Shown here: piece after piece, positions 1-37,835 of the stretch | How the letters are laid out: each line of letters begins with the position of its first letter | Position numbering within the stretch: position 1 is the first letter of the stretch | Virus record (IMG/VR): IMGVR_UViG_3300025529_000020 | Span: 1-37,835 of that record | Direction: 5' to 3' (one strand) | Length of the DNA stretch: 37,835 nucleotides | DNA from: a virus | The notes under the pieces: generated by a model | Databases searched by the model: none | Seen by the model: the letters and a program-made list of their open reading frames with translations, nothing else | What the model was told of the DNA's origin: nothing | Made by a program: the position numbers and the translations under genes

Positions 1-127
1 GAGTCCCGATGTTGCCGGACGCGGTCTCGTGAACCACCCATCCCAGCCCCGCAGTCGGGAAATGCGCGACCCAGCGCACCTCGTTGATCCCGTGTCCCGC
101 TGCCTGCAGTCCCGGTGCCCACATGTA
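1..127. repeat. Terminal direct repeat: exact duplicate of 37709-37835 (circular-closure overlap)
   Basis: First 127 nt of the window are identical to the last 127 nt; the match ends at 128. Confidence 0.9.
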
Positions 128-385
128 GAACCGTGCCCACCAGGGACCGGACGAGGGCAGCGGTACGATCAGCCGCGGAGTGATACCGCGGTGGTGGCCC
201 GAGTCGATGCGTATCGTGTTCAGGTCGTGGACAGTGCGGGCGTCGTCATATACCGCTCGGCCGCCCACCGGTGGGTTCGCACTCTCAATGGTGACCTGAA
301 GGCGGGTAGAAGAGGTGGCAGCCAGGGATGCGTTGGTGGGGACCTCCTCAAGCGGCCCATACAAGCGGTTCTGGACCAACACCAT
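1..385 (-). CDS. 5' (N-terminal) part of junction-spanning tail protein gene; ATG at 385-383, continues into 37708-35982 (1-127 is the duplicated overlap)
   Basis: Manual translation of the minus strand from ATG at 385 is open through 122 (MVLVQNRLYGPLEEV...WWARFYM) and in frame with ORF 35982..37832; AAGGGGG Shine-Dalgarno upstream of the ATG. Confidence 0.6.
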   Translation of the reverse strand, partial: MVLVQNRLYGPLEEVPTNASLAATSSTRLQVTIESANPPVGGRAVYDDARTVHDLNTIRIDSGHHRGITPRLIVPLPSSGPWWARFYMWAPGLQAAGHGINEVRWVAHFPTAGLGWVVHETASGNIGT

Positions 386-400
386 AGGTCCCCCTTCCCA

Positions 401-742
401 CTACGGATTATCGGCGTAAATGTGCAGCGTCGTCACCTCGAGCGTTCCCGGACTGGAGAACGTCTCCGGACTCTCCAAGGTAAGATAGCCAAGAAACGTG
501 GTCCCATCCCACAGTCCCACGTAGTGCACCGTGGTGTCCCCGGGAACATTGAACGTGACCGGGCTGGATGTCTCTACGATGCCACCACTCGCGGAGCCCC
601 ACGTGATGCTCTGCCTCGTGTACCCACCACCGCTCACCTCGTTGGTGCCAGTCGACCCCGGGTTACCGGTGTGCAGGCTCGCAGTGCCAGCGTGCGTTAC
701 TGCGCCGTCAAGCGCGTAGTCGAAAAACTCGTCGGTAAACAT
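401..742 (-). CDS. Minor tail protein (113 aa), function unknown
   Basis: ORF in late operon between distal tail protein and tail fibre-like gene; start overlaps upstream stop (TGATG). Confidence 0.5.
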   Translation of the reverse strand: MFTDEFFDYALDGAVTHAGTASLHTGNPGSTGTNEVSGGGYTRQSITWGSASGGIVETSSPVTFNVPGDTTVHYVGLWDGTTFLGYLTLESPETFSSPGTLEVTTLHIYADNP

Positions 743-2118
743 CAGTCCTCCTCTTCCAACAGTGCCCCACGGTTGTAGCGGGAACGCAGTGTGCGGTAGA
801 CGAGCTGCGCGGACTCGCGATCCTCATAGAGCACACCACCATCCACCGCGGCCGCCTGCTGGATCAGCTCAAGCGGAACAGTGGGCTCCTGTGGGCCCAC
901 GGGCTGGGTGTCATCCAGGTCACCGATGCCGCGGAACGGGATTCCCGCTTCTGCGCATACCCGTTCGATGCGGCGACCTGCAGCCTCCCCTGCATGGCCG
1001 CGAAACGCGGACATCAGTTCCCCCAAATCAGGGCCGTTACCGTTCCACACGGCAATGTGACCTAGTCCAGCGTGTGTGGCGATCTGGTCATCGGGAACCC
1101 ACCAGTTGTAAGTCACAGCGGTGATAGGTCGTAGCGGCACGTTATCCTGTACACTCCGCAACAGCTGCCCATCGCGGTAGACCCGCACTACTACGTTGCT
1201 CCCCGACTGGGATACCGCAAGACGGTACATGTGGGGAGTCTCCGTGAACGATTCAGGGTCCGAGAAGCCACCGATGATGCTCACCACGGAGCTCGTGGTG
1301 GCTCCCAGCGTGTAGTATGTCACGAACAGTTCTTGGTACGCGTGGTCAAACCCCAGGTGCCACGAAATGTAGGGATCCGCGTTGGTCCCCGCGCCACCGG
1401 TTTCTATCTCCAGCGAGTCGAATCCACCGGGACCTACGCGGATAAAGTCGACTGCCCACGATGTCGAGCCCTGGTCGTAGATTTGACCACGCCACACACC
1501 GCGCTCGGCATCGGTCACCTTTGCCACCGGTGCCAGCCACTCGGCGAGCTCCTGTTCCTGATACTGGGGGCGACGGGCCGAGTCCCCCACATACACGACG
1601 GGGATGAACCGTCCGCCGCGGCCACTCACGCACGGTGCCCACCATGTCTCGGGCCCGTCCGTGAGCGGCCAGTAGGCGCGCGGAGACTGAGCCAGCAGGT
1701 ACCGATACAGCGCGTCCCTCAGCGGCTCAGCTCCCGCACCTAGACGACGGAGCACACCGGACGCCTCGACAGGTACGTACACGTCCCGACCGGACAGGTC
1801 CCACCGCGGTGGCCACGCAGAGATTTCCCCGAAAAACCGGGGGATCCGCCTTCCGCCCCACTCCACTGATACGCGGATCGGGGTGTTGCGGCCGATTTTC
1901 CGGTAGTACGGGGAGCGCGGATTTCGCGGAGAGTACTTCCCGTCCCGGTTGTTGAGGACAAACGAGCAGCTCCCGGGGTCCGTGTCCGTACCCTCGTCAC
2001 GTCGCCCCCGGGAGATCACGATGTCCTCACGGGTGTACACGTCTGAGGTGATGTCTACCCATTGCCCGTCTACGTAGATTTCCACGTGGACTGGTAGTGG
2101 TGTTGCCGGAAACGTCAT
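742..2118 (-). CDS. Minor/distal tail protein (about 458 aa)
   Basis: Large ORF directly downstream of tape measure gene; ATG at 2118 preceded by GGGGG RBS (ORF-track start at 2205 lies inside the tape measure gene). Confidence 0.55.
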   Translation of the reverse strand: MTFPATPLPVHVEIYVDGQWVDITSDVYTREDIVISRGRRDEGTDTDPGSCSFVLNNRDGKYSPRNPRSPYYRKIGRNTPIRVSVEWGGRRIPRFFGEISAWPPRWDLSGRDVYVPVEASGVLRRLGAGAEPLRDALYRYLLAQSPRAYWPLTDGPETWWAPCVSGRGGRFIPVVYVGDSARRPQYQEQELAEWLAPVAKVTDAERGVWRGQIYDQGSTSWAVDFIRVGPGGFDSLEIETGGAGTNADPYISWHLGFDHAYQELFVTYYTLGATTSSVVSIIGGFSDPESFTETPHMYRLAVSQSGSNVVVRVYRDGQLLRSVQDNVPLRPITAVTYNWWVPDDQIATHAGLGHIAVWNGNGPDLGELMSAFRGHAGEAAGRRIERVCAEAGIPFRGIGDLDDTQPVGPQEPTVPLELIQQAAAVDGGVLYEDRESAQLVYRTLRSRYNRGALLEEED

Positions 2119-2119
2119 G

Positions 2120-4291
2120 TCAACCCCCAAACGCGCGCTGAACGTCGCCGCGGCCACGCACGCGCACCATCTTCCGGATGAGACGTGCCATTTCCTCGTC
2201 CGCACCGGTCACGTTGATTTCCAGCGTGTGTGTCGTGGCACCAGCGTGCGAGACACTAGCCCGAACGTTGTGCGGGATTTCGTTGGTGACATCCCTCAGC
2301 GTGGAGCGTAGTCCGGGCAGCCCTGCAGTAATACCGTGTTCGAGACCGCCCATAATGGTGCGGCCGGTGTCAAACAGGAGCTGTCGGTCTACACGTTCCG
2401 GACCCTTCCAGTCCGGGATCATGTTGGTGACTTTATTGAACGTGGATTTGAGCGAGCCGATCATATTGTTGATGCCGTTAATTAGACCCCGGATAATGTT
2501 TTTACCTGCGGAGACGAGGAGGTTTTTCAGATTACCCACCGCGGACTTGATCTGACTGGGCAGTCTGCGCACACGTGCGATCAGCTGCTGAATCTGGTTA
2601 GCCGCGGCGGTCACCATGTTGCGGAAGAACGTTCCGACGCGACCTGGGATGGTTTTGAGGTTGTTGATGAAGCCCAAGACCTTTTGGATCCCGGAATTCA
2701 CGATGTTCTTCGCCCAGTCCATCGCGGACCGGAATGCAGCCACAATCGTGTCCCAGTGCTTGATAACCAGCCCGATCAGAGTCCAGTTCAGGAAGAGCTG
2801 TACAATCCAGTCCAACACGGACTTCAGGAAATTGACCAGCCAATCCCATGCGGCTTTCGCAGAATCCACGATCCAGTCCCACGCTGCGGACGCCGCGGCT
2901 TTGATTTCGTCCCAGTACATGATGCACAGCACGATCACCGCGATGAGCGCGATAATCGCCAGCACGATCCACGTAATGGGACTCGCCCACAGTGCAGCGT
3001 TAAACAGCATTTTCGCGGCCGCAGCGGCACGAAATATCGGTGCCAGGACTTTCAACACGGTCGCGATCTGCGAAATGGAGGAAATCAGCACTCCAGCCAC
3101 CACGAGGAGGGGACCGATCGCGGCCACAACCGCGGCGATGAGCGTCCCCCATTTGAGCAGCTCAGGGTTGGTTTCCCCCAGTTCCTGAACCCACTCTGCC
3201 ACCTTCTGGACCGCGGCGGTGACCCATTCAAGAAGCCCGGAGTTCGCCACCGCCAGTGCGAGACCTTCCATGGCGGACTCAAGGGTTTTGAGTGCACCGT
3301 TGAGACCCTCCATCTGAACGGATGCGATCTCTTCCGCGGTACCACCAGCGTTTTCCAACTCTGTGGTCAGTCCGGTGAGAGCCTCATGACCCTGATCAAG
3401 CAGTGCCTGCATACCGGGACCAGCCTCGACACCGAAAATGGTGATCATGTCGGCCGTGTCCGCACCTGCCTCTTCCAGTTGGCGAAGGATATCCGCCAAC
3501 GGAAGCATCTTTCCTGCAGAGTCCTGGACTTCAACCCCGAGACGCTCCAGAGTTTCCTGTACTTCACCGGTAGGCTTGATAAGGCGAGAAATCGCGCCAC
3601 GCAAGACCGTACCTGCCTGCTCACCCTGAATACCAGCGTTACCCAACAAACCGATCGCCGCTGAGACTTCCTCGAACTGCAGGCCAGCGCTGGCAGCGAC
3701 CGGGCCCACATATTTGAAGGAGTATCCCAGCATGTTCAGGTCTGTGTTGGTGCTGGTAAACGTCTTGGCCAGTACGTCGTTAACGCGGGCGAGATCCTCG
3801 ACTTCCATCCCGTACCCGGACATGATGTTGGTGACAATGTCCGCGGCATCCCCCAGCTCAAGTGCGCCTGCTGCAGCCAGGTTCAGAGTGTGGGGCAGGG
3901 CACCCATGATCTCGTCAGTTTCCATACCCGCCATGGCCAGGAAACCCATGGCATCGGCGGCTTCTGATGCACTGAATTGGGTAGTACGCCCCAACTCCAT
4001 GGCTAGGGCTTCCAGCTGCTCGAATTCCGCGCCTGTAGCACCGGACACCGCGCGGACACGGTTCATCCCAGCCTCGAAATCCCCAGCGGTTTTCAATACC
4101 GCGGCACCCATGCCTACGACGGGAGTCGTCACTCCCATCGTCAACGATTTACCGACACTGGTGAGCTGTTCTCCGGTGCGGGCAAGGCGTTGCATCGAAG
4201 AATTCGTTTTCTCCGCAACGCCCTCCAACCCCTTGTCTAGTGATTTCGTGTCGACACCGATGCTGACTAGCAGTTCTGCCAGTGTGGCCAT
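2120..4291 (-). CDS. Tape measure protein (723 aa)
   Basis: Long Ala/Gly-rich protein with central hydrophobic segment, positioned after the tail chaperone genes; ATG with AAAGGGGGA RBS. Confidence 0.8.
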   Translation of the reverse strand: MATLAELLVSIGVDTKSLDKGLEGVAEKTNSSMQRLARTGEQLTSVGKSLTMGVTTPVVGMGAAVLKTAGDFEAGMNRVRAVSGATGAEFEQLEALAMELGRTTQFSASEAADAMGFLAMAGMETDEIMGALPHTLNLAAAGALELGDAADIVTNIMSGYGMEVEDLARVNDVLAKTFTSTNTDLNMLGYSFKYVGPVAASAGLQFEEVSAAIGLLGNAGIQGEQAGTVLRGAISRLIKPTGEVQETLERLGVEVQDSAGKMLPLADILRQLEEAGADTADMITIFGVEAGPGMQALLDQGHEALTGLTTELENAGGTAEEIASVQMEGLNGALKTLESAMEGLALAVANSGLLEWVTAAVQKVAEWVQELGETNPELLKWGTLIAAVVAAIGPLLVVAGVLISSISQIATVLKVLAPIFRAAAAAKMLFNAALWASPITWIVLAIIALIAVIVLCIMYWDEIKAAASAAWDWIVDSAKAAWDWLVNFLKSVLDWIVQLFLNWTLIGLVIKHWDTIVAAFRSAMDWAKNIVNSGIQKVLGFINNLKTIPGRVGTFFRNMVTAAANQIQQLIARVRRLPSQIKSAVGNLKNLLVSAGKNIIRGLINGINNMIGSLKSTFNKVTNMIPDWKGPERVDRQLLFDTGRTIMGGLEHGITAGLPGLRSTLRDVTNEIPHNVRASVSHAGATTHTLEINVTGADEEMARLIRKMVRVRGRGDVQRAFGG

Positions 4292-4309
4292 GCAGCATCC
4301 CCCTTTCTG

Positions 4310-5010
4310 CTAGTCAGCGCTTTTCCCGCGCGAAGAACCTCCTAGGGACGTATTAATCGCACGCACCACAGCCAATTGTTCTTCCCACGTCTGGGATTTT
4401 CGAGCATCCCACTGTGGCAAATAGTCTTTGGGAGTTACGCGCTTGCCCTTCTTTGTCTGCGCAGCATTGTGCACTGTGGAGGCAATCATCGCGGCCAGAA
4501 CATCATCACGAGGTCCGCCGAGTGGGCCCTCTACCTGTTCGTAAGCAGCCCACTCCGCCAACTCGCGAGAGTCGATCCGCTCCAGCAGTTCGCGCACAGT
4601 CATTCCCAAGTGCGCTGCCAAGCGGAAATAGAATCTCCGTTCTGGCCTTACTCGGAATTTTTTACGTATGTCTCCACGTCTTGCCGAGTCAAACCGGAAA
4701 GCCGCTGCGCAACCTCAAACAAGCGGGCTAGCACATCCCCGGATTTTTCGCCGAGTGCCTTAATGTCCGCGTCGGAAAACAGACGCTCACCCTGCTCGTT
4801 CACGAGCGTTTGCGCAAGCAGTCGAGCGCGGAAATTCCGGAACCGTTGCGGGGAAGGTTTTCCATCCGGGCCAATCATGGAGGCCTCAAACGCGTCCCGT
4901 TCCGCGCCAGACAGGCCGCGGATGCGAACGCGGCCGCCCCATTCGGGGACTTCCACATCCTCATACGGCCGGTCCTGTGCGGCAAGAATTTGGTCTTTAG
5001 TGAGCAGCAT
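4310..5010 (-). CDS. Tail assembly chaperone -1 frameshift fusion product (G-T-like)
   Basis: The -1 frame is open from 4714 to 4310 and overlaps the last 22 codons of the chaperone; slippery heptamer at 4657-4663. Confidence 0.55.
4648..5010 (-). CDS. Tail assembly chaperone (G-like)
   Basis: 120-aa ORF between major tail protein and tape measure; ends just after an AAAAAAT slippery run. Confidence 0.65.
   Translation of the reverse strand: MLLTKDQILAAQDRPYEDVEVPEWGGRVRIRGLSGAERDAFEASMIGPDGKPSPQRFRNFRARLLAQTLVNEQGERLFSDADIKALGEKSGDVLARLFEVAQRLSGLTRQDVETYVKNSE
4657..4663 (-). other. Putative -1 programmed ribosomal frameshift slippery heptamer A_AAA_AAT
   Basis: Minus-strand sequence GTA AAA AAT TCC GAG TAA; a shift by -1 gives KKFRVRPERRFYFR continuing into ORF 4310..4621. 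Confidence 0.55.
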
Positions 5011-5038
5011 ACTGCCTCCTTATTCGAAATTCTCCCTA

Positions 5039-5488
5039 TCAGCCAATCACGGCGGGCGGCTCTTCGAACTCCGATGCAGGCCCAAACACCGGCTTACCGG
5101 TGAGTCGGAACGTGAGAGATGCCTCAGCCTTGTCATCAAATGGGGCTTCCACCTCAAATCCCGACAGGAACGCTTCGAACTCCCACGTGGTGTTGTCGGG
5201 GTCCGGGAACACGATGCGGTATCGCCGCACCGAGTCGTTGAAATCGTCAAACAGGGGATTGTGAACCCCAGGCACATAGTTCACGTCAATAGAGACTTCA
5301 CCGGGGTCTTTCAGACCGCCGATGAATTCTCGCCAACCATCCGCAGAGTCGTGGCTTGTTACCTCGATCTCTTCACGTTCCGCACTCGGACCGGAAATCG
5401 ACGTAACATTTGCCACGTGCTCAAACTCATCGGTGAGGTCGTTGAACCGCAGAAACTTGGTCCCGTGCGCATCCATACCACTAGCCAT
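5039..5488 (-). CDS. Major tail (tube) protein
   Basis: 149-aa ORF immediately upstream of the chaperone pair in canonical siphovirus order. Confidence 0.6.
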   Translation of the reverse strand: MASGMDAHGTKFLRFNDLTDEFEHVANVTSISGPSAEREEIEVTSHDSADGWREFIGGLKDPGEVSIDVNYVPGVHNPLFDDFNDSVRRYRIVFPDPDNTTWEFEAFLSGFEVEAPFDDKAEASLTFRLTGKPVFGPASEFEEPPAVIG

Positions 5489-5501
5489 GGCTTGTCCTCC
5501 T

Positions 5502-5903
5502 TTAGCGAGCCACGATCACGGAAAACTGAATAGGGACATGTCGCAGACTAGGATCCGGATCATGCAACATCTCCACGAGCTCCAGGCGTGTTGCGATATG
5601 CTCCCATCCGTCAACCACTAGCGGTTGATGATCCAGCAGCTGACACACGCGGTCGGCAATCTCCAGTGCTTCCGCGAAACCGCGGTACCGGGACCACACG
5701 TGAAGCGTTACACGGACCTCGCGGCCGAAGCCGGTCAGGTAGTTGTCAGGGAGCAGCGTGCCTTCCCCGATCACCACATACGGAAACTCGGTACCCTCAG
5801 GAACGTCGTCAAACACCCCGGAAACGAGCGCTTGTAATTCGGCATCCTCAACCAGCGTGCGGTATATCGCACGCTGAACAGCCAGTGCAGGAAGCATGGC
5901 CAC
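5502..5903 (-). CDS. Tail terminator / tail completion protein
   Basis: Position between HK97 gp10-like gene and major tail gene; size typical. Confidence 0.5.
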   Translation of the reverse strand: MAMLPALAVQRAIYRTLVEDAELQALVSGVFDDVPEGTEFPYVVIGEGTLLPDNYLTGFGREVRVTLHVWSRYRGFAEALEIADRVCQLLDHQPLVVDGWEHIATRLELVEMLHDPDPSLRHVPIQFSVIVAR

Positions 5904-5907
5904 TCCC

Positions 5908-6291
5908 TCACTTAGGCAACGCCTTCTTTATCGCCTTACGCAGTCGCTGAGGGAATTTCTCCCTCTCCTTGTCCGCAGCGGGACGTGCGAAAGGCTGGGC
6001 TCTCATTTTCGAGGTCCCGAATTCCTGCCAATAACCGTAGTGGGCCTTATTGCCGGAACGGGGACCAACGTCCGCGATAATGTTGTGCTTGTCGGAACGC
6101 GAAGTGATCACCGATTTCAAGTGCCCAGTATTCACGGGGACCCGCTTCAACATTTCCGATTTCACAGCGCGCGCTGATGCGCGCACCGCATTCAACGCCT
6201 CCTCACGAGCGTCACCCTTCAATTTGCGGCACGCGGCATACAGGTCGTCAATGCCTTCGACCACCACGTGAAAACCCTTCTTCTTGGCCAC
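5908..6291 (-). CDS. HK97 gp10-like tail-component protein
   Basis: Position and size; lysine-rich termini typical of the family. Confidence 0.45.
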   Translation of the reverse strand: MAKKKGFHVVVEGIDDLYAACRKLKGDAREEALNAVRASARAVKSEMLKRVPVNTGHLKSVITSRSDKHNIIADVGPRSGNKAHYGYWQEFGTSKMRAQPFARPAADKEREKFPQRLRKAIKKALPK

Positions 6292-6632
6292 TACATACCC
6301 CCTTCAGCCTCCACCTGGTGACAGTCCGCGCGCAGATACACCGCCACTGAAGGGCGTACCGTGGCCACTACGCGGAGACGCTGCCCTGTATCCGGATCCC
6401 GCAACTCATCCCCACGCCGCACGTCCGCATCGGGAGCGCAGTACACCGGGGTCGGTGCTTCTGCTCCCATCTGCATGGCGATCGCACGTTCCGTAGGCCG
6501 TGGCTGAGAAACGCGGCAAGGGACTGTGGCCACGTATTCCCACGTGGTCACACGTCCCCCTGCACCATCGTCCACCAGGCGTTTGCGGTACACCTCCCGC
6601 CGAGACACCAACAGCTGCCCTACCGCCACCAT
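6291..6632 (-). CDS. Head-tail joining (head closure) protein
   Basis: 113-aa ORF in connector region; start overlaps upstream stop. Confidence 0.5.
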   Translation of the reverse strand: MVAVGQLLVSRREVYRKRLVDDGAGGRVTTWEYVATVPCRVSQPRPTERAIAMQMGAEAPTPVYCAPDADVRRGDELRDPDTGQRLRVVATVRPSVAVYLRADCHQVEAEGGM

Positions 6633-7048
6633 GGGACCTCATCCCCTCGTCGACGTTCTGGGGGAGGGCCGTACGCAGACAGCCTGCTCCGGTCACGCGC
6701 TGTCCAGTGTTGGCGTATCGGCACCGTCATCACCCCACCGTGTCCCATCACACGCGCGATCTCCGCGCGCTCGTCCGGGGACAACACGGTGCCGACCGGG
6801 CGACCATCCGCACGCCACGTGTAGTCCCCGATGGTTTCCGATGAAACCCCCAGCGGGTTAGCGAACGTGCGTATGGCGACACGAAGCACGATAGGCTCCA
6901 ACGCGGCGGGAAGCGGGGCATCGACTGACAGCCCCGCTTCCACACGCACCGCGGTCTCGGCGTCTTCCAACGCCGCTTGGACACGCTCGTGCTCCGTGTC
7001 AGGCACCGGTTGGGGATACCGCGCGAGAAACTGCTGTACAGTTGGCAC
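6620..7048 (-). CDS. Head-tail connector protein (gp6-like)
   Basis: 142-aa ORF directly downstream of major capsid gene. Confidence 0.5.
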   Translation of the reverse strand: MPTVQQFLARYPQPVPDTEHERVQAALEDAETAVRVEAGLSVDAPLPAALEPIVLRVAIRTFANPLGVSSETIGDYTWRADGRPVGTVLSPDERAEIARVMGHGGVMTVPIRQHWTARDRSRLSAYGPPPERRRGDEVPWWR

Positions 7049-7064
7049 GGTATCTCACCACCTA

Positions 7065-8084
7065 TCAGTCGTTGCTTCCGCCGTTACCGTTACCGTTACC
7101 AGGGTCACCAGGGTCACCAGGGTCTTCATCTTCCTGGATCACGGCCGCGACCGCGCGCAGCATGGTCGGGTTCTCCATGTCCACAGTTTTGGCACCGTCA
7201 GCGTCATACGTGATCTCGGGGTCGAGAGTCTCTCCCACGCCGACAAACGTGGACAAAACCGACCGGTCGCGAGCTGTTGCGCTGTTGTAGTCGCGCAGAG
7301 CACGCATGGCCACGCCAGCGTAGGAAATACTGGAGCCAGAAACTGCGCCCTCAGGAACACGCGGTGCCCGAGTCACCAGCGTGTACGCGCTGGGATGCAG
7401 TGCCACCATGCGGTCGGGGTCGATCGCTGGGGACACCACCACGCGGAAGCCGTACAGGTTCCCCAGTTCCGCGGCCCGCAGCGCACTCGCATCGCCCGCA
7501 TAGCTGGCGCGAGTCAGGTTCGGATCTTGGAGAAGGTAGCCCTCGACATCCACACCAACAACAAGCACGCGGCCAGTCATCGGCACGCTACGCGCGTTCA
7601 GGATCTTGCGCAGTTCGGTGATAGCCCTACGGACCTTGCCACCGCCCAGATCGTCCGGGGTACCGCTCACCGTAAACGCCGGTGTCAGTCCGTTGAATTT
7701 CGCGGCGATCAGCGATTCAACACGGTCAGCAATCGCGCGAGTCTGCGGAGCCAGCACCTGAGCACCAAAATCCACGATGTCAAGAGTCAGCTCCGCATCA
7801 GTCAGGTCCACCGCCGAGTAAATGTGGTGCTGCAGCGAGACCGAAATACTACCTTCCTCCAGATCCTCAGTCTGGAGCTGGTAGCTCGAGCCCTGCATGT
7901 CCCGCAGAGCTTCGATGGTACCCGACAGCAACGACGGTCGCTTGATGTTGACAGTATCGCCGCGGGCACCGGTGAACTCTGCCCCAGCGTCGCGGCCAAC
8001 CAGCGCGGTCAGAACCAGCTCACGTTCAAGCAGGCCAACTGCGGCCGACGCCCACTTCTCAGCTTTCACAATATTATGAGCCAT
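7065..8084 (-). CDS. Major capsid protein (HK97-fold type) with Gly/Asp/Pro/Asn-rich C-terminal tail
   Basis: 339-aa ORF after the scaffold gene; C-terminus DPGDPGDPGNGNGNGG encoded by short tandem DNA repeats. Confidence 0.75.
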   Translation of the reverse strand: MAHNIVKAEKWASAAVGLLERELVLTALVGRDAGAEFTGARGDTVNIKRPSLLSGTIEALRDMQGSSYQLQTEDLEEGSISVSLQHHIYSAVDLTDAELTLDIVDFGAQVLAPQTRAIADRVESLIAAKFNGLTPAFTVSGTPDDLGGGKVRRAITELRKILNARSVPMTGRVLVVGVDVEGYLLQDPNLTRASYAGDASALRAAELGNLYGFRVVVSPAIDPDRMVALHPSAYTLVTRAPRVPEGAVSGSSISYAGVAMRALRDYNSATARDRSVLSTFVGVGETLDPEITYDADGAKTVDMENPTMLRAVAAVIQEDEDPGDPGDPGNGNGNGGSND

Positions 8085-8101
8085 GTGTTAGCTCCCCCTT
8101 C

Positions 8102-8659
8102 CTAGTACGGAAGCCGCTTACGAATGGCTTCCGCCAACTCGGCGGGACTCGGGTTGGAGCCCACACCGCCACGTCCCGGCGCATCTCCCTGTGCCGGTTT
8201 CGGACGAGTCACCAGTGCGGGTTTCTGCCTTTCGGCCAGTGCCTCAGCGACCGCGGCAGCAGCGTCCCGCAACTCTTCCTCACTGTCACCGCTCAGCCGC
8301 TCCACTACGGCAAGCGGAACCCCGGTTTGTTCGGCCACTCGGGCACGCACAGCCGTCATGCGCTCCTGATGCCACCGTTCTTCCAACTCGGCGATCCGTT
8401 GCAACGCCTGCTGCAACGGATCCTTGGCATCCTGTTCCTCAGGATTCTTCCGGTCCTCATCGGAGCGAGACTCCGGTGACGTGTTCGCGCTCGTCTTTTG
8501 CTGCAGCTCAGCCAGCCGCCGTTTCAGCGTGGCAATCTCCACATCACGGGGATCCGGACGACGCGGAGCGGCCTCCTTCTGAGGGACCTCCTCAGCAGGC
8601 GCGTCACCGCTAGCATCCCGAGTAGGTTCCCTGGTAGTGGTGGTGTCCTCAGACATCAT
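8102..8659 (-). CDS. Scaffolding protein
   Basis: Acidic, coiled-coil-like 185-aa protein between head morphogenesis and capsid genes. Confidence 0.6.
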   Translation of the reverse strand: MMSEDTTTTREPTRDASGDAPAEEVPQKEAAPRRPDPRDVEIATLKRRLAELQQKTSANTSPESRSDEDRKNPEEQDAKDPLQQALQRIAELEERWHQERMTAVRARVAEQTGVPLAVVERLSGDSEEELRDAAAAVAEALAERQKPALVTRPKPAQGDAPGRGGVGSNPSPAELAEAIRKRLPY

Positions 8660-9414
8660 GCATCACCTTCTCCTGCCTCGTCTTCCTTACGCCGCTGCTG
8701 TTCCAACTCACGGCGAAACGCGTTCAGGTTGGCATATTCAAGGTTGTCCCACATTGTCGCGTACTGCTGGGACGTTGGATGCAACCGGTAGCGACCCCTG
8801 CCAAAATACGGCTCAACAGTGCACTTGCAACCACGGTGCCAATGCCGCCCTGCCCCTGCAGCCCACGCGGACGAGTACACGGGACCGCGGGATGCCAACA
8901 TTGCGCAGAACGCACAACAGCGCGCACGCGCGATCCTTGCCCACCTCACTCGGCGTGGCTCCGCCTGCATGAGCGCGGCCAACGCGGTACGGCCACCCGC
9001 CATGGACGTGCGCGTAGCATCCAGACTCAGCGCTACAAGTGAACGCCGAGCAGCAGCCTCTTCAGCAAGCCCATCCTCCACGAGCGCGGTGACATACGCC
9101 GGACCCCAACGCGTCACCGACTCGCTCCATGCCCACGGATCCAGCTGATCCAGGATCACGGACGTGAACGGGTCTTGCACACCCTCGGCCGCACGAAACC
9201 GCTCATAGTACCTTTGCGCTGTTTCCGCGGACAACCGATACGCGGACGCTACCTCAGGAGCCTGCTCCGCCACCCATGAAGCGAACGCTGCAGGATCAAA
9301 CGCAACCTCGTCAGTCCACTCCGCCTCAAATGAACGGAGCAGGCTCTCCAGAATACCTAACTGAGCGGTGCGATGCGCTTCAGTGAGCACCGCACCAGCC
9401 TCAGTCACCGCCAC
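8656..9414 (-). CDS. Head morphogenesis / minor capsid protein (SPP1 gp7 / Mu F-like)
   Basis: Position immediately after portal; conserved His/Cys cluster (HWHRGCKC). Confidence 0.55.
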   Translation of the reverse strand: MAVTEAGAVLTEAHRTAQLGILESLLRSFEAEWTDEVAFDPAAFASWVAEQAPEVASAYRLSAETAQRYYERFRAAEGVQDPFTSVILDQLDPWAWSESVTRWGPAYVTALVEDGLAEEAAARRSLVALSLDATRTSMAGGRTALAALMQAEPRRVRWARIARARCCAFCAMLASRGPVYSSAWAAGAGRHWHRGCKCTVEPYFGRGRYRLHPTSQQYATMWDNLEYANLNAFRRELEQQRRKEDEAGEGDA

Positions 9415-10846
9415 CAGGATCCCCCTCCTCGACAGACAGAGAACCCCCGGAGGCCTCTACAGGAAGCGAAGTTTCGTCACCGCGGAGCAGCGTCGCGGCA
9501 ACCTCCGCAACATCCGTAGCCATATCCCGCTGTTTCAGCCGTTTCCACCTGCGAATCTGGAACGGCGTAACACCCGGGATCAGTTCCCACAACGCCTCTG
9601 CAGGGATGCCCAACATGGTGGCCAGTTTGCCGAGAGCATCCGCGGAAGCAGCGAGAGATCGTGCTTCTGTGTCGCGCCACACAACACGAGCACGGGTGTT
9701 CTCCGCATCCTCGAATTGTCCTGCAGCAAACGCCAAAAGACGGAATACACGCGACCATGCTTCTCCGAAAACCGCCTTTCTTTCCGAGACTTTTCTTGAC
9801 AGCCCCGCTTCCGCGGCTGCCAGCGCTTCCGCGCTAATGTTGACCAGCCCACCGAGAAGATAGTGTGGCGGCACTTGCGCAATAGTCGCCATGTGTTTAA
9901 TGGCAGATTCTTGCGACGCAAGATACCCCGTCAAATCCGTTTCCGTGAACTCACCGAATCTTGCGTCTTTAGACGCGGTAGTCCACAGTCGGTTCACCGC
10001 GGCCTCGAACGGCTCAATCGGCCGCCCGGTTTCCGGATCGCGGGGAATCTCCACACCGGTAGCCCATTTCTGCTTAAACGCCGCATACTGCTGAGCGATC
10101 AGCAAGCCCAACGTTGTATCGTTCAGGCGATCCTGCAGCGGGATAAGCGGCCACACCTCGCCGAGCTCCGCGATCCGCACATCCGGATCATCAGTCCACT
10201 GATTGCGGAAAACCACCACGGGACACACACCGAACGGGTGAGTCCAAGAATCCAACAGCCTGTATTCCTGGACGTTCCCGTAATCTCCGGACGGAACCCA
10301 GAATGACCACACACCCTCAGCGTCCACGAGGTCCCACACATCGCCCACAAGTCCGAGTTCGTTTTTCACTCGGGATCGCGAGCGACGGATCGCATAGTCC
10401 GGATATTCCGCATCCGGATCCTCCTGAACCACATACATGGCCAGCGGGGAATACACGCGCGCCACGGGACCTGGATCGCCAGGCCACACCATCACGTACC
10501 CGTGTCCATACGTCAACGCGGACCGGTACACATGCATTTGGCGTGACAGCATCCCGTTAGCCACCCAATATTCCCACACGTTGAGGTTATCGGGATGCTC
10601 ATCATCACGGTAACCCTCGACATAGAGGTTTTGCGCCACCGTGGTGACGATCAAAGGAAGCCAATTCCCGATTGCTTCTTGGCGGAATCCCGAGAATTCA
10701 CCCTCGTGGGAGCGCGGCATGTACGAGGGATCGTGGAGACCCCGCATATACCTACGCACGCGGTCCAGCGCTTGTTCCTCGTCCACACGAGATCGCAGCG
10801 CGTGCGCCAACCGCTCCTCCGCAGTCACTGGACCGCCTCCTTTCAC
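9401..10846 (-). CDS. Portal protein
   Basis: 481-aa ORF directly downstream of terminase large subunit; acidic C-terminus. Confidence 0.8.
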   Translation of the reverse strand: MKGGGPVTAEERLAHALRSRVDEEQALDRVRRYMRGLHDPSYMPRSHEGEFSGFRQEAIGNWLPLIVTTVAQNLYVEGYRDDEHPDNLNVWEYWVANGMLSRQMHVYRSALTYGHGYVMVWPGDPGPVARVYSPLAMYVVQEDPDAEYPDYAIRRSRSRVKNELGLVGDVWDLVDAEGVWSFWVPSGDYGNVQEYRLLDSWTHPFGVCPVVVFRNQWTDDPDVRIAELGEVWPLIPLQDRLNDTTLGLLIAQQYAAFKQKWATGVEIPRDPETGRPIEPFEAAVNRLWTTASKDARFGEFTETDLTGYLASQESAIKHMATIAQVPPHYLLGGLVNISAEALAAAEAGLSRKVSERKAVFGEAWSRVFRLLAFAAGQFEDAENTRARVVWRDTEARSLAASADALGKLATMLGIPAEALWELIPGVTPFQIRRWKRLKQRDMATDVAEVAATLLRGDETSLPVEASGGSLSVEEGDPGGGD

Positions 10847-12549
10847 TATCCAAACCCGAACAGAATTCCAGGCTGCTCATCATCGCCACGGTTCCGCTCA
10901 GACAAACGGCCACGCTCAATCGCCATACGACGTGCCTCACGAGCCAACACCATGGCTACCGCGGCATCGACTTTTCGTTCCGACTCCCTCGACTCTTTCC
11001 CAAGGCCTACCCCGAACGCGTTCGGACGTCGCCGAGCGTTCTTGATGTGGCGGATTAGTCGCACGTCGTTGGCAATAGTGAACGTACGTTCCTCGATCGC
11101 GGCCCTCGTCGACTCAGCAGCGCGCGTGAAATCGCGGAGTCGACCACGCATATCGAACGCGACAGAATGTCTCGCGGAAGCGCGAACAGCAAGCCGATCC
11201 CGGTACTGTTCTGCCCACGTGTCCACGTACGATTGCCAATACGCCACGTCGGCGAAAAAGGCGACCACGTCCCAACGTTCGAACGCGGCACGCACCGCCT
11301 CAGTGACCTCATCCGTGGGCACCGACCATCCCTGAGCGTCCGGAGAGTCCGGGCGTTCCCAAATACCCAGTGGCCACACGTGACCGGTCTCAATGTCACA
11401 CGCGATAAGCGCGGTAGCGTCCACCGTTTTAGAACCGTCAAACCCGAGTGCGATCATCGCACCGTCCGGGATTTCCCGGTCCTCAACGATGGCATCCACC
11501 TGGTCCGGACGGACCCATGCATCCGACGCGGCCACGATTTGGTTGAAGAAGAAGCGACGCGCCTCCTCGACAGGCTGCCGCGGATCGTAAACTTCGGCCA
11601 CAATCCGGTCAAAATCAACCCACGTCGAATCCCCGTACGCAACGCGGAGTGCGCGGCGCAAATCCTGCTCGTCCGCAATGTCCACGTCCGCTGGGGCTTC
11701 TCGGCAGTCATACAGATAGGGAACGCGATACCCCGGGTCTTCAGCGGCACGCTGCTGCATGGCTAGGTACATCTCGTATGTGCTCTGCGCCACCGAGTGG
11801 CGGCTAGGATCGTGAGCGTTGGTGATCTCCACCGCCCTGGCACCGCCACCAGCGATTTTGCCTAGGTTTCTCCGCACCGTACGGGCAACATGGTGACCAC
11901 CAGACGATTCAGTCCAGTGGTGCGTTTCCTCAAAAATCGCGAAAGTCGGACGACCACCTTCCAGCGACTGGCTGGAAGACGTCACGGGCTCAATCTTCCC
12001 AGGTCGGCCCGATGCGAACTGGACCATGGTTTTTCCCACGTCCAACCCGTAGTCAGCCACCGCGGGACTCGCCACCACCATGCCGCGGATCATCTGAAAC
12101 GTGTTCGCGGTCTGCGCATAGCTGGTTGCCGCAATCTGAACCCACGGAGAATGGACGCGTTTCCCAATGGGATGTAGCGCATCCCCCGAATGCGGACCCA
12201 CGCACGTGGCGCAGAATTCACCCTGACGAGCCCAGTGAGAAAACCTCACCGGACCCAAAAACTCCGCCAAACACAAAAGTGCGGCAAGCGGGGATTTTCC
12301 CCAGCCTTTCGCACGGCGAAGTGTTGCGCCGTTAAACACAAATCTGCCGCGGTCGTCTACGGCGTAGAGCCACAGCACAAACCTGACCTGCTCTGGCGTA
12401 AACCGCCACTGTGTCCCTGCACGCTCCCCATCAGGCTGCACAATGTAGCGCGTAGCCCACAGCAAAACCCCCCAGCCCAGCGTACAATCCGGAAGATCAT
12501 GAGGCAGGTTGCCGGTCTGTCCCCCAGACGAGCCCATCAACGCTCCCAA
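10846..12549 (-). CDS. Terminase large subunit
   Basis: 567-aa ORF with Walker A-like GWGKSPLAA motif, between terminase small subunit and portal. Confidence 0.8.
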   Translation of the reverse strand: MGALMGSSGGQTGNLPHDLPDCTLGWGVLLWATRYIVQPDGERAGTQWRFTPEQVRFVLWLYAVDDRGRFVFNGATLRRAKGWGKSPLAALLCLAEFLGPVRFSHWARQGEFCATCVGPHSGDALHPIGKRVHSPWVQIAATSYAQTANTFQMIRGMVVASPAVADYGLDVGKTMVQFASGRPGKIEPVTSSSQSLEGGRPTFAIFEETHHWTESSGGHHVARTVRRNLGKIAGGGARAVEITNAHDPSRHSVAQSTYEMYLAMQQRAAEDPGYRVPYLYDCREAPADVDIADEQDLRRALRVAYGDSTWVDFDRIVAEVYDPRQPVEEARRFFFNQIVAASDAWVRPDQVDAIVEDREIPDGAMIALGFDGSKTVDATALIACDIETGHVWPLGIWERPDSPDAQGWSVPTDEVTEAVRAAFERWDVVAFFADVAYWQSYVDTWAEQYRDRLAVRASARHSVAFDMRGRLRDFTRAAESTRAAIEERTFTIANDVRLIRHIKNARRRPNAFGVGLGKESRESERKVDAAVAMVLAREARRMAIERGRLSERNRGDDEQPGILFGFG

Positions 12550-12620
12550 TCGTCCACGCGCGTCCGGGAACGCTGACCGGTGGGCACTTAGCCAGCGACT
12601 AAACCCGCTCGGCGACCATC

Positions 12621-13199
12621 TCAGCCCTCCTGAGCCAGCATTTCCCGGTACTCGGCCAACACCGCAACATTGTCCGGAGATGCTTCCGGACCAGAGTTCG
12701 CGGCAGCGGCAGCAGCGCTCGCACCACCATCCGACACACTCCCAACGCGACCCCGAAGGCGCTCCATGTGGGTACCGCCCAATGCACGCTCCGCGCGGAA
12801 CACGATCTCAAAAATCCGAGCTTTCCGCATCGCGTCCTTTTCCCGATGCATGGCATCCACCAGCGGCAGCAGGCTCTTCAGCACCTCCCAGTCAGAAGGT
12901 TCGAAGTGCGCCACCTGAGCGGAGTGGCACCACGCGGTCCACCACTCCCGGGTCGCGGACAGCCAGCGCTTGGGATTGGGCAGTTCGGGAATTTCTCTCG
13001 CGGAAGTCCCCAGCGGAGCGCCACGAACAGAGTCCGCGGTAGGCTGGGAACTGTCCGGAGCACCGCACGAGGGGCACGCACGGCCGTCCGCATCCCGCAG
13101 AGAACCACAACTCACACACTGTCTACGCCGGACCCCAGTGAAGGGATCCGGGTTGCGTCGTCTACGATTAGGGTTAGGAGGTGGTCCCATACCAGCCAT
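12621..13199 (-). CDS. Putative terminase small subunit (with CxxC...CxxC zinc ribbon)
   Basis: Position between HNH and terminase large subunit; ATG with GGGAGGGA RBS; Arg-rich N-terminus. Confidence 0.5.
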   Translation of the reverse strand: MAGMGPPPNPNRRRRNPDPFTGVRRRQCVSCGSLRDADGRACPSCGAPDSSQPTADSVRGAPLGTSAREIPELPNPKRWLSATREWWTAWCHSAQVAHFEPSDWEVLKSLLPLVDAMHREKDAMRKARIFEIVFRAERALGGTHMERLRGRVGSVSDGGASAAAAAANSGPEASPDNVAVLAEYREMLAQEG

Positions 13200-13382
13200 G
13201 CGATATCCCTCCCTGCCACACCTGACCGAACCCGTGTTCGCGGCCCCGCGCGCACGCGCACGCGCGCGTAGAGGGCGCGTTTGCGCAGGTCAGAGCGCTA
13301 AAGCGTTTTACCAGACCCGTACACGGAGAAAAAAGTGCTATCCGCACGCGCTCTCCGCTCCTCCCGGGTCCGGGGGTACCCC

Positions 13383-13700
13383 CTAGGTCACTTTTTTGTA
13401 ACACCAAAATGGGTGTTGCTCTGCCTCACGAACGCGGCGACGACGTGTCCTCGCTGCTGCTGCAGCACCTTCACGTGAGCTCTTCTTCGCGTGGTGGTAG
13501 CGACACAGTGCCTGCAGGTTGTTCAGCGAGTGGTCATCGCCTGCAATGATGTGGTCTACTTCTGTCGCTACCTCAGTACACCGCGTACCAGTATCGACCC
13601 TGATCCACTCGCAGCGATACCCAGCGCGCTCAAGAACGGTAACGCGAATGCGTCTCCAGTTTCGCGGCAGACGGTCGCCGCGGTTGCTTGTACTCCACAT
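13383..13700 (-). CDS. HNH endonuclease (terminase-associated)
   Basis: CxxC ... EVDHII ... NLQALCRYHH motifs; ATG at 13700 with GGAGGGG RBS (ORF-track start at 13712 is an upstream GTG). Confidence 0.8.
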   Translation of the reverse strand: MWSTSNRGDRLPRNWRRIRVTVLERAGYRCEWIRVDTGTRCTEVATEVDHIIAGDDHSLNNLQALCRYHHAKKSSREGAAAAARTRRRRVREAEQHPFWCYKKVT

Positions 13701-13723
13701 ACACCCCTCCACATGAATGGAGG

Positions 13724-13800
13724 GCTGGGGGATCTTATATGGGGGATCCCTTTCCTACGCGGGGATCCCTATAGGGGGATCCATATCGGGGATGGCGTTT
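13724..13800. repeat. Four to five direct GGGGATC(C) repeats interleaved with CCTACGCGG, in the leader of the HNH/terminase operon
   Basis: GGGGATC at about 13727, 13742, 13761, 13777 and 13788; CCTACGCGG at 13754 and 13802. Confidence 0.6.
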
Positions 13801-13836
13801 CCCTACGCGGCCCTCCTTAGACGGTCACCGCAAAAC

Positions 13837-13879
13837 GCGGAGTACAGCTCCCGGTCTGCCCCAGGGCACTGTACTCCGC
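13837..13879 (-). promoter_or_regulatory. Leader hairpin (11-bp stem GCGGAGTACAG/CTGTACTCCGC) followed by GUUUUG on the minus strand
   Basis: Perfect 11-bp inverted repeat with 21-nt loop between promoter-like motif and HNH gene. Confidence 0.5.
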
Positions 13880-13884
13880 TACAT

Positions 13885-13910
13885 AGTGTTACAGGTCCCG
13901 GTGCGCGCTC
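13885..13910 (-). promoter_or_regulatory. Conserved motif site 1 (GTTACAGGTCC ... GCGCGC), candidate phage promoter/operator
   Basis: One of five copies of the same motif, all in intergenic DNA upstream of minus-strand operons. Confidence 0.5.
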
Positions 13911-13917
13911 TCCTAGA

Positions 13918-14018
13918 GGGTGACGAGTGACGAGTTTTTTCGTAGTTTTAGATTGTTCTATATGTATGTATATAGAGCAATATAAAACTAATGTTTAAAT
14001 CGTCATTCGTCATCACTC
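13918..14018. repeat. AT-rich island A, bounded by inverted repeats GTGACGAGTGACGAG / TCGTCATTCGTCATCAC
   Basis: About 65 bp of AT-rich DNA with nested palindrome CTATAT...ATATAG in an otherwise GC-rich genome, flanked by imperfect 15-bp inverted arms. Confidence 0.6.
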
Positions 14019-14030
14019 ACCCCATCTCCT

Positions 14031-15635
14031 CTACTCCGCGTAGACCGCTCCCTCACTCTCCGCGCTCTCCCCAGCGTCTGCCCATTCGATCCGCAGTCGG
14101 TGCGGACCAACGGTGCGTGGCTGTCCGAGTCTTACCGGGTAGATGATGACCCTGTTGATCGCGAGGTGGAGTAGGTCCCGCACCAGCGCTCGCTGTCCGC
14201 GTTCCACTGCGTCCCGCATCGCATCTGCCAGCGTTTCCGGATCGTCCACGAACCCCAAGTCCAACGTTGCTTGTGACCGCGCGATAGCGGCCTGCAGCTC
14301 TCGGAGTTCCGCGGACAGTGACCGCATCTCCGAGACGAACAGCTCCGGAGCGTCCTCGTAGGCTCCTGCCCTGAACGCGTCGTGGAGTCTTTGACGTACG
14401 GTCTCGATTTCTTGGATCCGTGCGCGCTTCGCCGCGATTTCTTCGGACTCGCTTGGTTGTTGTCGAGCTGTCCACCGCTCAGCGATGATCAGTGCGAGCA
14501 TGTCCGTGGGTTCAAGCGCGGTTATTCGGTTGAGCCACTCGGCGATCACGAGCTGCTCTGCGCGTTCTCTGGTGATCCGCGCTGGTGCGGGACATGTGGC
14601 TATCGCGGACGTGACGGATGCGCACACCTGTTGCACACCGGATGCTGGTGCGGAGCGTCCGCATGTGCCACACACCGCGATCCCGGTCAGGATGTGTTTT
14701 CTGTGTCTCGCAGTGGGGCGTACGATGCGGCGACGTGTAGAAAACGTGGTGATGTTCTTTGTGAGCCTTTCGAGGAGCTGCTCTCGCTCGTCCGGCGTGA
14801 GCACACCTTCCCCGATGCTGACGAGTCGACCTTCCTCGTCACGGTAAGGTTCTACCAGGTGGGATTTGCCGTTGTTTGCGCGGCCCGCTACCTGCAGCCC
14901 TGCGATTGCGGGGTTGGTGATCAGGCTGATGTAGGTCGTGACGTACCAGATGCCTCCACTGGGGCCGCGGATGCCGAGTTCGTTCTGTTCAGCAACCACG
15001 CTACGCGCTGAGCGTCCGCCGAGAATCTGTTCCGCTCCCCAACGCAGGACCTGGGCACGCGTTCGACCGTCTTCGGTCGGTGTGGTGTAGTCGGGACGTA
15101 CCTTCCGTGTTTTCGGATCTAAGAGGAGTCCCCACGGCACGCTTCCCCCGATCCATTCTCCGTCTCGGCGTTGCCGGGCCTTGCTGATGTGGATTCTGTG
15201 GGATAGGTCAACGCTGTACTGTCGAGCACGCTCCGCCTCATCGATGATGTGGCGACGGTCATGCTCGTCCAGCGTGTCGTAGCGGTCCCAGTAGAAGATG
15301 ACCCGGTGCTTGCCCAGCATGGGGAGTACGTCTTCTGCGCCTCGACGAGTAAGGCGGTCCAGCCTGAAAACCCACAGTGCCTCGACTTCTCCGCGTTGTA
15401 GTGCGGCAAGTGCCTTTCGGAACACCGGCCGTTCCCGGTCCGCGTATGCGGAGCCTAATTCTCGCCACACGTGCCGTACTTGGCTGCCTACCTGTGCTGC
15501 CCAGTGCCGGCCGATTTCCTCCTGTTCCCGGATGGAGACTTCGCGTAGGCGGTCGCCTTCGGAGAGAACCCGGGATTTCCTCACGTACAGGTCCACCGTT
15601 TTTGGTGGTGGGAGTAGTTGGGAGTGGGGGAACAC
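14031..15635 (-). CDS. Large serine recombinase (phage integrase)
   Basis: N-terminal resolvase-type catalytic motif VDLYVRKSRVLSEG...RLDRLTRR, central recombinase domain, Cys-rich zinc ribbon (CGTCGR...C...C) and coiled-coil C-terminus; GTG at 15635 with GGAGG RBS. Confidence 0.8.
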   Translation of the reverse strand: MFPHSQLLPPPKTVDLYVRKSRVLSEGDRLREVSIREQEEIGRHWAAQVGSQVRHVWRELGSAYADRERPVFRKALAALQRGEVEALWVFRLDRLTRRGAEDVLPMLGKHRVIFYWDRYDTLDEHDRRHIIDEAERARQYSVDLSHRIHISKARQRRDGEWIGGSVPWGLLLDPKTRKVRPDYTTPTEDGRTRAQVLRWGAEQILGGRSARSVVAEQNELGIRGPSGGIWYVTTYISLITNPAIAGLQVAGRANNGKSHLVEPYRDEEGRLVSIGEGVLTPDEREQLLERLTKNITTFSTRRRIVRPTARHRKHILTGIAVCGTCGRSAPASGVQQVCASVTSAIATCPAPARITRERAEQLVIAEWLNRITALEPTDMLALIIAERWTARQQPSESEEIAAKRARIQEIETVRQRLHDAFRAGAYEDAPELFVSEMRSLSAELRELQAAIARSQATLDLGFVDDPETLADAMRDAVERGQRALVRDLLHLAINRVIIYPVRLGQPRTVGPHRLRIEWADAGESAESEGAVYAE

Positions 15636-15668
15636 GAACGCCTCCAAGTGTGTGCTGATGTGCGTAGG

Positions 15669-15674
15669 AGTATA
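15669..15674 (-). promoter_or_regulatory. -10-like hexamer TATACT upstream of integrase start
   Basis: TATACT about 27 nt upstream of the GGAGG RBS, downstream of a terminator. Confidence 0.35.
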
Positions 15675-15705
15675 GCGACCTTGTGGAGTGTTCGTGTTTG
15701 GGCAT

Positions 15706-15744
15706 GAAAAAAGACCCGTTCGCCGTTGGTTGGTGAACGGGTCT
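15706..15744 (-). terminator. Intrinsic terminator (GACCCGTTC...GAACGGGTC stem followed by TTTTTT)
   Basis: 9-bp GC-rich stem and U6 tract on the minus strand; lies inside the over-extended ORF-track integrase ORF. Confidence 0.7.
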
Positions 15745-15762
15745 TGGTCCGCTGATTGGTGC

Positions 15763-15853
15763 GGGACCATCCCCACATGCGTGGGGAGCAGGTTTTGAGG
15801 TCCGTCTAGAGTAAATCCAGGCCGGGACCATCCCCACATGCGTGGGGAGCAGG
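15763..15853. repeat. Two 30-bp direct repeats GGGACCATCCCCACATGCGTGGGGAGCAGG (15763-15792 and 15824-15853), each with an internal hairpin
   Basis: Exact 30-bp duplication with 61-bp period; each copy contains palindrome CCCCAC-ATGC-GTGGGG. Confidence 0.8.
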
Positions 15854-15922
15854 ATGTTTGGATCCTGATACCCGCAGTTGCGGGAGCACGTGCCCTACTG
15901 TACTGGAGTGTGGGGGCGTTGT

Positions 15923-16537
15923 CTACTCGGAGTCGTCTTCCTGGAGCTCTTCCCGGAGCTCATCCCGGTAGCTCGTCAGGCGTTCCAGGATGTCTTCGTA
16001 GGCCTCGTCTGGCAGCACACCGCTGGGAACGCCCTTCTCGAGGTCTACCACGGTCCTACGTGCCAGCTCTTCCAGCTGTTCATCGGTGGTGTCGGTGTCC
16101 ACCTCGTCCCGAACGTAGGGGAACCAGTCGTCCTCGTCGAGGGGGAAGACTTCGTCTTCCGGGAACCACCGGCCGGGGTCTTCCACCAGCTCCGAGATCT
16201 TTTCCTGAGCGCGGAAACCTTCAGGCAGGAGGTAAGCGCGCCAGTCGTTACCATCCCATTCCTCGTCCCAGTGGTCCAGCATGGTTTCCACCAGCGGCTT
16301 GATCTTCTCCATGGTGGCGTTGGCCACGTCCGCGGTGAGCGGGGGGATCCGGAAACGGCGGACGTATCCGGCCCAAACCGACTTGGGGATAGCTCCCCCG
16401 ATTTCCGGGTCGTAGGTGGCGGAGATGGTGCCCCTCTCAAGGTCTACCTCGATGTAGCAGGGCTGTGGCTGGTGGCCCTGGATGTGGCAGTAGAGCTCAC
16501 CGGGGGTTTCCACCTTGATGATGGTTGCCTTCGCCAT
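15923..16537 (-). CDS. Highly acidic hypothetical protein (204 aa)
   Basis: ORF with Asp/Glu-rich C-terminal two-thirds (DEEWDGNDW, EDEVFPLDEDDWFPYVRDEVDTDTTDEQLEE); first gene of the minus-strand early region, divergent from the Xis-like gene. Confidence 0.5.
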   Translation of the reverse strand: MAKATIIKVETPGELYCHIQGHQPQPCYIEVDLERGTISATYDPEIGGAIPKSVWAGYVRRFRIPPLTADVANATMEKIKPLVETMLDHWDEEWDGNDWRAYLLPEGFRAQEKISELVEDPGRWFPEDEVFPLDEDDWFPYVRDEVDTDTTDEQLEELARRTVVDLEKGVPSGVLPDEAYEDILERLTSYRDELREELQEDDSE

Positions 16538-16643
16538 GGTGGTGCTCCTTTCTAGTTGGTACCGCAGTAGTGGTTGATGCGGTTTCTGTCGACCTGATGC
16601 CTACAGCATACCCGGTTGTCGCTTTGTTGTCTACACTGGTGCC

Positions 16644-16844
16644 ATGATTTCTCGATCCGATGACGAGTACGTGGACATGCAGGAGCTGGCACAGATGCTG
16701 GGGGTTCAGTACGCCACCATCCGCCAGCAGCGGTATCGAGGTCGTCTCCCAAAGCCGGACCGGGTGTTCGGGCGTTCCCCGGTGTGGCGGATGGGGACGC
16801 TCAGGCAGTGGGCACGTGAGGCTGGGAAAACCTTGGACGAGTAG
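16644..16844 (+). CDS. Helix-turn-helix DNA-binding protein, excisionase/AlpA-like (66 aa)
   Basis: Plus-strand ORF with HTH-like segment ELAQMLGVQYATIRQQRYRGRLP; followed by a canonical terminator. Confidence 0.6.
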   Translation: MISRSDDEYVDMQELAQMLGVQYATIRQQRYRGRLPKPDRVFGRSPVWRMGTLRQWAREAGKTLDE

Positions 16845-16855
16845 GAGGGATCAAG

Positions 16856-16890
16856 GGCCCCGGGTGTAGTGTCCGGGGCCTTCTTTTTTG
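16856..16890 (+). terminator. Intrinsic terminator after the Xis-like gene
   Basis: GGCCCCGGG-tgtagtgt-CCGGGGCC hairpin followed by TTCTTTTTTG. Confidence 0.75.
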
Positions 16891-17078
16891 TGGGCATGTG
16901 CGGTGTATGCGCTGTTCAGCGTCGGTGTGCGCATGTGTATGTAGTATGAGCATGCTGTGAACACATGCGTGTGCCGGTGGGGCCGTGTTTGTCGTGGAGG
17001 AAATGCGTCGCGGACGTGGTAGAGTGGATGCGGTCATTGTCTCCTGAGTGTGTGCGTGGATGAGTGGACTATGACCAG

Positions 17079-17108
17079 CCCCGGGGTTGGTGCCCCGGGG
17101 TTCTTTTA
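17079..17108 (+). terminator. Plus-strand terminator-like hairpin with no annotated upstream gene
   Basis: CCCCGGGG-ttggtg-CCCCGGGG followed by TTCTTTTAT; no T-tract in the minus orientation. Confidence 0.5.
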
Positions 17109-17323
17109 TGTCCAGACACACAGAGAGCCCCGGTACTGGGTAGCACCGGGGCTCGTGCGGTATGTGGTTATGGTGCTAGACGGTGGTCGGTGTCGACACG
17201 GTCACTCGGCCTCGGTGACCGGGTAGCCGACATGCCCGAGTCTCCGTTCTGAGTTGTGGTTGTGGTTGGGTGGTGCGGCCGCTGGGGCCGCACCGGTTCT
17301 ACTCGACTAGCGGAAACCGCTGG

Positions 17324-18034
17324 CTAGGCGACCTGTTCCCGGCCGGTGCCACCGCACTCACCGCACGCGATCGGCGGGGTGGCATCGTCCACCGGGAGTT
17401 CCCCATATCCGCCGCACGGGCGGCAGGACGGGGGGTTGGCCTGCACGTCCGCCTTGTAGGCGGACTCCAGCCCCTTCAGGGCCGAGAGCGCGGCCCGGGT
17501 CTCCGCCCGGAGCCGAGCGGAGATGAACTGCATCTGTTCCAGGACGGTGAGCTTCCGCACCCCATCCCGGAACGCGTTCACGCTGCCTCGGCGAACCTCG
17601 GCGGCGGCCTCCAACAGCTCCGAGGCTCCCCGACGATCCCGGTCTTCGGTGATCGCCGTTTCTGCGACTCGGATGAACATATCAGCGGCCGTGGTGCGCG
17701 GGGAGGCTGCCATTACCCGCGCGAGGGCGCGGGCCCGCACAGGCTTCCCGTTGACCCGCTCCACGTTAGTGGGGACGACCAGGTCAGTCCGGTGACTGGC
17801 GCGCTCCGCCACGGGGCGAGCGACCACATAAACCACACCGGGCTGAGGGGAGGGGAGAACGTCGTCCGCGTCTCCCAACGCCTCCCGGACCACGGGGATT
17901 CCGTTGATCTCCCCGTCCGGGTAGGTCTCGGCGGGGAGCCGAACCGGGGTCGCCTCCGGCTGGATTACCACCTCGTCCCCGTTCGCGGTGACGAGCGTGA
18001 CGGGGTGCGGGGTGAGGTTGACGATTCTGGTCAT
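17324..18034 (-). CDS. Hypothetical protein with C-terminal DnaJ-type CxxCxGxG zinc-finger pair
   Basis: ATG at 18034 with GGAGG RBS; C-terminus CRPCGGYG...CGECGGTG. Confidence 0.5.
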   Translation of the reverse strand: MTRIVNLTPHPVTLVTANGDEVVIQPEATPVRLPAETYPDGEINGIPVVREALGDADDVLPSPQPGVVYVVARPVAERASHRTDLVVPTNVERVNGKPVRARALARVMAASPRTTAADMFIRVAETAITEDRDRRGASELLEAAAEVRRGSVNAFRDGVRKLTVLEQMQFISARLRAETRAALSALKGLESAYKADVQANPPSCRPCGGYGELPVDDATPPIACGECGGTGREQVA

Positions 18035-18065
18035 TGGAACCTCCAGGGGTTTCGTTGTGGTTTCC

Positions 18066-18095
18066 ACATTAGCATGATTGAGCAGTGCTGAGCAA
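18066..18095 (-). promoter_or_regulatory. Sigma-70-like promoter (TTGCTC - 18 nt - TAATGT) for gene 17324..18034
   Basis: Hexamers with 18-nt spacer read on the minus strand; spacer AGCACTGCTCAA resembles the two other promoters. Confidence 0.45.
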
Positions 18096-18149
18096 GTGTT
18101 GTGAGGGAAGTGCCGGAGAATTTGTTCCCCGGCACTTCCTCAAGTGCCG

Positions 18150-18461
18150 CTAGAACAGCTTGGCGGCTTTCTCCATCTCCGCCCACATCTGAGCGGCGTA
18201 GTCTTCGTCGCGCATGGCGTCCGCGCAGATGTTGATGACGTGGCTACGCCACACTTCCGCACGCTCCTTAGCGGTAGCGTCCCCGGACTCCTCAGCAGCC
18301 AGCATGTCCTGAGTGAGGGTGGTAATCAGCTGCTGCAGCAGGGTACGGGTGGCAGCAGCGGGGTTCTCCGGGGCTGCGGTCAGTCCCAGCGCGGCAGTGG
18401 GAGAAACGCGGAGCAGGGCGATGATGACACCAGCGGCGAAGGCGGGGAGGAAGACGGGCAT
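18150..18461 (-). CDS. Small membrane protein (about 104 aa)
   Basis: ATG at 18461 with AAAGGAGA RBS; N-terminal hydrophobic helix MPVFLPAFAAGVIIALLRV. Confidence 0.5.
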   Translation of the reverse strand: MPVFLPAFAAGVIIALLRVSPTAALGLTAAPENPAAATRTLLQQLITTLTQDMLAAEESGDATAKERAEVWRSHVINICADAMRDEDYAAQMWAEMEKAAKLF

Positions 18462-18495
18462 TTGTTTATCTCCTTTCTGTCTGACTGACACTTCT

Positions 18496-18524
18496 ACTAT
18501 ACCCCATTGCTCAGTACTGCGCAA
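18496..18524 (-). promoter_or_regulatory. Sigma-70-like promoter (TTGCGC - 17 nt - TATAGT)
   Basis: Minus-strand TTGCGC AGTACTGAGCAATGGGG TATAGT immediately after a terminator and upstream of the RBS/ATG at 18461. Confidence 0.6.
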
Positions 18525-18531
18525 GCCATTG

Positions 18532-18562
18532 GAGAAAAATCCCCGGGGCTCTCCCCGGGGCA
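18532..18562 (-). terminator. Intrinsic terminator (CCCCGGGG-agag-CCCCGGGG followed by ATTTTTCTCC)
   Basis: GC hairpin and T-tract on the minus strand after the stop of gene 18566..18796. Confidence 0.65.
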
Positions 18563-18565
18563 GTG

Positions 18566-18796
18566 TCAGTCAAGACATGGCTTCTCTGTGTCCATGCGGT
18601 CGTTCAGCCAGTGCAGCAGGCTGTTGATGTGGGGTCGTGGGTCTACGTGCGTTAGGGGGCCGAGTGCAGCCTCTACCCGTTCACGCTCGATAGCGACGCT
18701 GGTAGTGCCTCGTTGGTAACGCCGCAGATAACCCGGTGGATCCTCAACCCACAGTTCCCCGTCATCGTCCCGCCACAGTGTGGGCTCGTCTGACAT
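18566..18796 (-). CDS. Hypothetical protein (76 aa)
   Basis: ORF in early region, followed by terminator. Confidence 0.4.
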   Translation of the reverse strand: MSDEPTLWRDDDGELWVEDPPGYLRRYQRGTTSVAIERERVEAALGPLTHVDPRPHINSLLHWLNDRMDTEKPCLD

Positions 18797-18928
18797 GTGT
18801 TCTCCCTACCGTGTAGACATAGCCAGTTGGAGCAAAGAGGAGGGACTCTCCGGTGGAGTACCAGAGAGTCCCGGGATCAGGTTTATGCGCGGTGTGCAGA
18901 GCCGCTGGGCGTTAGCGGCCCGTAGTGG

Positions 18929-19213
18929 TTACGGAACGACCTCCCAAGAACGGCCCTTCCAAACGACGTTGTAGCCTTCCCCAAGGTGCTTTTCCACCAG
19001 TCGCGCCGCCACGTCCGGTTCAATGAGGCGCGCAGTCCGCATCGGTTCACACATCGTGGTGTACCGCGCGTAGGTGGTCACGGAGTCTACGGGCTCTTCA
19101 CCGCGGTACAGGGTGAGGATGGTGCGGTCCGGGTGTTCTTCGCGGCGAACCTCCCACAACTTCCATTCCCATTTGTACATGTCTTCTCCTTCGTCCACAG
19201 TTCCGTGAGTCAT
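18929..19213 (-). CDS. Hypothetical protein (94 aa)
   Basis: ORF in early region. Confidence 0.4.
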   Translation of the reverse strand: MTHGTVDEGEDMYKWEWKLWEVRREEHPDRTILTLYRGEEPVDSVTTYARYTTMCEPMRTARLIEPDVAARLVEKHLGEGYNVVWKGRSWEVVP

Positions 19214-19310
19214 TCACGCTACTGCGTGGCGACTCGCTTCGCGGTACACCTCCACAGTACACCACTCGCGCTCATCGAGCAACCGGTAACGCGCGCTCCA
19301 ATTCGTAGAC

Positions 19311-19514
19311 CTACAGCGGGATGCGCAACCGCCCACGTGCCACGGTGGTGCGGTGGCGTGTTTCCATTGCGTCCCGCAGTTCCCGGAACGCTACGCGAGT
19401 GTGGTGGGTCGTTGATACAACGTCGTTTTCTTCGTTGTAGAGAACGACCTCGTATCCGTCGCGGTGTGAGTACACCACTGCCTTGTAGCCACGTGGGAGT
19501 GCGTACGCCTCCAT
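19311..19514 (-). CDS. Hypothetical protein (67 aa)
   Basis: ATG at 19514 with GGGAG RBS, directly downstream of motif site 2. Confidence 0.45.
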   Translation of the reverse strand: MEAYALPRGYKAVVYSHRDGYEVVLYNEENDVVSTTHHTRVAFRELRDAMETRHRTTVARGRLRIPL

Positions 19515-19539
19515 AGAAGTCTCCCTTCGTGTGTGCGTA

Positions 19540-19580
19540 CCTATTGGGGTTACAGGTCCTGGTCTCCGGTAGCGCGCGGG
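19540..19580 (-). promoter_or_regulatory. Conserved motif site 2 (GTTACAGGTCC ... GCGCGC)
   Basis: GTTACAGGTCC at 19549-19559 and GCGCGC at 19572-19577, between sigma gene stop and next gene start. Confidence 0.5.
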
Positions 19581-19602
19581 AGAACCGGGAATTTGTGGGT
19601 GT

Positions 19603-20556
19603 TTACGCGGCTGCCAGCTCGACTACTACCCGCCTCAGCTTTCTCAGCGCAGCGGCCTTGAGGGAACGTACACGTCCGGGATCGATTCCCATGATGTGCG
19701 CGGTCTCGGCGACACTGAGTTCCGGACCGCCCAGTCCGGTCAGGTGTACCAGTGCCTCACGCTCCCGGGGGGACACGTGATCGAGCAGACGATGCACGAG
19801 GTCCCGAGTTTCCACACTGGCTAGTGCAGCGGCCGAGCGGTGGCACTCCGCCGTGTCCCCGATGGTCTGCGTGGCGCTCTCGTCACACAGTTCCGACACC
19901 GGGGTATCCACGGACACATAATGTAGGGCTTCGTGGATGGCATCGAACTGTGCGTAGGACAGACCACGTGCGGTTTTGTCGTCTAGCTGCTGTGCCACAT
20001 CTAGCCCTTCCCGCTCCCAGCGTTCAATACGGCGGTCCAGGATGGCGGCAGCCATGTCATCTCCGGAGTCCGCCATGTCCTGCAGTTCTCGGCCGGTCAA
20101 CCCCTCACGGTGGGCCCATTCGCGTGCGAGTACCGGGTCGTGTCCACACGCTTCCATGGCTCTCCAGTAGCGGTGCTGTGCGGACGAGGAGATGCGGAAC
20201 GGGGAGCTGGCTACAGCGGCCTCCCTCACAGCGTTCTGGATGTGGCGATACGCCACGGTCATAGGTTCTGCAGAACCATCCGGGTCGTAGTCTCGCAGAA
20301 CCTCCACCAGCGCCATTAGCGCGGCCTGGTAGAGGTCCGCGTACTCCGCACTACGCTGGTAGTTTCTGACCAGGTGGTGGATCTGGTCTTCGTAACGTGC
20401 GGCAAGGATGACAAGCCCTTCGTCTCCGTACGCGGGGAGCTGACGGTTGGGGACGTGATCAAGGCCCAGACGTTCTTCGTAGGCACGTGCGGCGGTGCGG
20501 ACTGTGGCACGGACGATGTGTGCGGGGGATCTGGTGGCGATCAGTTCATCCAACAT
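19603..20556 (-). CDS. Phage-encoded sigma-70 family RNA polymerase sigma factor
   Basis: Region 2-like segment DLYQAALMALVEVLRDYDP and region 4-like HTH LSVAETAHIMGIDPGRVRSLKAAALRKLRR. Confidence 0.75.
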   Translation of the reverse strand: MLDELIATRSPAHIVRATVRTAARAYEERLGLDHVPNRQLPAYGDEGLVILAARYEDQIHHLVRNYQRSAEYADLYQAALMALVEVLRDYDPDGSAEPMTVAYRHIQNAVREAAVASSPFRISSSAQHRYWRAMEACGHDPVLAREWAHREGLTGRELQDMADSGDDMAAAILDRRIERWEREGLDVAQQLDDKTARGLSYAQFDAIHEALHYVSVDTPVSELCDESATQTIGDTAECHRSAAALASVETRDLVHRLLDHVSPREREALVHLTGLGGPELSVAETAHIMGIDPGRVRSLKAAALRKLRRVVVELAAA

Positions 20557-20633
20557 GGCGACTCCGTGAGTTGATTCACGGGCCCTGGACTACGCCACGT
20601 CCAGGGCCCACATTGTGGCGGTGGGGGTAGCGG

Positions 20634-20948
20634 TTAGGCAGTGGGGTCATCCCAAGAGTGGATGACCTGAGTTAGGCGGTTGGTGGCCTGCTGCAAGACG
20701 GTGATCGCGTGGCGCACGTCCGGATCCCGGGTGATGCGACGCAGCTCGTCTGCCACACGTTGTCTACGTGGGCAGAGAACCGCCTCCTCTACCGGACGAG
20801 GGACTCCATCAGTGGCCATAGTGCCGCTCCTTGGGGATAGCGGGCTACGCAACACAGACAGTTCGTCTGCCAGTGCCACCGCGCGGGAGAACGCGAGTGG
20901 TGTGGCGACCATGTGCGGGAGTGATTGACGTGGTTTCATAGTACACAC
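20634..20948 (-). CDS. Hypothetical protein (104 aa or shorter)
   Basis: ORF between endonuclease VII-like gene and sigma factor gene; start uncertain. Confidence 0.4.
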   Translation of the reverse strand: MCTMKPRQSLPHMVATPLAFSRAVALADELSVLRSPLSPRSGTMATDGVPRPVEEAVLCPRRQRVADELRRITRDPDVRHAITVLQQATNRLTQVIHSWDDPTA

Positions 20949-20967
20949 TCCGTTTCCGTTTTACCAG

Positions 20968-21456
20968 CTAGTCCGTTTGTGGTCCGTCCGTTACTGTGGG
21001 GGATGGTGTGTTTGTGTCCGCAGAGAGCTGACGTAGGTATTGCGCGGCTCTCTCGAGACGTTCGGGATGGTCCCCCATGAGGCCGAGTGCGGCGTTGCAG
21101 GTGTGGCAGAGCAGCCCACGCACCCGGTGAGTCCGGTGGCAGTGGTCGACCACTAGCCTGCTCCCCGGGGGGTACGGGGGACGTGCACAGATCGCGCACC
21201 GCCACCGTTGTGCCCTAGCCATAGCGGTGTAGTCGGCACTCGTGATCCCGTATCTACGCCGCAGTTTGCGGTCACGTTCGACAGTGCGCTGTTTCCGGGT
21301 TCTGCGCTTGCGGTACGCAGACTCGCAGTCGCGGCAGCGCGTGCCACGGCGGTTCCCTCGAGTGCGGGGGAACCTTCCCAGTGGGAGCGTCTGTCCGCAC
21401 GTGCGACAGTCCCGCACATAGGGGTTCACGCCGTGTATTTCCGGTCGTCCGGACAT
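20968..21456 (-). CDS. Endonuclease VII-family (HNH-like) nuclease, probable Holliday junction resolvase
   Basis: Cys clusters CRTCG...CRDC and VVDHCH...GLLCHTCN motif. Confidence 0.65.
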   Translation of the reverse strand: MSGRPEIHGVNPYVRDCRTCGQTLPLGRFPRTRGNRRGTRCRDCESAYRKRRTRKQRTVERDRKLRRRYGITSADYTAMARAQRWRCAICARPPYPPGSRLVVDHCHRTHRVRGLLCHTCNAALGLMGDHPERLERAAQYLRQLSADTNTPSPTVTDGPQTD

Positions 21457-23306
21457 CCGTACCCATCTCCCCAGCTAGTGCCGTAGATTTCGGGTTCGGA
21501 TTCGATCTGAACCCCGAAAAACGGCATCCGCATCCTCTCCCCCACTGCGTTGATCACGTCCTGAGCCTCGTGGCGTGGGGCTTCAACCAGGATTTCGTCA
21601 TGGACCACACCGATGACATAGGGCAGTAGTCCATCAGCGTCCAGATCCACTAGCGCTTGCCCTAGGACATCGCGCGCGGTGGATTGGCACAGGTAGGCGA
21701 TCGCCGTGTACGTTTTGTCGCGGTCCAGGCGCAGCAGCCGACCGGACGGGGTACGCACGGTCATCCCTTGCTGCTGTGCCATACGGGTGAGGTAGCGGGA
21801 GAACCGTGCGATTTCCGGCAACGCGCGGTCGTACTTGGTCACCGCTGCCTGAACCTGCCGCAGTGGGAGTCCAGTTTGCCGCGCCAACGTACGCGCTCCA
21901 CCGGCGTAGGCCTTCCCCAACGAGATCGTCTTGCACAATGACCGCTGATCTTTGGGGACTGGCTCGTTCTCAGGGATGTTGAACACCAGCCTTGTGGTGT
22001 AGGAGTGCAGGTCCTGTCCTTGGTTGATCGCCTCGATGAGGCGTTCGGCTCCTGCCAGCGCTACGAGCACTCGCAGTTCTACCTGAGCTAGGTCACTTGC
22101 GGCGATGAGGTGTCCGGGCTCTGCCACGACACAGCGACGCACTCGCCAGTCCGATGACGGTAGCTGCTGCAGTGGCGGGTTGGACATCGACCACCGGCCG
22201 GTGCGAGCACCTAGCGTGTTGATGTCGGGGTGAATCCTGCCACTGGGGTCTACAAGCTGCAGCATGGCGTGACCGTAGCTGGCAGCCCATTTCTGCGCAC
22301 GCTTCGCGCGGAGAACAGCATCGGCAAGCGGGTTGGGTTCACGGGCTCCCACTCTCCGCCACTGTGTGTCCAGGTCCGCCATAGGCAGAAGCACTTCTTT
22401 ACCCACCGCCAACTGTCCCGTGGCGGTTGTCTCAGTCAGCGTTTCCCCCATGGCCTGCAGTGCAGCAGCCACTTGGGCAGTAGCGTGCACAGACGTCACC
22501 CCGTACCGCCTAGCCACCGCAGTGTAATGGGCAGCCTCGTTTTCCAGCTCATCCACCAGCGACTTTGTGTAGTTGAGGTCCAGCCGCATCCCCTTACGGC
22601 GGATAATGGTCCCAATACGGGCAATGCGGTGTTCGTACTCCGCCAATGTTGCCGGGATGGCAGCGTCCTCACACGCGCGAAGCAGGTGAGGCAGCAGCCG
22701 AGTTACCAACACCACGTCCGCACCTGCATACGTGAGGAACGCCGGAGTATCCAGCGGGAGTTGAGCCCAACCACTCTCCCGGGTGAGCCCATGCTCACGA
22801 AACACTGCAGCCAGTTCCCGCTGACCATCAGTAGCATGCGGATCCACATAGTGCGCTGCCAGGTTTTTGAGGGCATGCCCAGTGCCGCCCTCATACTCCC
22901 GACGAGGGTCATACAAGTGCGCGTAAATGCGGGTATCCCGGATACGCGGCCACAGTTCCTCTACCGGAATGCCCAGGTGGCGGTCTATGACCAGCGTGTC
23001 ATAGGACGCATTGTGGATGACCAGCTTCGGCAGCGTGCGGAGCGCGTATCGAGCAGCGTGAGCGAACACCTCCCCGTACTCAACTGGCAACAGCCACGCC
23101 TCTTCCGGAGTGCCGAACTGGATCAGACGTAGCCGGTGCGAGTGTAGGAACACGTTCAAGCCGGTGGTCTCGGTGTCGACTCCCACCGGTGTACCACGTT
23201 GGGTCATGCGGTCAACCCAGTCGCGAAACACGTGGATGTCATCAGGATGGTCGACCACATACTGTGTCCACCTGATGTTCCCCATACGTTCGTGTGTGAT
23301 GCGCAT
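21426..23306 (-). CDS. DNA polymerase I (family A) with 3'-5' exonuclease domain
   Basis: Exo motif VGVDTETTGL, polymerase motifs DLAQVELRVLVALAG, KTISLGKAYAGG, VHDEILVE; ATG at 23306 with AGGAGAGG RBS (ORF-track start lies inside the primase gene). Confidence 0.85.
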   Translation of the reverse strand: MRITHERMGNIRWTQYVVDHPDDIHVFRDWVDRMTQRGTPVGVDTETTGLNVFLHSHRLRLIQFGTPEEAWLLPVEYGEVFAHAARYALRTLPKLVIHNASYDTLVIDRHLGIPVEELWPRIRDTRIYAHLYDPRREYEGGTGHALKNLAAHYVDPHATDGQRELAAVFREHGLTRESGWAQLPLDTPAFLTYAGADVVLVTRLLPHLLRACEDAAIPATLAEYEHRIARIGTIIRRKGMRLDLNYTKSLVDELENEAAHYTAVARRYGVTSVHATAQVAAALQAMGETLTETTATGQLAVGKEVLLPMADLDTQWRRVGAREPNPLADAVLRAKRAQKWAASYGHAMLQLVDPSGRIHPDINTLGARTGRWSMSNPPLQQLPSSDWRVRRCVVAEPGHLIAASDLAQVELRVLVALAGAERLIEAINQGQDLHSYTTRLVFNIPENEPVPKDQRSLCKTISLGKAYAGGARTLARQTGLPLRQVQAAVTKYDRALPEIARFSRYLTRMAQQQGMTVRTPSGRLLRLDRDKTYTAIAYLCQSTARDVLGQALVDLDADGLLPYVIGVVHDEILVEAPRHEAQDVINAVGERMRMPFFGVQIESEPEIYGTSWGDGYGCPDDRKYTA

Positions 23307-23367
23307 GCCTCTCCTAACGGACAAAGCGGCCCCCACGCAGTGAGCGCAGGGGCCGTACCCAGTGTAC

Positions 23368-25830
23368 CTAGCGTACCTGACCGAACACGTCACGGTTCCC
23401 ACTCTGCGGGGATGGGTGATCCGCCGCAGTGGGGGAGTTCGCGACCAGCCGCACTCCGATGAGTGTCTGACCACGCTTGGTTTTGACGCGGTCAATACCG
23501 CGTTCCTCTAGGGCCCTGTAGAACGTTTGTCGTTTCCACCGTTCCCGCGGAGGCAGGTTTTCCGCCTCACACCAGTCCATGTAGGCGTTGAACGCGGCGT
23601 TACCCAAAACGCGGTCCTCAGGGTTGCCGGTCTTCTCGAGAACGCCGGGTAGAAAACCCGACAGGGCATCCGAGATCTCTCGGTACTCCCTGGTCGCTTT
23701 ACGCACCACTCCCGGATCCTGCAGACCATTCCGGTACCACTCCACAGCCCCGCGGACTGCCCAAGCCAGAATACCTTCGGCTTCCGCACGGAGCTTATCG
23801 GTCAGCTCATAGTCGCGTTCGTGTGGCTCAAACTTCCTCCTAAACGGGATCATCTTCACCCGACGCCACAAACCATCGTCCTGACCACGGAACAGGGGCT
23901 TGTGGTTAGTGTCCATCAACAGCAGGAACGTGGGCACGAACTCGAAGAACTCCTGCCGCAGGAAGCGGGCCACCAGCACGTTTCCACCGGTGGCTTGCTT
24001 GAGCACTCCTTCCGCCATGGGCTTGTCACGGTCGCCTTCAGAAGCCCGGACAATTCGAGCGCCGCGTAGGGCAGCCAAGTCGTTGGGGATACCCCCCGAG
24101 CGCTCCTCGAAAGTACTGAACGGTGTAGTGCGGGAAATAGCAGAAAACACAGACGTGATCGTGTCCATGAACACGCTTTTCCCGTTCGCACCTTTACCCC
24201 ACAGCACAGCGAAGCATTGTTCGGCGGTGCTCCCTGTGATCCCGTACCCGATGAGCCGCTGCATGTACGCGGGCAATTCCGGGTTGTACGGGAAAATCTC
24301 CTCCAAGAATTTTTCCCAGCGCGGGCACTTGGCGTCCGGCCGGTAGTCCACGTCCACGTAGCGGGTGATCATGTCCTCACGGCGGTGGGGACGCAGCATT
24401 CCCGTACGCAGATCGATGGTGCCGTTTCGGACAGCCAACAGGTCCGCACGTGCGTCGAAATCGCTAGCGCGGACGCGCACACCAGGGACGCTTTGCAACT
24501 CGCGAATGATGTGGTCAATACTCCTGGTCATGAGGAAGCTTCGAGCTTCCTTGGCCTTCCCTACAAGAGCGAGTGCCGCACCAATGCGGTAAACCTCCTG
24601 TCGCACATGGGACTCGGACGGTACCCAGCAGCGTCCATCCCACACGAAAAAGCCCAGCCCAGGCGCGTAGCGGATACGGTTGTCCGCGAACGCCACCAGT
24701 ACGTGAGCCCGCATAACGTCCGTATCCGACTCTGAGAACCGGTCGTGGTACGCACGGTACAACTCGGCGGCGCGTTCCCCATCCTCACGAGTGACCGCAT
24801 CCAGCCCGGTGCGGCTCAGCGCTTCCTTAGCGTCGATGCGCCGTTCCTCGTCCGGAGTGCGGACAGGGCGGGCGGCGCGTACCGCTTCGTGGAGTTTCCC
24901 CGCGAACCCTGCAGGGTCGCGTTCCCGCCAGTCGGTGAGGTCGTCTCCGGCGTTGGGGATGACCAGGTGCCGAACCTCAACCCCGTGGTTACGGAGCGCG
25001 GTGGAGATAGTCTGAGTGAACCGCTGCCCCGCCTCGTCCGCGTCCCCCGCTACCACGACGAGGGAGTCCTTCAGCGCTTCCGCCAGTTCACGTGCGAGTG
25101 CCTCACTCGACATCGCTGCACCGCGGACCGCCACAGCGTCATAACCTGCAGCGACCGCGGTGAGCGCGTCCCCAGGCCCTTCCGTGATGACCACTACGCC
25201 GTAGGATCCGCCGCCGCGCAAAAATCCGTATCGTTGCCACACCTTCCCCTGGGGGTTGCTCAGGCTCACCCACCGGGCTTGACACTTCCCAGTCAGGTCC
25301 CTGCCCTGCAGGCCGCGCACAGTACCGTGGCGGTCGTAGAGAGGGACCACCAGTCGCGGAAACGCGCGGTACGTGCGGGACAGATACGGCAACGTGAACA
25401 CGTCACCGCCCGGGTCAACGCCCACACCGAGATCCGCGGCCTGGTCAACGGTCAACCCGAACCGCCGCTCCACATACTCGGCGGCTAGACGGGCATCGTC
25501 GGTGTACTGTTCCCGAAGCCGCTTGGACGTAGCGTCCACGTATGCGGCGACCGCGGCGATCTCTGCAGGGCCCACCTGGTCAGGCTGGGTGGTGATGAGC
25601 TGTTCCGGTGCGGTCCACTGAAACAGGTCGCGTTCCTGCATGCCGAGTCGTTTCAGAACGTCCTTGGTCTCGCATCCAGCGCGGCAAGTCATCAGCAGCC
25701 TTCCTTCGTTAGTCACCGCCAGCGCGAGTGACGGCCGCTGGTCATCATGTGCAGGACAGTGCACCACCATGTTGCGGCCCTCGTTGACAACGTGCGGAAA
25801 ACGCTCCAGGAACTTGTTGAAGTCGCGCAT
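23368..25830 (-). CDS. Bifunctional primase / D5-like helicase (zinc-binding, Toprim, P-loop NTPase)
   Basis: HCPAHDD...CRAGC zinc motif, Toprim-like ITEGPGDALT, Walker A GKGANGKS; ATG at 25830 with GAGGGGAAG RBS. Confidence 0.75.
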   Translation of the reverse strand: MRDFNKFLERFPHVVNEGRNMVVHCPAHDDQRPSLALAVTNEGRLLMTCRAGCETKDVLKRLGMQERDLFQWTAPEQLITTQPDQVGPAEIAAVAAYVDATSKRLREQYTDDARLAAEYVERRFGLTVDQAADLGVGVDPGGDVFTLPYLSRTYRAFPRLVVPLYDRHGTVRGLQGRDLTGKCQARWVSLSNPQGKVWQRYGFLRGGGSYGVVVITEGPGDALTAVAAGYDAVAVRGAAMSSEALARELAEALKDSLVVVAGDADEAGQRFTQTISTALRNHGVEVRHLVIPNAGDDLTDWRERDPAGFAGKLHEAVRAARPVRTPDEERRIDAKEALSRTGLDAVTREDGERAAELYRAYHDRFSESDTDVMRAHVLVAFADNRIRYAPGLGFFVWDGRCWVPSESHVRQEVYRIGAALALVGKAKEARSFLMTRSIDHIIRELQSVPGVRVRASDFDARADLLAVRNGTIDLRTGMLRPHRREDMITRYVDVDYRPDAKCPRWEKFLEEIFPYNPELPAYMQRLIGYGITGSTAEQCFAVLWGKGANGKSVFMDTITSVFSAISRTTPFSTFEERSGGIPNDLAALRGARIVRASEGDRDKPMAEGVLKQATGGNVLVARFLRQEFFEFVPTFLLLMDTNHKPLFRGQDDGLWRRVKMIPFRRKFEPHERDYELTDKLRAEAEGILAWAVRGAVEWYRNGLQDPGVVRKATREYREISDALSGFLPGVLEKTGNPEDRVLGNAAFNAYMDWCEAENLPPRERWKRQTFYRALEERGIDRVKTKRGQTLIGVRLVANSPTAADHPSPQSGNRDVFGQVR

Positions 25831-25889
25831 ACTTCCCCTCGCAGTGTGCTTACCTGAGAAACCGGTTCCGCGCTTGCGGTGTAACGGGC

Positions 25890-26267
25890 TTATTGCCGGA
25901 GCTCTTTGACCACGCGCACGAACGTCGCACCGGACATGACCACCAAGCACTCGTGGGGACCGCGACCACGAACTTTCACCGCGGCCACACCGAAAGGCAG
26001 TCCAGCGTTCCGCGCTTCCTGTTCGGCTTGGCGAACGTACGCGGGCAGCTCGTGACGTGCCGTGTTTTTACACTCCACGACAAACGGGACTACCCACAGA
26101 TCCCCTACGTCGTGTATCCCCTGCTGTGCTTGGCGACGTGCGTTCAGTGGGGATGTGGGATCTAGGAACTCGTCTCCATCAGGGGTCACGAGCCCCAGTT
26201 CTCGGTTGAGGTAGCGTGCGAACTCGGTTTCCCACCGAGTCCCACGTCTTTTATTCGGGTTAGCCAC
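25890..26267 (-). CDS. PD-(D/E)xK family nuclease, possible Holliday junction resolvase (VRR-NUC-like)
   Basis: E...D(VGD)...ExK (VVECK) arrangement in a 125-aa protein next to replication genes. Confidence 0.45.
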   Translation of the reverse strand: MANPNKRRGTRWETEFARYLNRELGLVTPDGDEFLDPTSPLNARRQAQQGIHDVGDLWVVPFVVECKNTARHELPAYVRQAEQEARNAGLPFGVAAVKVRGRGPHECLVVMSGATFVRVVKELRQ

Positions 26268-26457
26268 GCGCCCCGCCCTCCTCTTGCAACAGCCTCACAT
26301 CAGCACCGCGCGCGTACGCGGTCATAACCGCCTGAGAGAGATCAGCCCAGTCGACTCTGCGGAGCGCGGACCGGTACACGTCCACACGATCGTCCGGACC
26401 CAAAAACCGCAAAACCCCACCGGTGGGAGCGCGGTTCTCCGACACCACGAAATGCAA
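26260..26457 (-). CDS. Hypothetical protein (about 65 aa)
   Basis: TTG start 5 nt after GGAGG within a conserved terminator-RBS cassette. Confidence 0.35.
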   Translation of the reverse strand: MHFVVSENRAPTGGVLRFLGPDDRVDVYRSALRRVDWADLSQAVMTAYARGADVRLLQEEGGARG

Positions 26458-26470
26458 GGTGACCTCCACA

Positions 26471-26512
26471 TAGAAAAGGGGAACCCCGGGATAGTTCCCG
26501 GGGCCGATCGGC
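26471..26512 (-). terminator. Conserved terminator-RBS cassette H1 (CCCCGGGA..TCCCGGGG hairpin + CCCCUUUUCU + GUGGAGG)
   Basis: GC hairpin followed by T-tract on the minus strand, then an SD-like sequence; shares about 40 nt with H2 and the hairpin with H3. Confidence 0.6.
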
Positions 26513-26514
26513 GT

Positions 26515-26985
26515 TTAGTTGCTAGCGGCCACCGCTTCCACCACGTGAGCAGCAGGAGCGGTGACGGTCCACAGGACGTACTCGTCCGTGCTGCCCACAA
26601 CCTCCGCCGTGCGGTTGCCGGTCAGTCCCGGTTCCCCGTGCGGAACGTGGACCAAGAACCGGATGCGGTCCCGAGAGATGTGACCCACGACCTGACACCG
26701 AAGGCCGTGGTACGTGAACCACGTGCCCGGAGTCACGGCCTGACGGTCGTACGCCACGGCCGGGCGGCCGAGACGCGTCTTCGTGGGACGGATAGGAGGC
26801 TTCGTGCGGTGACGCGCGCGGTTCTCCTGGAAGTGCTTCGGATGCGCTTCCTTCACGTGTCGTTCGAACTCCGCCCACGAGGCGAACGGGAGGTCACACC
26901 GCGGCCGGAGTCCCCACGGGATGTCCAACGCCTCTGGAGTTTCCAACTGCAGCCTGCAGTGGGCGCGAAACGTCTCGATGCTCAC
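26515..26985 (-). CDS. Hypothetical Cys/His-containing protein (about 157 aa), moron-like
   Basis: GTG at 26985 with GGAGGA RBS; bracketed by the two related terminator cassettes; ORF-track N-terminus overlaps the upstream HTH gene and is rejected. Confidence 0.45.
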   Translation of the reverse strand: MSIETFRAHCRLQLETPEALDIPWGLRPRCDLPFASWAEFERHVKEAHPKHFQENRARHRTKPPIRPTKTRLGRPAVAYDRQAVTPGTWFTYHGLRCQVVGHISRDRIRFLVHVPHGEPGLTGNRTAEVVGSTDEYVLWTVTAPAAHVVEAVAASN

Positions 26986-26997
26986 GTGTCCTCCACC

Positions 26998-27035
26998 TAG
27001 AAAAGGGGGACCCCGGGAGTTGACTCCCGGAGTCC
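26998..27035 (-). terminator. Conserved terminator-RBS cassette H2
   Basis: CCGGGAG...CTCCCGG hairpin followed by CCCCCTTTTCTAGGTGGAGGA on the minus strand. Confidence 0.6.
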
Positions 27036-27049
27036 CATGGTGAGCGGGG

Positions 27050-27259
27050 CTAGTCGACGTGTCGCCACGTAGTTCGCTGGACCACATGGCGTGCCGCGCG
27101 CTCACTGATACCGAACGCCCTAGCGAGAGAAGAGAGTTGCGCACCAGCGGCATGAGCAGCGCGCAGCGCGCGGACCTTATCCGCAGTGAGCAGCGCTGCC
27201 GGGTTACGCTCCCCGACACTCGGCGGTAGTTCGCGTTGAGTCATCGTCGGTGTGCTCAT
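27050..27259 (-). CDS. Small helix-turn-helix DNA-binding protein (69 aa)
   Basis: ATG overlaps upstream stop (TGATG) with GGGGAGA RBS; HTH-like LSSLARAFGISERAARHVV. Confidence 0.5.
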   Translation of the reverse strand: MSTPTMTQRELPPSVGERNPAALLTADKVRALRAAHAAGAQLSSLARAFGISERAARHVVQRTTWRHVD

Positions 27260-27771
27260 CAGCTGTCTCCCCATAGTTCCCTCAGCGCACGTTCGGTGCG
27301 CGCGCGGATCTCTTCACGCTTCTTGTCGGTCTTACGCCGCACTCGGCTCAGCGCGTTCTGGGTACGACGCACCACGGACTTAACGCGGCTACGGCTAAGT
27401 GTCAGCGACTCGCCTTGCGTACGCTCCACAGCGTCCCGCAACGCGCCGAGGAGCCCGGTCAGGTGCGCGCGCATATCCCGCTCCTGATCCAACTCCGCCT
27501 CTAGGAGCTCAGCGCGCTCACGCAAATAGACGATCTCGCGACCATGCTCAGCACAGTCGGCGGAACGTGCGTGCGCTTCCGCGATACTGCGCTGAGCGTG
27601 GTTGGTCACGGCAGCCCATTGGGCTTGCCAGCGCCCCACTTCCTCGAGCGCGCGAGCGTACCGCTCCTCGAGCCGATCCAAATGCTGGAGAATGTGACGT
27701 GGTACATCCGGGACATTGTGGAGCGCTTCCCGGATAGGTGCGAACTCTCTGGCAGACCGCTTTGCGCTCAT
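27259..27771 (-). CDS. Hypothetical coiled-coil protein (170 aa)
   Basis: Arg/Glu-rich helical ORF, translationally coupled to the downstream HTH gene. Confidence 0.45.
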   Translation of the reverse strand: MSAKRSAREFAPIREALHNVPDVPRHILQHLDRLEERYARALEEVGRWQAQWAAVTNHAQRSIAEAHARSADCAEHGREIVYLRERAELLEAELDQERDMRAHLTGLLGALRDAVERTQGESLTLSRSRVKSVVRRTQNALSRVRRKTDKKREEIRARTERALRELWGDS

Positions 27772-27844
27772 CTGTACGTCCTTACGTGAGTGTTTACGGG
27801 GAAAACGGGCCCGGGACAGTCAGTGACCATCCCGGGCACGCTCG

Positions 27845-28540
27845 TTACTGCGACGCTGCTCCCAGAACACGGAGTACCGGGCGACGGTAGCTCACTGTAC
27901 GCCCCGCCATCTCTCCGCTTTTAGGCACAAAAGACACGTTCTCCAACACGAGGTCGCACCTTGCGGGACCACCCACCGCCGCAAGATCTTCCTGGTAGAG
28001 GTGGAGATAGCTCAGGAAATCCCAGCTCGCGGAGTGGAACCGGAACTCGCCGAGCTCCGGATCATCCGCCAGCCGGAACCGGATCTGCACATCCGGCTTG
28101 GGACCTCGACCTGCTTTTGCCGCGGCCTTCCGCTCAGCCAGCAGCTCCGGACACCCACACGGTTGACCGCGGCGATCCTCGTCCAGGAACGTGACCCCAT
28201 CGCACTCGTGAATACGAACACCGCCCAGTCCCCACAGAACGAGGCGAGCAGAGATAACGTCCGGGCTGGAGATGATCACCGGCAGCGTGTCGGTCTCAGT
28301 GATCACCTCCAGATTGTCTTCTTTAGCGGTGTCCCACTCGGCGACCTCTCCCCCGTACGCGCTCGCCACGGCGTTAGCGACTTCCGGGTCACCGGTGGTG
28401 ATACGCCACGTGGACAGACTCACCGGACGACCGTTGACGGACTTCCCCGAACGAACGCGGCCCACCACGTCGTCCGGGAACGTCATGCGCTTCTTAGGAG
28501 CCGCGTCGGGGTCAGTCTCGAAAATCCTAACTTTCACCAT
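27845..28540 (-). CDS. Hypothetical protein (231 aa), possible recombination partner of the adjacent exonuclease
   Basis: ORF two genes downstream of the RecB-like exonuclease; no recognisable motif. Confidence 0.4.
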   Translation of the reverse strand: MVKVRIFETDPDAAPKKRMTFPDDVVGRVRSGKSVNGRPVSLSTWRITTGDPEVANAVASAYGGEVAEWDTAKEDNLEVITETDTLPVIISSPDVISARLVLWGLGGVRIHECDGVTFLDEDRRGQPCGCPELLAERKAAAKAGRGPKPDVQIRFRLADDPELGEFRFHSASWDFLSYLHLYQEDLAAVGGPARCDLVLENVSFVPKSGEMAGRTVSYRRPVLRVLGAASQ

Positions 28541-28552
28541 TAGTAACTCCTA

Positions 28553-28777
28553 CTACTCGGTGCCTTCCTCGTCTTCGTCTTCCCGGATGCCCAACAGTTC
28601 AGCGATCAGCTCGTCCATGGGCGCGGTACCGTGAAAGACCACTTCACGCGCCAGCTCTACCGCCTCGTCACGTCCGATAAGCGGGACCGCGGCGGACAGC
28701 ACCTGCAGGCGTGCCACAGCCACTGCAGCACGCTCCAGGTCGTATCTAGCAGCATGTGACATGTGTTCAAATGACAT
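28553..28777 (-). CDS. Small acidic hypothetical protein (74 aa)
   Basis: ORF with acidic C-terminus EDEDEEGTE. Confidence 0.4.
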   Translation of the reverse strand: MSFEHMSHAARYDLERAAVAVARLQVLSAAVPLIGRDEAVELAREVVFHGTAPMDELIAELLGIREDEDEEGTE

Positions 28778-28786
28778 CTCGTTCTC

Positions 28787-29614
28787 CTAGGTTCGCCGCT
28801 GTGTGCCAGTCAACAACTGTCCGCCAGTCGCCAACGGGGATCCCAACACTGCCCGTGCCTCCTCACGCTGCCACGTGAGTGCCTCACGGAGCGCCAGAAA
28901 CACCTGATGCATTTCTGCATCCACTCGGACCGGTACCAGTGACCACCGCTCCGGGGTCACGTGGAGCACTGCGCCGCCATCCACACGCGGCATGTCCCGG
29001 GAAGTACCGTCTACGCCGATCAGGCGATCTGCGTACGCGTACGCGGACAACTGCAACGCAACAGTGGGATACACGTCACGGGACGTTTTCCAGTCCACGA
29101 TGATCAGATGCGGAGTCCCTGATCTGTCCGGGGTGGGGGTACGGTCCGGAGCCAGCCAGACACGCAGCAGAGCATCAAAGCTGCCTGCGTACCGAAACCT
29201 GTCCGACCACACCACCTCCTCAGCTGCCACGAGCTCAGGACGTACCGTGTCCAGAAACTCCGCAAAATGATTGCGGTACGGGACGAGGTCGTGCTCCACG
29301 TAACGCGGAGACTCCCCCCTGAGCATGCGCTCAAACAGATCGTGAGCTTTGCTGCCCAGCTCAGCTCGTGCTTGCGTATACCGCCGTGGCGCGGCCTTGA
29401 GCAGGTCTATCGCGGCGGTGGGGTCTGTCTGGACCAGGCCTTGTACCGTATTCCAGTTCTCCACCGCGTACGTTGCCACAGTTTTCGCGGCCCACGGTGG
29501 TAAGAAAGGCTTGTCCAGGACGCTGATGATAGAGGTTACCCCAGGCACTTTGGTGCCAGTGTCGGGGTCCACATACCAGCGCGCTCCCCCACGGGTGAGG
29601 GTTCGGATGGTCAT
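28787..29614 (-). CDS. PD-(D/E)xK (RecB/Cas4-like) exonuclease
   Basis: Motifs D...LIIVDWKTSR and QLSAYAYA (QxxxY); ATG at 29614 with AAAGGAGC RBS. Confidence 0.6.
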   Translation of the reverse strand: MTIRTLTRGGARWYVDPDTGTKVPGVTSIISVLDKPFLPPWAAKTVATYAVENWNTVQGLVQTDPTAAIDLLKAAPRRYTQARAELGSKAHDLFERMLRGESPRYVEHDLVPYRNHFAEFLDTVRPELVAAEEVVWSDRFRYAGSFDALLRVWLAPDRTPTPDRSGTPHLIIVDWKTSRDVYPTVALQLSAYAYADRLIGVDGTSRDMPRVDGGAVLHVTPERWSLVPVRVDAEMHQVFLALREALTWQREEARAVLGSPLATGGQLLTGTQRRT

Positions 29615-29635
29615 ATGTCGCTCCTTTCGCTGTAT

Positions 29636-29672
29636 TCCTAGTTACAGGTCCGCAGCGTGGGGAGCGCGCGTA
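29636..29672 (-). promoter_or_regulatory. Conserved motif site 3 (GTTACAGGTCC ... GGGGAGCGCGCG) with adjacent A5T5 tract
   Basis: First copy of a tandemly duplicated ~117-bp promoter-like unit upstream of the exonuclease gene. Confidence 0.5.
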
Positions 29673-29752
29673 CCGTGGCAGAAAAATTTTTGGTCGACGT
29701 GCTCCGCACCTGGTGAGGGTTCGGATCGCCACGTCGCCCCTTCCGGATCTGT

Positions 29753-29790
29753 CTCTAGTTACAGGTCCGCGGCGGTGGGAGCGCGCGGGT
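29753..29790 (-). promoter_or_regulatory. Conserved motif site 4 (tandem duplicate of site 3)
   Basis: Second copy: GTTACAGGTCC at 29758-29768, GCGCGC at 29781-29786, A4T4 tract at 29798-29808. Confidence 0.5.
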
Positions 29791-29883
29791 CGCGGCAGAA
29801 AATTTTCTGACCGACGTAGCTGCAGCGGGATGGGCACGGAGAGTGAGGGCATGCCCTACGCGGAGTAGAGGAGATGGGGGAGT

Positions 29884-29977
29884 GGTGACGAGTGACGATT
29901 TAGACCTTGTTTTTGTAGTGCTATAGGAGAACCCATAGAACAATGCAAAAACAGGGTCTACATCGTCACTCGTCACC
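29884..29977. repeat. AT-rich island B, bounded by perfect 16-bp inverted repeats GGTGACGAGTGACGAT / ATCGTCACTCGTCACC
   Basis: Perfect 16-bp inverted arms, inner inverted repeat AGACCTTGTTTTTG/CAAAAACAGGGTCT, AT-rich centre. Confidence 0.7.
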
Positions 29978-30048
29978 CCTGGACGAAGAAACCCCGCCAT
30001 CCGTGTCCGGACAGCGGGGCTTCTACGTCGTGTTACTACACCGCGTCG

Positions 30049-30732
30049 CTACCCCAGCGCGGAGCGCAGTACGGCCACGCTTTCTTCAAGCGACACTATC
30101 GCGGCCTGGATCGTTTCCCGCGGCTTACCGGTCAGCGCCACGGTGGCAGACACCGCATCCCTTGCCGCGGTCACGTTCCGTACGTCCTCAGCCAGCTGGC
30201 TCACCGCGCGCACCACATCCTCCGGTGGGCTGTCGGGGTGTACTGTGATGGCCTCTAGTCGACGTAGCGCAGTTTCCGCGCGCTGCCGCTGGCGCTCTCG
30301 GCGTTCCGCCTGCCGTTCTTTCGGCGGTGTCGGGGTGATGCCGTAGTGCGCCAGCGCTTCCGGCGTGTACAGTCCGTTAGCGCGCATGTAGTCGATCCGC
30401 AGCGCTGCCACGTGGTATCTGATCAGCGACTGTAGAGACGCTTCGGAGTCGCTGGGGATGCCGGCTTTCTCATACAGCTGCTGGACTGCTTCCCGGTATC
30501 CCGGGGACGTGCCGCACAGATCTGGCCAACCATCCTTATCCCGGTAGCGTGCCCGCAGATGCAGCACTACCAGCGCTAGGTTGCGTGCTGTTTGTGTCGC
30601 ACGGCCCTGCAGTCTCACATAGTCGCGCACCAGTTTTGCGCCACGGTCGATGAGCTCGTGTACAGGTGCGTCATCCTGGAACACCGTGGCCTCGTCATCT
30701 CGCGGTGGAGTTACCAGCTGTAGTTGTGTCAT
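30049..30732 (-). CDS. Hypothetical protein (227 aa)
   Basis: ATG at 30732; Arg/Glu-rich helical segment ERQAERRERQRQRAE. Confidence 0.45.
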   Translation of the reverse strand: MTQLQLVTPPRDDEATVFQDDAPVHELIDRGAKLVRDYVRLQGRATQTARNLALVVLHLRARYRDKDGWPDLCGTSPGYREAVQQLYEKAGIPSDSEASLQSLIRYHVAALRIDYMRANGLYTPEALAHYGITPTPPKERQAERRERQRQRAETALRRLEAITVHPDSPPEDVVRAVSQLAEDVRNVTAARDAVSATVALTGKPRETIQAAIVSLEESVAVLRSALG

Positions 30733-30760
30733 ACGTCTAGCATACCGGGTGGATACACAA

Positions 30761-30795
30761 GAAAGACCCCGTGACGAGATTCACGGGGTCTTTCG
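30761..30795. terminator. Terminator-like hairpin (GACCCCGTG...CACGGGGTC flanked by T-rich runs on both strands)
   Basis: 9-bp GC stem with AAAG/CTTTCG flanks, just after the stop of the HExxH peptidase gene. Confidence 0.55.
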
Positions 30796-30804
30796 TCCGT
30801 GTTG

Positions 30805-31464
30805 TCATAGGTCGTCTGCGGAACGGTACAGCTCCCCACACTGCGTACATGCCACGGTCTGCGCGTTCAGCACAGTGCGGGACAGCCATAGTGGTCGTTC
30901 CGGAACACAGCGGCACACCGCCTTCGGGCGACGGTTGCTGCTGTGCGGGGTACGTTTCGTTCCGGTGTTCCGTTCCGCGTTCCGTTCCGGATCGGCGTTC
31001 TCCCACTCGCTGCGGCCCACTGCGGCTTCCGCCACGCACGCGGCCCACTCCCCGATCTCGGTGGGGAGCCTCATGTCCGCGTACCCCACATCTTGAGGGG
31101 GGTTGCCACCGCGCCACTCCAGTCCCATGTGTTCCGCTAGTGCGCGGAACCGCGAGTTATGATATCGGCCGCGCTTGGAGGTGTCCGCAACCCCGAGAGC
31201 GTGTGCAAGGGCATGTGCCGCTTCATGGGCAACTTGGCACACCACCTCACGAGGGGGGCGAGCTAGCGCATCGGGGAGTGTCTGCAGCACGTGTGTGTCG
31301 CCAAGAGAAGGCGTGAACCGCAACCACGCGTTCGTGCGTCCGATGGTGGGGACTACGTTCACGGTGACTGCGGGTAGTTGTGGTTCTCGTTCTCGCAGCA
31401 GGTCCCAGATGCGGCGTAGGGTGCGCGCGGTGACTTGCTCTGGGCTCATCTGTGTGGTTGACAT
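30805..31464 (-). CDS. HExxH zinc metallopeptidase (SprT-like or ImmA/IrrE-like) with C-terminal Cys-rich zinc ribbon
   Basis: VAHEAAHALAHALG (HExxH) and C-terminal CRCVPERP...CTQCGELY; ATG at 31464 with GGGGGA RBS (start uncertain, the ORF extends to 31524). Confidence 0.5.
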   Translation of the reverse strand: MSTTQMSPEQVTARTLRRIWDLLREREPQLPAVTVNVVPTIGRTNAWLRFTPSLGDTHVLQTLPDALARPPREVVCQVAHEAAHALAHALGVADTSKRGRYHNSRFRALAEHMGLEWRGGNPPQDVGYADMRLPTEIGEWAACVAEAAVGRSEWENADPERNAERNTGTKRTPHSSNRRPKAVCRCVPERPLWLSRTVLNAQTVACTQCGELYRSADDL

Positions 31465-31561
31465 GCTGACATCCCCCATTCCTATGTGTGGAGTACAGTC
31501 TATCGGTTGCGCAGTATGGGGCAACGGCCCCGGGAAGCGTTACCCGGGGCCGCTGTCGACG

Positions 31562-32401
31562 TTACGCCGGAACTGTCGTGGCCAGTTTCCGTCGCGCGTC
31601 GCGTAGCACGTTCCTTCCCCAGCGGTCCGTGCGTCCGTAGCGGGTCCCGATTTCCGCTCCGGTGAGCGTGGTTCCGTTCCGGAGCTGTTCCGCGACCCAT
31701 TCGACAGCGGAACGGCGTTCCGCGCTGTGCGGGGGTACCACGGACACCGGAACGGTCGTAGGGGCTCCCTCCTCCACTACCGGAACGCGGACATTCCGTT
31801 CCTCGTCCCGCTGTTGTTCCTCGTTCCGCTCTTCGTTCCGCGCTGTTCCGCTCTTCGTTCCGCTGCTGTTCCGTTCCTCGTTCCGTTCCTCGTCCCCCGG
31901 TTGTTCCGTGTTCCGTTCCTCGTCCCGTTCCCCATTCCGCTGTTGTTCCTCGTCCCGTTCCTCGTTCCGCTCTTCGTTCCGTTCCTCGTTCCGCTGCTGT
32001 TCCGCCCTGTTCCGTCTACCTGCAGCAAGGGCCACCGACGCAACGACCACTAGTCCATCTACAGACAGTGGCAGCAGGATGGCCACAAGCTCCGACTCCC
32101 CGTACTGGAGCAGGAGCCCGCGCATGTGACCGTAGGAGACCACGGCCGCGGCCAGCGCTACGAGGAAAGCTCCCACCCACTCAACTGCGGACAGCAGTCC
32201 ACGCGGACGCTGTCCACGAACCATCATCTCTGCGACCAACAGCAGCGCTACCGGTGCCCATGCCGCAAACAGCATGGCACCGATGTCTGTTCCGTCCGCG
32301 TTCCGTTCCGCGGCGTGTGCCACGTTCGCGGCGATGCTGGCTCCTGCGCCGAGTAGGAACGCTGTCCAGGGGATGGCGTTTGATCTCGGTTTTCCGCTCA
32401 C
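31562..32401 (-). CDS. Membrane protein with central EERN tandem-repeat low-complexity region (start uncertain)
   Basis: Three or more hydrophobic helices, then (EERN)n repeats, then Arg-rich C-terminus; first possible start after the upstream gene stop is GTG at 32401. Confidence 0.45.
   Translation of the reverse strand: MSGKPRSNAIPWTAFLLGAGASIAANVAHAAERNADGTDIGAMLFAAWAPVALLLVAEMMVRGQRPRGLLSAVEWVGAFLVALAAAVVSYGHMRGLLLQYGESELVAILLPLSVDGLVVVASVALAAGRRNRAEQQRNEERNEERNEERDEEQQRNGERDEERNTEQPGDEERNEERNSSGTKSGTARNEERNEEQQRDEERNVRVPVVEEGAPTTVPVSVVPPHSAERRSAVEWVAEQLRNGTTLTGAEIGTRYGRTDRWGRNVLRDARRKLATTVPA
31790..32015. repeat. Imperfect tandem array of GTTCC(G/T)-containing units (about 12-bp period) encoding EERN repeats
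   Basis: Plus strand reads TTCCGTTCCTCGTTCCGCT... repeatedly; translates as EERNEERNEERDEE on the minus strand. Confidence 0.8.
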
Positions 32402-32514
32402 TCGTGGGTTCTCCGTTCCGTTCCGCTGTTTCCGTTCCGGGGCTTCCGTTCCGCCAGCGGTCCGGGAATTCCGTTCCGCTGGCGTTCCTCTACTTCCGTT
32501 CCGCTGGTGTTCCT
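32402..32514. repeat. Iteron-like array: five direct copies of TTCCGTTCCGC(T/C)(G/A)G (minus-strand CCAGCGGAACGGAA) in intergenic DNA
   Basis: Copies at about 32414, 32431, 32445, 32470 and 32494 between the stop of gene 32515..32937 and the start of the membrane protein gene. Confidence 0.7.
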
Positions 32515-32937
32515 CTACTCCCGCTCCGCCACTCGGTGACCGTGTTCCGTGGCCTCCACGTAAACCGCTCCAGCCTTCCGAAACGCCCTCAGCATCCCCC
32601 GCTCCAAGAGCGCAGTGATATGGCGTGCGGTTACTCCTGCAGCGCGGCACGCACTCGGCGACATGTGCAGCGCTCCGTTCTTGATGATGGTGCGCAGTGC
32701 GTTCCGCTGCTTCGCCGAGAGTGTGCGCGCGTTGAGCCGTCGTCCGCGACGCACTGCTTCCGCGGCCTGTTCGGGGGTTGTATACCGGAACGATAGATAA
32801 CCCACCCCCAACAGGTAGGCCCTCCACGGCCGAGCGGGGTTGTCGCCACGCCAAGAGACCAGGCCGATGATCTCGGGGCCGTTCTCACTGAGAACCACGC
32901 GCTCTGGGCGGGACGGGCGGTTGTTCTGTGTGGTCAT
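32515..32937 (-). CDS. Hypothetical protein (140 aa), possibly DNA-binding
   Basis: ATG at 32937 with GGAGG RBS downstream of terminator H3; Arg/Lys-rich. Confidence 0.45.
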   Translation of the reverse strand: MTTQNNRPSRPERVVLSENGPEIIGLVSWRGDNPARPWRAYLLGVGYLSFRYTTPEQAAEAVRRGRRLNARTLSAKQRNALRTIIKNGALHMSPSACRAAGVTARHITALLERGMLRAFRKAGAVYVEATEHGHRVAERE

Positions 32938-32967
32938 AATGTCCTCCTGTACGTCTGGTGGTGTGTA

Positions 32968-33006
32968 TGAAAAAGCCCCGGGATTTCCCCGGGGCCGATC
33001 GGCCGG
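32968..33006 (-). terminator. Conserved terminator H3 (GCCCCGGGA..TCCCCGGGGC hairpin + CUUUUUCAU) with adjacent GGCCGATCGGCC palindrome
   Basis: Same hairpin core and CCGATCGG element as H1. Confidence 0.6.
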
Positions 33007-33300
33007 TCAGGGCCGACGACGGCGGTTGATCACCACCATGTCGGTCTCGTCCTCACCCAGGAACAGGGCGAAGATCTGCCATTCGGCAATGGAGTCGTTG
33101 AAGCCCTCCATCTCATCGTTTTCATCGAACGCGATGAAGTGGCGGCCGTTGCCCAGCGGGCGGATGTAGCGCGCGAAGCGCTCCTCTCCGGAGATGGATT
33201 CGCGGAAGCCGATCAGGGTTCCAGCAGCCACGTCGTGGCCGTGAATGGTGTGGATGGGGAAGGAGCGGGCGGCGGCGTTGGCGGCGGCGAAGCTGGTCAT
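33007..33300 (-). CDS. Hypothetical acidic protein (97 aa)
   Basis: ATG at 33300 with AAGGAGGA RBS downstream of a sigma-70-like promoter. Confidence 0.5.
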   Translation of the reverse strand: MTSFAAANAAARSFPIHTIHGHDVAAGTLIGFRESISGEERFARYIRPLGNGRHFIAFDENDEMEGFNDSIAEWQIFALFLGEDETDMVVINRRRRP

Positions 33301-33353
33301 TGGATCCTCCTTGTGTGTGCGTTGGTGGGGTGTTTCCCCCTTCGTGTGATTCC

Positions 33354-33383
33354 AATATAGCAGACTTGCTCAGTACTGCGCAA
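33354..33383 (-). promoter_or_regulatory. Sigma-70-like promoter (TTGCGC - 18 nt - TATATT)
   Basis: Minus-strand TTGCGC AGTACTGAGCAAGTCTGC TATATT; spacer nearly identical to the promoter at 18496-18524. Confidence 0.6.
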
Positions 33384-33393
33384 CCAATAGGGC

Positions 33394-33428
33394 AGAAAAA
33401 GTGTGGCCAACGGAAACCCGCTGGCCAT
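33394..33428 (-). terminator. Intrinsic terminator after the kinase gene
   Basis: GGCCAGCGG-gttt-CCGTTGGCC hairpin followed by ACACTTTTTCT on the minus strand. Confidence 0.6.
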
Positions 33429-33435
33429 CCACTAC

Positions 33436-33975
33436 CTATCCACCACGCAACAGCGCATCCACCGCCTCGTAGAGTTCCGGGATGTCTCCGGAGTTGGGCA
33501 GTACGGCGTCCGCGAGATCCGCGGGAATAGCGGTCTCGGACGGATGCGTGTTCGCAGGGCCCACACCAGGACGCTGTACCCACACGAGGGAGAACCCTCG
33601 ACTTCGCAGCGCAAGTGCTTCGTTGCGGTACCGCACATCGGTCACCACCACGGGACCGGACAGTGCATCCAGTCGGCGTAGCGCGTGCTCCACCCACACC
33701 GATTCGCCGAGTGAGTCCCGGACTCCCGCACCTAGGCCTTGGAGAAGTTCGCGCACTTCCGGGATCGTCCTCTTCACACGGTCCCAGCCGTACGCCTCGA
33801 CTGCGTCTCGCAGGCGTAGCCCATCCCTCGTGATGAGTGGGTTCGTACTCAGCAGCACACTTCGGACGGGATCCGCGAACGCTACACGCGTGTATCCGCG
33901 GCACGCTAGGTACTCGGCGATGGTGTCCTTGCCGCTGCCTGCATATCCGATGAGGCCGATTTTTGACCGGTTCAC
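33436..33975 (-). CDS. P-loop nucleotide kinase, dNMP kinase-like
   Basis: Walker A GLIGYAGSGKDT near the N-terminus (phage dNMP kinases carry SGKDT); GTG start with GGAGGTG RBS. Confidence 0.55.
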   Translation of the reverse strand: MNRSKIGLIGYAGSGKDTIAEYLACRGYTRVAFADPVRSVLLSTNPLITRDGLRLRDAVEAYGWDRVKRTIPEVRELLQGLGAGVRDSLGESVWVEHALRRLDALSGPVVVTDVRYRNEALALRSRGFSLVWVQRPGVGPANTHPSETAIPADLADAVLPNSGDIPELYEAVDALLRGG

Positions 33976-33989
33976 GTCACCTCCCCGGT

Positions 33990-34036
33990 GTAGGACCTAT
34001 AGGTGTTACAGGTCCCAGCACCGGGGAGTGCGCGTA
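33990..34036 (-). promoter_or_regulatory. Conserved motif site 5 (GTTACAGGTCC ... GGGGAGTGCGCG) with GGACCT...AGGTCC inverted repeat
   Basis: GTTACAGGTCC at 34005-34015; overlaps the stop codon of the upstream holin-like gene. Confidence 0.5.
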
Positions 34037-34037
34037 G

Positions 34038-34253
34038 CTATTCGCTCTCGTTATCGTCGTGGTTCCGCGAAGTGTCCTTGGTCTGGTCCCAGCCCAGAAC
34101 GATCGCCATCAGCGCCATGATGCCGCCGATCAGTGCATCGTTGGTCTCGATCCCCGCCAGTCCCGGAACGGCCACTCCCAGCAGCGTCAGCACTGCCAGA
34201 ATGACCGCCCGTGCGCGGACCGGGTTGCGTAGCTGAGACACAATGTGCCGCAT
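34038..34253 (-). CDS. Holin-like small membrane protein (two predicted transmembrane helices, charged C-terminus)
   Basis: 71 aa, hydrophobic segments AVILAVLTLLGVAVPGLAG and LIGGIMALMAIVLGW, C-terminus RNHDDNESE; adjacent to endolysin. Confidence 0.55.
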   Translation of the reverse strand: MRHIVSQLRNPVRARAVILAVLTLLGVAVPGLAGIETNDALIGGIMALMAIVLGWDQTKDTSRNHDDNESE

Positions 34254-34266
34254 CGATCATCCCCCT

Positions 34267-34551
34267 TCACTCACGGGTTGTTAGCGCATGCTCTGTGGCA
34301 TGCACTATCTGCCACTCCCGCACGGCAGCCACCTCACCGCGCAGGAGATGGACATCGTCCGCCACCGCATCCACTCGCGCGCGGAGCGCGGCGATGGCCT
34401 CACGGGTCGCTGTCCCTTCTCGGGTTGCAGTGCGGCCCGATTTGCGCGCAGTCATATACGCGGGACCTGCGGTGATCGCTGCCGCCAAGATGGCAGCGGT
34501 CCCGGCAATCAGCTCCGGTCCCATGCGGATCACGTCCCCCACACCTGGCAC
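34267..34551 (-). CDS. Lysis-associated membrane protein (holin-like, one transmembrane helix)
   Basis: 94 aa with N-terminal hydrophobic helix LIAGTAAILAAAITAGPAY; overlaps the endolysin 3' end. Confidence 0.45.
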   Translation of the reverse strand: MPGVGDVIRMGPELIAGTAAILAAAITAGPAYMTARKSGRTATREGTATREAIAALRARVDAVADDVHLLRGEVAAVREWQIVHATEHALTTRE

Positions 34552-35642
34552 GTGGTCTTAGCGCTGCGCAGCGGTACCGGAGCTGGGCCGTAGTGCACCA
34601 CGCGGACCCGTGCCACATGGCTCTTGGACAGCCGCTCGGCGATGGCGTAGGTCATGTGGTGGTCGCCCCCGCCGTGCCGAGTGGTGTGGATGGGACCAGC
34701 CATTGTTTGGGTCACGGACGTTGGCAGTCGAGCACTCAGCGCGGCACGAGTCTGTGGCCCATACACCCCGTCCGCGTCGATCCCCAGAGCGTGCTGACAG
34801 GCCACCAGACCGGCCGTGGTGTTCGCACCCCACACACCGTCCGCACCATCAGGACCGACCGAAAACCCGAGTGCGATCAGCGCTTCCTGAATTTGGCGCA
34901 CCGCTGGTCCCGTCGCGCCTTGGCGGTACACACCGGTAGGGAGCACGTAGCTGTCTCTGCGGTAATGACTGACCCGCATTTGCACCTCACAGCCCTCGGG
35001 CAGCGCTTTACCGTCCAGAACCACGCCGGCCGAGAGCATGTAATGTGCCGGGCCCTTTACCACGTCGCGGAAGGTGCCAGTTTTGCCGGACGTTCGGGTA
35101 AACGGAATGGTCGTCCATTTCCCGGGCTCAAGGATCAGTTCCTCATTCCGCGTAAACCATACAAACTCGGGCATGTCATCCCCCACATTGCTGTACACCG
35201 GCCGAACATATCCATACGCCGCGGACGCGGAACGGGTCTTTTTATATACCCCGTCGCCATTCCAATAATTGCCACCCCACGAGCCGGACGTGTTGCCGCC
35301 AATCGTGGTCACCGTGTCCCCGTTGACGGCCACTACGATTTCGACGTGCGTCCCGCCATTAGGGCCGTACATAGCCAAATCGCCCACCTGGGGAGTGGAG
35401 TGGAAACGTCCACGGCTACGCCCCCATGCCACTTGTTGCAGGCATGATGCAGTAAGGGGGAAGTCCTTGTCCGGCCTCCCGCCTGCCTGCAGAAACACCC
35501 AACAGGTGAATGTCGCGCACCATGGTTGACCCTGGGACCATTCGAGCCCGGGAACCGCAGGGGAGTACTTCTGGATGTTGTTCCCGGTTTCGCGGTACCC
35601 CAACTCGCCGTGCGCGATTTCGATCACACGCTTAACGTCCAT
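34530..35642 (-). CDS. Endolysin: N-terminal CHAP-type cysteine peptidase with C-terminal peptidoglycan-binding domain
   Basis: Cys region QPWCATFTCWVF, GDLAMYGPNGGTHVEIVVA (Cys/His pattern), C-terminal PG-binding repeat GPAVRQIQEALIALGF...GVYGPQTRAAL. Confidence 0.65.
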   Translation of the reverse strand: MDVKRVIEIAHGELGYRETGNNIQKYSPAVPGLEWSQGQPWCATFTCWVFLQAGGRPDKDFPLTASCLQQVAWGRSRGRFHSTPQVGDLAMYGPNGGTHVEIVVAVNGDTVTTIGGNTSGSWGGNYWNGDGVYKKTRSASAAYGYVRPVYSNVGDDMPEFVWFTRNEELILEPGKWTTIPFTRTSGKTGTFRDVVKGPAHYMLSAGVVLDGKALPEGCEVQMRVSHYRRDSYVLPTGVYRQGATGPAVRQIQEALIALGFSVGPDGADGVWGANTTAGLVACQHALGIDADGVYGPQTRAALSARLPTSVTQTMAGPIHTTRHGGGDHHMTYAIAERLSKSHVARVRVVHYGPAPVPLRSAKTTCQVWGT

Positions 35643-35652
35643 ACAAAACCCC

Positions 35653-35967
35653 TCACATGCCGGGTACCTGAATCGCCATCCAGTCGATCCACGTCGCGGT
35701 AGTGGTATACCGTGCCGCGTAGATAGAAAAGCCGTTCACCGACTTGGCGGAATACGCCACCGTGATGAACGTACCTGGGACCGTGGTACGCGGAGTCAAC
35801 ATCACCATGGGGGTTTCTGTGAAGAACCCCTGTGGAAATGTGATTGTGGCCTCACCACGGTAATAGTCAGAAACCGGTTGATTGAACTGAATGAGCACCT
35901 CACCAGCGAGAATTTTGGGAGACAGTTTCTCCGCGGTGATCAACTCGCCAGCTTTCCACATGTACAT
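35653..35967 (-). CDS. Hypothetical protein (104 aa) between tail fibre-like gene and endolysin
   Basis: ORF with intercistronic spacing of about 10 nt on both sides. Confidence 0.45.
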   Translation of the reverse strand: MYMWKAGELITAEKLSPKILAGEVLIQFNQPVSDYYRGEATITFPQGFFTETPMVMLTPRTTVPGTFITVAYSAKSVNGFSIYAARYTTTATWIDWMAIQVPGM

Positions 35968-35981
35968 GTGGTTCCTACCTC

Positions 35982-37835
35982 CTATAGTCCGACAATCGCT
36001 CCGCGGAACAGTCGAATCTCCGTTCCCGCCGTATGGGGTTTGTGGATCCCGTTGGTAGCGCGCTGCACAGTGAACGTCTGCGTGGTGCCTGTTCCGGAGA
36101 TCGAGGCCACGCGTACAAGCTCCCCACCAACGAACATGTCCACAGGAAACGCCTGCGGCTCTTCTTCCGTGGTCACCCAGCGCGGTCCCCGAGTGGTGCG
36201 CACCGTGAACGTGGTTTGGACGCTGTCAACGTCCTCGTCCAGCTCCGCACCGGCAGTGTCAGCGCGGCACTGATCCTGCGGACCCACGTCCCCATCCGGA
36301 TCCGCGATCACCCCAATGAGCAGCGGTCCACCGGACGAGGCATTGAACGTCACCTCCCACGTGTGCGGGCCTAGACGCTCCTCATAGCCCTCGATCTGCA
36401 GTTCGATGGGCTCTGGTGGTAGCCACGGCGGTGGGTTGATGATCTGCAGGGCATCCCCCGAGTCGCGCACAGCCACGATGTCGACGAGGCCAGGGTTGCG
36501 TGCCAGGTTGATCGTGACCGTGGGGTACCGGGCATCGTCCCACGTGCCCAGGTGCAGCCGCCAATGCGCTAGGTCCCACAATTGACGTTCGTGGGCTGCA
36601 TGTAACGTCTCGGACTGCTCGTAGCGTCCCACGCCCAGTGGAGGCGGCTGCACTGATAGTGCGCCTTCCTCCAGCACCGCGCGGTACTCCGTACCCCGTG
36701 GCATGCTCACGGTCACATCATTAGCTAGCCGCTGGTCATCCTCGATAGGCTCCCACGGCTCGCTGATGTGTCCCGCACTGTAGTCCAGCACCACGGACAC
36801 CGCGGTATCGGTACGCGCTCGGCCACGGAACACCAGTCCCCCACGTGCCGCACACGTGCCGTGTTTGCGTGCTGTGGCGAACTCCCCCACGGTCATGCCG
36901 CCGAGAGCACTCCCACGGCCGTGGTGGAGCACATCAACGTGGTGGGATCCCACATGCATCCCGCCGAGCGCATCCGTGACCGCGGTGCGAGAACCCGCAA
37001 CTGCAGCACCGTCCACCGTGAAACGGCTCACGGCCGCACCCTGCGGTACCGCGTACCCTGATGCATGACCACCAAAGCTCAGGCCACCGGACGCTGTCGC
37101 GCCAGCTCGACGAGCCTCAGCGTGACCGCCCATGGTCAGCCAGTGCATCGCCCACGTCCAGCGTGGCGGTGGTGCGGGGCCGAGTGGACCGTCATCGGCG
37201 ACAGCTACGTGGGACACCCACAGTGAGGGTGGGTAGCCCTGGCCGCGGTGAAGACGTAGCGCAAGGTCGATTGCCGCCAACGTTTCAGGACCGACAACAC
37301 CATCGACTGGTAGCCCGTAGTCAGCCTGAAACGCTTGGACCGCTGTGACCGTTTCCCCACCATAGTCGCCATCCGCACCGTACAGCGGCAGCGGATACCC
37401 CAGCTCGAGCAGGGCTTCCTGCATGGCGGTGATTTCCGTATCCCCACGCGAAGCATCCGACTGGCCAGGGAGCAAGATGATACCGCGGCGGTAGCGGTAC
37501 CCGGTCAGCACCAGCTGGCCATGGAACGTGTACCCATTCCAACGGTGGATCCGTGTACGGTCACCAGCGGGGTTTGTCACCCGAGACTCGAAGAAGGCAC
37601 TTCCATCAGTATGGAATTCGACCAACCACCACTGGCCGATGGGGACCGCGTTACCTGTCTCTTCTGTCCAGTTGATAGCTGTTGCGGCCAGATCGTCAGG
37701 CTGGAGCCGAGTCCCGATGTTGCCGGACGCGGTCTCGTGAACCACCCATCCCAGCCCCGCAGTCGGGAAATGCGCGACCCAGCGCACCTCGTTGATCCCG
37801 TGTCCCGCTGCCTGCAGTCCCGGTGCCCACATGTA
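35982..37835 (-). CDS. Tail protein with peptidoglycan-binding domain (3' portion; N-terminus wraps to 385-1)
   Basis: 616-aa ORF reaching the window edge; PG-binding-like segment ITAMQEALLELGYPLPLYGADGDYGGETVTAVQAFQADYGLPVDGVVGPETLAAI; in frame with the upstream ATG at 385. Confidence 0.6.
   Translation of the reverse strand, partial: YMWAPGLQAAGHGINEVRWVAHFPTAGLGWVVHETASGNIGTRLQPDDLAATAINWTEETGNAVPIGQWWLVEFHTDGSAFFESRVTNPAGDRTRIHRWNGYTFHGQLVLTGYRYRRGIILLPGQSDASRGDTEITAMQEALLELGYPLPLYGADGDYGGETVTAVQAFQADYGLPVDGVVGPETLAAIDLALRLHRGQGYPPSLWVSHVAVADDGPLGPAPPPRWTWAMHWLTMGGHAEARRAGATASGGLSFGGHASGYAVPQGAAVSRFTVDGAAVAGSRTAVTDALGGMHVGSHHVDVLHHGRGSALGGMTVGEFATARKHGTCAARGGLVFRGRARTDTAVSVVLDYSAGHISEPWEPIEDDQRLANDVTVSMPRGTEYRAVLEEGALSVQPPPLGVGRYEQSETLHAAHERQLWDLAHWRLHLGTWDDARYPTVTINLARNPGLVDIVAVRDSGDALQIINPPPWLPPEPIELQIEGYEERLGPHTWEVTFNASSGGPLLIGVIADPDGDVGPQDQCRADTAGAELDEDVDSVQTTFTVRTTRGPRWVTTEEEPQAFPVDMFVGGELVRVASISGTGTTQTFTVQRATNGIHKPHTAGTEIRLFRGAIVGL
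37709..37835. repeat. Terminal direct repeat: exact duplicate of 1-127
   Basis: Identical to window start; an ORF reads through the junction in frame. Confidence 0.9.

What the first reader, a model, noticed from the sequence alone, without database searches (positions are those of the whole stretch)
13200..13382. HNH-terS intergenic region with a 22-nt alternating CG/CA tract: candidate cos/packaging site
An HNH endonuclease gene immediately upstream of the terminase small and large subunits is the arrangement seen in HK97-like cos phages, where cos lies between HNH and terS. This 183-bp gap contains an alternating purine-pyrimidine tract CGCGCGCACGCGCACGCGCGCG (13246-13268, Z-DNA-prone), a TTTTTT run and GC-rich palindromes. 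The 127-bp terminal repeat shows the contig is circularly assembled, so the physical ends are not defined by the window.
Basis: inference. Interest (0 to 1): 0.45.

Follow-up and report, generated by a model that had tools for sequence, protein, structure and literature searches.

The report
Phage cos site with CG-rich tract
The gap between the HNH nuclease and small terminase genes of this actinobacterial phage very probably holds its DNA-packaging cut site (cos), an ordinary feature, and the odd alternating CG/CA tract lies about 70 bases from the predicted cut and recurs in the phage's closest relatives.

Summary
There is a 183-nt gap between HNH (13383-13712) and terS (12621-13199), all on the minus strand, and it holds a 22-nt CG/CA tract (13247-13268; alternation runs to 13270).

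The cos interpretation is supported by comparison with relatives. More than 30 phages and prophages with a related TerL share the junction CGN7AT|AGC-N15-17-GYRCGGGTY, preceded by a G5-N-C5 palindrome. In sequenced isolates (Attoomi, Mysterium, JuneStar) the record ends fall exactly at the bar. The last 11 nt of the JuneStar record are its published 11-base 3' overhang.

The window matches this pattern once, at 13383-13314(-). That predicts an overhang 5'-CGCGTGCGGAT (13350-13340) and a left end starting at AGCAC (13339). Two independent assemblies of near-identical phages start exactly at that base.

The tract is not the cut site. It lies at +70..+93, between the cut and terS. CG-dense, mostly alternating tracts sit at the same place in most of the closest lineages, and are almost absent from 629 kb of related DNA. 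I read it as a clade-specific accessory cos element, possibly a cosB-like or DNA-shape element; its function is not shown.

Overall this is a new member of a known kind, of low to moderate interest.

The parts
13383..13712 (-). HNH endonuclease gene, the first gene of the packaging module
   Evidence: Pfam HNH E 1.7e-4; PHROG 333 HNH endonuclease E 3e-35.
13372..13383 (.). GGGGGTACCCCC palindrome at -44..-33 from the predicted cut. This is the conserved right-end element (G4-5, N2-4, C4-5).
   Evidence: Present 20-35 nt upstream of the overhang in almost all aligned junctions. The combined pattern with the overhang and AGC matches the window only here, against 0.01 expected.
13340..13350 (-). 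Predicted 11-nt 3' cohesive overhang, 5'-CGCGTGCGGAT-3' (cosN equivalent).
   Evidence: It aligns with the last 11 nt of the records of Attoomi (CGAAACGTGAT), Mysterium (CGAAACGGCAT) and JuneStar (CGAACCGGCAT). The JuneStar sequence is published as an 11-base 3' overhang (PMC11600132). Cluster AZ phages are reported with CGAAGGGGCAT (PMC9119123).
13311..13339 (-). Predicted left genome end: AGC (+1..+3), a T6 run (+6..+11; 13334-13329) and the conserved GTACGGGTCTGG box (+18..+29; 13322-13311). The box is the candidate TerS or terminase recognition site.
   Evidence: ATAGC-N13-17-YRCGRGTY matches the window only at 13341-13314(-), against 0.11 expected. It is the top nhmmer hit of a 19-junction profile, though weak (E 0.64). 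Contigs L080/L007/L161 and L164 start exactly at AGCAC. The box occupies the same +15..+29 position as the mapped HK97 TerS site (PMC11331095).
13275..13293 (-). CTGACCTG plus a GCGC-AAAC-GCGC mini-hairpin box (+47..+65).
   Evidence: Similar boxes (YTGACCTG followed by a short GC hairpin with different stem sequences) lie at +60..+100 in Attoomi, L083, L135, L179, L183 and L184, and near the right end of mycobacteriophage BigNuz. The function is unknown.
13247..13270 (.). The 24-nt alternating CG/CA(TG) tract (+70..+93). It is a clade-specific accessory element, not the cut site.
   Evidence: It is the longest alternating run and the CGCG/GCGC density maximum of the genome. Equivalent tracts lie at +54..+127 in L083, L084/L085 and L195, and degenerate CG-rich versions in L196, L200, L194, L202 and L203.
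13226..13237 (-). A second ACACGGGTTCGG box (+103..+114), an imperfect direct repeat of the +18 box.
   Evidence: Seen. It is invariant among the close relatives but not found in other lineages, so it may be chance.
13207..13213 (-). GGGAGGG ribosome-binding site of terS.
   Evidence: Read from the sequence.
12621..13199 (-). terS (192 aa) with an inserted CxxC...CxxC zinc ribbon at residues 28-46.
   Evidence: Pfam Terminase_7 E 4e-19. The insertion is shared with P0001-P0012 and absent from P0013-P0018 and all other relatives.
10846..12549 (-). terL (567 aa).
   Evidence: PHROG 9 E 9e-76. It is 47-50% identical to the TerL of 3'-cos Arthrobacter and Curtobacterium phages. Pairwise BLASTP against HK97 gp2 gives E 2e-7.
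9401..10846 (-). Portal protein.
   Evidence: Pfam SPP1_portal E 2e-29. It is followed by protease, scaffold, major head protein, connectors and major tail protein.

Best explanation
The HNH-terS gap is the cohesive-end (cos) site of a temperate, high-GC actinobacterial siphophage that packages DNA the way HK97 does.

Proposed mechanism (inferred from the HK97 work). Terminase (TerS plus TerL), helped by the adjacent HNH nuclease, makes staggered nicks that leave an 11-nt 3' overhang, 5'-CGCGTGCGGAT-3' (window 13350-13340, minus strand). The mature left end then starts at AGCAC (13339) and runs into terS, and the right end stops just after the HNH gene.

Anatomy (read from the alignments). The conserved G5-N2-C5 palindrome sits at -44..-33. 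The GTACGGGTCTGG box sits at +18..+29, the position where HK97 TerS binds its DNA. I take these two as the core recognition elements.

The tract. The alternating CG/CA tract (+70..+93) is not the cut site. It is an accessory element confined to this phage's closest relatives and anchored to the cut. My best guess for its role is a cosB-like or DNA-shape element, either an array of ACGCGC-type repeats or a deformable, Z-prone segment, that helps terminase assemble.

What is shown and what is inferred. Shown: motif conservation, the unique match in the window, contig starts at the predicted base, and the tract's recurrence. Inferred: the cleavage chemistry, the overhang length, the protein-DNA contacts, and any function for the tract.
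For: 1. Module. HNH, terS, terL, portal, protease, scaffold and major head protein lie on one strand.

2. Record ends of relatives. Records of TerL or HNH relatives end and start inside the same HNH-terS gap. Attoomi reads ...CGAAACGTGAT|AGCGGCTCGGAATCTGTACGGGTTCC and has the same integrase-HNH-end arrangement. Mysterium reads ...CGAAACGGCAT|AGCGCC.... JuneStar reads ...CGAACCGGCAT|AGCGCC....

3. Overhang length. Published 11-base 3' overhangs for cluster AZ relatives equal the last 11 nt of the record.

4. Intact junctions. The same junction is intact in more than 25 metagenomic contigs and in Arthrobacter, Streptomyces and Microbacterium prophages.

5. Unique match. The junction pattern occurs once in the window, on the coding strand inside the gap. 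Chance expectation is 0.11 for one pattern and 0.01 for the other, over the whole window on both strands.

6. Contig starts at the predicted base. Two sequence-distinct assemblies start exactly at AGCAC, equivalent to 13339: IMG 3300027664 contig Ga0207873_1008545, and JAFIDK010000023.1.

7. Contig starts in other lineages. L085, L196/L197 (two sequencing runs), L200/L201 (two runs), L092, L100, L111, L115, L120 and L125 also start exactly at AGC.

8. The motif marks the end even where HNH is elsewhere. BD-cluster Streptomyces phages start with AGCGGCC...CCACGGTTCC, and L5 has TGC...GTACGGGTTTCC after the first 9 nt of its record, which I recall as its overhang.

9. HK97 precedent. HK97 has a 10-nt 3' overhang, a TerS site at +15..+29, and cleavage stimulated by its HNH protein (PMC11331095). 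The window's TerL is distantly homologous to HK97 gp2.

10. Tract. Of seven alternating runs of 18 nt or more in 629 kb of related loci, six lie between cos and terS in this clade. The CGCG/GCGC density maximum of the locus falls there in 6 of 8 clade members.

11. Tract position. Its distance from the cut stays at roughly +55..+125 while its distance to the terS start varies from 15 to about 110 nt. CA versus TG on the coding strand is not conserved, which points to a role at the duplex-DNA level.
Against: No reads or virion DNA were available, so the ends are predicted, not mapped. The window itself was assembled straight through the site.

The nhmmer profile hit is the best in the window but not significant on its own (E 0.64).

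One contig approaching from the right (L024) stops 20 nt before the junction rather than at the overhang. L008 and L011 start 15-17 nt inside the left end, so contig ends are only approximate markers.

The TerS shows no detectable similarity to HK97 TerS (hhalign probability 0.02; Foldseek E above 4). The +18..+29 analogy is therefore positional only.

For the tract, strict alternation is broken in several clade members (L194, L196, L200, L202) and the tract is absent from L198. That weakens a pure Z-DNA reading. Folding energies are no better than shuffles. No experiment links such tracts to packaging, and a search for Z-DNA, terminase and cos site together found no paper.
Confidence: 0.85

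Rival explanations
1. cos is in the gap, but the cut lies about 40 nt further towards terS, at GGTAAAACGCTTT|AGCGCTCTGACC (between window 13300 and 13299). This is 'site B', my first alignment to Mysterium and Attoomi.
For: There is local similarity: AAACG...T|AGCGC(C/T)CTGAC...CTGCGC matches the Mysterium and Attoomi junctions.
Against: Site B lacks the downstream GYRCGGGTY box at +18 and lacks CG at -11/-10. Contigs L007, L008, L011 and L164 read straight through it, and two of them stop exactly at site A. The junction regular expressions match only site A. The site-B similarity is explained by the separate CTGACCTG box, which in Attoomi lies at about +62.
Confidence: 0.04
2. cos lies elsewhere, for example upstream of HNH in the integrase-HNH gap (13713-14030) as in BD-cluster Streptomyces phages and L5, or the phage packages by headful (pac) with no fixed ends. 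On this reading the HNH-terS gap is only an intercistronic spacer.
For: In BD-cluster phages and in L5 the HNH gene is 0.7-2.3 kb inside the left end. The window was assembled as a circle through the gap. The integrase-HNH gap has conspicuous repeats and a long inverted repeat.
Against: The junction motif that marks the ends even in BD-cluster phages is absent from the integrase-HNH gap and unique to the HNH-terS gap. All characterised TerL relatives with published ends have 3' cohesive ends. Contig starts pile up at the predicted base in several lineages.
Confidence: 0.06
3. The alternating tract has nothing to do with packaging. It is either an RNA-level or regulatory element of the late operon, such as a 5'-UTR hairpin or a regulator-binding site just upstream of the terS ribosome-binding site, or a neutral CG microsatellite.
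For: In L084, L194, L195 and L196 the CG-rich tract abuts the terS Shine-Dalgarno sequence. The tract can form a 9-bp hairpin (-15 kcal/mol). A shared core ACGCGCGC occurs in 5 of 6 lineages, which could be a protein-binding site.
Against: In the window and in L083 the tract stays near the cut and does not follow the ribosome-binding site (47 and about 110 nt from the start codon). CA versus TG strandedness flips between lineages, which would change an RNA hairpin. Folding energy is no better than shuffles (z about 0). No promoter-like or terminator-like site and no Rfam match lie in the gap. Neutral origin is unlikely given the recurrence in lineages whose flanks do not align, against one comparable run elsewhere in 629 kb.
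Confidence: 0.35

Closest known systems
cos ends of actinobacteriophages with 11-base 3' overhangs (Arthrobacter cluster AZ, e.g. JuneStar, Pumpkins, Eraser; Curtobacterium phage Mysterium; Streptomyces phage Attoomi)
   Same: TerL is 46-53% identical to these phages. HNH is at the right end and terS at the left end. The junction CGN7AT|AGC-N15-17-GYRCGGGTY and the upstream G-run/C-run palindrome are shared. Attoomi also has a serine integrase just upstream of HNH.
   Different: There is no nucleotide similarity beyond the short motifs. The spacing from AGC to CGGGT is 2 nt longer. The window's TerS has a zinc-ribbon insertion. The CG/CA tract between the cut and terS is absent from all of these phages.
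Escherichia phage HK97 cos and its HNH (gp74)-assisted terminase
   Same: HNH lies next to terS, terL and portal. The ends are 3' cohesive. The window's conserved box occupies the +15..+29 position where HK97 TerS binds. An A/T run lies close to the cut. TerL is distantly homologous (pairwise BLASTP E 2e-7).
   Different: The HK97 overhang is 10 nt rather than the predicted 11. The TerS proteins are not detectably related. In HK97 the HNH stop is 319 nt from the end and terS starts 49 nt in, against about 32 nt to the overhang (43 nt to the junction) and 140 nt here. HK97 has no CG-rich tract.
Mycobacteriophage L5 (cluster A) cos
   Same: After the first 9 nt of the record, the left end reads TGC-N14-GTACGGGTTTCC, with CGGGT at +21, the same spacing as in the window. 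The TerL family is shared.
   Different: The 9 leading nucleotides are its overhang as I recall it from the literature; I did not check this here. The HNH gene is gene 4, about 2.3 kb inside the left end. L5 starts with TGC rather than AGC.
Lambda cosB, I1 and I2 (TerS-binding repeats and bend sites between cosN and Nu1)
   Same: Accessory elements lie tens of bases inside the left end, between the nick site and the terS gene. DNA-shape elements can be essential there (PMC4856287).
   Different: Lambda has 12-nt 5' overhangs, no HNH, and unrelated proteins and sequences. No binding data exist for the tract studied here.

Membership tests
Actinobacteriophage 3'-cos type with an 11-base overhang (AZ / Attoomi / Mysterium type) | Junction motif CGN7AT|AGC-N15-17-GYRCGGGTY in the orientation leading into terS | tested here: met
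   There is a single match at 13341-13314(-), against 0.11 expected. The alignment to 19 junctions is.
Actinobacteriophage 3'-cos type with an 11-base overhang (AZ / Attoomi / Mysterium type) | G-run/C-run palindrome 20-35 nt upstream of the overhang | tested here: met
   GGGGGTACCCCC lies at 13372-13383. The combined pattern is unique in the window, against 0.01 expected.
Actinobacteriophage 3'-cos type with an 11-base overhang (AZ / Attoomi / Mysterium type) | TerL homologous to that of phages with mapped 3' cohesive ends | tested here: met
   47-50% identity over 94-98% of the protein to cluster AZ and Curtobacterium phages. Their overhangs are published.
Actinobacteriophage 3'-cos type with an 11-base overhang (AZ / Attoomi / Mysterium type) | Physical genome ends at the junction (fixed termini, 3' overhang) | tested here: inconclusive
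   No reads or virion DNA were available. Indirect support: two independent assemblies start exactly at AGCAC. A right-side contig stops 20 nt short of the junction.
HK97-like HNH-assisted packaging module | HNH gene directly adjacent to terS, terL, portal, protease and major head protein | tested here: met
HK97-like HNH-assisted packaging module | TerL of the HK97 gp2 family | tested here: met
   Pairwise BLASTP E 2e-7, 24% identity over 191 aa, colinear from the N-terminus. The Pfam TerL_ATPase match is below its cut-off (16.6 against 23.7 bits), so the relationship is distant.
HK97-like HNH-assisted packaging module | TerS of the HK97 gp1 family | tested here: not met
   hhalign probability 0.02. 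There is no PDB sequence hit. Foldseek hits to 8pop and 6z6e have E 4-10 and TM 0.2-0.3, on a model with pLDDT 67.
HK97-like HNH-assisted packaging module | HNH stimulates TerL cos cleavage, and TerS binds at +15..+29 | not testable with these tools
   This needs in vitro cleavage and gel-shift (EMSA) assays. Only the positional analogy is available.
Z-DNA-prone sequence | Uninterrupted purine/pyrimidine alternation of at least about 12 bp made of CG and CA/TG steps | tested here: met
   24 nt at 13247-13270. However, the alternation is interrupted in the clade members L194, L196, L200 and L202.
Z-DNA-prone sequence | Actual B-to-Z transition under physiological supercoiling | not testable with these tools
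   This needs 2D gels, chemical probing or a Z-alpha binding assay.
Headful (pac) packaging | No fixed termini, and a TerL that groups with headful terminases | tested here: not met
   The TerL relatives with mapped ends are 3'-cos phages, and contig starts are fixed.
Known RNA families (Rfam 15) | A covariance-model match in the gap | tested here: not met
   There is no match in 13200-13382 at E up to 1.

The most novel reading that the evidence does not exclude
The CG-dense, largely alternating tract 55-125 nt inside the left end is a previously undescribed, clade-specific cos component. It could be an array of ACGCGC-type small-terminase binding repeats. It could instead be a DNA-shape element (a deformable or Z-prone segment, a B-Z junction) whose conformation, rather than its exact sequence, licenses terminase assembly or cos cleavage in this group of Nocardiopsis/Streptomyces-type phages.
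Probability: 0.3. Interest if true: 0.5.

Novelty: new member of a known kind. Interest (0 to 1): 0.3.

Why it matters
In practice, this gives a base-level prediction of the genome ends for an uncultured phage that was assembled as a circle. It allows correct linearisation and annotation. It also yields a simple junction signature (G5-N-C5 ... CGN7AT|AGC-N15-17-GYRCGGGTY) that locates cos in many actinobacterial phages and prophages without read data.

Biologically, the conserved box at +18..+29 and the clade-specific CG/CA tract are concrete, cheap targets for TerS-binding and packaging assays. The tract would be of wider interest only if it proved to be a shape-dependent cos element.

Tried and rejected
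- Site B. My first alignment put the cut at 13300/13299. I rejected it once many junctions were available.
- Direct DNA similarity of the gap to known phages. Only insignificant short hits came back.
- nhmmer profile of 19 junctions. The top hit is the right place, but E is only 0.64.
- Rfam. Nothing lies in the gap.
- Promoter and terminator scan. Nothing lies in the gap.
- Single-strand folding of the left end, the tract and the right end. All z-scores are about 0.
- The metagenome-wide pattern scan returned only one contig that I already held. The IMG/VR pattern scan mostly returned unrelated coding hits.
- phiC31 ends. They do not show the AT|AGC junction in the same register, so I did not use them.
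- TerS against solved structures, by sequence, by profile and by predicted fold. The result was inconclusive.
- Co-occurrence of the tract with the TerS zinc ribbon. Rejected, because L083 and L084 have the tract but no ribbon, and L198 has the ribbon but no tract.
- The literature search found no description of the junction motif, and no paper that holds Z-DNA, terminase and cos site together.
- A 77-codon ORF crossing the gap (13174-13407, minus strand). I dismissed it because it overlaps HNH and terS and is cut by the predicted end.

Full report
**Observation.**
All relevant genes are on the minus strand. In order they are a serine integrase (14031-15839), an HNH endonuclease (13383-13712), a 183-nt gap (13200-13382), terS (12621-13199, Pfam Terminase_7), terL (10846-12549) and an SPP1-type portal (9401-10846). 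Protease, scaffold, major head protein, connector proteins and major tail protein follow. Purine/pyrimidine alternation continues to 13270, giving 24 nt. This is the longest alternating run in the genome. Markov simulations reach 24 nt or more anywhere in 37.7 kb in 0-1.7% of runs. The 60-nt window around the tract has the highest CGCG/GCGC density of the genome (16, against a mean of 1.29 and sd of 1.63). The T6 run is on the coding strand (13334-13329). The palindrome GGGGGTACCCCC is at 13372-13383. The 127-nt terminal repeat is exact, so the contig is a circular assembly of 37,708 nt.

**Locating cos by comparison.**
The gap has no useful nucleotide similarity to known phages, but the proteins do have relatives. 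TerL is 47-50% identical to the TerL of Arthrobacter, Curtobacterium and Microbacterium phages, and about 2,000 actinobacteriophage records match it. In Curtobacterium phage Mysterium, Streptomyces phage Attoomi and Arthrobacter phage JuneStar, HNH is the last gene and terS is the first or second gene. The record ends therefore fall in the homologous gap. Attoomi also has a serine integrase just upstream of HNH, as the window does.

The end sequences are alike in all three:
- Attoomi: ...CGAAACGTGAT|AGCGGCTCGGAATCTGTACGGGTTCC
- Mysterium: ...CGAAACGGCAT|AGCGCCTGACACTGCGCGCGGGTTCC
- JuneStar...CGAACCGGCAT|AGCGCCTCCCGCCGAGCGCGAGTCTGG

JuneStar's last 11 nt are its published 11-base 3' overhang (PMC11600132). 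Cluster AZ phages such as Eraser are reported with CGAAGGGGCAT (PMC9119123).

I then scanned IMG/VR and one genome per species with a TerL alignment and with TerS homologues. The same junction appeared, intact, in more than 25 metagenomic contigs and in prophages of Arthrobacter, Pseudarthrobacter, Microbacterium, Streptomyces and Nocardiopsis. Its form is a G4-5/N2-4/C4-5 palindrome, then 20-35 nt, then CGN7AT|AGC, then 15-17 nt, then GYRCGGGTY. Many linear contigs and isolate records begin exactly at AGC: L085, L092, L100, L111 (Liebe), L115, L120, L125, L196/L197 and L200/L201.

The motif marks the end even where HNH is not terminal. BD-cluster Streptomyces phages start AGCGGCCAAGATCGCGCCACGGTTCC although their HNH is 0.7 kb inside. 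The L5 record reads GGTCGGTTA|TGCGGCCGAGCCATCCTGTACGGGTTTCC.

**The window.**
On the minus strand the gap reads TAG GGGGTACCCCC GGACCCGGGAGGAGCGGAGAG CGCGTGCGGAT|AGCACTTTTTTCTCCGTGTACGGGTCTGG. The pattern ATAGC-N13-17-YRCGRGTY matches the whole window once, at 13341-13314(-), against 0.11 expected. The pattern GGGG..CCCC-N15-45-CGN7ATAGC matches once, at 13383-13337(-), against 0.01 expected. A profile of 19 junctions puts its best, though weak, hit at the same place.

Two independent assemblies of near-identical but sequence-distinct phages start exactly at AGCAC, which is window 13339. One is the IMG contig Ga0207873_1008545. The other is a 4.7-kb contig in an Algoriphagus aestuarii whole-genome shotgun project. 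That is what blunt-ended library preparation of a 3'-overhang end should give.

I therefore predict the overhang 5'-CGCGTGCGGAT-3' (13350-13340), a left end beginning at 13339, and terS starting at +141. An earlier candidate, CTTT|AGCGC at 13300/13299, is rejected. It lacks the downstream box, contigs read through it, and its resemblance is explained by a separate CTGACCTG-hairpin box that also lies inside the left end of Attoomi and several Streptomyces prophages.

**How it probably works.**
The module resembles HK97. In that phage an HNH protein next to the terminase genes stimulates cos cleavage, the ends carry a 10-nt 3' overhang, and TerS binds a 15-bp site at +15..+29 whose flanking A-tract shape is essential (PMC11331095). 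The window's TerL is a distant homologue of HK97 gp2 (BLASTP E 2e-7). Its TerS is not detectably related to HK97 gp1 by sequence, profile or predicted fold.

The most widely conserved DNA box here, GTACGGGTCTGG, sits at +18..+29. I propose it as the terminase recognition site. It may be read by the invariant basic N-terminal arm of this TerS family (M-x-G-x-GP-x-P...R). These steps are inferences.

**The tract.**
The tract lies at +70..+93, so it is not the cleavage site. It is nevertheless not random. In 629 kb of related loci there are only seven alternating runs of 18 nt or more. Six of them lie between the cut and terS, in the window's own lineage, in L083, and in L084/L085. These are the three lineages with TerL at least 55% identical, and their flanking sequences are otherwise unalignable.

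Further TerS relatives carry CG-dense versions at the same place, and the density there is the locus-wide maximum in 6 of 8 clade members:
- L195, which is 51-62% identical in TerS, carries two 15-nt runs.
- L196, L200, L194, L202 and L203 carry interrupted ACGCGC-rich versions.
- L198 carries none.

More distant relatives lack the tract.

The tract keeps its distance from the cut (about +55..+125) while its distance to the terS start varies from 15 to about 110 nt. CA versus TG on the coding strand flips between lineages. Together these favour a duplex-DNA, cos-linked role over an RNA role. Strict alternation is not always kept, so a pure Z-DNA explanation is weak.

My working explanation is a clade-specific accessory cos element, either a cosB-like repeat array or a DNA-shape element, by analogy with lambda cosB/I2 (PMC4856287) and the HK97 A-tract. 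I give it about 30-35% confidence. A regulatory or RNA-level role upstream of terS remains a real alternative, because in four lineages the tract abuts the Shine-Dalgarno sequence. Rfam, the promoter/terminator scan and the folding statistics gave nothing in the gap.

**Verdict.**
The finding is a correct and now much sharper cos prediction for an uncultured temperate actinobacterial siphophage. It is a new member of a known kind. The only mildly novel aspect is the recurrent CG/CA tract just inside the left end. Physical end mapping and TerS-binding or packaging assays would settle both points.

Noticed in passing
window 13921-14012 (integrase-HNH gap): This is an AT-rich region in a 62% GC genome. 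It has a 43-nt-arm imperfect inverted repeat (13921-13963 / 13970-14012), (A)ATGACG direct repeats with inverted CGTCA copies, a 16-nt TATATACATACATATA run, and the only sigma-70-like hit of the area (14006-13979, minus strand). A similar ATGACG-repeat AT-rich block lies between the integrase and HNH genes in a Nocardiopsis alba locus (L194) that sits on a 1.56-Mb chromosomal contig. If that is an integrated prophage, it argues against attP and for a promoter/operator or an origin.
   Followed up: partly
window 13728-13790: A cluster of five GGGGATC(C) motifs, partly palindromic GGGATCCC, lies directly upstream of the HNH start. GGGATCC is over-represented genome-wide (20 matches against 6.3 expected). 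These may be regulator-binding sites at the head of the late operon.
   Followed up: partly
window 13837-13879: A 16-bp-arm hairpin (GCGGAGTACAGCTCCC / GGGCACTGTACTCCGC) is followed on the minus strand by GCGTTTTGCGG. It may be a terminator between the integrase and the HNH/late operon.
   Followed up: no
window 13061-13118 (TerS residues 28-46): TerS carries an inserted CxxC-(12)-CxxC zinc ribbon. It is shared with 12 homologue clusters that are at least 51% identical, including Nocardiopsis alba prophages, and is absent from all other relatives. The weak fold hits are to RanBP2-type zinc fingers. This is unusual for a small terminase.
   Followed up: partly
L164 (JAFIDK010000023.1, Algoriphagus aestuarii KCTC 42199 WGS): A 4.7-kb contig whose TerL is 99% identical to this phage's sits in a Bacteroidota isolate assembly. 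This looks like contamination or carry-over of an actinobacterial phage. The same phage also recurs in several unrelated IMG metagenomes.
   Followed up: no
window 13276-13300 versus L076 1501-1525 (Mycobacterium phage LilSpotty 27434-27458): A 25/25 identical match (TAGCGCTCTGACCTGCGCAAACGCG; E 5e-3) falls in the intergenic region just upstream of LilSpotty's tyrosine integrase, next to a tRNA/tmRNA-like 3' end. Related CTGACCTG boxes lie near the cos ends of cluster P, I and A mycobacteriophages. I have no explanation.
   Followed up: partly
L033, L035, L036, L043, L045, L052 (IMG/VR contigs with a distant HNH relative): Several contigs from different metagenomes end at the same nucleotides (...TTTTTTTATTGAAGGGTTCTAC) just after an HNH gene, while L036 reads on past that point. 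These are probably the physical cos ends of another phage group.
   Followed up: no
window 29638-29700 and 29755-29817; window 31796-31997: There is a 63-nt direct repeat (83% identical, 117 nt apart) containing CAGAAAAATTTTT, and a run of 12-nt-period CCGTTCCTCGTY repeats. Neither was examined.
   Followed up: no
window 16925-16943: The second-longest alternating purine/pyrimidine run (19 nt, GTGTGCGCATGTGTATGTA), with a 14-nt run nearby at 16961-16974, lies in an apparently intergenic region.
   Followed up: no

Follow-up and report, generated by a model that had tools for sequence, protein, structure and literature searches.

A conserved control region between the integrase and HNH endonuclease genes of an uncultured actinobacterial phage, with a candidate late promoter and structured RNA leader

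What does the gap between the integrase and HNH endonuclease genes of an uncultured phage control, and does it act on transcription, on RNA or on packaging? The stretch of DNA analysed, hereafter the window, comprises 37,835 nt of IMG/VR record IMGVR_UViG_3300025529_000020. The original prediction placed in this gap a promoter-like motif, a strong hairpin followed by GUUUUG and an array of GGGGATC(C) repeats, all of which we find on the minus strand, far beyond chance expectation (Table 1). Our findings confirm that the interval is a real and conserved control region, whose role as an antitermination switch or a packaging site is not proven; a structured RNA leader is better supported than a classical terminator under antitermination control, and the packaging site maps elsewhere.

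The first 127 bases of the window (1-127) are repeated exactly at 37709-37835 as a direct terminal repeat, and because these ends are identical, we take the window to be a complete phage genome of 37,708 bp that was assembled as a circle, and not a prophage. Its source is a temperate actinobacterial phage, uncultured and of siphovirus type. Scans with PHROGs and Pfam gave the gene order HNH, TerS (terminase small subunit), TerL, portal, head, tail, lysin, replication genes, sigma factor and integrase, with TerL and then an SPP1-type portal downstream of TerS in transcript order. The genes neighbouring the leader all lie on the minus strand, and the region of interest is the 318-bp intergenic stretch at 13713-14030. 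For the integrase, which has no close relatives among reference genomes, we prefer the 534-aa form (14031-15635) since the 99% identical protein P0021 has such a form, and for HNH the ATG at 13700 is a likelier start than the GTG at 13712 because the 90% identical homologue P0001 is 105 aa long. A 68-aa open reading frame on the plus strand (13717-13923) was ruled out as coding, since its GC pattern is unlike that of coding DNA and it carries 12- and 13-nt indels across lineages.

Table 1. Positions of the main features in and around the integrase-HNH gap, in window coordinates.
Feature	Position	Strand	Basis or remark
Integrase (large serine recombinase)	14031-15635 (long form to 15839)	-	Resolvase, Recombinase and zinc-ribbon domains; phrog_95
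AT-rich imperfect palindrome, 43-nt arms	13920-14013		flanked by GTGACGA twice and TCGTCAT twice; directly upstream of motif
GC-rich 10-mer GGAGAGCGCG	13904-13913	-	upstream of late motif
Promoter-like core GGACCTGTAAC	13888-13898	-	one of five copies
Five motif sites	34005-34014, 29758-29767, 29641-29650, 19549-19558, 13888-13897	-	exact matches
Sigma-70-family factor, phage-encoded	19603-20556	-	profile match; regions 2 and 4
Hairpin P1	13837-13879	-	folding energy and covariation
GUUUUG directly after P1	13831-13836	-	GUUCUG in the other four lineages
Hairpin P2 (UGCGGU...GCCGCG)	13806-13832	-	encloses SD-like AAGGAGGG
Five-unit repeat array	13727-13795		plus strand GGGG(G)ATC(C); RNA sense (G)GGATCCCC(C), then WATA
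Hairpin CCCUCCA/UGGAGGG	13702-13727	-	pairs the HNH Shine-Dalgarno sequence
HNH endonuclease	13383-13700 (GTG start at 13712 possible)	-	profile match
Palindrome GGGGGTACCCCC	13372-13383		overlaps HNH stop; G5-N2-5-C4-5 element at the same place in L060, L077 and L078
Inferred cos	13339-13351	-	contig termini from at least five datasets
TerS (terminase small subunit)	12621-13199	-	Terminase_7

Three IMG/VR contigs are identical or about 90% identical to the window through the region, while a second lineage (L065-L067, L071 and L075) is about 82-85% identical over 13351-13916 and has other genes upstream. The order of serine integrase, intergenic region and HNH is also kept in L060 and L077, whose integrases are 56-57% identical, and L078 is an integrated prophage in Streptacidiphilus sp. 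P02-A3a. A pattern scan of metagenomes returned one true relative and four chance matches. The HNH protein is closest to those of the Streptomyces phage group of Lika, Sujidade and Zemlya, whose layout upstream of HNH differs and is uninformative here. Between lineages, the leader is 85-97% identical, compared to 71-80% at the third codon positions of HNH, which indicates that the non-coding sequence is constrained by purifying selection. L071 is the 1,456-bp contig JAFIDK010000041.1 from an assembly labelled 'Algoriphagus aestuarii' (Bacteroidota); it carries an actinophage HNH gene and the leader up to the right genome end, and is probably contaminating phage DNA in a Bacteroidota assembly.

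The motif GACCTGTAAC occurs in five exact copies, including that at 13888-13897, all intergenic and all on the minus strand, where 0.08 copies would be expected; its earlier description as promoter-like is borne out. In four of the five sites, the motif takes the bipartite form CGCGCGCTCC-N10-GGACCTGTAAC, with the upstream box 10 nt away, while the copy upstream of HNH is without a CGCGCGCTCC box in register. The other four copies are followed by a Shine-Dalgarno (SD) sequence and a start codon 25-34 nt downstream; the late copy instead precedes a leader of about 180 nt. Relatives also carry the motif at equivalent places. Since early-type genes (dNMP kinase and exonuclease) are preceded by it as well, the motif is not specific to late genes. 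Together, these findings support the view that the motif behaves as a phage-specific promoter, and the phage-encoded sigma-70-family factor is probably its reader. Transcription would start just downstream of the motif, and the start could fall within the left arm of P1.

Two further observations concern the motif sites. In the region 29620-29800, the motif and roughly the first 10 exonuclease codons are duplicated in tandem, with GTGGCGATCCGAACCCTCACC after the site at 29767 and ATGACCATCCGAACCCTCACC after the site at 29650. The GC-rich 10-mer GGAGAGCGCG next to the late motif has only three exact copies in the window, on the minus strand, at 13904-13913, at the inferred cos junction (13347-13356) and at the 3' end of the integrase gene (14061-14070); extended similarity between the cos region and the leader around GGAGAGCGCG was not significant.

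Following the late motif, P1 is built from a lower stem of 12 bp (11 Watson-Crick pairs and one U-G) and an apical stem of 5 bp, which are separated by a 2/1-nt internal loop and capped by a GGCAGA loop, and in a 90-nt context it folds with -45.5 kcal/mol (z = -4.9), far better than shuffled sequence. Across six sequences, 94% of the cells were paired and six pairs showed compensatory change, giving a covariation score of 0.306, compared to 0.155 in shuffles (none of 500 reached the score) and at most 0.17 in slid controls. Among five close sequences, two pairs are fully compensated (A-U to G-C and C-G to U-A), and L071 carries a U-G intermediate that pairs in the sense RNA only. In L077, the lower stem is of unrelated sequence yet still paired, and the apical 22 nt are conserved; the part that is kept reads GUGCCCYGGG(G)CAGACCGGGAGC. 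Covariation in an inverted repeat can also come from a coevolving dimeric DNA-binding protein. We conclude that P1 is a structure under selection, most simply as RNA, and that its apical part is sequence-specific.

The apical 27 nt of P1 also occur, identical but on a different stem, at 1397-1438 of L079 (IMGVR_UViG_3300049167_000064), in the spacer between tRNA-Thr and tRNA-Trp genes. The presence of the apical part in the tRNA array of another phage suggests a specific partner rather than a role in stability alone. L079 is an unrelated 64-kb viral contig, and a partial second copy of the apical part lies at 1199-1215. The covariance model of P1 (R1) had a single match in the window and found no further copies in the window, the 35 loci or phiC31. 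A search of the region against Rfam gave just chance-level miRNA matches on the AT-rich palindrome (E > 0.1), and a tRNA search of the leader region gave no match. In the late leader of L077, directly after P1 (about 6978-7056), there is a tRNA-like 3' half (TCCGGTTCGATTCCGGACAACTCCA) with a matching 5' acceptor strand, which ARAGORN did not call; phiC31 has a genuine tRNA-Thr gene in this position.

The variable lower stem and conserved apex, found at the heads of the late operons of two diverged phage lineages and in the L079 spacer, would be in keeping with a discrete and transferable RNA module, a new class of phage cis-acting RNA that a host factor, for instance RNA polymerase or a nuclease involved in processing, would recognise. 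We consider this idea highly doubtful; were it true, the module may set the 5' end of the late transcript or make transcripts resistant to termination in the style of put RNA.

The remainder of the leader contains two further hairpins. The changes in P2 across lineages are one-sided, from G-C to G-U only, and lend it modest support. All five lineages retain the hairpin that occludes the SD sequence of HNH, which in L075 has lost one closing pair. Between the two lies the repeat tract, with exact GGGGATC on the plus strand at 13728, 13742, 13761 and 13775 and a degenerate GGGGATG at 13788, at spacings of 14, 19, 14 and 13 nt. Four of the 13 GGGGATC copies in the window thus fall within 54 bp (67 bp when GGGGATG is included), where 6.4 would be expected in the whole window. 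The sequence CCGCGTAGG, which reads CCTACGCGG on the opposite strand, is interleaved twice, at 13754-13762 and at 13802-13810, and the array ends 16 nt before the GTG at 13712 and 28 nt before the ATG at 13700.

Relatives have four units rather than five, the difference being an indel of 12-13 nt, and they do not conserve the GATC core: units in L065, L071 and L075 (about 82-85% identical) read GGGAGTCCC, GGGGTCCCCC and GGTGTCCCC. Since the GATC core is replaced in relatives, a Dam methylation cluster as in the pac site of phage P1, or any significance of the BamHI site GGATCC, was ruled out. We found no RNA structure supported by covariation in the repeat tract, and a Rho-loading (rut) reading of the C-rich tract was set aside, as its C/G ratio of 1.81 is at the 97th percentile and not distinctive. 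Arrays of G-runs and C-runs directly 5' of HNH are also present in L077 (three times GGGAT(R)CCCC(C)GGGA), in L060 (five GCCCCC tracts) and in phiC31, and their units are homogenised within each genome, as GGGATCCCC in the window, GGGAT(R)CCCCGGGA in L077 and GGGGGGTGTC in phiC31. Such homogenisation within genomes suggests a sequence-specific binder, a pattern that is commoner in protein-bound arrays. To our knowledge, a G-run/C-run array 5' of a packaging HNH gene that recurs from phiC31 to the window phage has not been described before.

Since the original prediction proposed that these repeats might be bound by the terminase small subunit, their distance from the genome ends matters. Independent contigs stop or start in the gap between HNH and TerS, which is why we place cos there, 32 nt after the HNH stop. 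The right-end contigs L065, L071 and L075 all stop exactly at window position 13351 (...GGAGAG), and the distant L060 stops 43 nt beyond its HNH stop codon, at the equivalent ...ACAGAG; L003 and L066 stop at most 21 nt from the right-end point, and L077 stops 14 nt after its HNH gene. Left-end contigs begin at 13339 (AGCAC...), 13324 and 13322. The 11 nt between the ends, CGCGTGCGGAT, are a candidate 3' overhang, going by the contig termini, and would then be lost from both ends. Metagenomic contig termini alone thus sufficed to infer the genome ends. As these ends lie at 13351 and 13339, a cos within the repeat array was ruled out; the array lies 380-445 bp inward of the right end and is separated from it by the entire HNH gene. 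Close to the right end, a G5-N2-5-C4-5 element lies 15-35 nt from the mapped end in every lineage, and G-run/C-run palindromes are also present elsewhere in the genome. An alternating purine-pyrimidine run, GCGCGCGTGCGCGTGCGCGCG, occupies 13247-13269, between the left genome end and the TerS start.

The AT-rich block upstream of the late motif is itself repeated. A second copy of the palindrome lies inverted at 29885-29977, between a terminator and promoter motifs, and L060, L077, the prophage L078 and phiC31 each have an analogue of the block in the corresponding position. The two copies belong to inverted units of about 150 bp (13920-14075 and 29820-29977), each upstream of promoter motifs and each made of the palindrome and a 55-bp flank, which is the integrase 3' end in the first unit and looks like a remnant of an integrase 3' end in the second. 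We ruled out the palindrome as attP, since the window has two copies and the integrated prophage L078, with its border 5' of the integrase gene, contains the element intact; a role in regulation from upstream, or as something like an origin, is more likely. Upstream of the integrase, at 15763-15852, two direct units of about 30 bp contain the 18-bp palindrome TCCCCACATGCGTGGGGA, and these repeats are candidate operators or part of attP.

For comparison with a known system, we used the phiC31 records X91149.1 (GenBank, with the depositors' annotation of the cos region) and NC_001978. In both phages, the serine integrase is followed by a terminator, an AT-rich block that contains inverted repeats of TGAC type, the late promoter and a structured RNA; next come direct repeats of G-runs and C-runs immediately 5' of HNH, then HNH itself, the cohesive ends, TerS, TerL and portal. 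In phiC31, whose integrase gene is seen upstream in the full genome record, the promoter is annotated as 'late lytic' and is followed by tRNA-Thr, gp29 and CIR7. There are three direct repeats before the phiC31 HNH gene, TAGGGGGGTGTC, TAGGGGGGTGTCCCC and GGGGGGGTGCCC, and the cohesive ends follow the HNH stop by 30-50 nt overall (46 nt as annotated in phiC31, 32 nt as inferred in the window). On the other hand, the proteins are only remotely related, with integrases 26% identical over 124 aa, HNH similar around the catalytic motif only and no detectable similarity in TerS. Hairpins P1 and P2 of the window stand in the place of a tRNA-Thr gene and gp29 in the phiC31 leader. An annotated repressor site, CIR7, precedes HNH in phiC31, and the window phage encodes a sigma factor of its own. 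No convincing or significant sequence similarity was found between the phiC31 late promoter and the window motif. The likeness to phiC31 is thus, as judged from the sequences, one of conserved architecture and not of close kinship. This match in layout supports both the late-promoter reading of the region and the mapping of the ends, and it upholds the earlier proposal that the interval is a promoter-proximal leader of the operon for HNH, terminase and structural genes. Howe and Smith reportedly described the late promoter and cos region of phiC31 in 1996 in J Bacteriol.

We therefore propose, with about even confidence, that the integrase-HNH gap, which is located at the right end of the virion chromosome, holds the late promoter of the operon for packaging and structural genes together with a 5' leader that acts at the RNA level. 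Transcription would start just downstream of GGACCTGTAAC, probably by RNA polymerase with the phage sigma factor, and the nascent transcript would fold P1 first and P2 second. It would then cross the C-run/G-run tract and the hairpin at the HNH ribosome-binding site and continue via HNH and the joined cos into TerS, TerL, portal, head and tail genes. P1 may serve as a sequence-specific structured 5' element for stability, processing, pausing or weak attenuation, while the G/C-run tract and the SD-occluding hairpin could limit or time HNH translation. The gene order, the ends, the motif excess, the structure of P1 and the selection on the leader are observed; the transcription start, the sigma factor that reads the motif and every role of P1, P2 and the repeats are inferred. 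Several findings argue against the leader reading, including a late motif without the CGCGCGCTCC box, a motif that also precedes early-type genes, a repeat tract without covarying structure and repeat units that are homogenised.

Stable structures at the start of transcripts have precedents. The E. coli ompA leader has a 5'-terminal stem-loop that stabilises the mRNA, and P1 resembles it in its stability and in its place at the 5' terminus, or close to it, of a long polycistronic mRNA but differs in its sequence-conserved apex. Among Gram-positive temperate phages, the late activators RinA, Ltr, ArpU and Alt act at a promoter upstream of terS or HNH (PMC3152322). The window is like these systems in having a single dedicated promoter before the packaging module and a phage-encoded transcription factor; unlike them, its candidate factor is a two-domain member of the sigma-70 family, and the motif precedes four other transcription units.

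The hairpin was originally thought to be a terminator under antitermination control, and while the covariation establishes that it is selected as a structure, its role as a terminator is weakened. According to the lambda-style version of this reading, which we deem unlikely, P1 and its U-tract would form a promoter-proximal intrinsic terminator that halts most transcripts at about 50 nt until a phage factor, or the leader RNA itself, gives the polymerase resistance. In its favour, a very stable hairpin comes right after the promoter-like motif and is followed by GUUUUG in the window, and since the other operons with this promoter type have leaders of 25-34 nt, a long structured leader distinguishes the late operon. 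Two conserved hairpins right after a promoter also resemble the layout of the HK022 put RNA elements. P1 has the GC-rich stem-loop of an intrinsic terminator (12+5 bp stem), but the U-tract is not conserved, as GUUUUG occurs in the window lineage only and four of the five lineages (L003, L065, L071 and L075) have GUUCUG, and this is what makes the terminator and antitermination reading weak. Mycobacterial RNA polymerase is said, by Czyz and colleagues in mBio in 2014, to require a U-tract at intrinsic terminators. A pattern scanner that requires loops of 3-8 nt and no fewer than 5 T among 8 positions did not call P1, which has 4 T, as a terminator, whereas the evident terminators of this phage have long GC stems followed by 4-6 T and are clustered in the early region. 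No strong terminator was found downstream in the late operon (minus strand, 13700 to 400), and no Q, N or other antiterminator family was found by PHROGs and Pfam among about 50 ORFs, several small ones of which are without matches, so that absence is not proven. P1 also matches no Rfam family, and a plain terminator needs no conserved apical loop. The lambda pR'-qut-tR'/Q system and HK022 put likewise combine a late promoter, a transcript that crosses the joined cos to the terminase genes and promoter-adjacent structured RNA, but the window differs from both in having no Q-like gene, no conserved U-tract, no downstream terminators and no match in sequence or family.

The remaining alternatives treat the repeats or P1 as DNA elements. 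It appears quite unlikely that the array is an accessory packaging site, bound by TerS, HNH or the terminase holoenzyme together with the G5-N-C5 element by the cut. Short direct repeats near the packaging site are indeed found at the lambda cosB R sites, at SPP1 pacL/pacR, where TerS binds both sides of the cut, and in the GATC hexamers of P1 pac, and the array shares with such sites its cos-proximal direct repeats, variation in copy number and homogenisation of units per genome. The G5-N2-5-C4-5 element near the right end of every lineage points the same way, as does the 13-mer GGGATGCCCCGGG of L077, which occurs both in the array and beside the genome end (7 of 500 shuffles did likewise). 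Unlike the terminase repeats of lambda, SPP1 and P1, however, the window array lies about 400 bp from the ends, beyond HNH, and since its GATC is not conserved, control by methylation as in phage P1 is excluded. Similarity between the array and end-proximal sequence was not significant in the window, L060 and L075 and weak in L077, and the G-run/C-run palindromes elsewhere in the genome also count against this reading. The array type persists even though TerS of phiC31 has no detectable similarity and HNH is similar around its catalytic motif only, which argues against TerS or HNH as the binder. With the ends mapped outside the array and a like array in a phage with an unrelated TerS, the proposal that the repeats are a TerS or genome-end site has lost ground. 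A role of P1, the repeats or both as DNA operators for a phage repressor or late regulator that silences the late operon in lysogens, as at phiC31 CIR7, seems distinctly improbable to us. X91149 annotates CIR7 directly upstream of the phiC31 G-run repeats and HNH, the P1 inverted repeat overlaps the likely start region, and the repeat sequence TCCCC/GGGGA equals the outer arms of the twice-repeated 18-bp palindrome TCCCCACATGCGTGGGGA. However, the G-U pairs of P1 and its G-U evolutionary intermediate pair in the sense RNA only, L077 has replaced the arms and conserved the non-palindromic apex, no second copy of P1 exists in the genome whereas operators usually recur, and the leader holds no degenerate copy of the 18-bp palindrome.

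Elements of this kind have a precedent in phiC31. What is new are the particular parts, namely the motif in five copies alongside a phage sigma factor, the P1 module and the array of G/C-runs that precedes HNH. The preferred reading as a late promoter with a structured leader offers a sequence-level picture of how late transcription starts in very diverged, uncultured phiC31-like actinophages. It does not overturn current views, and its main use lies in annotation and in the design of experiments in the genetically tractable phiC31. In the prophage L078, we also observed that two HNH genes stand in tandem before TerS (8752-9350), one of phiC31 type and one of window type, with an inverted repeat resembling phiC31 CIR, CTACTCACTGTGAGTAG, just upstream.

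Follow-up and report, generated by a model that had tools for sequence, protein, structure and literature searches.

The window analyzed here is the whole 37,835-nt stretch of IMG/VR record IMGVR_UViG_3300025529_000020, and it raises the question of why a segment at the 3' end of its serine integrase gene recurs, inverted, between two genes some 15.8 kb away. The original prediction described an inverted repeat of about 43 bp, and proposed recombinase or regulator target sites, or substrates for inversion. Its exact part is as described: the 24-mer at 14020-14043 (plus strand, CCCCATCTCCTCTACTCCGCGTAG) is present again only as its exact reverse complement, at 29856-29879, and two copies of the 24-mer occurred in 0 of 100 dinucleotide-preserving shuffles. 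The match does continue into a neighboring arm, with TCGTCATTCGTCATCAC at site 1 (14001-14017) facing TCGTCACTCGTCACCAC, the reverse complement of 29882-29898. The integrase frame ends GCG GAG TAG at 14039-14031; therefore, the first copy overlaps its last codons and stop, as had been stated. The 43 bp are real, but they are a mere part of a repeat of about 155 nt (13920-14075 versus 29825-29981), and each copy of this repeat is also internally palindromic, a feature absent from the prediction. Two paralogous palindromic cassettes, of about 95 bp each, have the 43-bp match as one edge. A blastn search of INPHARED with positions 13000-16000 gave no match, and Rfam (gathering thresholds) and tRNA scans found nothing.

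Two palindromic cassettes and a copied integrase end

The cassettes and their tails are as follows.

13920-14017, no strand: site 1 cassette, an imperfect palindrome, with left arm GTGACGAGTGACGA at 13920-13933, right arm TCGTCATTCGTCATCAC at about 14000-14017, and a spacer of 66 nt whose 60-nt core is 79% AT
14018-14075, minus strand: site 1 tail, the last ~15 integrase codons, the stop and 13 nt, holding the exact 24-mer 14020-14043
29825-29881, plus strand: site 2 tail, an inverted copy of the integrase 3' end, holding the exact 24-mer 29856-29879
29882-29979, no strand: site 2 cassette, a near-perfect palindrome with 45-nt arms, with GTGACGAGTGACGA at 29885-29898 and TCGTCACTCGTCAC at 29963-29976 around a 64-nt AT-rich spacer

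The core of the cassette presents two tandem GTGACGA heptamers on each side, the sides opposed, with about 64 bp of AT-rich spacer between them. The z-scores for single-stranded DNA folding are -6.3 for site 1 and -10.9 for site 2. The two spacers are the most AT-rich 60-mers of the window (site 1 first, site 2 second), and those of phiC31 rank second and third in that genome. A genome-wide scan recovered both cassettes in the window and in phiC31, together with two unrelated matches in phiC31. The outer span is 91-94 bp in the first eight cassette copies (111 bp at REL site 2, flank included); with 56-121 bp in the prophage set, a constant span was discarded as a geometric constraint. A mobile palindromic element (MITE) does not fit, as distant phages carry the cassettes at the same two syntenic positions, and no flanking duplication is visible at either cassette of the window.

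The cassettes sit exactly on both boundaries of the early region, among the following neighbors.

13383-13712, minus strand: HNH endonuclease, the first gene downstream of site 1, with the small and large terminase subunits next
13880-13916, minus strand: promoter-like motif region near site 1, with GGACCTGTAAC at 13888-13898
14031-15839, minus strand: large serine integrase reading frame (Pfam Resolvase and Recombinase)
23368-25950, minus strand: fused primase-helicase (Toprim, D5_N, SF3 helicase and a C-terminal domain of ~85 aa)
28787-29614, minus strand: gp1-like PD-(D/E)XK exonuclease, the first early gene, 53% identical to phiC31 gp1
29638-29787, minus strand: two tandem phage-type promoter-like units, GCGCGCTCCC..GGACCTGTAAC at 29641 and 29758
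29985-30030, minus strand: intrinsic terminator of the repressor-like gene, distinct from the cassette
30049-30732, minus strand: phiC31 repressor-c-like gene, the upstream neighbor of site 2

The GTG near 15635 is likely the true integrase start, giving 534 aa as in cluster P0001. The GGACCTGTAAC motif at 13888-13898 lies 22 nt downstream of site 1, ahead of the HNH and terminase genes, and by analogy with phiC31 this region is probably the late promoter. The tandem promoter-like units separate site 2 from the first early gene. On the other side of site 2, the terminator forms an RNA hairpin of -38.5 kcal/mol (z -8.4) followed by UUUCUU, and is kept in a close relative of the window.

The copies do bracket the integrase and the early and replication genes, as the prediction noted, but their inverted pairing is a different matter. 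The cassette cores align nearly as well in direct orientation (69% identity) as inverted (73%); therefore, the pair owes its inverted character to the integrase-derived tail alone. The tails align over 53 nt at 83% (14020-14072 versus 29827-29879). Relative to the close relative (88-92% identical), which is without the tail, the site 2 tail is an insertion of about 54 nt, and the site 2 core is nearer to site 1 of that relative (77-79%) than to its site 2 (63%). These alignments show that the whole tail, exact 24-mer included, is sequence of the integrase 3' end, copied along with the palindrome from site 1 to site 2 in inverted orientation, and that this copying took place in the lineage of the window alone. 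Ectopic conversion between two palindromic paralogues would yield such an inverted tail copy at site 2. The exact 24-mer is the trace of a sequence exchange between paralogous palindromes and no conserved functional motif.

A conserved pair in phiC31-like phages

phiC31 and related phages serve as models among Streptomyces phages, and integrases in wide use come from them. Leaving aside the 1990s phiC31 papers, we know of no reported replication origin for phiC31-like phages, nor of any account of what distinguishes the phiC31 late promoter from the early ones. The conserved pair of iteron and AT-rich cassettes is a testable candidate for the origin or for this distinction. The window is syntenic with phiC31 (identities of 53% for gp1, 45% for gp3, 52% for the primase-helicase and 45% for PolA). 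phiC31, phiBT1, TG1, Lilbooboo and Shaeky each have homologous cassettes at the two equivalent places, one ahead of the gp1 exonuclease and one separating int from the late operon, with the pair direct-oriented; the close relative has both cassettes as well. Those of phiC31 lie at 21667-21757 and 40437-40540, within unannotated repeats of about 100 bp that are 76% identical (21649-21768 versus 40428-40547), and the late promoter annotated in X91149 is 18 nt downstream of the int/late-operon cassette. One copy thus stands between the lysis/repressor end and the first early promoter (gp1), and the other comes after int and ahead of the late-operon promoter (HNH, terminase).

Nine phages (phiC31, phiBT1, TG1, Lilbooboo, Vash, Samora, Euratis, Shawty and Shaeky) share with the window the two syntenic positions, the AT-rich center, the inverted GTGAYGA/GTGACG arms of tandem 7-8-nt units and the phage-type promoter downstream of each copy. 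They differ from it in that their pair is direct, their spacer is without self-complementarity and there is no duplicated integrase-derived tail. We define an operational family, the paired promoter-upstream cassettes of phiC31-like phages, by two copies per genome (upstream of gp1; int/late operon), inverted tandem RTG-NN-G units and an AT-rich center; the window belongs to it. Inverted arms and an AT-rich spacer are found upstream of gp1 in most of 52 related prophages, and tandem 7-8-nt arm units that fit RTG-NN-G in 30 of the 52. When we sought a complete phage lacking the gp1-side cassette, the candidates Heather, Rowa and Samy each turned out to have one. The comparison shows the cassettes to be a conserved cis-element pair of phiC31-like temperate actinophages. 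None of the GenBank records examined annotates a feature on them, the Samy paper leaves the element unmentioned, and our search of the literature other than the old phiC31 papers returned no description of it. At least 119 metagenome contigs devoid of phiC31-like genes also bear the exact arm pattern, in long hairpins built of heptamer arrays, most of them at the 3' ends of genes; these contigs have neither a common neighbor gene family nor phiC31-like proteins.

Replication, transcription or structure

In their layout, the cassettes look most like loading sites for a replication helicase, and not like integrase or inversion sites. The best explanation, which we hold tentatively and by analogy with the SaPI origin, is that these paired iteron and AT-rich palindromic cassettes are sites or origins for the primase-helicase of the phage. 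The heptamers would be iterons bound by the C-terminal domain of this fused protein; two oppositely oriented helicase assemblies would load on the arms and then open the AT-rich spacer; and the cassettes would be replication origins, or an origin and an auxiliary site, as in SaPI ori and P4 ori/crr. In each cassette, an AT-rich region is flanked on either side by at least two short iterons, the two sides opposed, which is the SaPI/P4-type arrangement (as defined in PMC9371898). The phage protein is a helicase of the Rep/PriRep type (Toprim, D5_N and DUF5906; phrog_6088 DNA primase), whose closest solved relative is SaPI5 PriRep5, 7OLA/7OM0 (best PDB match 7OLA, E 2.3e-7). The model of its C-terminal domain has a winged-helix-like order of helix-helix-helix-strand-wing-strand (pLDDT 80-86); in Foldseek, the best E of 0.13 is not significant, and the weak matches are mostly winged-helix domains and the C-terminus of ASFV PrimPol.

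In favor of the origin reading, the arms are unrelated at loci with a divergent helicase C-terminal domain or without such a helicase within 10 kb. Between loci with TA-type and AC-type arms, only one of 343 conserved helicase columns discriminates, a Thr in the predicted wing that changes to V, N or S in the three TA-type loci; other protein families have equal or higher fractions of such columns, and no family stands out in covariation with arm type. Shaeky and L051 have arms and C-terminal-domain features in common, but they are simply close relatives. Several observations count against the origin reading. About one-third of the related prophages have the primase-helicase, yet no cassette within 10 kb of gp1, and Dismas, a lytic Microbacterium phage, lacks the cassette although its primase-helicase is homologous. 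The cassettes lie some 4-10 kb from the helicase gene, at about 4 kb and 9 kb, and not immediately downstream of it as the SaPI origin does from rep. In every case a terminator or stop codon lies on one side of them and a promoter on the other, as would suit a transcriptional role. The metagenome contigs with the arm pattern but no phiC31-like genes also count against the origin reading.

A regulatory role upstream of promoters is a serious rival to the origin reading, albeit one that we consider somewhat unlikely. A phage or host DNA-binding protein would occupy the four heptamers, with the spacer bent or wrapped, and the first early and the late promoters would be activated, repressed or insulated by it. 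The proposal of regulator target sites in the original prediction is viable to this extent, given the resemblance of the cassettes to protein-binding sites, the binding itself being putative. Both promoters stand directly behind genes expected to be on in the lysogen (repressor and int), and the position of the cassette is invariant, behind a terminator or stop codon and 0-120 nt before the phage-type promoter (the window, phiC31, L010 and the prophages). Of about ten phiC31 promoters of this type, just these two have a cassette. The arm sequences differ among phages, as operator specificities do, and the prophages L031 and L035 have no separate promoter motif between cassette and gp1. Against this, the promoter works without a cassette in about one-third of the relatives, the promoter type switches between phages while the arms are unchanged, and one module on both an early and a late promoter has no obvious timing logic. 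A repressor operator was rejected as the main idea: the phiC31 repressor operators (CIRs) differ in sequence from the arms, and the repressor-like gene does not track arm type, as L028 has arms identical to those of the window and a repressor of a different family. A sigma-70 promoter inside the spacer was likewise rejected, for the copies have no consistent hexamers or spacing and the scans found sigma-70-type promoters in the spacers at chance level.

A structural hairpin or cruciform without a dedicated sequence-specific binder strikes us as improbable. The palindrome would act in RNA as a stop, a processing site or a stabilizer at the ends of the int and repressor transcripts, or in DNA as a cruciform. 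The (GTGACGA)n hairpin arrays that many environmental bacteria carry at the 3' ends of genes may belong to the same class. Strong self-complementarity is indeed kept while the spacer sequences differ entirely between phages (L027 and Samy, for example), and both cassette copies are downstream of genes. The metagenomic arrays of the same heptamer are intergenic as well, mostly in convergent or tandem gene arrangements and divergent in only ~2 of 80. However, a stem needs no tandem 7-8-nt units to form, and in the phiC31-type copies pairing is limited to arms of about 15 nt with the spacer unpaired. The spacers of the metagenomic arrays are not AT-rich. Canonical terminators already stand ahead of the cassettes, and the palindromes have no U-tract; terminator scans, which look for a GC-rich stem and a U-tract, found no intrinsic terminator inside them.

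We give still less credence to a combined possibility, by which the cassettes would be helicase-loading sites before the first early and the late promoters, and replication initiation or occupancy by the primase-helicase would switch transcription. If true, such replication-linked switching could explain how one promoter sequence serves both early and late genes in phiC31-like phages, and a bipartite origin doubling as a replication-coupled transcriptional timer would be a regulatory arrangement new to temperate actinophages.

That the serine recombinase targets the copies, as attP or a pseudo-site, or that they are substrates for inversion of the 15.8-kb segment, is very improbable and already largely refuted, despite the abutment of one copy on int and the tail that makes the pair inverted. 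In the integrated Streptacidiphilus prophage L008, the cassette (12430-12515) is whole between int and HNH, and the junction with host DNA is at the 5' side of int, upstream of the gene; the attP of phiBT1 is also annotated upstream of int. On these two grounds attP identity was rejected. phiC31 shares the arms, yet its integrase matches over just 124 residues at 26% identity; therefore, the arms do not follow the integrase. Nor are serine integrases known to act on a pair of identical sites, which also counts against the recombinase reading. As for inversion, the pair is direct in the five phages named above, the tail is missing from the 88-92% identical relative, and all genes between the sites share the strand of the genes elsewhere in the genome. 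At contig level, no recombinant junction (inversion would give CATCACTCACCCCATCTCCTCTACTCCGCGTAGGGCATGCC) was found in IMG/VR or the JGI metagenomes; the latter gave no hit at all, and in IMG/VR the two other contigs that bear the 24-mer are both parental in their site 1 arrangement. An annotation of the repeat as attP or as an inversion site would be wrong for the window.

Relation to known phage and island elements

Like the cassette, the attP of a serine integrase has imperfect dyad symmetry and adjoins int. It is a unique site of about 50 bp, upstream of int in this phage group and split by integration, whereas the cassette spans about 95 bp, is present twice per genome, lies downstream of int and is intact in a prophage. 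The CIRs of phiC31 resemble the cassettes as conserved inverted repeats near phage promoters, but they are single palindromes of 17-18 bp (CCTACTCACGTGAGTAGG) at about a dozen loci. Their likely equivalent in the window is TTGCTCAGTACTGCGCAA, in four copies, and neither it nor the CIR matches the cassette.

In the satellite phage P4, ori and crr are separate cis sites, kilobases apart, with the same short iterons. These are octamers (TGTTCACC), and the two sites do not both form a palindrome around an AT-rich spacer. The P4 alpha protein is a fused primase-helicase whose C-terminal winged-helix domain binds the iterons of ori and crr. In layout, the window is like P4 in having two separate cis sites with short repeats and a fused primase-helicase.

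The SaPI origins (Ubeda et al. 2007, 2012, as summarized in PMC9371898) consist of an AT-rich region between two sets of at least two short iterons, the sets opposed and bound by the C-terminal winged helix of Rep. The SaPI origin is single and immediately downstream of rep, and its iterons are of 5-6 nt, whereas the window has two copies, each just upstream of a promoter, with candidate iterons of 7-8 nt. What the two systems share is the opposed iterons around an AT-rich center and an SF3-type helicase of their own, which is fused to a primase in SaPI5 and which in SaPI is the initiator.

Anatomy of the repeat pair

The 24-mer at 14020-14043 (+) is the exact reverse complement of 29856-29879, where its only second copy lies; none of 100 shuffles reproduced it. 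The match extends beyond the 24-mer into the arm TCGTCAYTCGTCAYCAC, and copy 1 overlaps the end of the integrase gene (int; ORF 14031-15839, minus strand, Resolvase and Recombinase domains), whose terminal GCG GAG TAG falls within it. The original prediction had thus described the pair correctly. The full repeat is longer than it proposed (approximately 155 nt, 13920-14075 versus 29825-29981), and both copies are individually imperfect palindromes of approximately 95 bp, organized as follows.

Cassettes at sites 1 and 2
13920-13933: site 1 left arm, GTGACGAGTGACGA
Between the arms: site 1 spacer, 66 nt, AT-rich
14000-14017: site 1 right arm, TCGTCATTCGTCATCAC
29885-29898: site 2 left arm, GTGACGAGTGACGA
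Between the arms: site 2 spacer, 64 nt
29963-29976: site 2 right arm, TCGTCACTCGTCAC

From these sequences it follows that every arm consists of two tandem heptamers and that the arms are oppositely directed. By AT content the spacers are the top two of all 60-mers in the window (78% and 63%, versus a mean of 38%), and single-strand folding of the sites is much better than that of shuffled controls (z of -6.3 and -10.9). Each palindrome is bordered on one side by a tail, CCCCATCTCCTCTACTCCGCGTAG ... CCCTCACTCTCCG, which at site 1 is the int stop with the last 15 or so codons and at site 2 is inverted and non-coding.

Genome context

The window is phage-like, with approximately 61% GC and nearly all genes on the minus strand. 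Its exact 127-bp terminal overlap (1-127 = 37709-37835) points to a 37,708-bp genome that is circular or was assembled as a circle.

Gene order on the minus strand
Start: lysin, membrane protein, SprT-like gene, phiC31-repressor-c-like gene
30732-30049, minus: the phiC31-repressor-c-like gene, then an intrinsic terminator (RNA hairpin of -38.5 kcal/mol and U-tract)
After the terminator: site 2, then two tandem promoter-like units, GCGCGCTCCC..GGACCTGTAAC
Downstream of these units: gp1-like exonuclease, Gp3-like RDF, RusA-like resolvase, primase-helicase, PolA
After PolA: EndoVII, sigma factor, further genes, int last
After int: site 1, then the same promoter-like motif as before gp1
Downstream of this late motif: HNH, TerS, TerL, structural genes

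Five exact copies of GGACCTGTAAC (13888-13898, 19549-19559, 29641-29651, 29758-29768 and 34005-34015; chance expectation 0.67) occur on one strand only, each with a GCGCGC(T)CCC box before it and a minus-strand gene downstream; they are probably the counterparts of the phiC31 phage-type promoters. Like Shaeky, the phage has a sigma-70-family gene of its own (19603-20556, minus). The early promoter unit is doubled as a tandem repeat of approximately 117 nt (29580-29817), also in the close relative, and in both units an A/T palindrome (CAGAAAATTTTCTG or CAAAAATTTTTCTG) precedes the promoter-like motif. An imperfect palindrome of 18 bp, TTGCTCAGTACTGCGCAA, occurs four times (approximately 18075-18097, 18504-18529, 31500-31527 and 33364-33390) and is likely the window's counterpart of CIR, the phiC31 repressor operators.

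A hairpin with the conserved loop GTGCCCYGGGGCAGACCGGGAGC lies in the presumed late leader (13838-13880, minus; L003 11945-11990; L006 6925-6975), and the relative and L006 both carry compensatory changes in its stem. Four to five GGATCCCC repeats (13735-13800) separate it from HNH, and both features may serve in packaging or regulation. An exact direct repeat of 31 nt, whose two copies (15762-15792 and 15823-15853) each contain CCCCACGCATGTGGGG, lies upstream of int; a terminator comes next, and then the GTG near 15635 at which int probably starts. The DUF2637 membrane-protein ORF (31562-32854, minus) is dense in GGAACG-type short tandem repeats, especially at 31790-32010 and 32430-32530, and this low-complexity region varies among relatives.

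Conservation of the cassettes and origin of the 24-mer

Three IMG/VR loci on two contigs are fragments 100% identical to the window phage. One further contig, the close relative (88-92% identical), is palindromic at both sites; heptamers recur there at 8-nt spacing (GTGACGAAGTGACGA), and the spacers keep their self-complementarity despite a sequence unlike that of the window's spacers. The site 2 tail is missing there, the window having an insertion of approximately 54 nt. The window's site 2 core is closer to this relative's site 1 (77-79% identity) than to its site 2 (63%). The site 2 tail copies the window's int 3' end except in a single 6-nt block, which gives rise to GGGCATGCCC. Most simply, the exact 24-mer would stem from ectopic conversion, in which a site-1-type copy with its int flank replaced site 2 in inverted orientation; the ability of palindromic paralogues to pair either way round makes this possible. 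The int 3'-end duplication is lineage-specific, laid over a conserved cassette pair. A third relative, contig L027 (JAFIDK010000020.1), with gp1 92% identical to the window's, differs completely in its site 2 palindrome and has neither the repressor-like nor the SprT-like gene. This 5.3-kb contig of an 'Algoriphagus aestuarii' (Bacteroidota) assembly is approximately 80% identical in DNA to the actinophage-like window and is probably a contaminant.

The window is syntenic with Streptomyces phage phiC31 (identities: gp1 53%, gp3 45%, gp9a primase-helicase 52%, PolA 45%), the integrases sharing merely 26% over a 124-residue match. Homologous elements of approximately 100 bp lie in phiC31 upstream of gp1 (21667-21757) and downstream of int (40437-40540), with arms GTGATGAAGTGACG / CACTTCATCAC..CGTCAC. 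phiBT1, TG1, Lilbooboo and Shaeky have the pair as well, BLAST matches add Vash, Samora, Euratis and Shawty, and its orientation is direct in all other phages whose sequence was inspected. No annotated feature underlies the cassette match in the GenBank records examined. Querying genomes with a gp1 profile gave 52 prophage loci in Streptomyces, Kitasatospora, Amycolatopsis and other actinobacteria, the majority with inverted arms around an AT-rich spacer at 130-220 nt before gp1. Tandem 7-8-nt arm units fit RTG-NN-G in 30 loci (NN being AC in 25, TA in 3, TC in 1 and GT in 1). The repeat is a member of a conserved cis-cassette pair in phiC31-like phages.

In the Streptacidiphilus prophage L008, GGCT(G/T)ACGACTC(G/A)CTAG occurs twice upstream of HNH, at 12545-12595; one copy contains ACGACTCACTA, which we take to match the T7 promoter core. 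The phiC31 promoter family GGTTGCCGACTCCCTTAC (e.g. 27580-27607) is loosely similar to these copies.

Possible functions

To our knowledge, the replication origin of phiC31-like phages is unmapped, and the cassette family is a testable candidate for it or for early/late operon control. We tentatively consider the cassettes origin-like, as candidate replication sites of the phage primase-helicase. In favor, the 860-residue helicase (Toprim, D5_N and SF3) has as its best solved relative the SaPI5 primase-helicase PriRep5 (7OLA/7OM0, E 2.3e-7); the approximately 85 residues past the aligned core are modelled as a domain with winged-helix-like element order (pLDDT 80-86); and unrelated arms occur in prophage clades whose C-terminal domain is very divergent or that lack such a helicase within 10 kb. 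Foldseek with this domain found nothing significant (best E 0.13), the weak matches being mostly winged-helix domains. One Thr in the predicted wing distinguishes the three TA-type from AC-type loci, such columns being equally many in other protein families. Against an origin, the gp1-side copy is absent in one-third of relatives, and the cassette is missing from Dismas, a lytic phage that has the helicase. The origin reading therefore stays tentative, and the three alternatives rank below it.

That the cassette is a regulatory or insulator module upstream of promoters is somewhat less likely, though a serious alternative. The phiC31 'late lytic' promoter (GenBank X91149 annotation) follows the second element at a distance of 18 nt and belongs to the GGTTGCCGAC..CTT family of approximately 10 copies, only two of which, gp1 and late, have a cassette upstream. 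In the approximately one-third of prophage loci without a gp1-side element, the promoter directly follows the terminator. A terminator or sigma-70-type promoter was rejected on negative consensus scans, and a repressor operator set because the phiC31 CIR sequence differs and L028 has the window's arms yet another repressor family.

A hairpin acting independently of any binder is unlikely, and is kept alive mainly by heptamer arrays in metagenomes. Searching JGI metagenomes for GTGACGAGTGACGA, 50-80 nt and TCGTCANTCGTCA matched at least 119 contigs; phiC31-like proteins were found on none of the 80 examined. Their arms are longer, inverted arrays (GTGACGA)n ... (TCGTCAC)n with n up to approximately 10, around spacers that are not AT-rich, and are intergenic, chiefly at gene 3' ends. 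Such arrays look like members of a widespread hairpin family, of which we know no description; its likeness to the cassettes may be due to a host factor common to both, to a general hairpin-forming element or to coincidence.

The proposal that the repeats are recombinase sites or substrates for inversion is not supported and is highly improbable. An attP is contradicted by prophage L008, where host genes adjoin the int 5' side and the cassette lies whole between int and HNH, and by the annotated phiBT1 attP upstream of int; by synteny the window's attP should also lie upstream of int. An integrase-specific site conflicts with arms common to phages whose integrases are 26% identical, and there is no sign of an invertible segment: the pairs of other phages are direct, and the window's palindromic cores align similarly direct versus inverted (69% versus 73%). 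No inversion isomer appeared in the two other contigs carrying the 24-mer, both parental, and JGI metagenomes held no copy of it.

The origin reading has a known system for comparison. SaPI origins consist of short tandem repeats, oppositely directed, flanking an AT-rich region; a self-loading Rep helicase, primase-fused in SaPI5, recognizes these iterons through a winged helix at its C-terminus (PMC9371898). The cassettes, unlike SaPI ori, are not adjacent to the helicase gene, which counts against this reading. Their architecture fits the published SaPI definition.

Follow-up and report, generated by a model that had tools for sequence, protein, structure and literature searches.

The acidic gene and its genomic setting

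A gene for a highly acidic protein of 204 aa lies on the minus strand of the window, the whole stretch of 37,835 nucleotides analyzed here (IMG/VR record IMGVR_UViG_3300025529_000020), where it is preceded by a small divergent HTH gene and followed by a mini-CRISPR array and a large serine integrase. The genes and signals on its upstream side, together with the integrase, are as follows:

17324..18067, minus strand: gene for a 247-aa protein, the last of the early operon (PHROG 21731, E 8e-118)
16854..16882, plus strand: terminator-like hairpin and T-run that follow the HTH gene and lie between the early operon upstream and the acidic gene
16644..16844, plus strand: gene for a 66-aa HTH_17/MerR-excisionase-like DNA-binding protein, divergent to the acidic gene (Pfam and PHROG matches)
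16605..16633, minus strand: putative sigma-70-like promoter of the acidic gene, TAGACA-17-TATGCT, back-to-back with the start of the HTH gene (consensus scan)
16545..16552, minus strand: ribosome-binding site GAAAGGAG, 7 nt before the start codon of the acidic gene and invariant in relatives
15923..16537, minus strand: gene for the 204-aa acidic protein, Pfam DUF8280 (PF26929) (open reading frame, composition, and precomputed Pfam record)
14031..15635, minus strand: gene for a large serine integrase of 534 aa (Pfam Resolvase and Recombinase; PHROG 95 integrase, E 2e-57)

The first 127 nt of the window are repeated as its last 127 nt, and from this terminal overlap we take the window to be a circular assembly that represents a complete phage genome of ca. 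37.7 kb. Nearly all of its genes are located on the minus strand. Read in that sense, tail genes and lysins and then an endolysin are followed by the early genes (an exonuclease, a primase/helicase, DNA polymerase A, endonuclease VII, a sigma-like protein, several small genes, and the 247-aa protein), and next come the 66-aa HTH gene, which is oppositely oriented, then the acidic gene, the serine integrase, a 105-aa gene, the terminase subunits, the portal, and the capsid genes. The gene call of the 534-aa integrase was also present on identical contigs. An earlier note on this DNA had made the acidic gene the first of the minus-strand early region; this has to be corrected, as the early and replication genes, which span from ca. 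33 kb down to 17.3 kb, precede the acidic gene and the latter has a promoter-like site of its own. It forms a separate, stand-alone unit where the early region ends. The 247-aa gene possibly belongs to the same accessory region. The N-terminal half of its product matches PADLOC PDLC01138 ("Unk_01, sometimes fused to CARF," E 4.5e-19), and the gene has 85 to 87% DNA identity to the Thermobifida phages P318 and P1312, the sole DNA similarity of the window to cultured phages, which suggests a Thermobifida-like host.

The acidic open reading frame, which starts with ATG, can be considered a real gene on the basis of its ribosome-binding site, its GC content by codon position (0.68/0.38/0.80 at positions 1/2/3), a ratio of synonymous to nonsynonymous differences of 13:7 over the first 118 codons in the comparison with an 88%-identical relative, its 15 close homologs, and the very large family to which it belongs. 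At the sequence level, the gene is conserved under purifying selection. The product contains 51 Asp and Glu residues (25%) and 20 Lys and Arg residues, giving a net charge of -31 and a pI of 4.2 by composition, as well as 19 aromatic residues, 6 of them Trp. The charge is unevenly distributed, with a net value of 0 for residues 1 to 68, -9 for residues 69 to 120, and -22 for residues 121 to 204. The earlier description of a very acidic 204-aa minus-strand product at 15923-16537, enriched in Asp and Glu in its C-terminal two-thirds, therefore agrees with the open reading frame, the ribosome-binding site, the coding signals, the homologs, and the concentration of charge in residues 69 to 204. 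Strong acidity by itself is common among proteins of other roles. A Pfam scan detected no DNA-binding domain in the protein.

The neighboring HTH gene was confirmed as the divergent Xis-like gene of the earlier note, since its 66-aa product matches Pfam HTH_17 (E 1e-4; 22.9 bits, under the 27-bit cutoff), PHROG 597 (E 1e-13), and PHROG 66, "excisionase and transcriptional regulator" (E 2e-6). It is a candidate regulator of the divergent promoters or, alternatively, the excisionase of the integrase. The 106-nt divergent region is 97% identical in the relatives whose acidic protein is 88% identical, with both promoter hexamers invariant, and the synteny of the two genes is the same in three other loci (L001, L040, and L041). 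We were unable to identify an operator-like inverted repeat in the divergent promoter region, and Rfam returned nothing meaningful around the acidic gene. Divergent promoters with a small HTH protein beside an integrase resemble a lysogeny-control region. The acidic protein could thus be a regulatory or host-takeover factor without a role in defense, for example one with RNA polymerase, a nucleoid protein, or the phage repressor as its binding partner (an antirepressor in the last case) that helps to set the balance between lysis and lysogeny. Phages are known to have acidic proteins that bind to RNA polymerase or to H-NS-like proteins. The distribution and the fusions of the family, described below, bear on this possibility.

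The DUF8280 family, its predicted fold, and its neighborhoods

A precomputed PF26929:DUF8280 match exists for the exact protein (on metagenome contigs) and for all of its close homologs, of which a large protein collection held 15, all with at least 79% identity. The acidic protein had zero matches in PHROGs, NCBIfam, PADLOC, PDB sequences, and a Pfam copy without the PF26929 model, and the PDB sequences also gave nothing when searched with the DUF8280 family profile. A tblastn search of the INPHARED cultured phages with the acidic protein and with a distant member gave no hits, so that the family is apparently missing from the sequenced isolates of this set or was hidden by low-complexity masking. 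We found no paper on PF26929 or DUF8280. The family is large, as a profile built from the close homologs detected 1,479 of 1.84 billion representatives at an E value of 1e-3 or lower and 717 at 1e-10 or lower, so that DUF8280 comprises at least 1,479 clusters at 50% identity. Members are mostly 190 to 210 aa long, every named one is labeled "hypothetical protein," and they come from Streptomyces, Micromonospora, Nocardia, Deltaproteobacteria, Dehalococcoidales, and many metagenomes. The genes are found on phages, prophages, and plasmids of Streptomyces.

Among 148 DUF8280 representatives, the median net charge was -28, with ca. 20% Asp or Glu, and the family alignment has 16 columns that are at least 60% acidic compared to 3 basic ones, with the charge located in the middle and C-terminal parts. 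Acidity is a trait of the whole family and not incidental. The near-invariant positions (L15, Q25, G47, V54, N73, W94, G96, A110, D152, and R191) do not have a catalytic look, which fits a binder rather than an enzyme. About one-fifth of the members carry C-terminal extensions of at least 45 aa, and the domains fused to DUF8280 include XRE-type HTH (HTH_31 and HTH_3), Aca2/YdiL-like, RHH, and N-terminal Phd/YefM domains; in one member (P0043), a C-terminal Aca2_YdiL domain (27.3 bits; cutoff, 23.8) is accompanied by HTH_31. Modules of the XRE, Aca2, RHH, and Phd types are typical of self-regulated inhibitors, such as anti-CRISPR-Aca fusions and antitoxins. They fit regulators as well as inhibitors, a point in favor of the regulatory factor introduced above. 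A weak HsdM_N match (E 6e-4) appeared in one of 56 long members, was not seen in the ten long members scanned individually, and is given no weight here.

The structure of the acidic protein was predicted with AlphaFold2 using 106 diverse sequences, which gave a pLDDT of 95.7 and a pTM of 0.84; a run on the 15 close homologs (pLDDT, 61.5) was set aside in its favor. In the model, an N-terminal sheet (strands 5-7, 27-32, 37-42, and 59-64) is followed by a helix (69-88), a hairpin (90-103), a second helix (105-118), and three further helices (135-145, 152-169, and 179-203). No match to this fold was found in the PDB, which includes solved DNA mimics, and the DUF8280 fold, as predicted, matches no solved structure.

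The earlier note had regarded the protein as a DNA mimic of the Ocr/ArdA type and had named structure prediction as a check. There are points in common with Ocr (T7 gp0.3) and ArdA, as the protein is a small, cytoplasmic product of a mobile element, has a net charge of -31 over 204 aa, lacks apparent catalytic residues, and has its own putative promoter. The high density of Asp and Glu that characterizes DNA mimics is also present and extends to the whole family, the surface exposure of these residues being assumed. Membership in either group, however, was not borne out. No sequence similarity to Ocr was detected in Pfam, PHROG, or PDB sequences with the single sequence or the family profile, the model does not show the fold of Ocr, an elongated dimer of helices that has the form of bent B-DNA, neither the sequence nor the three-domain fold of ArdA is recognizable, and the confident model, for which the PDB and the solved mimics in it gave no match, is unrelated in fold to DNA mimics.

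DNA mimics differ widely in structure, and the protein might still be a classical antirestriction mimic in the functional sense, imitating B-DNA and blocking type I restriction-modification or BREX-type enzymes, with the mini-array unrelated to it. The extreme acidity of all DUF8280 is comparable to that of Ocr and ArdA, and a broad-spectrum mimic would be in keeping with the many taxa in which the family occurs; DNA-mimic antidefense proteins have been reported to be broad spectrum (bioRxiv 10.1101/2025.06.06.658234). The acidic gene is also next to the packaging genes and, if the cos/pac site were positioned, as it is in phiC31-like genomes, between the integrase and the gene for the small terminase subunit, could enter the cell first. 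We consider this explanation unlikely, as the protein has no sequence or fold relationship to Ocr, ArdA, or any solved mimic and no restriction-related genes were found in DUF8280 neighborhoods, where the context that does appear is related to CRISPR.

These neighborhoods were surveyed in ca. 44 independent DUF8280 loci from phages, prophages, and Streptomyces plasmids. The position of the gene varies, since it follows the tail genes in two phages (L004 and L013) and lies beside dnaB in another (L009). An HTH_17 protein is located directly upstream in four loci and a DEAD-box helicase downstream in three. Such varied positions in phages, together with the presence of the family on plasmids, fit accessory genes better than core lysogeny control, and there is no conserved repressor-like partner; a regulatory factor without a role in defense thus seems as unlikely to us as the antirestriction mimic.

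The adjacent serine integrase could suggest another role, that of an accessory protein (a recombination directionality factor [RDF] or a regulator) for integration and excision. The acidic gene is co-oriented with the integrase and 287 nt upstream of it, with the same synteny in relatives, and RDFs of serine integrases are diverse and often unrecognizable by sequence. RDFs of the phiC31 gp3 and Bxb1 gp47 type are likewise mid-sized proteins of phages that code for a large serine integrase, which here is directly downstream. The resemblance goes no further, as the hhalign comparison with phiC31 gp3 gave an E value of 0.65, and the DUF8280 family HMM found nothing in the six-frame translation of phiC31. 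A large serine integrase accompanies DUF8280 only in the clade of the window, with none in the flanks of the other loci (0/30 and 0/14, i.e., 0/44), while tyrosine integrases are present in the flanks of 3 of these 44. The promoter-array-terminator unit between the acidic gene and the integrase and the 66-aa HTH_17/excisionase-like protein, which is a better RDF candidate, also speak against this role, and we find it very improbable here. As a function of the DUF8280 family, it was rejected because there is no serine integrase elsewhere and no similarity to gp3.

Some relatives are followed by genes that could be partners. A family of ca. 300 aa ending in RVNVLRR, with no Pfam annotation and no PDB match with a 38-sequence profile, is found one or two genes downstream of DUF8280 in seven loci, and a homolog of AcrVA2 (PDB 7ci1; E 1.7e-20) two or three genes downstream in two (L005 and L014). 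The likeness of the RVNVLRR family to AcrVA2/FinQ is limited to the C-terminal domain and not significant (hhalign E values of 0.016 and 0.053). The acidic protein could then be an antitoxin-like neutralizer of a coencoded RVNVLRR or AcrVA2/FinQ-like protein, an idea with which the Phd/YefM and XRE/Aca2-type fusions would agree. Such a partner is nevertheless absent from the phage of the window, where the mini-array and the integrase lie downstream, and most DUF8280 loci have no conserved one. The two features of type II antitoxins, a DNA-binding domain and an adjacent toxin gene, are both missing from the 204-aa protein and its locus, and we see in this explanation only a slight chance.

CRISPR-related sequences are also present beside some relatives. 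In the phage L013, a TnpB/Cas12-like gene and an array with repeats of 36 to 37 nt come right after the DUF8280 gene. Across the ca. 44 loci, CRISPR repeats near DUF8280 are limited to the clade of the window, L013, and a weak case (L027), and AcrVA2 homologs to the two loci mentioned. With a CRISPR link in so few lineages, any general target of the family may be a broader one or another one.

The mini-CRISPR array downstream of the acidic gene

Between the acidic gene and the integrase are 287 nt that hold a promoter-repeat-spacer-repeat-terminator unit, whose array starts 71 nt past the stop codon of the acidic gene on the minus strand:

15897..15925, minus strand: promoter-like site TAGACA-17-TACAGT, of putative function, overlapping the stop of the acidic gene (consensus scan)
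15824..15852, minus strand: type I-E-like repeat 1, 29 nt, CTGCTCCCCACGCATGTGGGGATGGTCCC (present as an exact copy; 0 expected by chance)
15792..15823, minus strand: 32-nt spacer GGCCTGGATTTACTCTAGACGGACCTCAAAAC between the two repeats
15763..15791, minus strand: type I-E-like repeat 2, identical to repeat 1, with a start-to-start spacing of 61 nt
15705..15745, minus strand: terminator closing the mini-array, a hairpin with 14-nt arms (93% complementary) followed by T6 (inverted repeat), conserved in relatives

The promoter-like site possibly drives the mini-array, and read-through from the acidic gene is equally possible. The leader of the array is 100% conserved in relatives. The 3' half of the spacer differs in one of them (L001), and in the variant L002, one repeat-spacer unit has been lost and a single, solitary repeat remains. 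No target of the spacer was found in the window, in 160 fetched loci, in IMG/VR (besides the phage itself), in related phages, or in host contigs.

The properties of the mini-array are those of type I-E, with a 29-nt repeat, a 32-nt spacer, a 7-bp hairpin, and a host-like 8-nt handle. A scan of metagenomes with a degenerate repeat detected at least 119 contigs, many with long arrays of 61-nt period and several from the sample series of the phage contigs. The commonest repeat among them was (G/C)TGCTCCCCGCGCACGCGGGGATGGTCCC. Another variant, GTGCTCCCCACGCACGTGGGGATGGTCCG, agrees with the phage repeat in the A-U pair of the stem, and the two differ only at one loop base and the two end bases. 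All three share a hairpin with a 7-bp stem and a 4-nt loop, which in the phage repeat has a predicted energy of -12.8 kcal/mol and the same shape as in the host repeats. The phage repeat retains the host hairpin through a compensatory change from G-C to A-U and also keeps the handle ATGGTCC, which, as ATGGTCC(C/G), is common to more than 1,000 repeats of the metagenomic arrays. One array with the GTGCTCCCCACGCACGTGGGGATGGTCCG variant (L111) contains a spacer that matches the large terminase gene of the phage (window positions 12260 to 12291) at 29 of 32 positions, from which we can assume that the likely host lineage uses type I-E CRISPR against this phage lineage. In terms of sequence, then, the mini-array imitates the repeats of a likely host that carries a spacer against the phage lineage.

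Such an element could be a mini-array that targets competitors, an RNA anti-CRISPR, or a crRNA-like regulator; each of these kinds has been described in viruses (PMC11656645; PMC10651486; bioRxiv 10.1101/2024.10.29.618823). Solitary repeats and mini-arrays of viruses work as RNA anti-CRISPRs and cluster with acr genes within 1 kb, and one of them is located 11 nt downstream of AcrIC5 (AcrIC5-RacrIC1) (PMC10651486). Viral crRNA-like arrays have been reported to silence I-E systems and to synergize with coencoded Acr proteins (bioRxiv 10.1101/2024.10.29.618823). The array of the window resembles these viral mini-arrays, Racrs, and Cracrs in having two host-like I-E repeats and one spacer, with a promoter-like site and a terminator of its own, in a phage without cas genes; the collapse to one repeat in L002 and the presence of the likely host array family in the same sample series are further points in common. 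It differs in that its repeat is identical to no sampled host repeat and its spacer has no found target. We regard it as a new case within a class of viral elements that is already known.

Possible function of the acidic protein

The explanation that we prefer, with a probability of roughly 0.4, is that the acidic protein is an antidefense inhibitor, here probably aimed at type I-E CRISPR-Cas and possibly acting by nucleic acid mimicry; the steps that lead from context to function are ones that we infer throughout. The uniform acidity, the compact and confidently predicted fold without catalytic signatures, the restriction to mobile elements, and the regulator-type fusions point to a binding protein in the conflict between mobile elements and their hosts. 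In such a scenario, the DUF8280 protein would be a cytoplasmic, strongly anionic binder that serves the phage as a counterdefense factor. The gene would be transcribed from its own promoter under the control of the divergent HTH protein, and the product would bind, stoichiometrically, a host protein whose normal partner is nucleic acid; the acidic surface on the central and C-terminal helices would block this target, either electrostatically or as a nucleic acid mimic. Here, the acidic gene and the type I-E mini-array would form one locus, which would make the host type I-E CRISPR-Cas the most likely target, although a broader range is possible, as with Ocr. The RNA of the mini-array, in turn, could load into or titrate host Cascade/Cas6e. 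Alternatively, the mini-array and the acidic gene may be no more than neighbors in a variable accessory region beside the integrase.

Several features of the locus and of its relatives are shared with anti-CRISPRs in acr-aca loci, which include the DNA mimics AcrIF2 and AcrIIA4 and the Acr-HTH fusion AcrIIA1. The acidic gene is an accessory gene of a phage with a small HTH gene adjacent to it, DUF8280 relatives are fused to Aca2/YdiL-like HTH domains, and some are near AcrVA2 homologs. The arrangement of an acidic gene directly followed by a mimic of a CRISPR repeat also resembles that of AcrIC5-RacrIC1 (PMC10651486). On the other hand, the protein has no homology to known Acrs and, at 204 aa, is larger than most of them; DUF8280 is far more widespread than typical Acr families; and the HTH gene, which is of the HTH_17/excisionase type and may be an excisionase, is divergent to the acidic gene and not downstream of it as in classical acr-aca operons. 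The associations of Acr type (HTH fusion, mini-array, or AcrVA2 neighbor) are found in a minority of the ca. 44 DUF8280 loci, and no similarity to known antidefense proteins was detected by sequence or fold. The acidic protein is outside the families of Ocr, ArdA, known Acrs, and phiC31 gp3-type RDFs. As an acidic stoichiometric inhibitor, it would be of a known kind, to which the fold and the family may be new additions.

The antidefense idea of the earlier note is consequently retained in its general form, to which the acidity of the family, the fusions, the AcrVA2 neighbors, and the mini-array add context, but not with respect to a restriction target, for which no related evidence was found. 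A bolder version of our preferred explanation is that DUF8280 as a whole is a large family, not recognized before, of nucleic acid-mimicking antidefense proteins with a new fold and that, in this Thermobifida-like phage, the protein and the crRNA-like mini-array make up a two-part (protein plus RNA) device that disables CRISPR-Cas of type I-E in the host. This we consider doubtful.

Should the protein not be an inhibitor, the case would still be useful in showing that acidity by itself is not enough to group a protein with Ocr or ArdA. If it is one, the new fold would join the short list of acidic, possibly nucleic acid-mimicking inhibitors, and actinomycete type I-E systems would have an inhibitor. 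The type I-E system of Thermobifida fusca is a standard biochemical model, and its established biochemistry makes the idea directly testable in vitro. The combination of a protein gene with a repeat-mimicking RNA would be another natural case of cooperation between protein and RNA against CRISPR, of which we know of none described in the group of this phage. Finally, if DUF8280 proteins are defense inhibitors, a function would be assigned to well over 1,000 sequence clusters that occur in Actinomycetota and other phyla, on phages and plasmids.

Mini-CRISPR array of the phage and a metagenomic spacer matching the phage

The window is a circular assembly of a complete phage genome of ~37.7 kb, as its first 127 nt (positions 1-127) are identical to its last 127 nt (positions 37709-37835). 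Between the acidic DUF8280 gene and the serine integrase, it carries the following feature:

15705-15925, minus strand: type I-E mini-CRISPR array carried by the phage (promoter-like site, repeats, spacer, terminator)

Downstream of the promoter-like site come two exact copies of a 29-nt repeat, 61 nt apart and enclosing a single 32-nt spacer, and then the terminator. The phage lacks cas genes. The array is kept in relatives, with a solitary repeat as the variant in L002, one of the DUF8280 loci. The leader also contains a degenerate repeat-like hairpin, GTGCTCCCGCAACTGCGGGTATCAGGATCC (15860-15889, minus strand), which lies only 7 nt upstream of the first true repeat and may be a decayed repeat.

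The repeat variant nearest to that of the phage, GTGCTCCCCACGCACGTGGGGATGGTCCG, belongs to L111, a metagenomic array of 24 repeats. Of the 32 positions of one of its spacers, 29 agree with the large terminase gene of the phage (protospacer at 12260-12291, with AAA as the 5' flank), which connects this phage with a host lineage that has type I-E CRISPR.

CRISPR-like features and neighbors at other DUF8280 loci

CRISPR-like features were also seen near other members of the family. In L013, a viral contig unrelated to the window, the DUF8280 gene is directly followed (region 5675-8230) by a gene for a TnpB/Cas12-like protein of ~617 aa, with C-terminal CxxC...CxxC and DQDRSAA motifs, and by an array of at least five repeats of 36 to 37 nt with a period of 71 to 73 nt. 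Together, the gene and the array resemble a type V-like CRISPR locus encoded by a phage. In the Streptomyces locus L027, a pair of imperfect hairpin units of type I-E-like form (core ACCCCCGCTCGTGCGGGG; 7338-7430), 61 nt apart, lies ~1.8 kb downstream of the DUF8280 gene, right after a strong terminator hairpin; the pair is a degenerate mini-array or else arose by chance.

L010, the linear plasmid of Streptomyces sp. NBC_00513, codes for a pair of family members less than 3 kb apart, the first of which is transcribed divergently from the gene of a small HTH regulator, the same arrangement as in the window:

6899-7804: first DUF8280 gene
9291-10028: second DUF8280 gene

The commonest neighbor is a protein of ~300 aa from an actinomycete family that lacks annotation and has ...RVNVLRR at its C terminus:

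L009, L028, L030, L032, L034, L035, and L168: RVNVLRR family, one to two genes downstream of DUF8280

All 63 homologs are labeled "hypothetical," and no match to Pfam was obtained. Their C-terminal ~115 residues show a weak, nonsignificant similarity to AcrVA2 homologs (hhalign E values of 0.016 to 0.053).

Putative regulatory and counter-defense genes of the phage

Imperfect direct repeats (CATTCCGTTCCTCGTCCCGCTGTTGTTCC..., ~23 to 29 nt, spaced 84 to 87 nt) occur at 31792-31975, within a 430-aa ORF (31562-32854) whose product weakly matches an excisionase-like HTH (PHROG 733). Two further genes are found on the minus strand:

19603-20556, minus strand: phage-encoded sigma-70-like protein, 317 aa (Sigma70_r4 on identical contigs)
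17324-18067, minus strand: 247-aa protein, PHROG 21731

The sigma-70-like gene lies directly upstream of a series of small genes, and its product suggests that the phage runs part of its program with redirected host RNA polymerase. At the DNA level, only the 247-aa gene resembles Thermobifida phages P318 and P1312 (85 to 87% similarity). The N-terminal half of its product matches the PADLOC entry "Unk_01, unknown small protein sometimes fused to CARF" (E value of 4.5e-19), and the C terminus contains CxxC...CxxC motifs. This protein could be a further counter-defense factor, for example, against cyclic-oligoadenylate signaling.

Follow-up and report, generated by a model that had tools for sequence, protein, structure and literature searches.

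Several phages of proteobacterial hosts produce short, terminator-ended transcripts beside their lysis-lysogeny genes, including lambda OOP, P22 sar, P1 c4, P4 CI RNA and N15 CA RNA, and these RNAs are antisense to nearby targets or share repeated complementary sites with them. To our knowledge, no P4 CI- or P1 c4-type RNA has been described in the phylum of the actinophage considered here. Two other kinds of element are relevant to the comparison: tandem back-up terminators, which are normally adjacent, and the attP sites of the phiC31 and Bxb1 serine integrases, which are roughly 50 bp long and show imperfect dyad symmetry. Among actinobacteriophages, intergenic small non-coding RNAs have been detected by RNA-seq and Northern blot in the cluster A mycobacteriophages L5, D29 and StarStuff, with Pleft as their promoter (PMC5712189).

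The locus that we compare with these systems is a gap (16845-17323) in the window, by which we mean the whole 37,835-nt stretch of viral DNA that was analysed. Judging from its sequence, the likeliest reading, which we hold tentatively, is that part of this gap may specify a plus-strand non-coding RNA unit ending at the intrinsic terminator T2, within a terminator-rich module boundary. The features discussed below are listed in Table 1.

Table 1. Features of the gap and its gene neighbourhood (positions in the window).
Feature	Coordinates	Strand	Remarks
Small terminase subunit	12621-13199
HNH endonuclease	13383-13712
Large serine recombinase (integrase)	ORF 14031-15839
DUF8280 protein	15923-16537
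HTH_17/AlpA/Xis-like DNA-binding gene, 66 aa	16644-16844	+	upstream neighbour of the gap
T1, intrinsic terminator of the HTH gene	16854-16890	+	stem 16854-16882, then T-run
Body between T1 and T2	16891-17076	+	~190 nt, G/U-rich
Long imperfect inverted repeat/hairpin	16924-16975	+	52 nt; 15-bp outer stem, 6-bp inner stem
-10-like hexamer TAGTAT (TANNNT)	16942-16947	+	read from sequence; sole one in the body, inside the hairpin
14-codon micro-ORF MRRGRGRVDAVIVS	ATG 17003 to TGA 17047	+	present as sequence, not a gene
Predicted hairpin H3 (GGTCATTGTC...GACTATGACC)	17032-17076	+	directly before T2
T2, canonical intrinsic terminator	17077-17109	+	11-bp stem, GUUG loop, UUCUUUUAU tail
Hairpin D	17125-17154	-	followed by CUCUCUGUGUGUCUGG on the minus strand
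Remnant of 235-aa gene 3' end	17176-17214	-	from BLAST and alignment breakpoints; last ~13 codons
Hairpin F (GGTGCGGCC-5 nt-GGCCGCACC)	17272-17294	-	30 nt downstream of the 247-aa gene stop
247-aa gene	17324-18067	-	leftward operon; stop codon at 17324
Sigma factor	19603-20556

A non-coding gap between two converging gene blocks

The ends of the window overlap exactly over 127 bp (1-127 = 37709-37835), indicating a circular assembly of ~37.7 kb. Its source is an uncultured temperate actinophage that is a distant relative of Thermobifida phages. Across the phage database, the sole nucleotide similarity was to Thermobifida fusca phages P318 and P1312 (88-90% identity), running from 17259 on for P318 and from 17263 on for P1312, and so taking in hairpin F and the 247-aa gene. 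All sizeable genes lie on the minus strand with the sole exception of the HTH gene, whose product matched Pfam HTH_17 (E = 1e-4) and phrog_597 (E = 1e-13); against solved structures, it gave a weak AlpA-family match alone (E = 0.27). Because this gene is read rightward, the gap is the meeting point of the sole rightward gene and the end of a long leftward series. From 14.5 to 21.5 kb, the entire plus strand is rich in G+T, so that G-U-rich folds are favoured here anyway.

The HTH gene diverges from the DUF8280-integrase block, and the serine integrase, the DUF8280 gene, a mini-CRISPR array and the rightward HTH gene make up a small lysogeny module. Relatives call a 534-aa integrase, and the true start of the serine recombinase is therefore probably GTG 15635. 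No CI/Cro-type repressor could be recognised near the integrase, where the module offers only DUF8280 and the HTH protein. We sought a DNA-binding fold in an AlphaFold model of DUF8280, which was too poor for a fold search (mean pLDDT 61.5). The DNA polymerase A gene lies beyond the sigma factor, and the replication genes are distant from the gap.

The neighbouring stretch labelled 'integrase N-terminus' is in fact a mini-CRISPR array of type I-E carried by the phage. Its two perfect repeats (15763-15852) are type I-E-like, 29 nt long and set at a spacing of 61 bp, and the array has its own promoter-like site and terminator. The array is present in most relatives, is reduced to one repeat in L014 and is absent in three (L015, L016 and L017). 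Biologically, it is a more interesting element of this neighbourhood than the gap.

The initial annotation found no credible gene in 16890-17320, and we reach the same result: 16845-17323 contains only short or overlapping mechanical ORFs, and the ORFs of the gap on both strands had no Pfam or PHROGs match even at E ≤ 1. Searching the whole window with the covariance models of Rfam 15 gave 0 matches at the gathering threshold, and the best sub-threshold match of a permissive search reached 20 bits against a threshold of 50. A tRNA/tmRNA scan found none. We also looked for a duplicate of the HTH gene decayed into the body, for which both DNA and protein alignment scores were at shuffle level. 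The gap is genuinely non-coding and separates two gene blocks that converge on each other, at the point where the lysogeny module meets the downstream end of the long leftward operon.

The same annotation had proposed a micro-ORF or leader peptide within the gap, and an SD-like GTGGAGGAA (GGAGGA) indeed lies 3 nt before ATG 17003. Comparison with relatives refutes this idea. The start codon is gone in at least three haplotype groups, as CTG in four relatives (L003, L008, L009 and L011), as ACG together with a 6-nt deletion in L005, and by loss of the ATG in L016; L006 and L015 carry a 1-nt insertion ahead of the stop codon. Indels are common in the gap even among close relatives (+22, +20, -6, +1 and -1 nt), and as a consequence different frames are open in different phages. 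Given these five frameshifting or length-changing indels among relatives at least 89% identical, an open frame that differs between them and the lack of any Pfam or PHROGs match, it is extremely unlikely that MRRGRGRVDAVIVS, or any other small protein between T1 and T2, is translated.

The relatives used here derive from 14 metagenome contigs that carry the exact HTH protein and from further contigs reached through DUF8280 homologues at least 77% identical in full-length alignment. The comparative set comprised 9 distinct haplotypes of the segment from the HTH gene to hairpin D, 89-100% identical to the window, and its power is low since all relatives are at least 89% identical in this segment. 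More distant relatives were found neither in the phage database, nor in IMG/VR, 185,579 species genomes or the metagenome collection. With the gap element as query, near and distant modes in the phage database gave only chance 24-nt matches; pattern and protein scans of IMG/VR returned only two contigs already known; an integrase scan of GTDB (the 185,579 species genomes) yielded no prophage relative; and metagenome contig scans with a DNA pattern and with the HTH protein returned nothing. Because DUF8280 and HTH protein searches gave only relatives at least 77% identical, there is no deep comparative set.

All 9 haplotypes carry the HTH gene and the gap cassette together, while L019 and L040, which have a more divergent DUF8280, carry neither, indicating that the two travel as one module. 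The position is occupied in L019 and L040 by a tandem array of 6-7 repeats of 21-24 bp, together with one hairpin that resembles a terminator in the leftward direction only. The tandem-repeat motif of this alternative module is absent from the window at the gap locus.

Hairpins, terminators and their conservation

T1 forms 13 pairs followed by CTTTTTTGTG (-20.8 kcal/mol, z -4.0). Among relatives, T1 differs in 44% of its columns, with a C-G to T-A double change among the differences, yet a hairpin of -18 to -28 kcal/mol is kept in every haplotype, a pattern that shows T1 to be clearly under structural selection. The second plus-strand terminator had been noticed earlier at 17079-17108, and we confirm it with slightly wider limits, as a stem at 17077-17102 followed by CTTTTAT to 17109. 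Of its 11 pairs, 8 are G-C, and the loop has 4 nt; it folds to -23.2 kcal/mol (z = -3.4 relative to dinucleotide shuffles), and the U-rich tract UUCUUUUAU lies on the plus strand, the minus strand having no T-run. T2 had also been described as an orphan, which is only partly true: it lies 195 nt beyond T1, the terminator of the sole plus-strand gene, and that gene ends 233 nt upstream of T2. The T1 of L039 has a 22-nt hairpin identical to that of T2, from which the T1 hairpins of L016 and L038 hardly differ.

Across the 9 haplotypes, T2 varied in 2 of 32 columns, at two basal stem pairs only, and these changes keep plus-strand pairing (A-U,G-U to G-U,A-U). With HTH third codon positions as a yardstick (15/66 variable, 23%), the variability of T2 is lower at p about 0.05. 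Strong terminator-like sites (10 or more pairs) on the plus strand are limited to T1 and T2 in the entire 37.8 kb. A further seven strong sites occur, every one on the minus strand (18872, 18560, 26505, 27036, 30794, 32996 and 33427), with at least 5 of them located in gaps between minus-strand ORFs. Since every strong site outside T1 and T2 is thus oriented like the minus-strand genes around it, in this phage terminators point in the direction of transcription; by implication, T2 serves to stop plus-strand transcription. Consistent with this, L019 and L040, which lack a plus-strand gene, have no plus-strand terminator, so that T2 is apparently tied to plus-strand transcription. The number of terminator-like motifs in 15500-18500 was not above chance (4 vs 2.2 ± 1.6 in shuffles); the single hairpins of the gap are far stronger than those of shuffled sequence.

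Two further GC hairpins proposed in the right part of the gap proved real, although their coordinates were 5-10 nt off (17130-17160 and 17262-17284 rather than those in Table 1). Both are strongest on the minus strand. Hairpin D (-29.8 kcal/mol, z -4.4) is the probable terminator of the leftward minus-strand operon, and varied in 2 of 30 columns (p about 0.08 against HTH third codon positions). In relatives, the stop codon of a 235-aa minus-strand gene aligns with window 17176-17178, which places D 21 nt downstream of this gene where it is kept. The gene is present in L003, L006, L008, L009, L011, L014 and L038 and deleted in the window lineage: homology to these relatives stops at 17214 and resumes at 17263, and in L006 window 17263-17308 reappears upstream of the gene. 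From these breakpoints, 17176-17214 is a deletion scar. Hairpin F (-20.3 kcal/mol, z -4.1) is without a U-tract and is conserved in P318, P1312, L006 and L016. The placements of D, F and the 235-aa gene remnant explain the right third of the gap (17125-17323), which would comprise minus-strand terminators of the converging operon together with the scar.

The body opens with a long inverted repeat centred at 16949/16950. The repeated GCGCATGTG/CACATGCGTG strings noted in the initial annotation are present and turn out to be the two arms of this one repeat (core arms 16928-16939 and 16960-16971). It folded well on the plus strand (-24.7 kcal/mol, z -2.8) and only to -12.5 kcal/mol (z -1.3) on the minus strand. 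Three of its pairs varied by haplotype: 16931/16968 (G-C in 1, A-T in 2, G-T in 6), 16928/16971 (T-G in 8, C-G in 1) and 16929/16970 (G-C in 8, G-T in 1). All variants pair on the plus strand, and most fail to do so on the minus strand, breaking the DNA palindrome. These substitutions, at few positions only, favour a plus-strand RNA hairpin over a symmetric protein site. Within the repeat, a 36-nt run (16932-16967) was invariant across the 9 haplotypes, for which we roughly estimate a chance probability of ~0.04 given the variability observed. The 10-mer CACATGCGTG also occurs in the CRISPR repeats; we consider this sharing coincidental, as the sequences on either side bear no relation to each other and chance alone would give ~20 10-mer matches of this kind.

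A sigma-70-type promoter scan of 16845-17323 found none on either strand, a result that applies to this promoter type, actinobacterial and phage-sigma promoters being outside the scope of the scan. The hexamer TAGTAT is a weak promoter candidate with no matching -35. Because this sole TANNNT lies inside the hairpin, an RNA that includes the hairpin would need either a start site in the immediate neighbourhood of T1 or an HTH mRNA that reads through or is processed to yield it. DUF8280 and the mini-array share a promoter word, GTAGACAAC, in their upstream regions; the gap element does not have it.

Other parts of the body gave weaker signals. Its overall stability was at shuffle level (z -0.34), and its variability (0.177) was not significantly different from that of HTH third codon positions (0.227). 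In an RNAalifold consensus, 98% of cells were paired, with 21 extra pair types and few breaks; no pair had changed on both sides, and the shuffle control cannot separate structure from chance. The hypothetical hairpin H3 holds the only C-rich patch (UCUCCU, its CUCC at 17041-17044), which is complementary to a Shine-Dalgarno sequence. H3 (RNAalifold helix 9) has a single variable pair that is still paired (U-A to U-G), and its predicted stability is not above shuffles (z -0.74). A search for targets by exact complementarity within the phage returned only chance-level 10-13-mers, and an RNAduplex scan within the phage was dominated by artefactual long-loop duplexes and uninformative.

Readings of the gap

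In the reading that we favour, the left two-thirds of the gap (16891-17109) would be a plus-strand non-coding transcription unit. Its RNA would be ~150-215 nt long, with the long hairpin of the conserved inverted repeat in its 5' part, a G/U-rich middle section containing a hairpin with CUCC, and the strong intrinsic terminator T2 at its 3' end. It might have a promoter of its own, or derive from the HTH mRNA as its distal 3' portion, through read-through or processing. The strength of the terminator, the strand logic, the invariance and the substitutions that keep plus-strand pairing support an sRNA indirectly. We infer that the body is transcribed, and that the RNA itself, not just the terminator, is functional. 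A likely role for such an RNA would be regulation inside the lysis-lysogeny module, for instance through pairing of the CUCC patch with a ribosome-binding site. Since no CI/Cro-type repressor is recognisable near the integrase, it could be part of a lysis-lysogeny or immunity switch. It would then be a functional counterpart of P4 CI or P1 c4, possibly acting via the invariant CUCC on ribosome-binding sites in phage or host mRNAs, although we regard this whole reading, the switch included, as distinctly improbable.

A serious alternative, possible and nearly as likely as an sRNA, is that the gap is purely an insulator. T1 and T2 would then stop rightward and F and D leftward transcription and so keep the lysogeny module and the leftward operon from mutual read-through, T2 being a back-up and the ~190-nt body a functionless spacer that might, for instance, be what remains of a lost gene. 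Five strong hairpins within 480 bp at a convergent junction are what an insulator would look like, and the body is neither unusually stable nor better conserved than the synonymous-site proxy, accommodates indels of 1-22 nt and gave no promoter in the sigma-70-type scan. The deletion scar in the right part means, moreover, that gene loss has happened here. However, the body resembles no protein family and not the HTH gene either, and so gives no sign of a decayed gene. The spacer is also kept in all of the haplotypes with the HTH gene (9/9), despite being flanked by repeated hairpins; T1 and T2 share up to 22 identical nt, and recombination between them could delete it. The 36-nt invariant run, the preservation of plus-strand pairing in the inverted repeat, and the missing plus-strand terminator in the two relatives without a plus-strand gene likewise argue against an insulator alone.

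The inverted repeat invites readings at the DNA level as well. As a 44-52-bp imperfect palindrome, it could be an operator for a phage protein that binds as a dimer, such as the adjacent HTH protein or a repressor, and so control a promoter or block transcription. Its central 36 bp are invariant in the 9 haplotypes while the flanks vary, its symmetry reaches the centre (AG.ATG..CAT.CT), one position has changed in both arms (G-C to A-T in L003 and L005), and the cassette is strictly linked to the HTH gene. Yet the arms are asymmetric in 6/9 haplotypes at 16931/16968 and in 8/9 at 16928/16971, where G-U pairs in RNA fit better; the half-site motif is not repeated in the divergent promoter region or at other promoters, its further copies being those in the CRISPR repeats and at two intragenic sites, and there is no evident promoter to control, making an operator unlikely. 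The size and imperfect dyad symmetry of the palindrome also recall the ~50-bp attP sites of serine integrases, one of which is encoded 1.1 kb away, and attP was among the options raised initially. We consider it very unlikely here, as two genes (DUF8280 and HTH), the CRISPR mini-array and two terminators lie between the palindrome and the integrase, and no contig breaks at 16950, with 15 or more related contigs running straight through. A better candidate is a 92-bp AT-rich palindrome (13921-14012), because it directly follows the integrase stop codon and comparison of the window with L003 shows its arms to covary (GTTCTATAT/ATATAGAGC vs GACTATACG/CGTATAGTC); on this evidence, attP is more likely to be there. 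An origin of replication, the other option raised at the outset, or another cis-acting replication or partition site, is just as improbable as attP. Short dispersed repeats occur (GCATGTG three times, CGTGGWWGAGTGGA twice at 40-bp spacing), and the alternative module of L019 and L040 is an iteron-like array of 21-24-bp tandem repeats; but neither a tandem or iteron array nor an AT-rich segment for unwinding is found in 16845-17323 (GC 0.59-0.66), two-copy repeats are at chance level, and DNA polymerase A and the other replication genes are far off.

Should the plus-strand RNA prove real, the lysogeny module of this actinophage lineage from thermophilic compost would gain a conserved non-coding regulator; if not, the region is an ordinary terminator-rich module boundary. 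The annotation is also corrected, in that the micro-ORF is rejected as a gene, the most likely place of attP is beside the integrase, part of the gap reads as a deletion scar and a mini-CRISPR array is recognised.

Comparison with known systems

The palindrome of the gap resembles the attP sites of phiC31 and Bxb1 in being ~50 bp long, imperfect and located in a phage that encodes a large serine recombinase; unlike them, it is not beside the integrase, and in most haplotypes the two arms are not symmetric. T1, T2 and D share the GC-rich stem and short loop of generic Rho-independent terminators, T1 and T2 with a U-tract, and they lie where two transcription units converge, as convergent or tandem boundary terminators do. 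Unlike tandem back-up terminators, T1 and T2 are separated by a retained 190-nt body with a long hairpin.

Like the immunity-region RNAs of lambda, P22, P1, P4 and N15, the candidate gap RNA would be short, terminator-ended and located beside lysogeny genes. It differs from them in that the unit has no complementary site above chance and no antisense partner, since the two units stop short of each other, the plus-strand one at 17109 and the minus-strand operon at 17125. The non-coding RNAs of cluster A mycobacteriophages, to which no function has been assigned (PMC5712189), differ from the gap in that it is known from sequence alone, gave an empty promoter scan and has no sequence similarity to them. 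The gap resembles them in belonging to an actinobacteriophage and in being an intergenic stretch of a few hundred bp that has no conserved ORF and tolerates small indels. We consider the region a candidate member of the phage sRNA class rather than of any defined family.

Genome form and the integrase-HNH interval

The two ends of the window overlap exactly over 127 bp (1-127 = 37709-37835). The window was thus assembled as a circle, 37,708 bp in true length, and hence represents not an integrated prophage but a phage genome that is free or replicating. Within this genome, the plus strand of about 14500-21500 has a positive GC skew and a strongly negative AT skew. Although the genes of this segment lie on the minus strand as they do in the rest of the genome, its skew is opposite to that of the rest, and the lysogeny and early region is thus distinct in composition. 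AT skew is also extreme (-0.545) in a repeat-dense stretch of a 430-aa ORF; this stretch either encodes a repetitive protein or acts in cis as a repeat region. Coordinates of this and the other features are collected in the table.

Our best candidate for attP is the AT-rich palindrome beyond the serine integrase, which stands against a genome GC of 61%. Comparison of the window with the related metagenome contig L003 shows that the arms of the palindrome covary (…GTTCTATAT/ATATAGAGC… in the window versus …GACTATACG/CGTATAGTC… in L003). Farther along, the interval between the integrase and the HNH gene carries GGGGATC(C) repeats that could be terminase or regulatory binding sites. L003, which is 30.8 kb long, terminates just past the HNH gene, and this suggests a physical genome end (cos) near that gene and the repeats.

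Features of the window and of two related contigs
Feature	Position	Strand	Description
AT-rich imperfect palindrome	13921-14012		92 bp; directly downstream of serine-integrase stop codon (14031)
GGGGATC(C) repeats	13725-13795		five copies, 12-20-bp spacing; between HNH gene and integrase
CRISPR repeats	15763-15791 and 15824-15852	minus	two perfect 29-nt copies, CTGCTCCCCACGCATGTGGGGATGGTCCC
Promoter-like site of mini-CRISPR array	15925-15897	minus	TAGACA-17-TACAGT
Terminator of mini-CRISPR array	about 15743-15706	minus
Deletion scar	17176-17262	minus	includes last ~13 codons of 235-aa gene
Degenerate GTTCCG / TTCCGTTCCGC repeats	31794-32529		dense array, periods 12-42; within 430-aa minus-strand ORF
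Alternative module	L019 1600-1790; L040 about 250-480 (reverse strand)		replaces HTH gene and non-coding cassette

The HTH gene and its non-coding cassette

Reading 16630-16646, we found no Shine-Dalgarno sequence upstream of the HTH-gene ATG at 16644, and a TANNNT hexamer (TACACT, 16632-16637) stops 6 nt short of this codon. Judged by actinobacterial promoter rules, the gene appears to be leaderless.

Downstream, the gene's own terminator (T1) and a second plus-strand terminator (T2) seem to have exchanged sequence. In the related contig L039, T1 bears the same 22-nt hairpin as T2 (CCCCGGGGTTGGTGCCCCGGGG; window 17078-17107), and in L016 and L038 the T1 hairpin is near-identical to that of T2, which points to gene conversion between T1 and T2. 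Three other sites in the window (18541-18560, 26482-26505 and 32974-32996) have related GCCCCGGGG hairpins.

The non-coding gap also holds the deletion scar of a 235-aa minus-strand gene that is present in L003, L006, L008, L009, L011, L014 and L038. Here its remnant is fused out of frame to a Shine-Dalgarno sequence and ATG (17232-17230, minus strand), yielding an ORF of 21 codons. Many metagenome contigs break at 17157-17300 because the 235-aa gene is present in some and absent in others. L019 and L040, relatives whose DUF8280 genes diverge more, carry the alternative module, in which 6-7 tandem repeats of 21-24 bp (consensus about CGCTCGCCGAGTGGCTGCGGT) are followed by one hairpin (GCCCCGGGAAAAYCCCGGGGC); the tandem array is iteron- or centromere-like.

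A mini-CRISPR array beside the integrase

The element at 15706-15925 (minus strand) is a phage-borne mini-CRISPR array. It occupies the gap that separates DUF8280 from the integrase gene, whose true start is probably GTG 15635; a mechanically called 602-aa integrase ORF reads wrongly across it. The repeats are spaced 61 bp apart and enclose a single 32-nt spacer, for which neither the phage database nor the related loci contained a protospacer. Relatives carry two spacer variants sharing their first 18 nt; the repeat itself is reduced to one copy in L014 and to none in L015, L016 and L017.

Genuine type I-E arrays with a 61-bp period (Thermus, Akkermansia, Chloroflexota) have repeats that match the 21-nt core of the phage repeat exactly, and a repeat copy from Nocardiopsis alba has 26 nt in common with that of the phage. 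The array could belong with the mini-arrays of inter-viral conflict, with Racr, or with Cracr/crlRNA (PMC6858448, PMC10651486, bioRxiv 10.1101/2024.10.29.618823).

Follow-up and report, generated by a model that had tools for sequence, protein, structure and literature searches.

The window analysed here, the whole 37,835-nt stretch of IMG/VR virus record IMGVR_UViG_3300025529_000020, is a complete, circularly permuted genome of a temperate siphovirus with a φC31-like gene order. A tail-protein family (phrog_5313) is split across its two ends (1-778 and 35982-37835), and contig L144, from a virus that we call relative B, runs unbroken across the end junction; the contig on record for the window's own protein has a length of 37,835 bp. 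Nearly all genes are on the minus strand. Read in the direction of transcription, the genome starts with terminase, portal, tape measure, tail and lysin genes followed by a dNMP kinase gene, after which come the first copy of the repeated element that is our subject, a 97-aa gene, a 140-aa gene and a gene for a DUF2637 membrane protein. The second copy is next, with a 219-aa SprT-like gene and a 227-aa gene behind it, and then an exonuclease, a Gp3-like protein, a 74-aa helix-turn-helix (HTH) protein, a primase, a DNA polymerase, endonuclease VII and a sigma-70-family factor. Copy 3 with a 103-aa gene and copy 4 with a 236-aa gene follow, and the order closes with two plus-strand genes, including one for a 66-aa HTH_17 protein, and with the genes for an acidic 204-aa protein and a large serine integrase.

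The sigma factor at the end of the replication module (317 aa, 19603-20556, minus strand) contains regions 2 and 4 and scores above the TIGR02937 cutoff, and it alone received a name in an NCBIfam scan. Scans of the window against Rfam and for tRNAs returned no family and no tRNA. Between convergent genes at 16845-17320 lie ~480 bp of non-coding DNA with strong plus-strand hairpins or terminators, including those at 16854-16882 and 17077-17102; a 58-aa ORF in this interval (17050-17226) is doubtful. Dense GGAACGGAA(C/G) repeats fill 30960-32500 (minus-strand ORF 31562-32854), where they encode an ERNEERNEE low-complexity stretch in the DUF2637 membrane-protein gene and extend into the non-coding DNA past the 140-aa gene, and they occur also at 1000-1089 of contig L008. 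A 430-aa TTG-start ORF is probably over-extended, with its true start likely near 32299.

The repeated element is an 18-bp near-palindrome, TTGCnCAGTACTGnGCAA in the minus-strand reading, which spans the −35 hexamer and the spacer of a predicted promoter. Copy 1 (33366-33383, minus strand; TTGCGCAGTACTGAGCAA) belongs to the promoter TTGCGC-18-TATATT at 33383-33354, with its −10 at 33359-33354. Copy 2 (31507-31524, minus strand; TTGCCCCATACTGCGCAA) belongs to TTGCCC-16-TAGACT, with its −10 at 31502-31497. Copy 3 (18507-18524, minus strand) belongs to TTGCGC-17-TATAGT at 18524-18496 (−10 at 18501-18496) and carries the same 18-mer as copy 1, TTGCGCAGTACTGAGCAA, while copy 4 (18078-18095, minus strand; TTGCTCAGCACTGCTCAA) belongs to TTGCTC-18-TAATGT at 18095-18066 (−10 at 18071-18066). 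All four are intergenic and face minus-strand genes. A search of the window with the palindrome pattern, allowing up to three mismatches, gives these 4 matches where chance predicts 0.08, and 0 of 100 shuffles yield as many. Dyad scores of the window copies are 6-8 of 9, and a score of at least 6 is reached by only 1.6% of window 18-mers.

A sequence-only reading of this DNA had described three sigma-70-like promoters with a nearly identical spacer. The three promoters (18524-18496, 33383-33354 and 18095-18066) are all present on the minus strand exactly as written; the window holds four such sites, and both the palindromic nature of the element and the complete fourth promoter site had been missed. 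Near-identity describes copies 1 and 3, which share their 18-mer, but copy 4 reads TTGCTCAGCACTGCTCAA, and its "spacer" matches at 9 of 12 positions. The conserved block that it had noticed beyond the hexamers is real, but it is not confined to the spacer, since the outer left arm of the dyad TTGCnCAGTACTGnGCAA is itself the −35 hexamer and the reported shared "spacer" is the inner part of the dyad. A lone plus-strand TTGCGCAGTA, listed at 31508-31517, in fact lies at 31507-31516, and it is no stray copy but one half of the full fourth site at 31507-31524, which has its own promoter, ribosome-binding site (RBS) and ATG at 31464.

The surroundings of all four copies follow a common order: hairpin or terminator, dyad, −10, RBS and the ATG of a single gene, with the dyad 40-70 bp 5′ of the start codon. 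An RBS was found downstream of every copy, as had been stated for three of them. The statement that the promoters follow terminators is borne out for two of them, where a terminator scan called hairpins with T-runs: the intrinsic terminator at 33404-33427 (minus strand), which ends the lysis/dNMP-kinase unit directly 5′ of copy 1, and that at 18541-18560 (minus strand), 5′ of copy 3. Copy 4, by contrast, follows a GC-rich hairpin without a T-run (18107-18140, minus strand), recognised by reading the sequence and situated past the 103-aa gene; a further GC-rich hairpin without a T-run (31526-31551, minus strand), likewise read from the sequence and not called as a terminator by the scan, abuts copy 2. 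A generic sigma-70 consensus scan (TTGACA/TATAAT, at least 9 of 12 positions) called none of the four promoters, because their −35 hexamers match TTGACA at only three of six positions. When the window and its relatives are taken together, 12 of 13 distinct copies have a TTGnnn −35, a spacer of 16-18 nt and a TAnnnT −10, the exception being a degenerate copy 5′ of a 76-aa gene in a virus that we call relative A; the −10 hexamers fit the actinobacterial form TAnnnT.

For conservation, we drew on the close relatives A (IMGVR 3300009950_000003) and B (3300009854_000022), a further contig that matches a portion of the window exactly, the metagenome fragments L161, L163, L164, L167, L172, L176, L193 and L194, a lineage without several of the cassette genes (L192, L205, L210) and a diverged lineage (L195, L197, L199, L203). 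Over the 13 distinct copies, conservation amounts to 1.59 bits per position inside the 18-mer, against 0.53 on its upstream side and 0.28 over the four bases that follow. The invariant positions, 10-13 and 16-18 of the 18-mer, all fall in the promoter spacer, and the spacer half of the dyad is better conserved than the −35 half. The −10 sits 4-6 nt from the dyad in these copies and varies in sequence (TATATT, TATAGT, TAGACT, TAATGT, TATGGT, TACGTT, TATGTT, TAAGGT and TAGTGT), and dyad scores range from 6 to 9 of 9 over all copies in the window and its relatives. In the diverged lineage, where proteins are 42-63% identical to those of the window, both recovered copies are a perfect palindrome, TTGTGCAGTACTGCACAA, with a terminator on one side and a −10 (TAAGGT or TAGTGT) on the other. 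TTGTGCAGTACTGCACAA departs from the window form at mirror positions 4 and 15, which are also the most variable pair within the window lineage; this symmetric change is consistent with recognition by a dimer, and is not proof of it.

Copy 1 is identical in relative A, L163 and L193, and copies 3 and 4 are identical in relative A and L164; at copy 2, relative A reads TTGTCCCGTACTGCGCAA. Relative A has six palindromes, of which two are extra when compared with the window and lie 5′ of the 140-aa and 76-aa genes. Relative B lacks the whole 97-aa cassette with copy 1, and it lacks the copy-2 cassette. Judged from these contigs, cassettes are gained and lost quickly between close relatives.

The genes behind the copies are of different kinds. 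The 97-aa gene (33007-33300, minus strand), which copy 1 is predicted to drive, forms a single-gene cassette that ends at a terminator at 32996-32974; the 140-aa gene (32515-32937, minus strand) lies downstream of this unit and has no promoter of its own in the window. Behind copy 2, the 219-aa SprT-like protein (30805-31464, minus strand) has an HEAAH motif and a C-terminal zinc ribbon; its homologues in phages Percival and Pixelle carry the annotation SprT-like protease, and a Streptomyces prophage that encodes a homologue has a different layout. The 103-aa protein behind copy 3 (18150-18461, minus strand) has a signal-peptide-like N-terminus, and the 236-aa protein behind copy 4 (17324-18034, minus strand; phrog_21731) has a C-terminal CxxCxGxG zinc motif. 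The gene for the latter is the only DNA common to the window and cultured phages, with 86-87% nucleotide identity to Thermobifida phages P318 and P1312; on sequence it looks like an exchanged cassette, and its sharing hints at a Thermobifida-like host. In P318, P1312 and two further contigs (L014, L015, L018 and L019, respectively), the 236-aa gene stands behind TTGACG-17-TAnACT promoters without the 18-bp palindrome. These promoters hold another spacer dyad, GCTTCCGG-nn-CCGGAAGC, of the same design but a different operator. The palindrome does not travel with the cargo gene.

A second repeated promoter-like element, GAAAAtTTTTCTGCC...CGCGCGCTCCC...GCGGACCTGTAACTAG, unrelated to the palindrome and apparently serving the replication genes, lies at 29630-29810 on the minus strand of the window. 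Two copies lie 5′ of the exonuclease gene in the window and about five in L192 (10965-11930); the element is also present at 12470-12530 of L144 and, in L195 and L203, 5′ of the exonuclease and Gp3-like genes, the diverged lineage retaining a conserved GGTAACTCCCCTAGA core. It may represent a class of early or middle promoters, which the phage sigma factor possibly recognises. The ORFs 29361-29852 and 29755-30000 are probably spurious.

The gene behind the SprT-like gene encodes a protein of 227 aa homologous to the φC31 c repressor (30049-30732, minus strand), hereafter the c-like protein. It scores 37.2 bits (E = 2.6e-9) with Pfam PF25746, "Streptomyces phage repressor protein c", whose cutoff is 27, over positions 85-163 of the 352 in the profile, and BLASTP aligns it with φC31 c at 29% identity over 126 residues (E = 4e-6; c residues 390-515). 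Residues 390-515 of c belong to its 42-kDa isoform, which suffices to bind DNA. The confident model of the c-like protein (pLDDT 90.4) shows neither a recognisable DNA-binding fold nor a relative of solved structure, and a structure search with it returned generic helical bundles only. Its gene has no Shine-Dalgarno sequence and carries TATGCT 6 nt before the ATG, and a TAnnnT is found there in relative A as well, which is consistent with a leaderless transcript from a promoter of its own. No dyad is present at that promoter, from the terminator at 30794-30761 to the ATG at 30732; the nearest palindrome copy is 5′ of the preceding gene.

In Percival and Pixelle, the c-like homologue directly follows the dNMP kinase gene, which is the slot of c in φC31, and in the window four genes are inserted between the two. 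The short c-like family comprises 384 representative clusters, mostly of 190-260 aa, and its members are labelled "hypothetical" in Arthrobacter and Microbacterium phages. A k-mer search that recovered the φC31 CIR (conserved inverted repeat, the repeated palindrome of that phage, compared below) found no obvious repeated palindrome in Percival or Pixelle; a 13-copy k-mer of Pixelle, CGTGTAAACG, lacks palindromic symmetry and falls for the most part within genes. In Percival, a Microbacterium phage (L149), at least six intergenic regions (18935-27856 and 38699-39079) share a conserved, early-promoter-like motif, ...GGGCA...GGCGCACTCCTyyGTG, with one copy, past the integrase gene, reversed.

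Just 3′ of the c-like gene, at 29880-29985, the window has a long inverted repeat, GGGGTGACGAGTGACGA...TCGTCACTCGTCACC, around an AT-rich core of ~55 bp. It occurs also in L144, L192 and L205, and analogous CGTCATTTC...GAAATGACG structures follow gene 26 and the integrase gene in Percival. We regard it as a candidate replication origin or attachment-site-like element.

Across the lineages compared, the palindrome tracks the c-like gene and not the genes for the 140-aa or 74-aa proteins, and on this ground we favour the c-like protein as the binder. The window and relative A have an intact c-like gene, the 140-aa gene, and four and six palindromes, respectively. L195 and L203 have an intact c-like gene (43% identical) and two palindromes, with no 140-aa gene seen on these short contigs. 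Relative B has a truncated c-like remnant (L144 12133-12372, 62% identity to residues 31-60) and the 140-aa gene; it keeps one palindrome and has lost copy 2, and from its sequence it may be a repressor-deletion derivative, possibly a virulent variant. In L192, the c-like gene is absent, the 140-aa gene is present (73% identical) and the 20 kb covered contain no palindrome. The short contigs L205 and L210 show the 140-aa gene (71-74% identical), no c-like gene and no palindromes; their homologous promoter keeps the terminator, the TATGTT −10 and the leader, and the 18-mer alone is replaced by unrelated sequence. The comparison covers few lineages and partial contigs, so that sites of L192, L205 and L210 may lie beyond the recovered DNA. 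A distant lineage with a c-like protein 36% identical (L213) has no palindrome copy in its 4.8 kb.

What the sequences show is the sites themselves, with their symmetry, promoter-like placement and conservation, and the fact that they accompany the c-like gene. We favour reading the dyad as an operator in view of its symmetry, of its retention in diverged relatives whose flanks and −10 vary, and of a conservation that peaks in the spacer, where RNA polymerase requires no specific bases. Overall, we consider it somewhat more probable than not that the dyad is the operator through which a phage c-like repressor, by predicted binding, blocks the host polymerase at early promoters; we infer that the promoters fire, that a protein binds them, that the effect is repression and that the binder is the c-like protein. 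The repressor mRNA would start at a promoter of its own and be leaderless. The dyad would span about −35 to −18, centred near −26.5, on promoters of host-sigma type (TTGnnn, 16-18 nt, TAnnnT), where a bound repressor dimer would occlude RNA polymerase. The set under its control would consist of hairpin-insulated single-gene cassettes of immediate-early type for which the host polymerase suffices, silent in the lysogen and fired together on infection or induction. Their products would be the 97-aa protein, the SprT-like protein, the small secreted-looking protein and the zinc-motif protein found also in Thermobifida phages, and in relatives the winged-helix 140-aa protein would join them. The earlier proposal of an operator overlapping the promoter, bound by a lysogeny repressor or an early regulator, is favoured by the dyad, the spacer conservation and the relatives, but the two HTH proteins that it named as binders are not.

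The main alternative, which we consider unlikely, is that the palindrome is bound by the 140-aa winged-helix protein, either as a dimeric repressor of ArsR/MarR type that controls its own gene or as an early regulator resembling Cro, and that this protein acts on the other cassettes too. Its model joins an N-terminal beta domain to a canonical C-terminal winged helix with pLDDT above 90 in that domain, and its best structural matches are the dimeric, palindrome-binding repressors NolR, SmtB, HlyU and MarR at a probability of about 1.0, although with E values of only about 0.01. A palindrome promoter lies directly 5′ of the 140-aa gene in A, B, L161, L172, L176 and L194, and in the window this gene is the second of the copy-1 unit. 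Yet this arrangement is not universal, as the palindrome is missing directly 5′ of the 140-aa gene in the window, L192, L205 and L210. In the last three, moreover, the protein is kept at 71-74% identity with an essentially unchanged recognition helix, while its promoter is without the 18-mer. Conversely, the L195 lineage has the palindrome and no 140-aa homologue was found in it, a point weakened by the shortness of its contigs.

Rather less probable still is a different binder: the 66-aa HTH_17/MerR-like protein, the 74-aa HTH protein, or a host regulator that the phage exploits. The 66-aa protein (16644-16844) has position on its side, being the only opposite-strand gene and adjoining the integrase gene, the classic place of a divergently transcribed lysogeny gene; it is leaderless and 100% identical between the window and relative A. 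Against this, its control region (16537-16644) has neither a palindrome nor a half-site, so no site lies near its own promoter. MerR-type promoters have an over-long spacer, typically of 19-20 nt, whereas the spacers here are 16-18 nt, and MerR-type activation is unlikely because spacers of that length are already optimal. As for the 74-aa protein (27050-27274 in our annotation, 27050-27259 in the earlier one), it is 89% identical in L192, which has no palindrome in 20 kb. A host factor may be the binder, but sites that are dropped in close relatives of similar GC content are harder to explain for such a factor, and the palindrome is not known to match any actinobacterial regulator motif.

The acidic 204-aa protein encoded beside the integrase was considered as a DNA binder and rejected on composition, and tblastn of it against phage records gave no match. 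A degenerate 18-mer scan of the genome collection gave, among the matches listed (at least 120 loci), none related to the window and no prophage or host. Among the sequences seen there, TTGCGCAGTACTGCGCAA, a perfect 18-mer, is the core of a longer palindrome, AAGTGCGCAAGAAG-...-CTTCTTGCGCACTT, in many Pseudomonas genomes (about 100 loci, L027 onwards), and it occurs also at L004 14470, L012 242 and L013 10092. The Pseudomonas element is unrelated to the window palindrome.

It is improbable that there is no operator at all and that the copies are recent duplicates of one promoter cassette with incidental symmetry. Duplication would agree with the gain and loss of cassettes between close relatives, and it is suggested by sequence common to the leaders of the 97-aa gene and the 140-aa gene. 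It does not agree with the distribution of conservation: the 18-mer alone is common to the copies, which diverge in the 4-6 nt next to it, in the −10 and in the flanks, and the spacer half is conserved above the −35 half. Nor does it explain why the symmetry is kept, and indeed made perfect by a pair of mirror-image changes, in a lineage whose proteins are about 42% identical. Finally, that the palindrome is a restriction-modification target (the ScaI-type AGTACT at the centre of copies 1 and 3) or a nucleic-acid hairpin is barely credible, as AGTACT is neither enriched nor avoided in the window (5 occurrences against 3.4 expected) and is missing from two of the four copies, and the dyad, which lacks a loop, is situated 5′ of the point where transcription is predicted to begin.

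Beyond this genome, we tentatively suggest, as a possibility that we hold to be on balance doubtful, that short c-like proteins are unrecognised immunity repressors of a broad φC31-like actinophage group, that in the present lineage the repressor acts on a promoter-embedded dyad carried by small, rapidly swapped promoter-gene-terminator cassettes, which together make up an immediate-early regulon of accessory genes under its control, and that the operators decay after the repressor is lost (in relative B, and then in L205 and L210). If our reading of the operator and its repressor is right, it defines the immunity operator and the immediate-early regulon of uncultured, thermophile-associated, φC31-like temperate phages, and it gives a function to a widespread protein family now annotated as hypothetical. 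It would also describe a compact repressible promoter (an 18-bp operator with TAnnnT), a possible genetic part for actinobacteria, and would provide a small natural example of operators lost after the loss of the repressor gene.

The closest known system is that of φC31. The two genomes share structural and lysis genes, a dNMP kinase, a repressor region, early primase and polymerase genes and a large serine integrase on one strand, as well as a palindrome of 16-18 bp repeated between genes and often beside terminators. The CIR that we derived directly from the φC31 genome, CCTACTCACGTGAGTAGG, has at least 15 intergenic copies, against 4-6 here (four in the window, six in relative A), and is unrelated in sequence to the window palindrome. 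Every copy here lies across the −35 and the spacer of a sigma-70-like promoter that belongs to an early single-gene cassette, while those of φC31 are also found between late genes and inside terminator stems. φC31 c is a large repressor expressed as three in-frame isoforms and is autoregulated via an operator at its own promoter. The protein here has 227 aa against the 683 aa of c, with the N-terminal part of c missing and no sign of in-frame isoforms, and an autoregulatory operator copy at the repressor gene is not seen. In both phages, the gene of the PF25746 repressor family is on the same strand as the virion genes and downstream of them (PMC4557955).

For φC31 and L5, 18-30 dispersed repressor sites are reported (PMC4557955); the L5 gp71/R4 type of repressor, from temperate actinophages, acts at many dispersed sites in short intergenic regions, and R4-like phages encode the repressor between their lysis and their early genes (PMC4557955, PMC10276819). 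The stoperators of L5 and R4 are asymmetric sites of 13-14 bp, bound by a monomer and orientation-dependent, which block elongation and are many per genome within transcribed regions. The sites here are instead symmetric (6-9 of 9), few (four in the window) and placed on core promoters, where they would block initiation.

With the CI/Cro operators of lambda, the element shares a dyad of ~17-18 bp over the −35/−10 region of early promoters, where in lambda a dimeric repressor occludes the polymerase, but it has neither tandem operator triplets nor a divergent cI/cro switch; its copies are single and scattered before separate single-gene units. Actinobacteriophages of clusters EG (18 bp, GATCAACCNNGGTTGATC) and O (17 bp) have start-associated intergenic inverted repeats (PMC7302621). 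The likeness extends to an 18-bp inverted repeat in short intergenic regions, in 8-10 copies there, conserved where the surrounding DNA has diverged (PMC7302621). The EG and O repeats are located 14-22 bp 5′ of start codons, and the phages that carry them have neither repressor nor integrase, whereas those described here lie 40-70 bp from the start codon, embedded in promoters of a temperate phage. Set beside these systems, the element is a real phage control element of an ordinary kind and leaves the current view of phage regulation unchallenged.

Follow-up and report, generated by a model that had tools for sequence, protein, structure and literature searches.

A divergent sigma-70 family factor and its probable lytic promoters in a φC31-like temperate phage

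Introduction

Phage sigma-70 family proteins with a demonstrated role, such as phiEco32 gp36 and SPO1 gp28 and gp33-34, redirect the host core RNA polymerase to phage promoters that depart from the host consensus (PMC8948821, PMC12276001). These phages are lytic and infect Proteobacteria or Firmicutes; host-type promoters express their sigma gene, which in turn activates middle or late genes. Sigma factors of group 3 (FliA/WhiG, SigB/F/G), as well as phage sigmas like the SigF-like proteins of Bacillus phages, have a three-domain layout with a region-3.2-like linker, whereas ECF (group 4) sigmas are small and carry σ2 and σ4 on a short linker, without σ3 or region 3.2.

The counterpart by gene position of the factor described here is gp12 of φC31, a phage whose integrase, attP vectors and repressor have made it a standard tool of Streptomyces genetics. 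RefSeq annotates gp12 as a sigma factor, and its family ("sigma-70 family RNA polymerase sigma factor") comprises Lomovskayavirus and Streptomyces prophages. The promoters of φC31 were reportedly mapped in the 1990s and have, to our knowledge, never been assigned to a form of the polymerase. A full-text search of one literature library found no paper on gp12 function, on φC31 early promoters or on a sigma-promoter link, and no published test of what transcribes the φC31 lytic genes.

In this article, we mainly focus on a sigma-70 family gene in an IMG/VR virus record, its relation to gp12, and two classes of promoter-like motifs in the same genome. The window (the whole stretch of DNA analysed, 37,835 nucleotides) is a complete, circularly assembled temperate siphovirus of ~37.7 kb that is collinear with φC31.

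Genome context and distribution

Consistent with the sequence-only reading, which had taken the phage to be of temperate type, the genome encodes a large serine integrase, a protein with a φC31-type repressor c domain, and a Gp3-like recombination directionality factor (Table 1). The start of the integrase gene was taken from a 534-aa call in a related lineage (L002), and the repressor c gene was called in L002 and L004 too. The dNMP kinase was identified by PF21448, HNH and terminase genes were identified in the late operon, and no tRNA genes were found in the window.

The sigma gene follows those for primase, DNA polymerase I and endonuclease VII, collinear with the early region of φC31, which bears out its earlier assignment to the early region. 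The slot is common to both phages, each having primase (gp9a in φC31), polymerase (gp11), sigma, small genes and serine integrase in this arrangement. Within the family, the order primase, polymerase, EndoVII, DUF7169, sigma and then integrase is kept in members that are 27-29% identical, and the DUF7169 gene adjoins the sigma gene in every lineage examined (L002-L007, L010, L013, L014, L015 and L018). Searches of the PDB and NCBIfam with DUF7169 itself returned nothing informative.

The protein belongs to a small group: ~14 full-length relatives were all that an exhaustive search recovered, and a close cellular family was not among the results. A scan for the sigma in 185,579 reference genomes found no copy, and neither megablast (3.5 kb) nor tblastn of the sigma (E = 1e-5) returned anything from GenBank phages; tblastn at E up to 1 gave weak matches to other phage sigmas only. 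Apart from distant primases, a scan with the primase, performed in search of a host, yielded only an orphan contig of 682 bp from an Algoriphagus assembly.

Table 1. Positions of the genes, protein domains and promoter-like motifs discussed in the text
Feature	Position	Strand	Details
Class-P downstream block GGACCTGTAAC only	13888..13898	-	Between integrase gene and HNH/terminase late operon
Large serine integrase	14031..15635	-	phrog_95, 2e-57; Resolvase and Recombinase Pfam domains
Class-H TTGCTC-N18-TAATGT	18066..18095	-	Ahead of 236-aa gene
Class-H TTGCGC-N17-TATAGT	18496..18524	-	After terminator hairpin, ahead of 103-aa gene
Class-P GCGCGCTACC-N8-GGACCTGTAAC ("motif site 2")	19549..19577	-	Ahead of 67-aa gene
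Sigma-70 family gene, 317 aa	19603..20556	-	ATG start; slot of φC31 gp12
σ4 domain, aa 257-308	19633..19788	-	Region 4.2 helix-turn-helix (-35 recognition); PF04545
Region-3.2-like acidic linker, aa 213-247	19816..19920	-	Predicted disordered
Family-specific six-helix middle domain, aa 124-212	19921..20187	-	In σ3 position
σ2 domain core, aa 52-111	20224..20403	-	Region 2 (core binding, -10 recognition); PF04542
Two adjacent hairpins, sigma gene 5' leader	20564..20607	-	RNA fold -38.2 kcal/mol, z = -2.5
DUF7169 gene	20634..20939	-	PF23773, 29.9 bits vs 27; immediately upstream of sigma gene
Class-P motif	29641..29669	-	Before exonuclease gene, head of replication operon ending with sigma
Class-P motif	29758..29786	-	Second copy within 117-bp tandem duplication (repeat families D8, D20)
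φC31-type repressor c homologue	30049..30732	-	PF25746, 37.2 bits vs 27; lysogeny control
Class-H TTGCCC-N16-TAGACT	31497..31524	-	Ahead of 239-aa ORF and repressor c gene
Class-H TTGCGC-N18-TATATT	33354..33383	-	Palindrome in spacer
Class-P motif	34005..34033	-	Before dNMP kinase gene

The sigma gene and its product

The open reading frame is exactly 317 codons of protein long, as first read, and runs on the minus strand from 20556 to 19603; the sequence-only reading gave no strand, and the plus-strand frame over the same interval is full of stops. Its ATG is preceded by GGAG 7 nt to the 5' side, and the N-terminus MLDELIAT is shared with relatives 78-92% identical to the protein. The second of the two leader hairpins overlaps this Shine-Dalgarno sequence (20562-20565), and the pair may play a role in attenuation or translational control. 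The gene is under purifying selection (dN/dS 0.16-0.23), with σ2, the middle domain and σ4 all constrained and the linker alone relaxed.

The gene encodes a sigma-70 family subunit, and on this central point the sequence-only reading is confirmed by both profile and structural comparison. The kind of gene is already known: relatives carry this annotation, and existing pipelines routinely assign proteins of this type to the sigma-70 family. Both region profiles score above their curated cut-offs, PF04542 (Sigma70_r2) at aa 52-111 by a narrow margin (25.9 bits vs a gathering score of 24) and PF04545 (Sigma70_r4) at aa 257-308 (34.4 bits vs 24.1). The region-2-like segment picked out earlier, DLYQAALMALVEVLRDYDP, was found at aa 74-92, inside the Sigma70_r2 match, and the region-4-like helix-turn-helix, LSVAETAHIMGIDPGRVRSLKAAALRKLRR, at aa 280-309, where it coincides with the Sigma70_r4 match up to aa 308. 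TIGR02937 covers aa 51-309 with 64.3 bits (cut-off 42.9), and the PHROG sigma factor family phrog_351 matches at 6e-19. In a PDB profile search, the protein aligns with regions 2 and 3.2-4.2 of SigA, RpoS and SigB, with E-values down to 2e-18, a value reached for σ4 against region 4 of these proteins.

Domain by domain, σ2 aligns to SigA region 2.2-2.4 and is surrounded in the predicted model by a helical domain at aa 12-116; the "TYATWWIRQ" of housekeeping sigmas is represented by "TVAYRHIQN". The middle domain, of ~90 residues in six confidently predicted helices, is the most constrained part of the protein. It is not demonstrable as a canonical σ3, giving no match to Pfam Sigma70_r3 (PF04539). 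The linker that follows ("YVSVDTPV..."; family profile "VSLDAPV...D") aligns in the PDB profile search to the region-3.2 segment of SigA, with a pLDDT below 50 and a relaxed dN/dS of 0.4-1.6; its predicted disorder is expected, since the linker is not bound to RNA polymerase in the model. The AlphaFold model as a whole has a pLDDT of 74. In a Foldseek comparison with the PDB, sigma factors account for every one of its best 50 matches (probability 1.00, ~300 columns, E from 3e-6), with TM-scores that are low (0.2-0.35) because the free-state arrangement of the domains is unlike the RNA-polymerase-bound state. The top viral matches in BFVD are likewise all sigma factors.

Relation to gp12 and other sigma factors

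φC31 gp12 passes the Sigma70_r2 cut-off, as the window sigma does. BLASTP and phmmer found no similarity between the two proteins, and the profile of the window family gave a weak 6.7% against the single gp12 sequence. Profile against profile, the two families match at 95.1% (E = 3.2e-8) in an alignment of 259 columns that extends from σ2 to σ4 with 19% identity, which points to homology at the depth of the sigma-70 superfamily, though including the block just after region 2. By this measure the window sigma appears to be a remote homologue of gp12, detected by profile-profile comparison only. The two differ in build, gp12 having 396 aa, a long extra segment before σ4 and no Pfam r4 match, whereas the window sigma has 317 aa and a recognisable r4.

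Among viral proteins, the best structural neighbours of the window sigma are phage sigmas of the group 3 type, with which it shares the three-domain layout and the region-3.2-like linker. Group 3 models nevertheless score far below cut-off on it (TIGR02479, 35.2 vs 189.6; TIGR02980, 30.2 vs 234.35), and the Sigma70_r3 domain of that group gives no match, the middle domain being family-specific. With ECF sigmas it has in common the TIGR02937 match, small size and an adjacent conserved small gene, whereas its σ2 and σ4 are separated by an interval of 140 residues.

Two classes of promoter-like motifs

The window contains a non-canonical phage-type motif, here termed class P, of the form GCGCRCT-N11-GGACCTGTAAC, in five copies that head lytic operons. 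The 11-mer GGACCTGTAAC occurs five times against 0.03 expected, always on the minus strand, and the two-block form has four matches against 0.00 expected. All copies are intergenic, on the coding strand, and 26-34 nt ahead of a Shine-Dalgarno sequence and start codon (26 nt for the copy at 29641-29669, which is followed by an ATG). At 13888-13898, the upstream block is absent at the standard spacing. The sequence-only reading had placed the sigma gene directly upstream of one of these repeats, which indeed lies 26 nt past the sigma stop codon and is conserved in lineages with 70-94% identity in the sigma.

Across lineages, the class-P blocks are conserved and the spacers drift. L014, L015 and L016 carry their own two-block version, GCGAACAY-N11-14-...TAAC, one copy of which directly follows the sigma gene; in L015 and L016 this copy stands at the equivalent place, as does a copy of the φC31 motif after gp12. 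Lineages with different σ4 recognition helices (DPGRVRSLKAAALRKL vs SRPRVVNxRxAAxARM) also have different upstream blocks (GCGCRCT vs GCGAACA), a correlation drawn from only two states. The L015 upstream block, GCGAAC, at times forms one arm of a palindrome, and may therefore represent an operator half-site instead of a -35 element.

φC31 has its own multi-copy, same-strand intergenic motif at the same four junctions, including directly after gp12. This motif reads GGGTTGCCGACTCCCTTAC, in contrast to the window form, and is present in 10-11 copies vs five. A copy precedes the φC31 dNMP kinase gene gp52, as class P does in the window, and a variant copy at 40564 lies at the same integrase/late junction as the downstream block at 13888-13898. 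The possibility that both phages use the same promoter motif was rejected, as the 11-mer GGACCTGTAAC is absent from φC31.

Class P is unlike a second set of predicted promoters elsewhere in the same genome. These host σA-like sequences, here termed class H, follow the consensus TTGCGC-N16-18-TAnnnT, with four matches against 0.00 expected. A generic promoter scan missed them (TTGCGC matches TTGACA at 3/6), and they were found via the palindrome in the spacer of one copy.

A putative lytic circuit and its alternatives

Taken from sequence comparisons, the evidence suggests that the protein most likely steers the host RNA polymerase to the unusual lytic promoters of the phage. In the reading that we regard as probable, it is a functional alternative sigma, a remote homologue of gp12, that reads class-P promoters in a self-reinforcing lytic circuit. 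It would bind the host core RNA polymerase and direct it to class P, σ4 reading the upstream block GCGCRCT and σ2 the downstream block, with a conserved start region following. Class P would thereby drive the lytic operons, namely the dNMP kinase gene, the exonuclease and replication genes, the genes after sigma, and the HNH, terminase and structural genes, while the host housekeeping sigma would serve the four class-H promoters, including the one ahead of the repressor. The sigma gene ends a ~9-kb operon whose heading motif also precedes the late (terminase) operon, and its place at the end of a class-P operon is what would make the circuit self-reinforcing. A small initial amount of sigma may suffice to commit the phage to lytic transcription, a switch that the repressor would prevent in the lysogen.

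This layout modifies what the sequence-only reading had drawn from the presence of a dedicated sigma. A simple temporal cascade, from host sigma through phage sigma to late genes, does not fit, since the operon that contains the sigma gene itself starts with the class-P motif; neither the generic promoter scan nor inspection of the upstream sequence revealed a host-type promoter directly upstream of it. The arrangement is more suggestive of a positive-feedback switch that acts on lytic transcription as a whole. A takeover of the host RNA polymerase likewise finds no support in a genome in which four good host-σA-type promoters remain. The concept established for phiEco32 and SPO1 would also apply to the window sigma. 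Unlike those lytic phages, the window phage is temperate and of actinobacterial type, and its sigma gene stands in an operon under its own presumed promoter, whose motif also heads the replication genes.

If class P required a sigma whose own gene lies downstream of class P, a bootstrapping problem would arise, which lends some weight to the alternative that the protein is a real sigma acting on other promoters, for instance those of host genes or of a late subset. In that case, either an alternative sigma of the host or the host holoenzyme with another phage protein would recognise class P. Class P also precedes both replication and structural operons, so that no single temporal class is marked, and the literature search found no experimental link between the sigma and class P. 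However, alternative sigmas commonly autoregulate from their own promoter, and a repeat search revealed no third repeated promoter-like motif in the window. The motif and the sigma also vary together between lineages, an observation difficult to reconcile with reading by a conserved host sigma, and a copy directly after the sigma gene is kept family-wide and in φC31; we consider this alternative unlikely. Less likely again is a sigma-derived protein that does not initiate transcription, either a regulator that binds DNA through its σ4 helix-turn-helix only, or a decoy that shuts off host transcription by occupying core RNA polymerase. Relatives in the φC31-like phages Shawty and RemusLoopin are annotated only as "DNA binding protein", the Pfam region 2 score is marginal, the middle domain is without recognisable σ3 identity, and the Trp pair that melts the -10 element in housekeeping sigmas is Tyr-Arg here. 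Many working alternative sigmas are without the Trp-Trp pair, however, and a plain helix-turn-helix regulator needs neither purifying selection on σ2, the middle domain and σ4 nor a retained region-3.2-like linker. A cognate-looking two-block motif with -35/-10-like geometry exists as well.

That the protein is an ordinary ECF sigma acquired from a host, and DUF7169 the corresponding anti-sigma factor, is hardly credible. The best NCBIfam model, TIGR02937, is named sigma70-ECF, and weak matches to Sigma70_r4_2 and several ECF equivalogs were also obtained; a small conserved gene always adjoins the sigma gene, and the L014/L015 motif GCGAAC...CGTAAC resembles ECF-type promoters, whose consensus is "GAAC ... 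CGT". However, the ~140 residues between σ2 and σ4 include a conserved 90-residue domain and a region-3.2 motif, Sigma70_r4_2 (PF08281) falls below its cut-off (24.7 vs 25.7), and the ECF equivalog and subfamily models reach ~20 bits against cut-offs of 140-210. The few relatives, and the lack of a cellular family or of any copy in the reference genomes scanned, likewise argue against host capture, and DUF7169 lies upstream rather than downstream of the sigma gene, with no anti-sigma domain detected in it. Assignment to the ECF class is thus rejected by domain architecture and by the failed ECF cut-offs, and the name of the TIGR02937 model is not to be taken literally.

Implications for φC31-like actinophages

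With the window, the gp12-type sigma gains a second branch that is very divergent from the first. When the two are compared, a concrete pairing between sigma and promoter motif emerges for four genome lineages. A broader proposal, which we put forward tentatively as possible if not quite probable, is that gp12-type sigmas read the non-canonical, highly repeated lytic promoters of φC31-like temperate actinophages. The σ4 helix and the upstream block would have diverged together into orthogonal pairs, the whole would form a positive-feedback switch gated by the repressor, and the middle domain may be a new module that contacts RNA polymerase or DNA in place of σ3. If true, this would explain the control of lytic genes in a wide group of temperate actinophages, and would offer compact orthogonal sigma and promoter parts for high-GC Gram-positive hosts; for actinobacteria, the mutually orthogonal sigma/promoter pairs would make up a naturally occurring set.

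The sigma protein and its family

The sigma gene is an open reading frame of 317 codons with GGAG 7 nt 5′ of its ATG, and the plus strand across the same coordinates is packed with stops. Its N-terminus, MLDELIAT, also occurs in relatives 78–92% identical to it in the family alignment. The sequence-only reading had proposed a phage-encoded sigma-70 family factor, and this identification holds: both peptide strings it quoted are present inside significant profile matches, to Pfam Sigma70_r2 (aa 52–111, 25.9 bits against a curated cut-off of 24, a narrow margin) and Sigma70_r4 (aa 257–308, 34.4 bits, cut-off 24.1), so the lack of such matches that it named as evidence against a sigma is not what is found. 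The protein also matches NCBIfam TIGR02937 over aa 51–309 (64.3, cut-off 42.9) and PHROG 351, 'RNA polymerase sigma factor' (6e-19). In a profile search of the PDB, the family matches SigA, SigB and RpoS, with E values down to 2e-18; region 2 aligns to regions 2.2–2.4 of SigA, with 'TVAYRHIQN' in place of the housekeeping 'TYATWWIRQ', and the 'VSLDAPV...' segment aligns with the region 3.2 signature, followed by regions 4.1–4.2. The AlphaFold model (pLDDT 74) comprises three confident helical domains (aa 12–116, 124–212, and 248–316) and a disordered linker (aa 213–247). Its best 50 matches in the PDB are all sigma factors (probability 1.00, ~300 columns), and its best matches among viral structures are all phage sigma factors.

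Conservation within the family peaks in neither region 2 nor region 4, falling in a block of ~90 residues between them, which reads RYWxAM..AREW..LTGxELQDxAD..ILDxRIxRWER..GRGL..FDAIH. Against three lineages, dN/dS is 0.16–0.20 for the whole gene, and by domain 0.08–0.10 (middle), 0.11–0.29 (σ2), 0.12–0.21 (σ4), and 0.4–1.6 (linker). Judged from its sequence, the gene is a working one, and its product is very probably a functional sigma subunit. HMMER, run exhaustively against 1.84 billion representatives, returned only ~14 full-length relatives, at 34–45% identity, before generic sigma-70 matches; a word-indexed database supplied further members at 27–29%, and the exact protein was found on 15 metagenome contigs.

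Relation to gp12 of φC31 and the DUF7169 gene

In φC31, a temperate Streptomyces phage, the gene after DNA polymerase is gp12, which carries the RefSeq label 'RNA polymerase sigma factor', passes Pfam Sigma70_r2 only (26.7 bits), and belongs to a family whose members in phages and prophages of Streptomyces number at least 79, most of them labelled sigma-70 family. With pairwise methods, gp12 and the window sigma show no similarity. Comparison of the two family profiles aligned 259 columns from σ2 to σ4 (95.1%, E = 3.2e-8, 19% identity), taking in the block directly after region 2. Family members at 27–29% identity occupy the same genomic slot. We conclude that the window sigma and gp12 are remote homologues in equivalent genomic positions, and that the window sigma belongs to a separate sequence family.

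The DUF7169 gene adjoins the sigma gene upstream in every lineage, even at 27–29% sigma identity, where it always precedes it. Searches with DUF7169 found no informative match; it may be a functional partner of the sigma, such as an anti-sigma, co-factor or appropriator. Between gp11 (DNA polymerase) and gp12, φC31 has 475 bp without an annotated gene; in the window's group, EndoVII and DUF7169 occupy the equivalent of this gap.

Two classes of putative promoter

The genome has one set of host-type promoters (class H) and one set of non-canonical, lineage-specific two-block motifs with promoter geometry (class P) before lytic operons. The class P motif, GCGCRCT-N11-GGACCTGTAAC, has five copies. 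Its 11-mer GGACCTGTAAC occurs five times against 0.03 expected, each time between genes and on the coding strand; four of these copies show the complete form GCGCRCTnCC-N8-GGACCTGTAAC, against 0.00 expected; a Shine-Dalgarno sequence and start codon lie 26–34 nt downstream. Where the sigma is 70–94% identical, conservation covers both blocks and a short third one (TAnTAGG), and the spacers drift.

Distant genomes of the sigma family have their own versions: GCGAACAC-N~14-GGGGCCGTAAC in L014 (six copies), GCGAACAY-N11-GGGAGCCCTAAC in L015 (five, one directly after the sigma gene), and CCGAACAC...GGGAGCCCTGAC in L016 (one seen, directly after the sigma gene). In φC31, from which GGACCTGTAAC is absent, the motif GGGTTGCCGACTCCCTTAC has 10–11 copies, intergenic and on one strand, with a Shine-Dalgarno sequence and start codon 14–40 nt downstream; its sites include the window's four junctions, two of them ahead of gp52 (dNMP kinase) and gp1 (exonuclease) and two following gp12 and int. 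All versions terminate in ...TAAC or ...TTAC. The window lineage has GCGCRCT as its upstream block and L014–L016 have GCGAACA, and the σ4 recognition helix is DPGRVRSLKAAALRKL versus SRPRVVNxRxAAxARM; this covariation amounts to nothing beyond a correlation between two states. Sigma and two-block motif travel together across very divergent genomes.

The four class H sites (TTGCGC-N16-18-TATATT/TAGACT/TATAGT/TAATGT; 0.00 expected) have good housekeeping-type −35/−10 geometry, usually with a GC-rich hairpin just upstream. Their spacers contain an 18-bp near-palindrome, TTGCKCAGTACTGMGCAA, which resembles an operator that overlaps the promoter; similar palindromes (TTGTGCAGCGCTGCACAA) occur in L014 and L015.

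Several repeats lie near these sites. The 117-bp tandem duplication, also present in four near-identical contigs (L002, L004, L005, L008), copies class P and the first ~15 exonuclease codons, so that two class P promoters stand in tandem. A 45-nt palindrome lies upstream of these early promoters. The region of this palindrome shares ~100 nt of inverted similarity (80–83%) with the sequence that lies immediately downstream of the integrase gene; both contain TCGTCACTCGTCAC elements, one directly upstream of the late class P copy. These are candidate operator sites and possibly the counterpart of the CCTACTCACGTGAGTAGG palindromes of φC31.

Coordinates of genes, promoter-like sites and repeats
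Genome	Feature	Position	Strand	Context
Window	Sigma gene	20556 (ATG) to 19603 (stop)	-	317 codons
Window	DUF7169 gene	20634-20939	-	directly upstream of sigma gene
L014	DUF7169 gene	9499-9885		directly upstream of sigma gene
L015	DUF7169 gene	9377-9625		directly upstream of sigma gene
L018	DUF7169 gene	1146-1445		directly upstream of sigma gene
φC31	Gap without annotated gene	29484-29957		between gp11 and gp12
Window	Class P	34005-34033	-	before dNMP kinase gene
Window	Class P (two)	29758-29786 and 29641-29669	-	before exonuclease gene heading replication operon; within tandem duplication
Window	Class P	19549-19577	-	26 nt after sigma stop codon
Window	Class P	13888-13898	-	between integrase gene and HNH/terminase; upstream block off standard spacing
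Window	Class H	33354-33383	-	before genes after dNMP kinase
Window	Class H	31497-31524	-	before 239-aa ORF and repressor
Window	Class H	18496-18524	-	before 103-aa gene
Window	Class H	18066-18095	-	before 236-aa gene
Window	Tandem duplication	29638-29700 / 29755-29817; also 29580-29613 / 29698-29731		117 bp
Window	Palindrome	29881-29925 / 29936-29980		45 nt
Window	Inverted similarity	13973-14072 vs 29827-29925		~100 nt
Window	Direct repeat CGGGACCATCCCCACATGCGTGGGGAGCAGG	15762-15792 and 15823-15853		31 nt, 61 nt apart
Window	phrog_21731 gene	17324-18067	-	236/247 aa
Window	phrog_5313 proteins	742-2205 and 35982-37832	-	flanking assembly junction
Window	DUF2637 ORF	31562-32854		430 aa; short repeats at 31790-32000, 32430-32530

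Proposed circuit and alternatives

In the circuit we propose, the sigma would bind host core RNA polymerase and read class P, and host σA would read class H, serving the repressor and lysogeny- or moron-like genes. The sigma gene has no class H promoter and ends the class P replication operon. Two hairpins (−38 kcal/mol, z = −2.5) precede it, and the second of them overlaps its Shine-Dalgarno sequence. Because of this placement and the missing class H promoter, the circuit looks self-reinforcing and not like a linear cascade. A host sigma that recognises class P at a basal level could supply the first sigma molecules, or they could come from read-through from the class H promoter at 31524 via the repressor gene.

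That class P is the target of the sigma has, in our judgement, slightly better than an even chance; the combined reading, a functional sigma subunit with class P as its target, we regard as moderately likely. The bootstrapping problem favours a real sigma with class P read by something else, but the motif changes lineage by lineage along with the sigma, and we hold this unlikely. A sigma-derived regulator or decoy would fit the lost Trp-Trp pair and the unrecognisable σ3, yet all three domains are constrained and region 3.2 is retained, and we hold it quite improbable. Least credible is an ordinary ECF sigma for which DUF7169 would serve as anti-sigma; neither the architecture nor the scores against curated cut-offs agree with it.

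Genome context

Bases 1–127 are 100% identical to 37709–37835 over 127 nt; the assembly is therefore circularly closed, with a true genome length of about 37,708 bp. Every long gene lies on the minus strand. The coding-direction order is two lysins, dNMP kinase, a DUF2637 protein, and a homologue of the φC31-type repressor c (PF25746); then PD-(D/E)XK exonuclease, Gp3-like recombination directionality factor, primase/helicase, DNA polymerase I, and endonuclease VII; then DUF7169, the sigma gene, several small ORFs, and a large serine integrase; and finally HNH, terminase, portal, capsid, and tape measure. This order matches φC31 gene for gene, and the primase shares ~52% identity with its counterparts in φC31, φBT1, and TG1. 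The description of a small temperate phage is right, the integrase, the repressor homologue and the recombination directionality factor supporting 'temperate'; so is the placing of the sigma gene in the early region, given its position after primase/helicase, DNA polymerase I and endonuclease VII in a φC31-like order.

The window has no nucleotide-level relative among 50,697 GenBank phages, and neither genome scans with sigma and primase nor a search for tRNA genes, of which there are none, allowed a host to be named. The phrog_21731 protein matches hypothetical proteins from the Thermobifida fusca phages P318 and P1312 at 81–84% identity, although the remaining genome has no close GenBank relative; this suggests recent exchange and hints at a thermophilic actinomycete host. 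An orphan contig in the Algoriphagus aestuarii KCTC 42199 assembly (JAFIDK010000072.1, 682 bp) carries a primase fragment 95% identical to that of the window; in view of the base composition and of what the phage is related to, contamination of that Bacteroidota assembly is the likeliest explanation, ahead of a host signal.

The two proteins flanking the assembly junction both match phrog_5313, the 35982–37832 protein also having a peptidoglycan-binding domain and a phosphodiesterase-like region, and may be tail-associated lysin or tail-fibre-like paralogues. Dense GTTCCG/CGTTCC repeats in the DUF2637 ORF probably encode a low-complexity acidic/Asn-rich repeat region. The perfect direct repeat CGGGACCATCCCCACATGCGTGGGGAGCAGG, which includes a palindrome, is flanked by the DUF8280 gene on one side and the likely start of the integrase gene (15635) on the other; it might belong with attP or with the regulation of the integrase gene.

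Significance

Sigma-70 proteins are familiar from other phages: the counterpart in φC31 carries this annotation already, and a JGI pipeline labels a distant member of the present family 'sigma-70 family'. The promoters of φC31 were mapped experimentally in the 1990s. Our literature search found no paper testing gp12 or assigning those promoters to a polymerase form. A specialist would not be surprised by the sigma finding, which is solid and open to a clean experiment. The window sigma is a further such protein, from a sequence family not characterised before, and this analysis adds a predicted cognate promoter, a two-class promoter layout, a conserved DUF7169 partner, and a family-specific middle domain.
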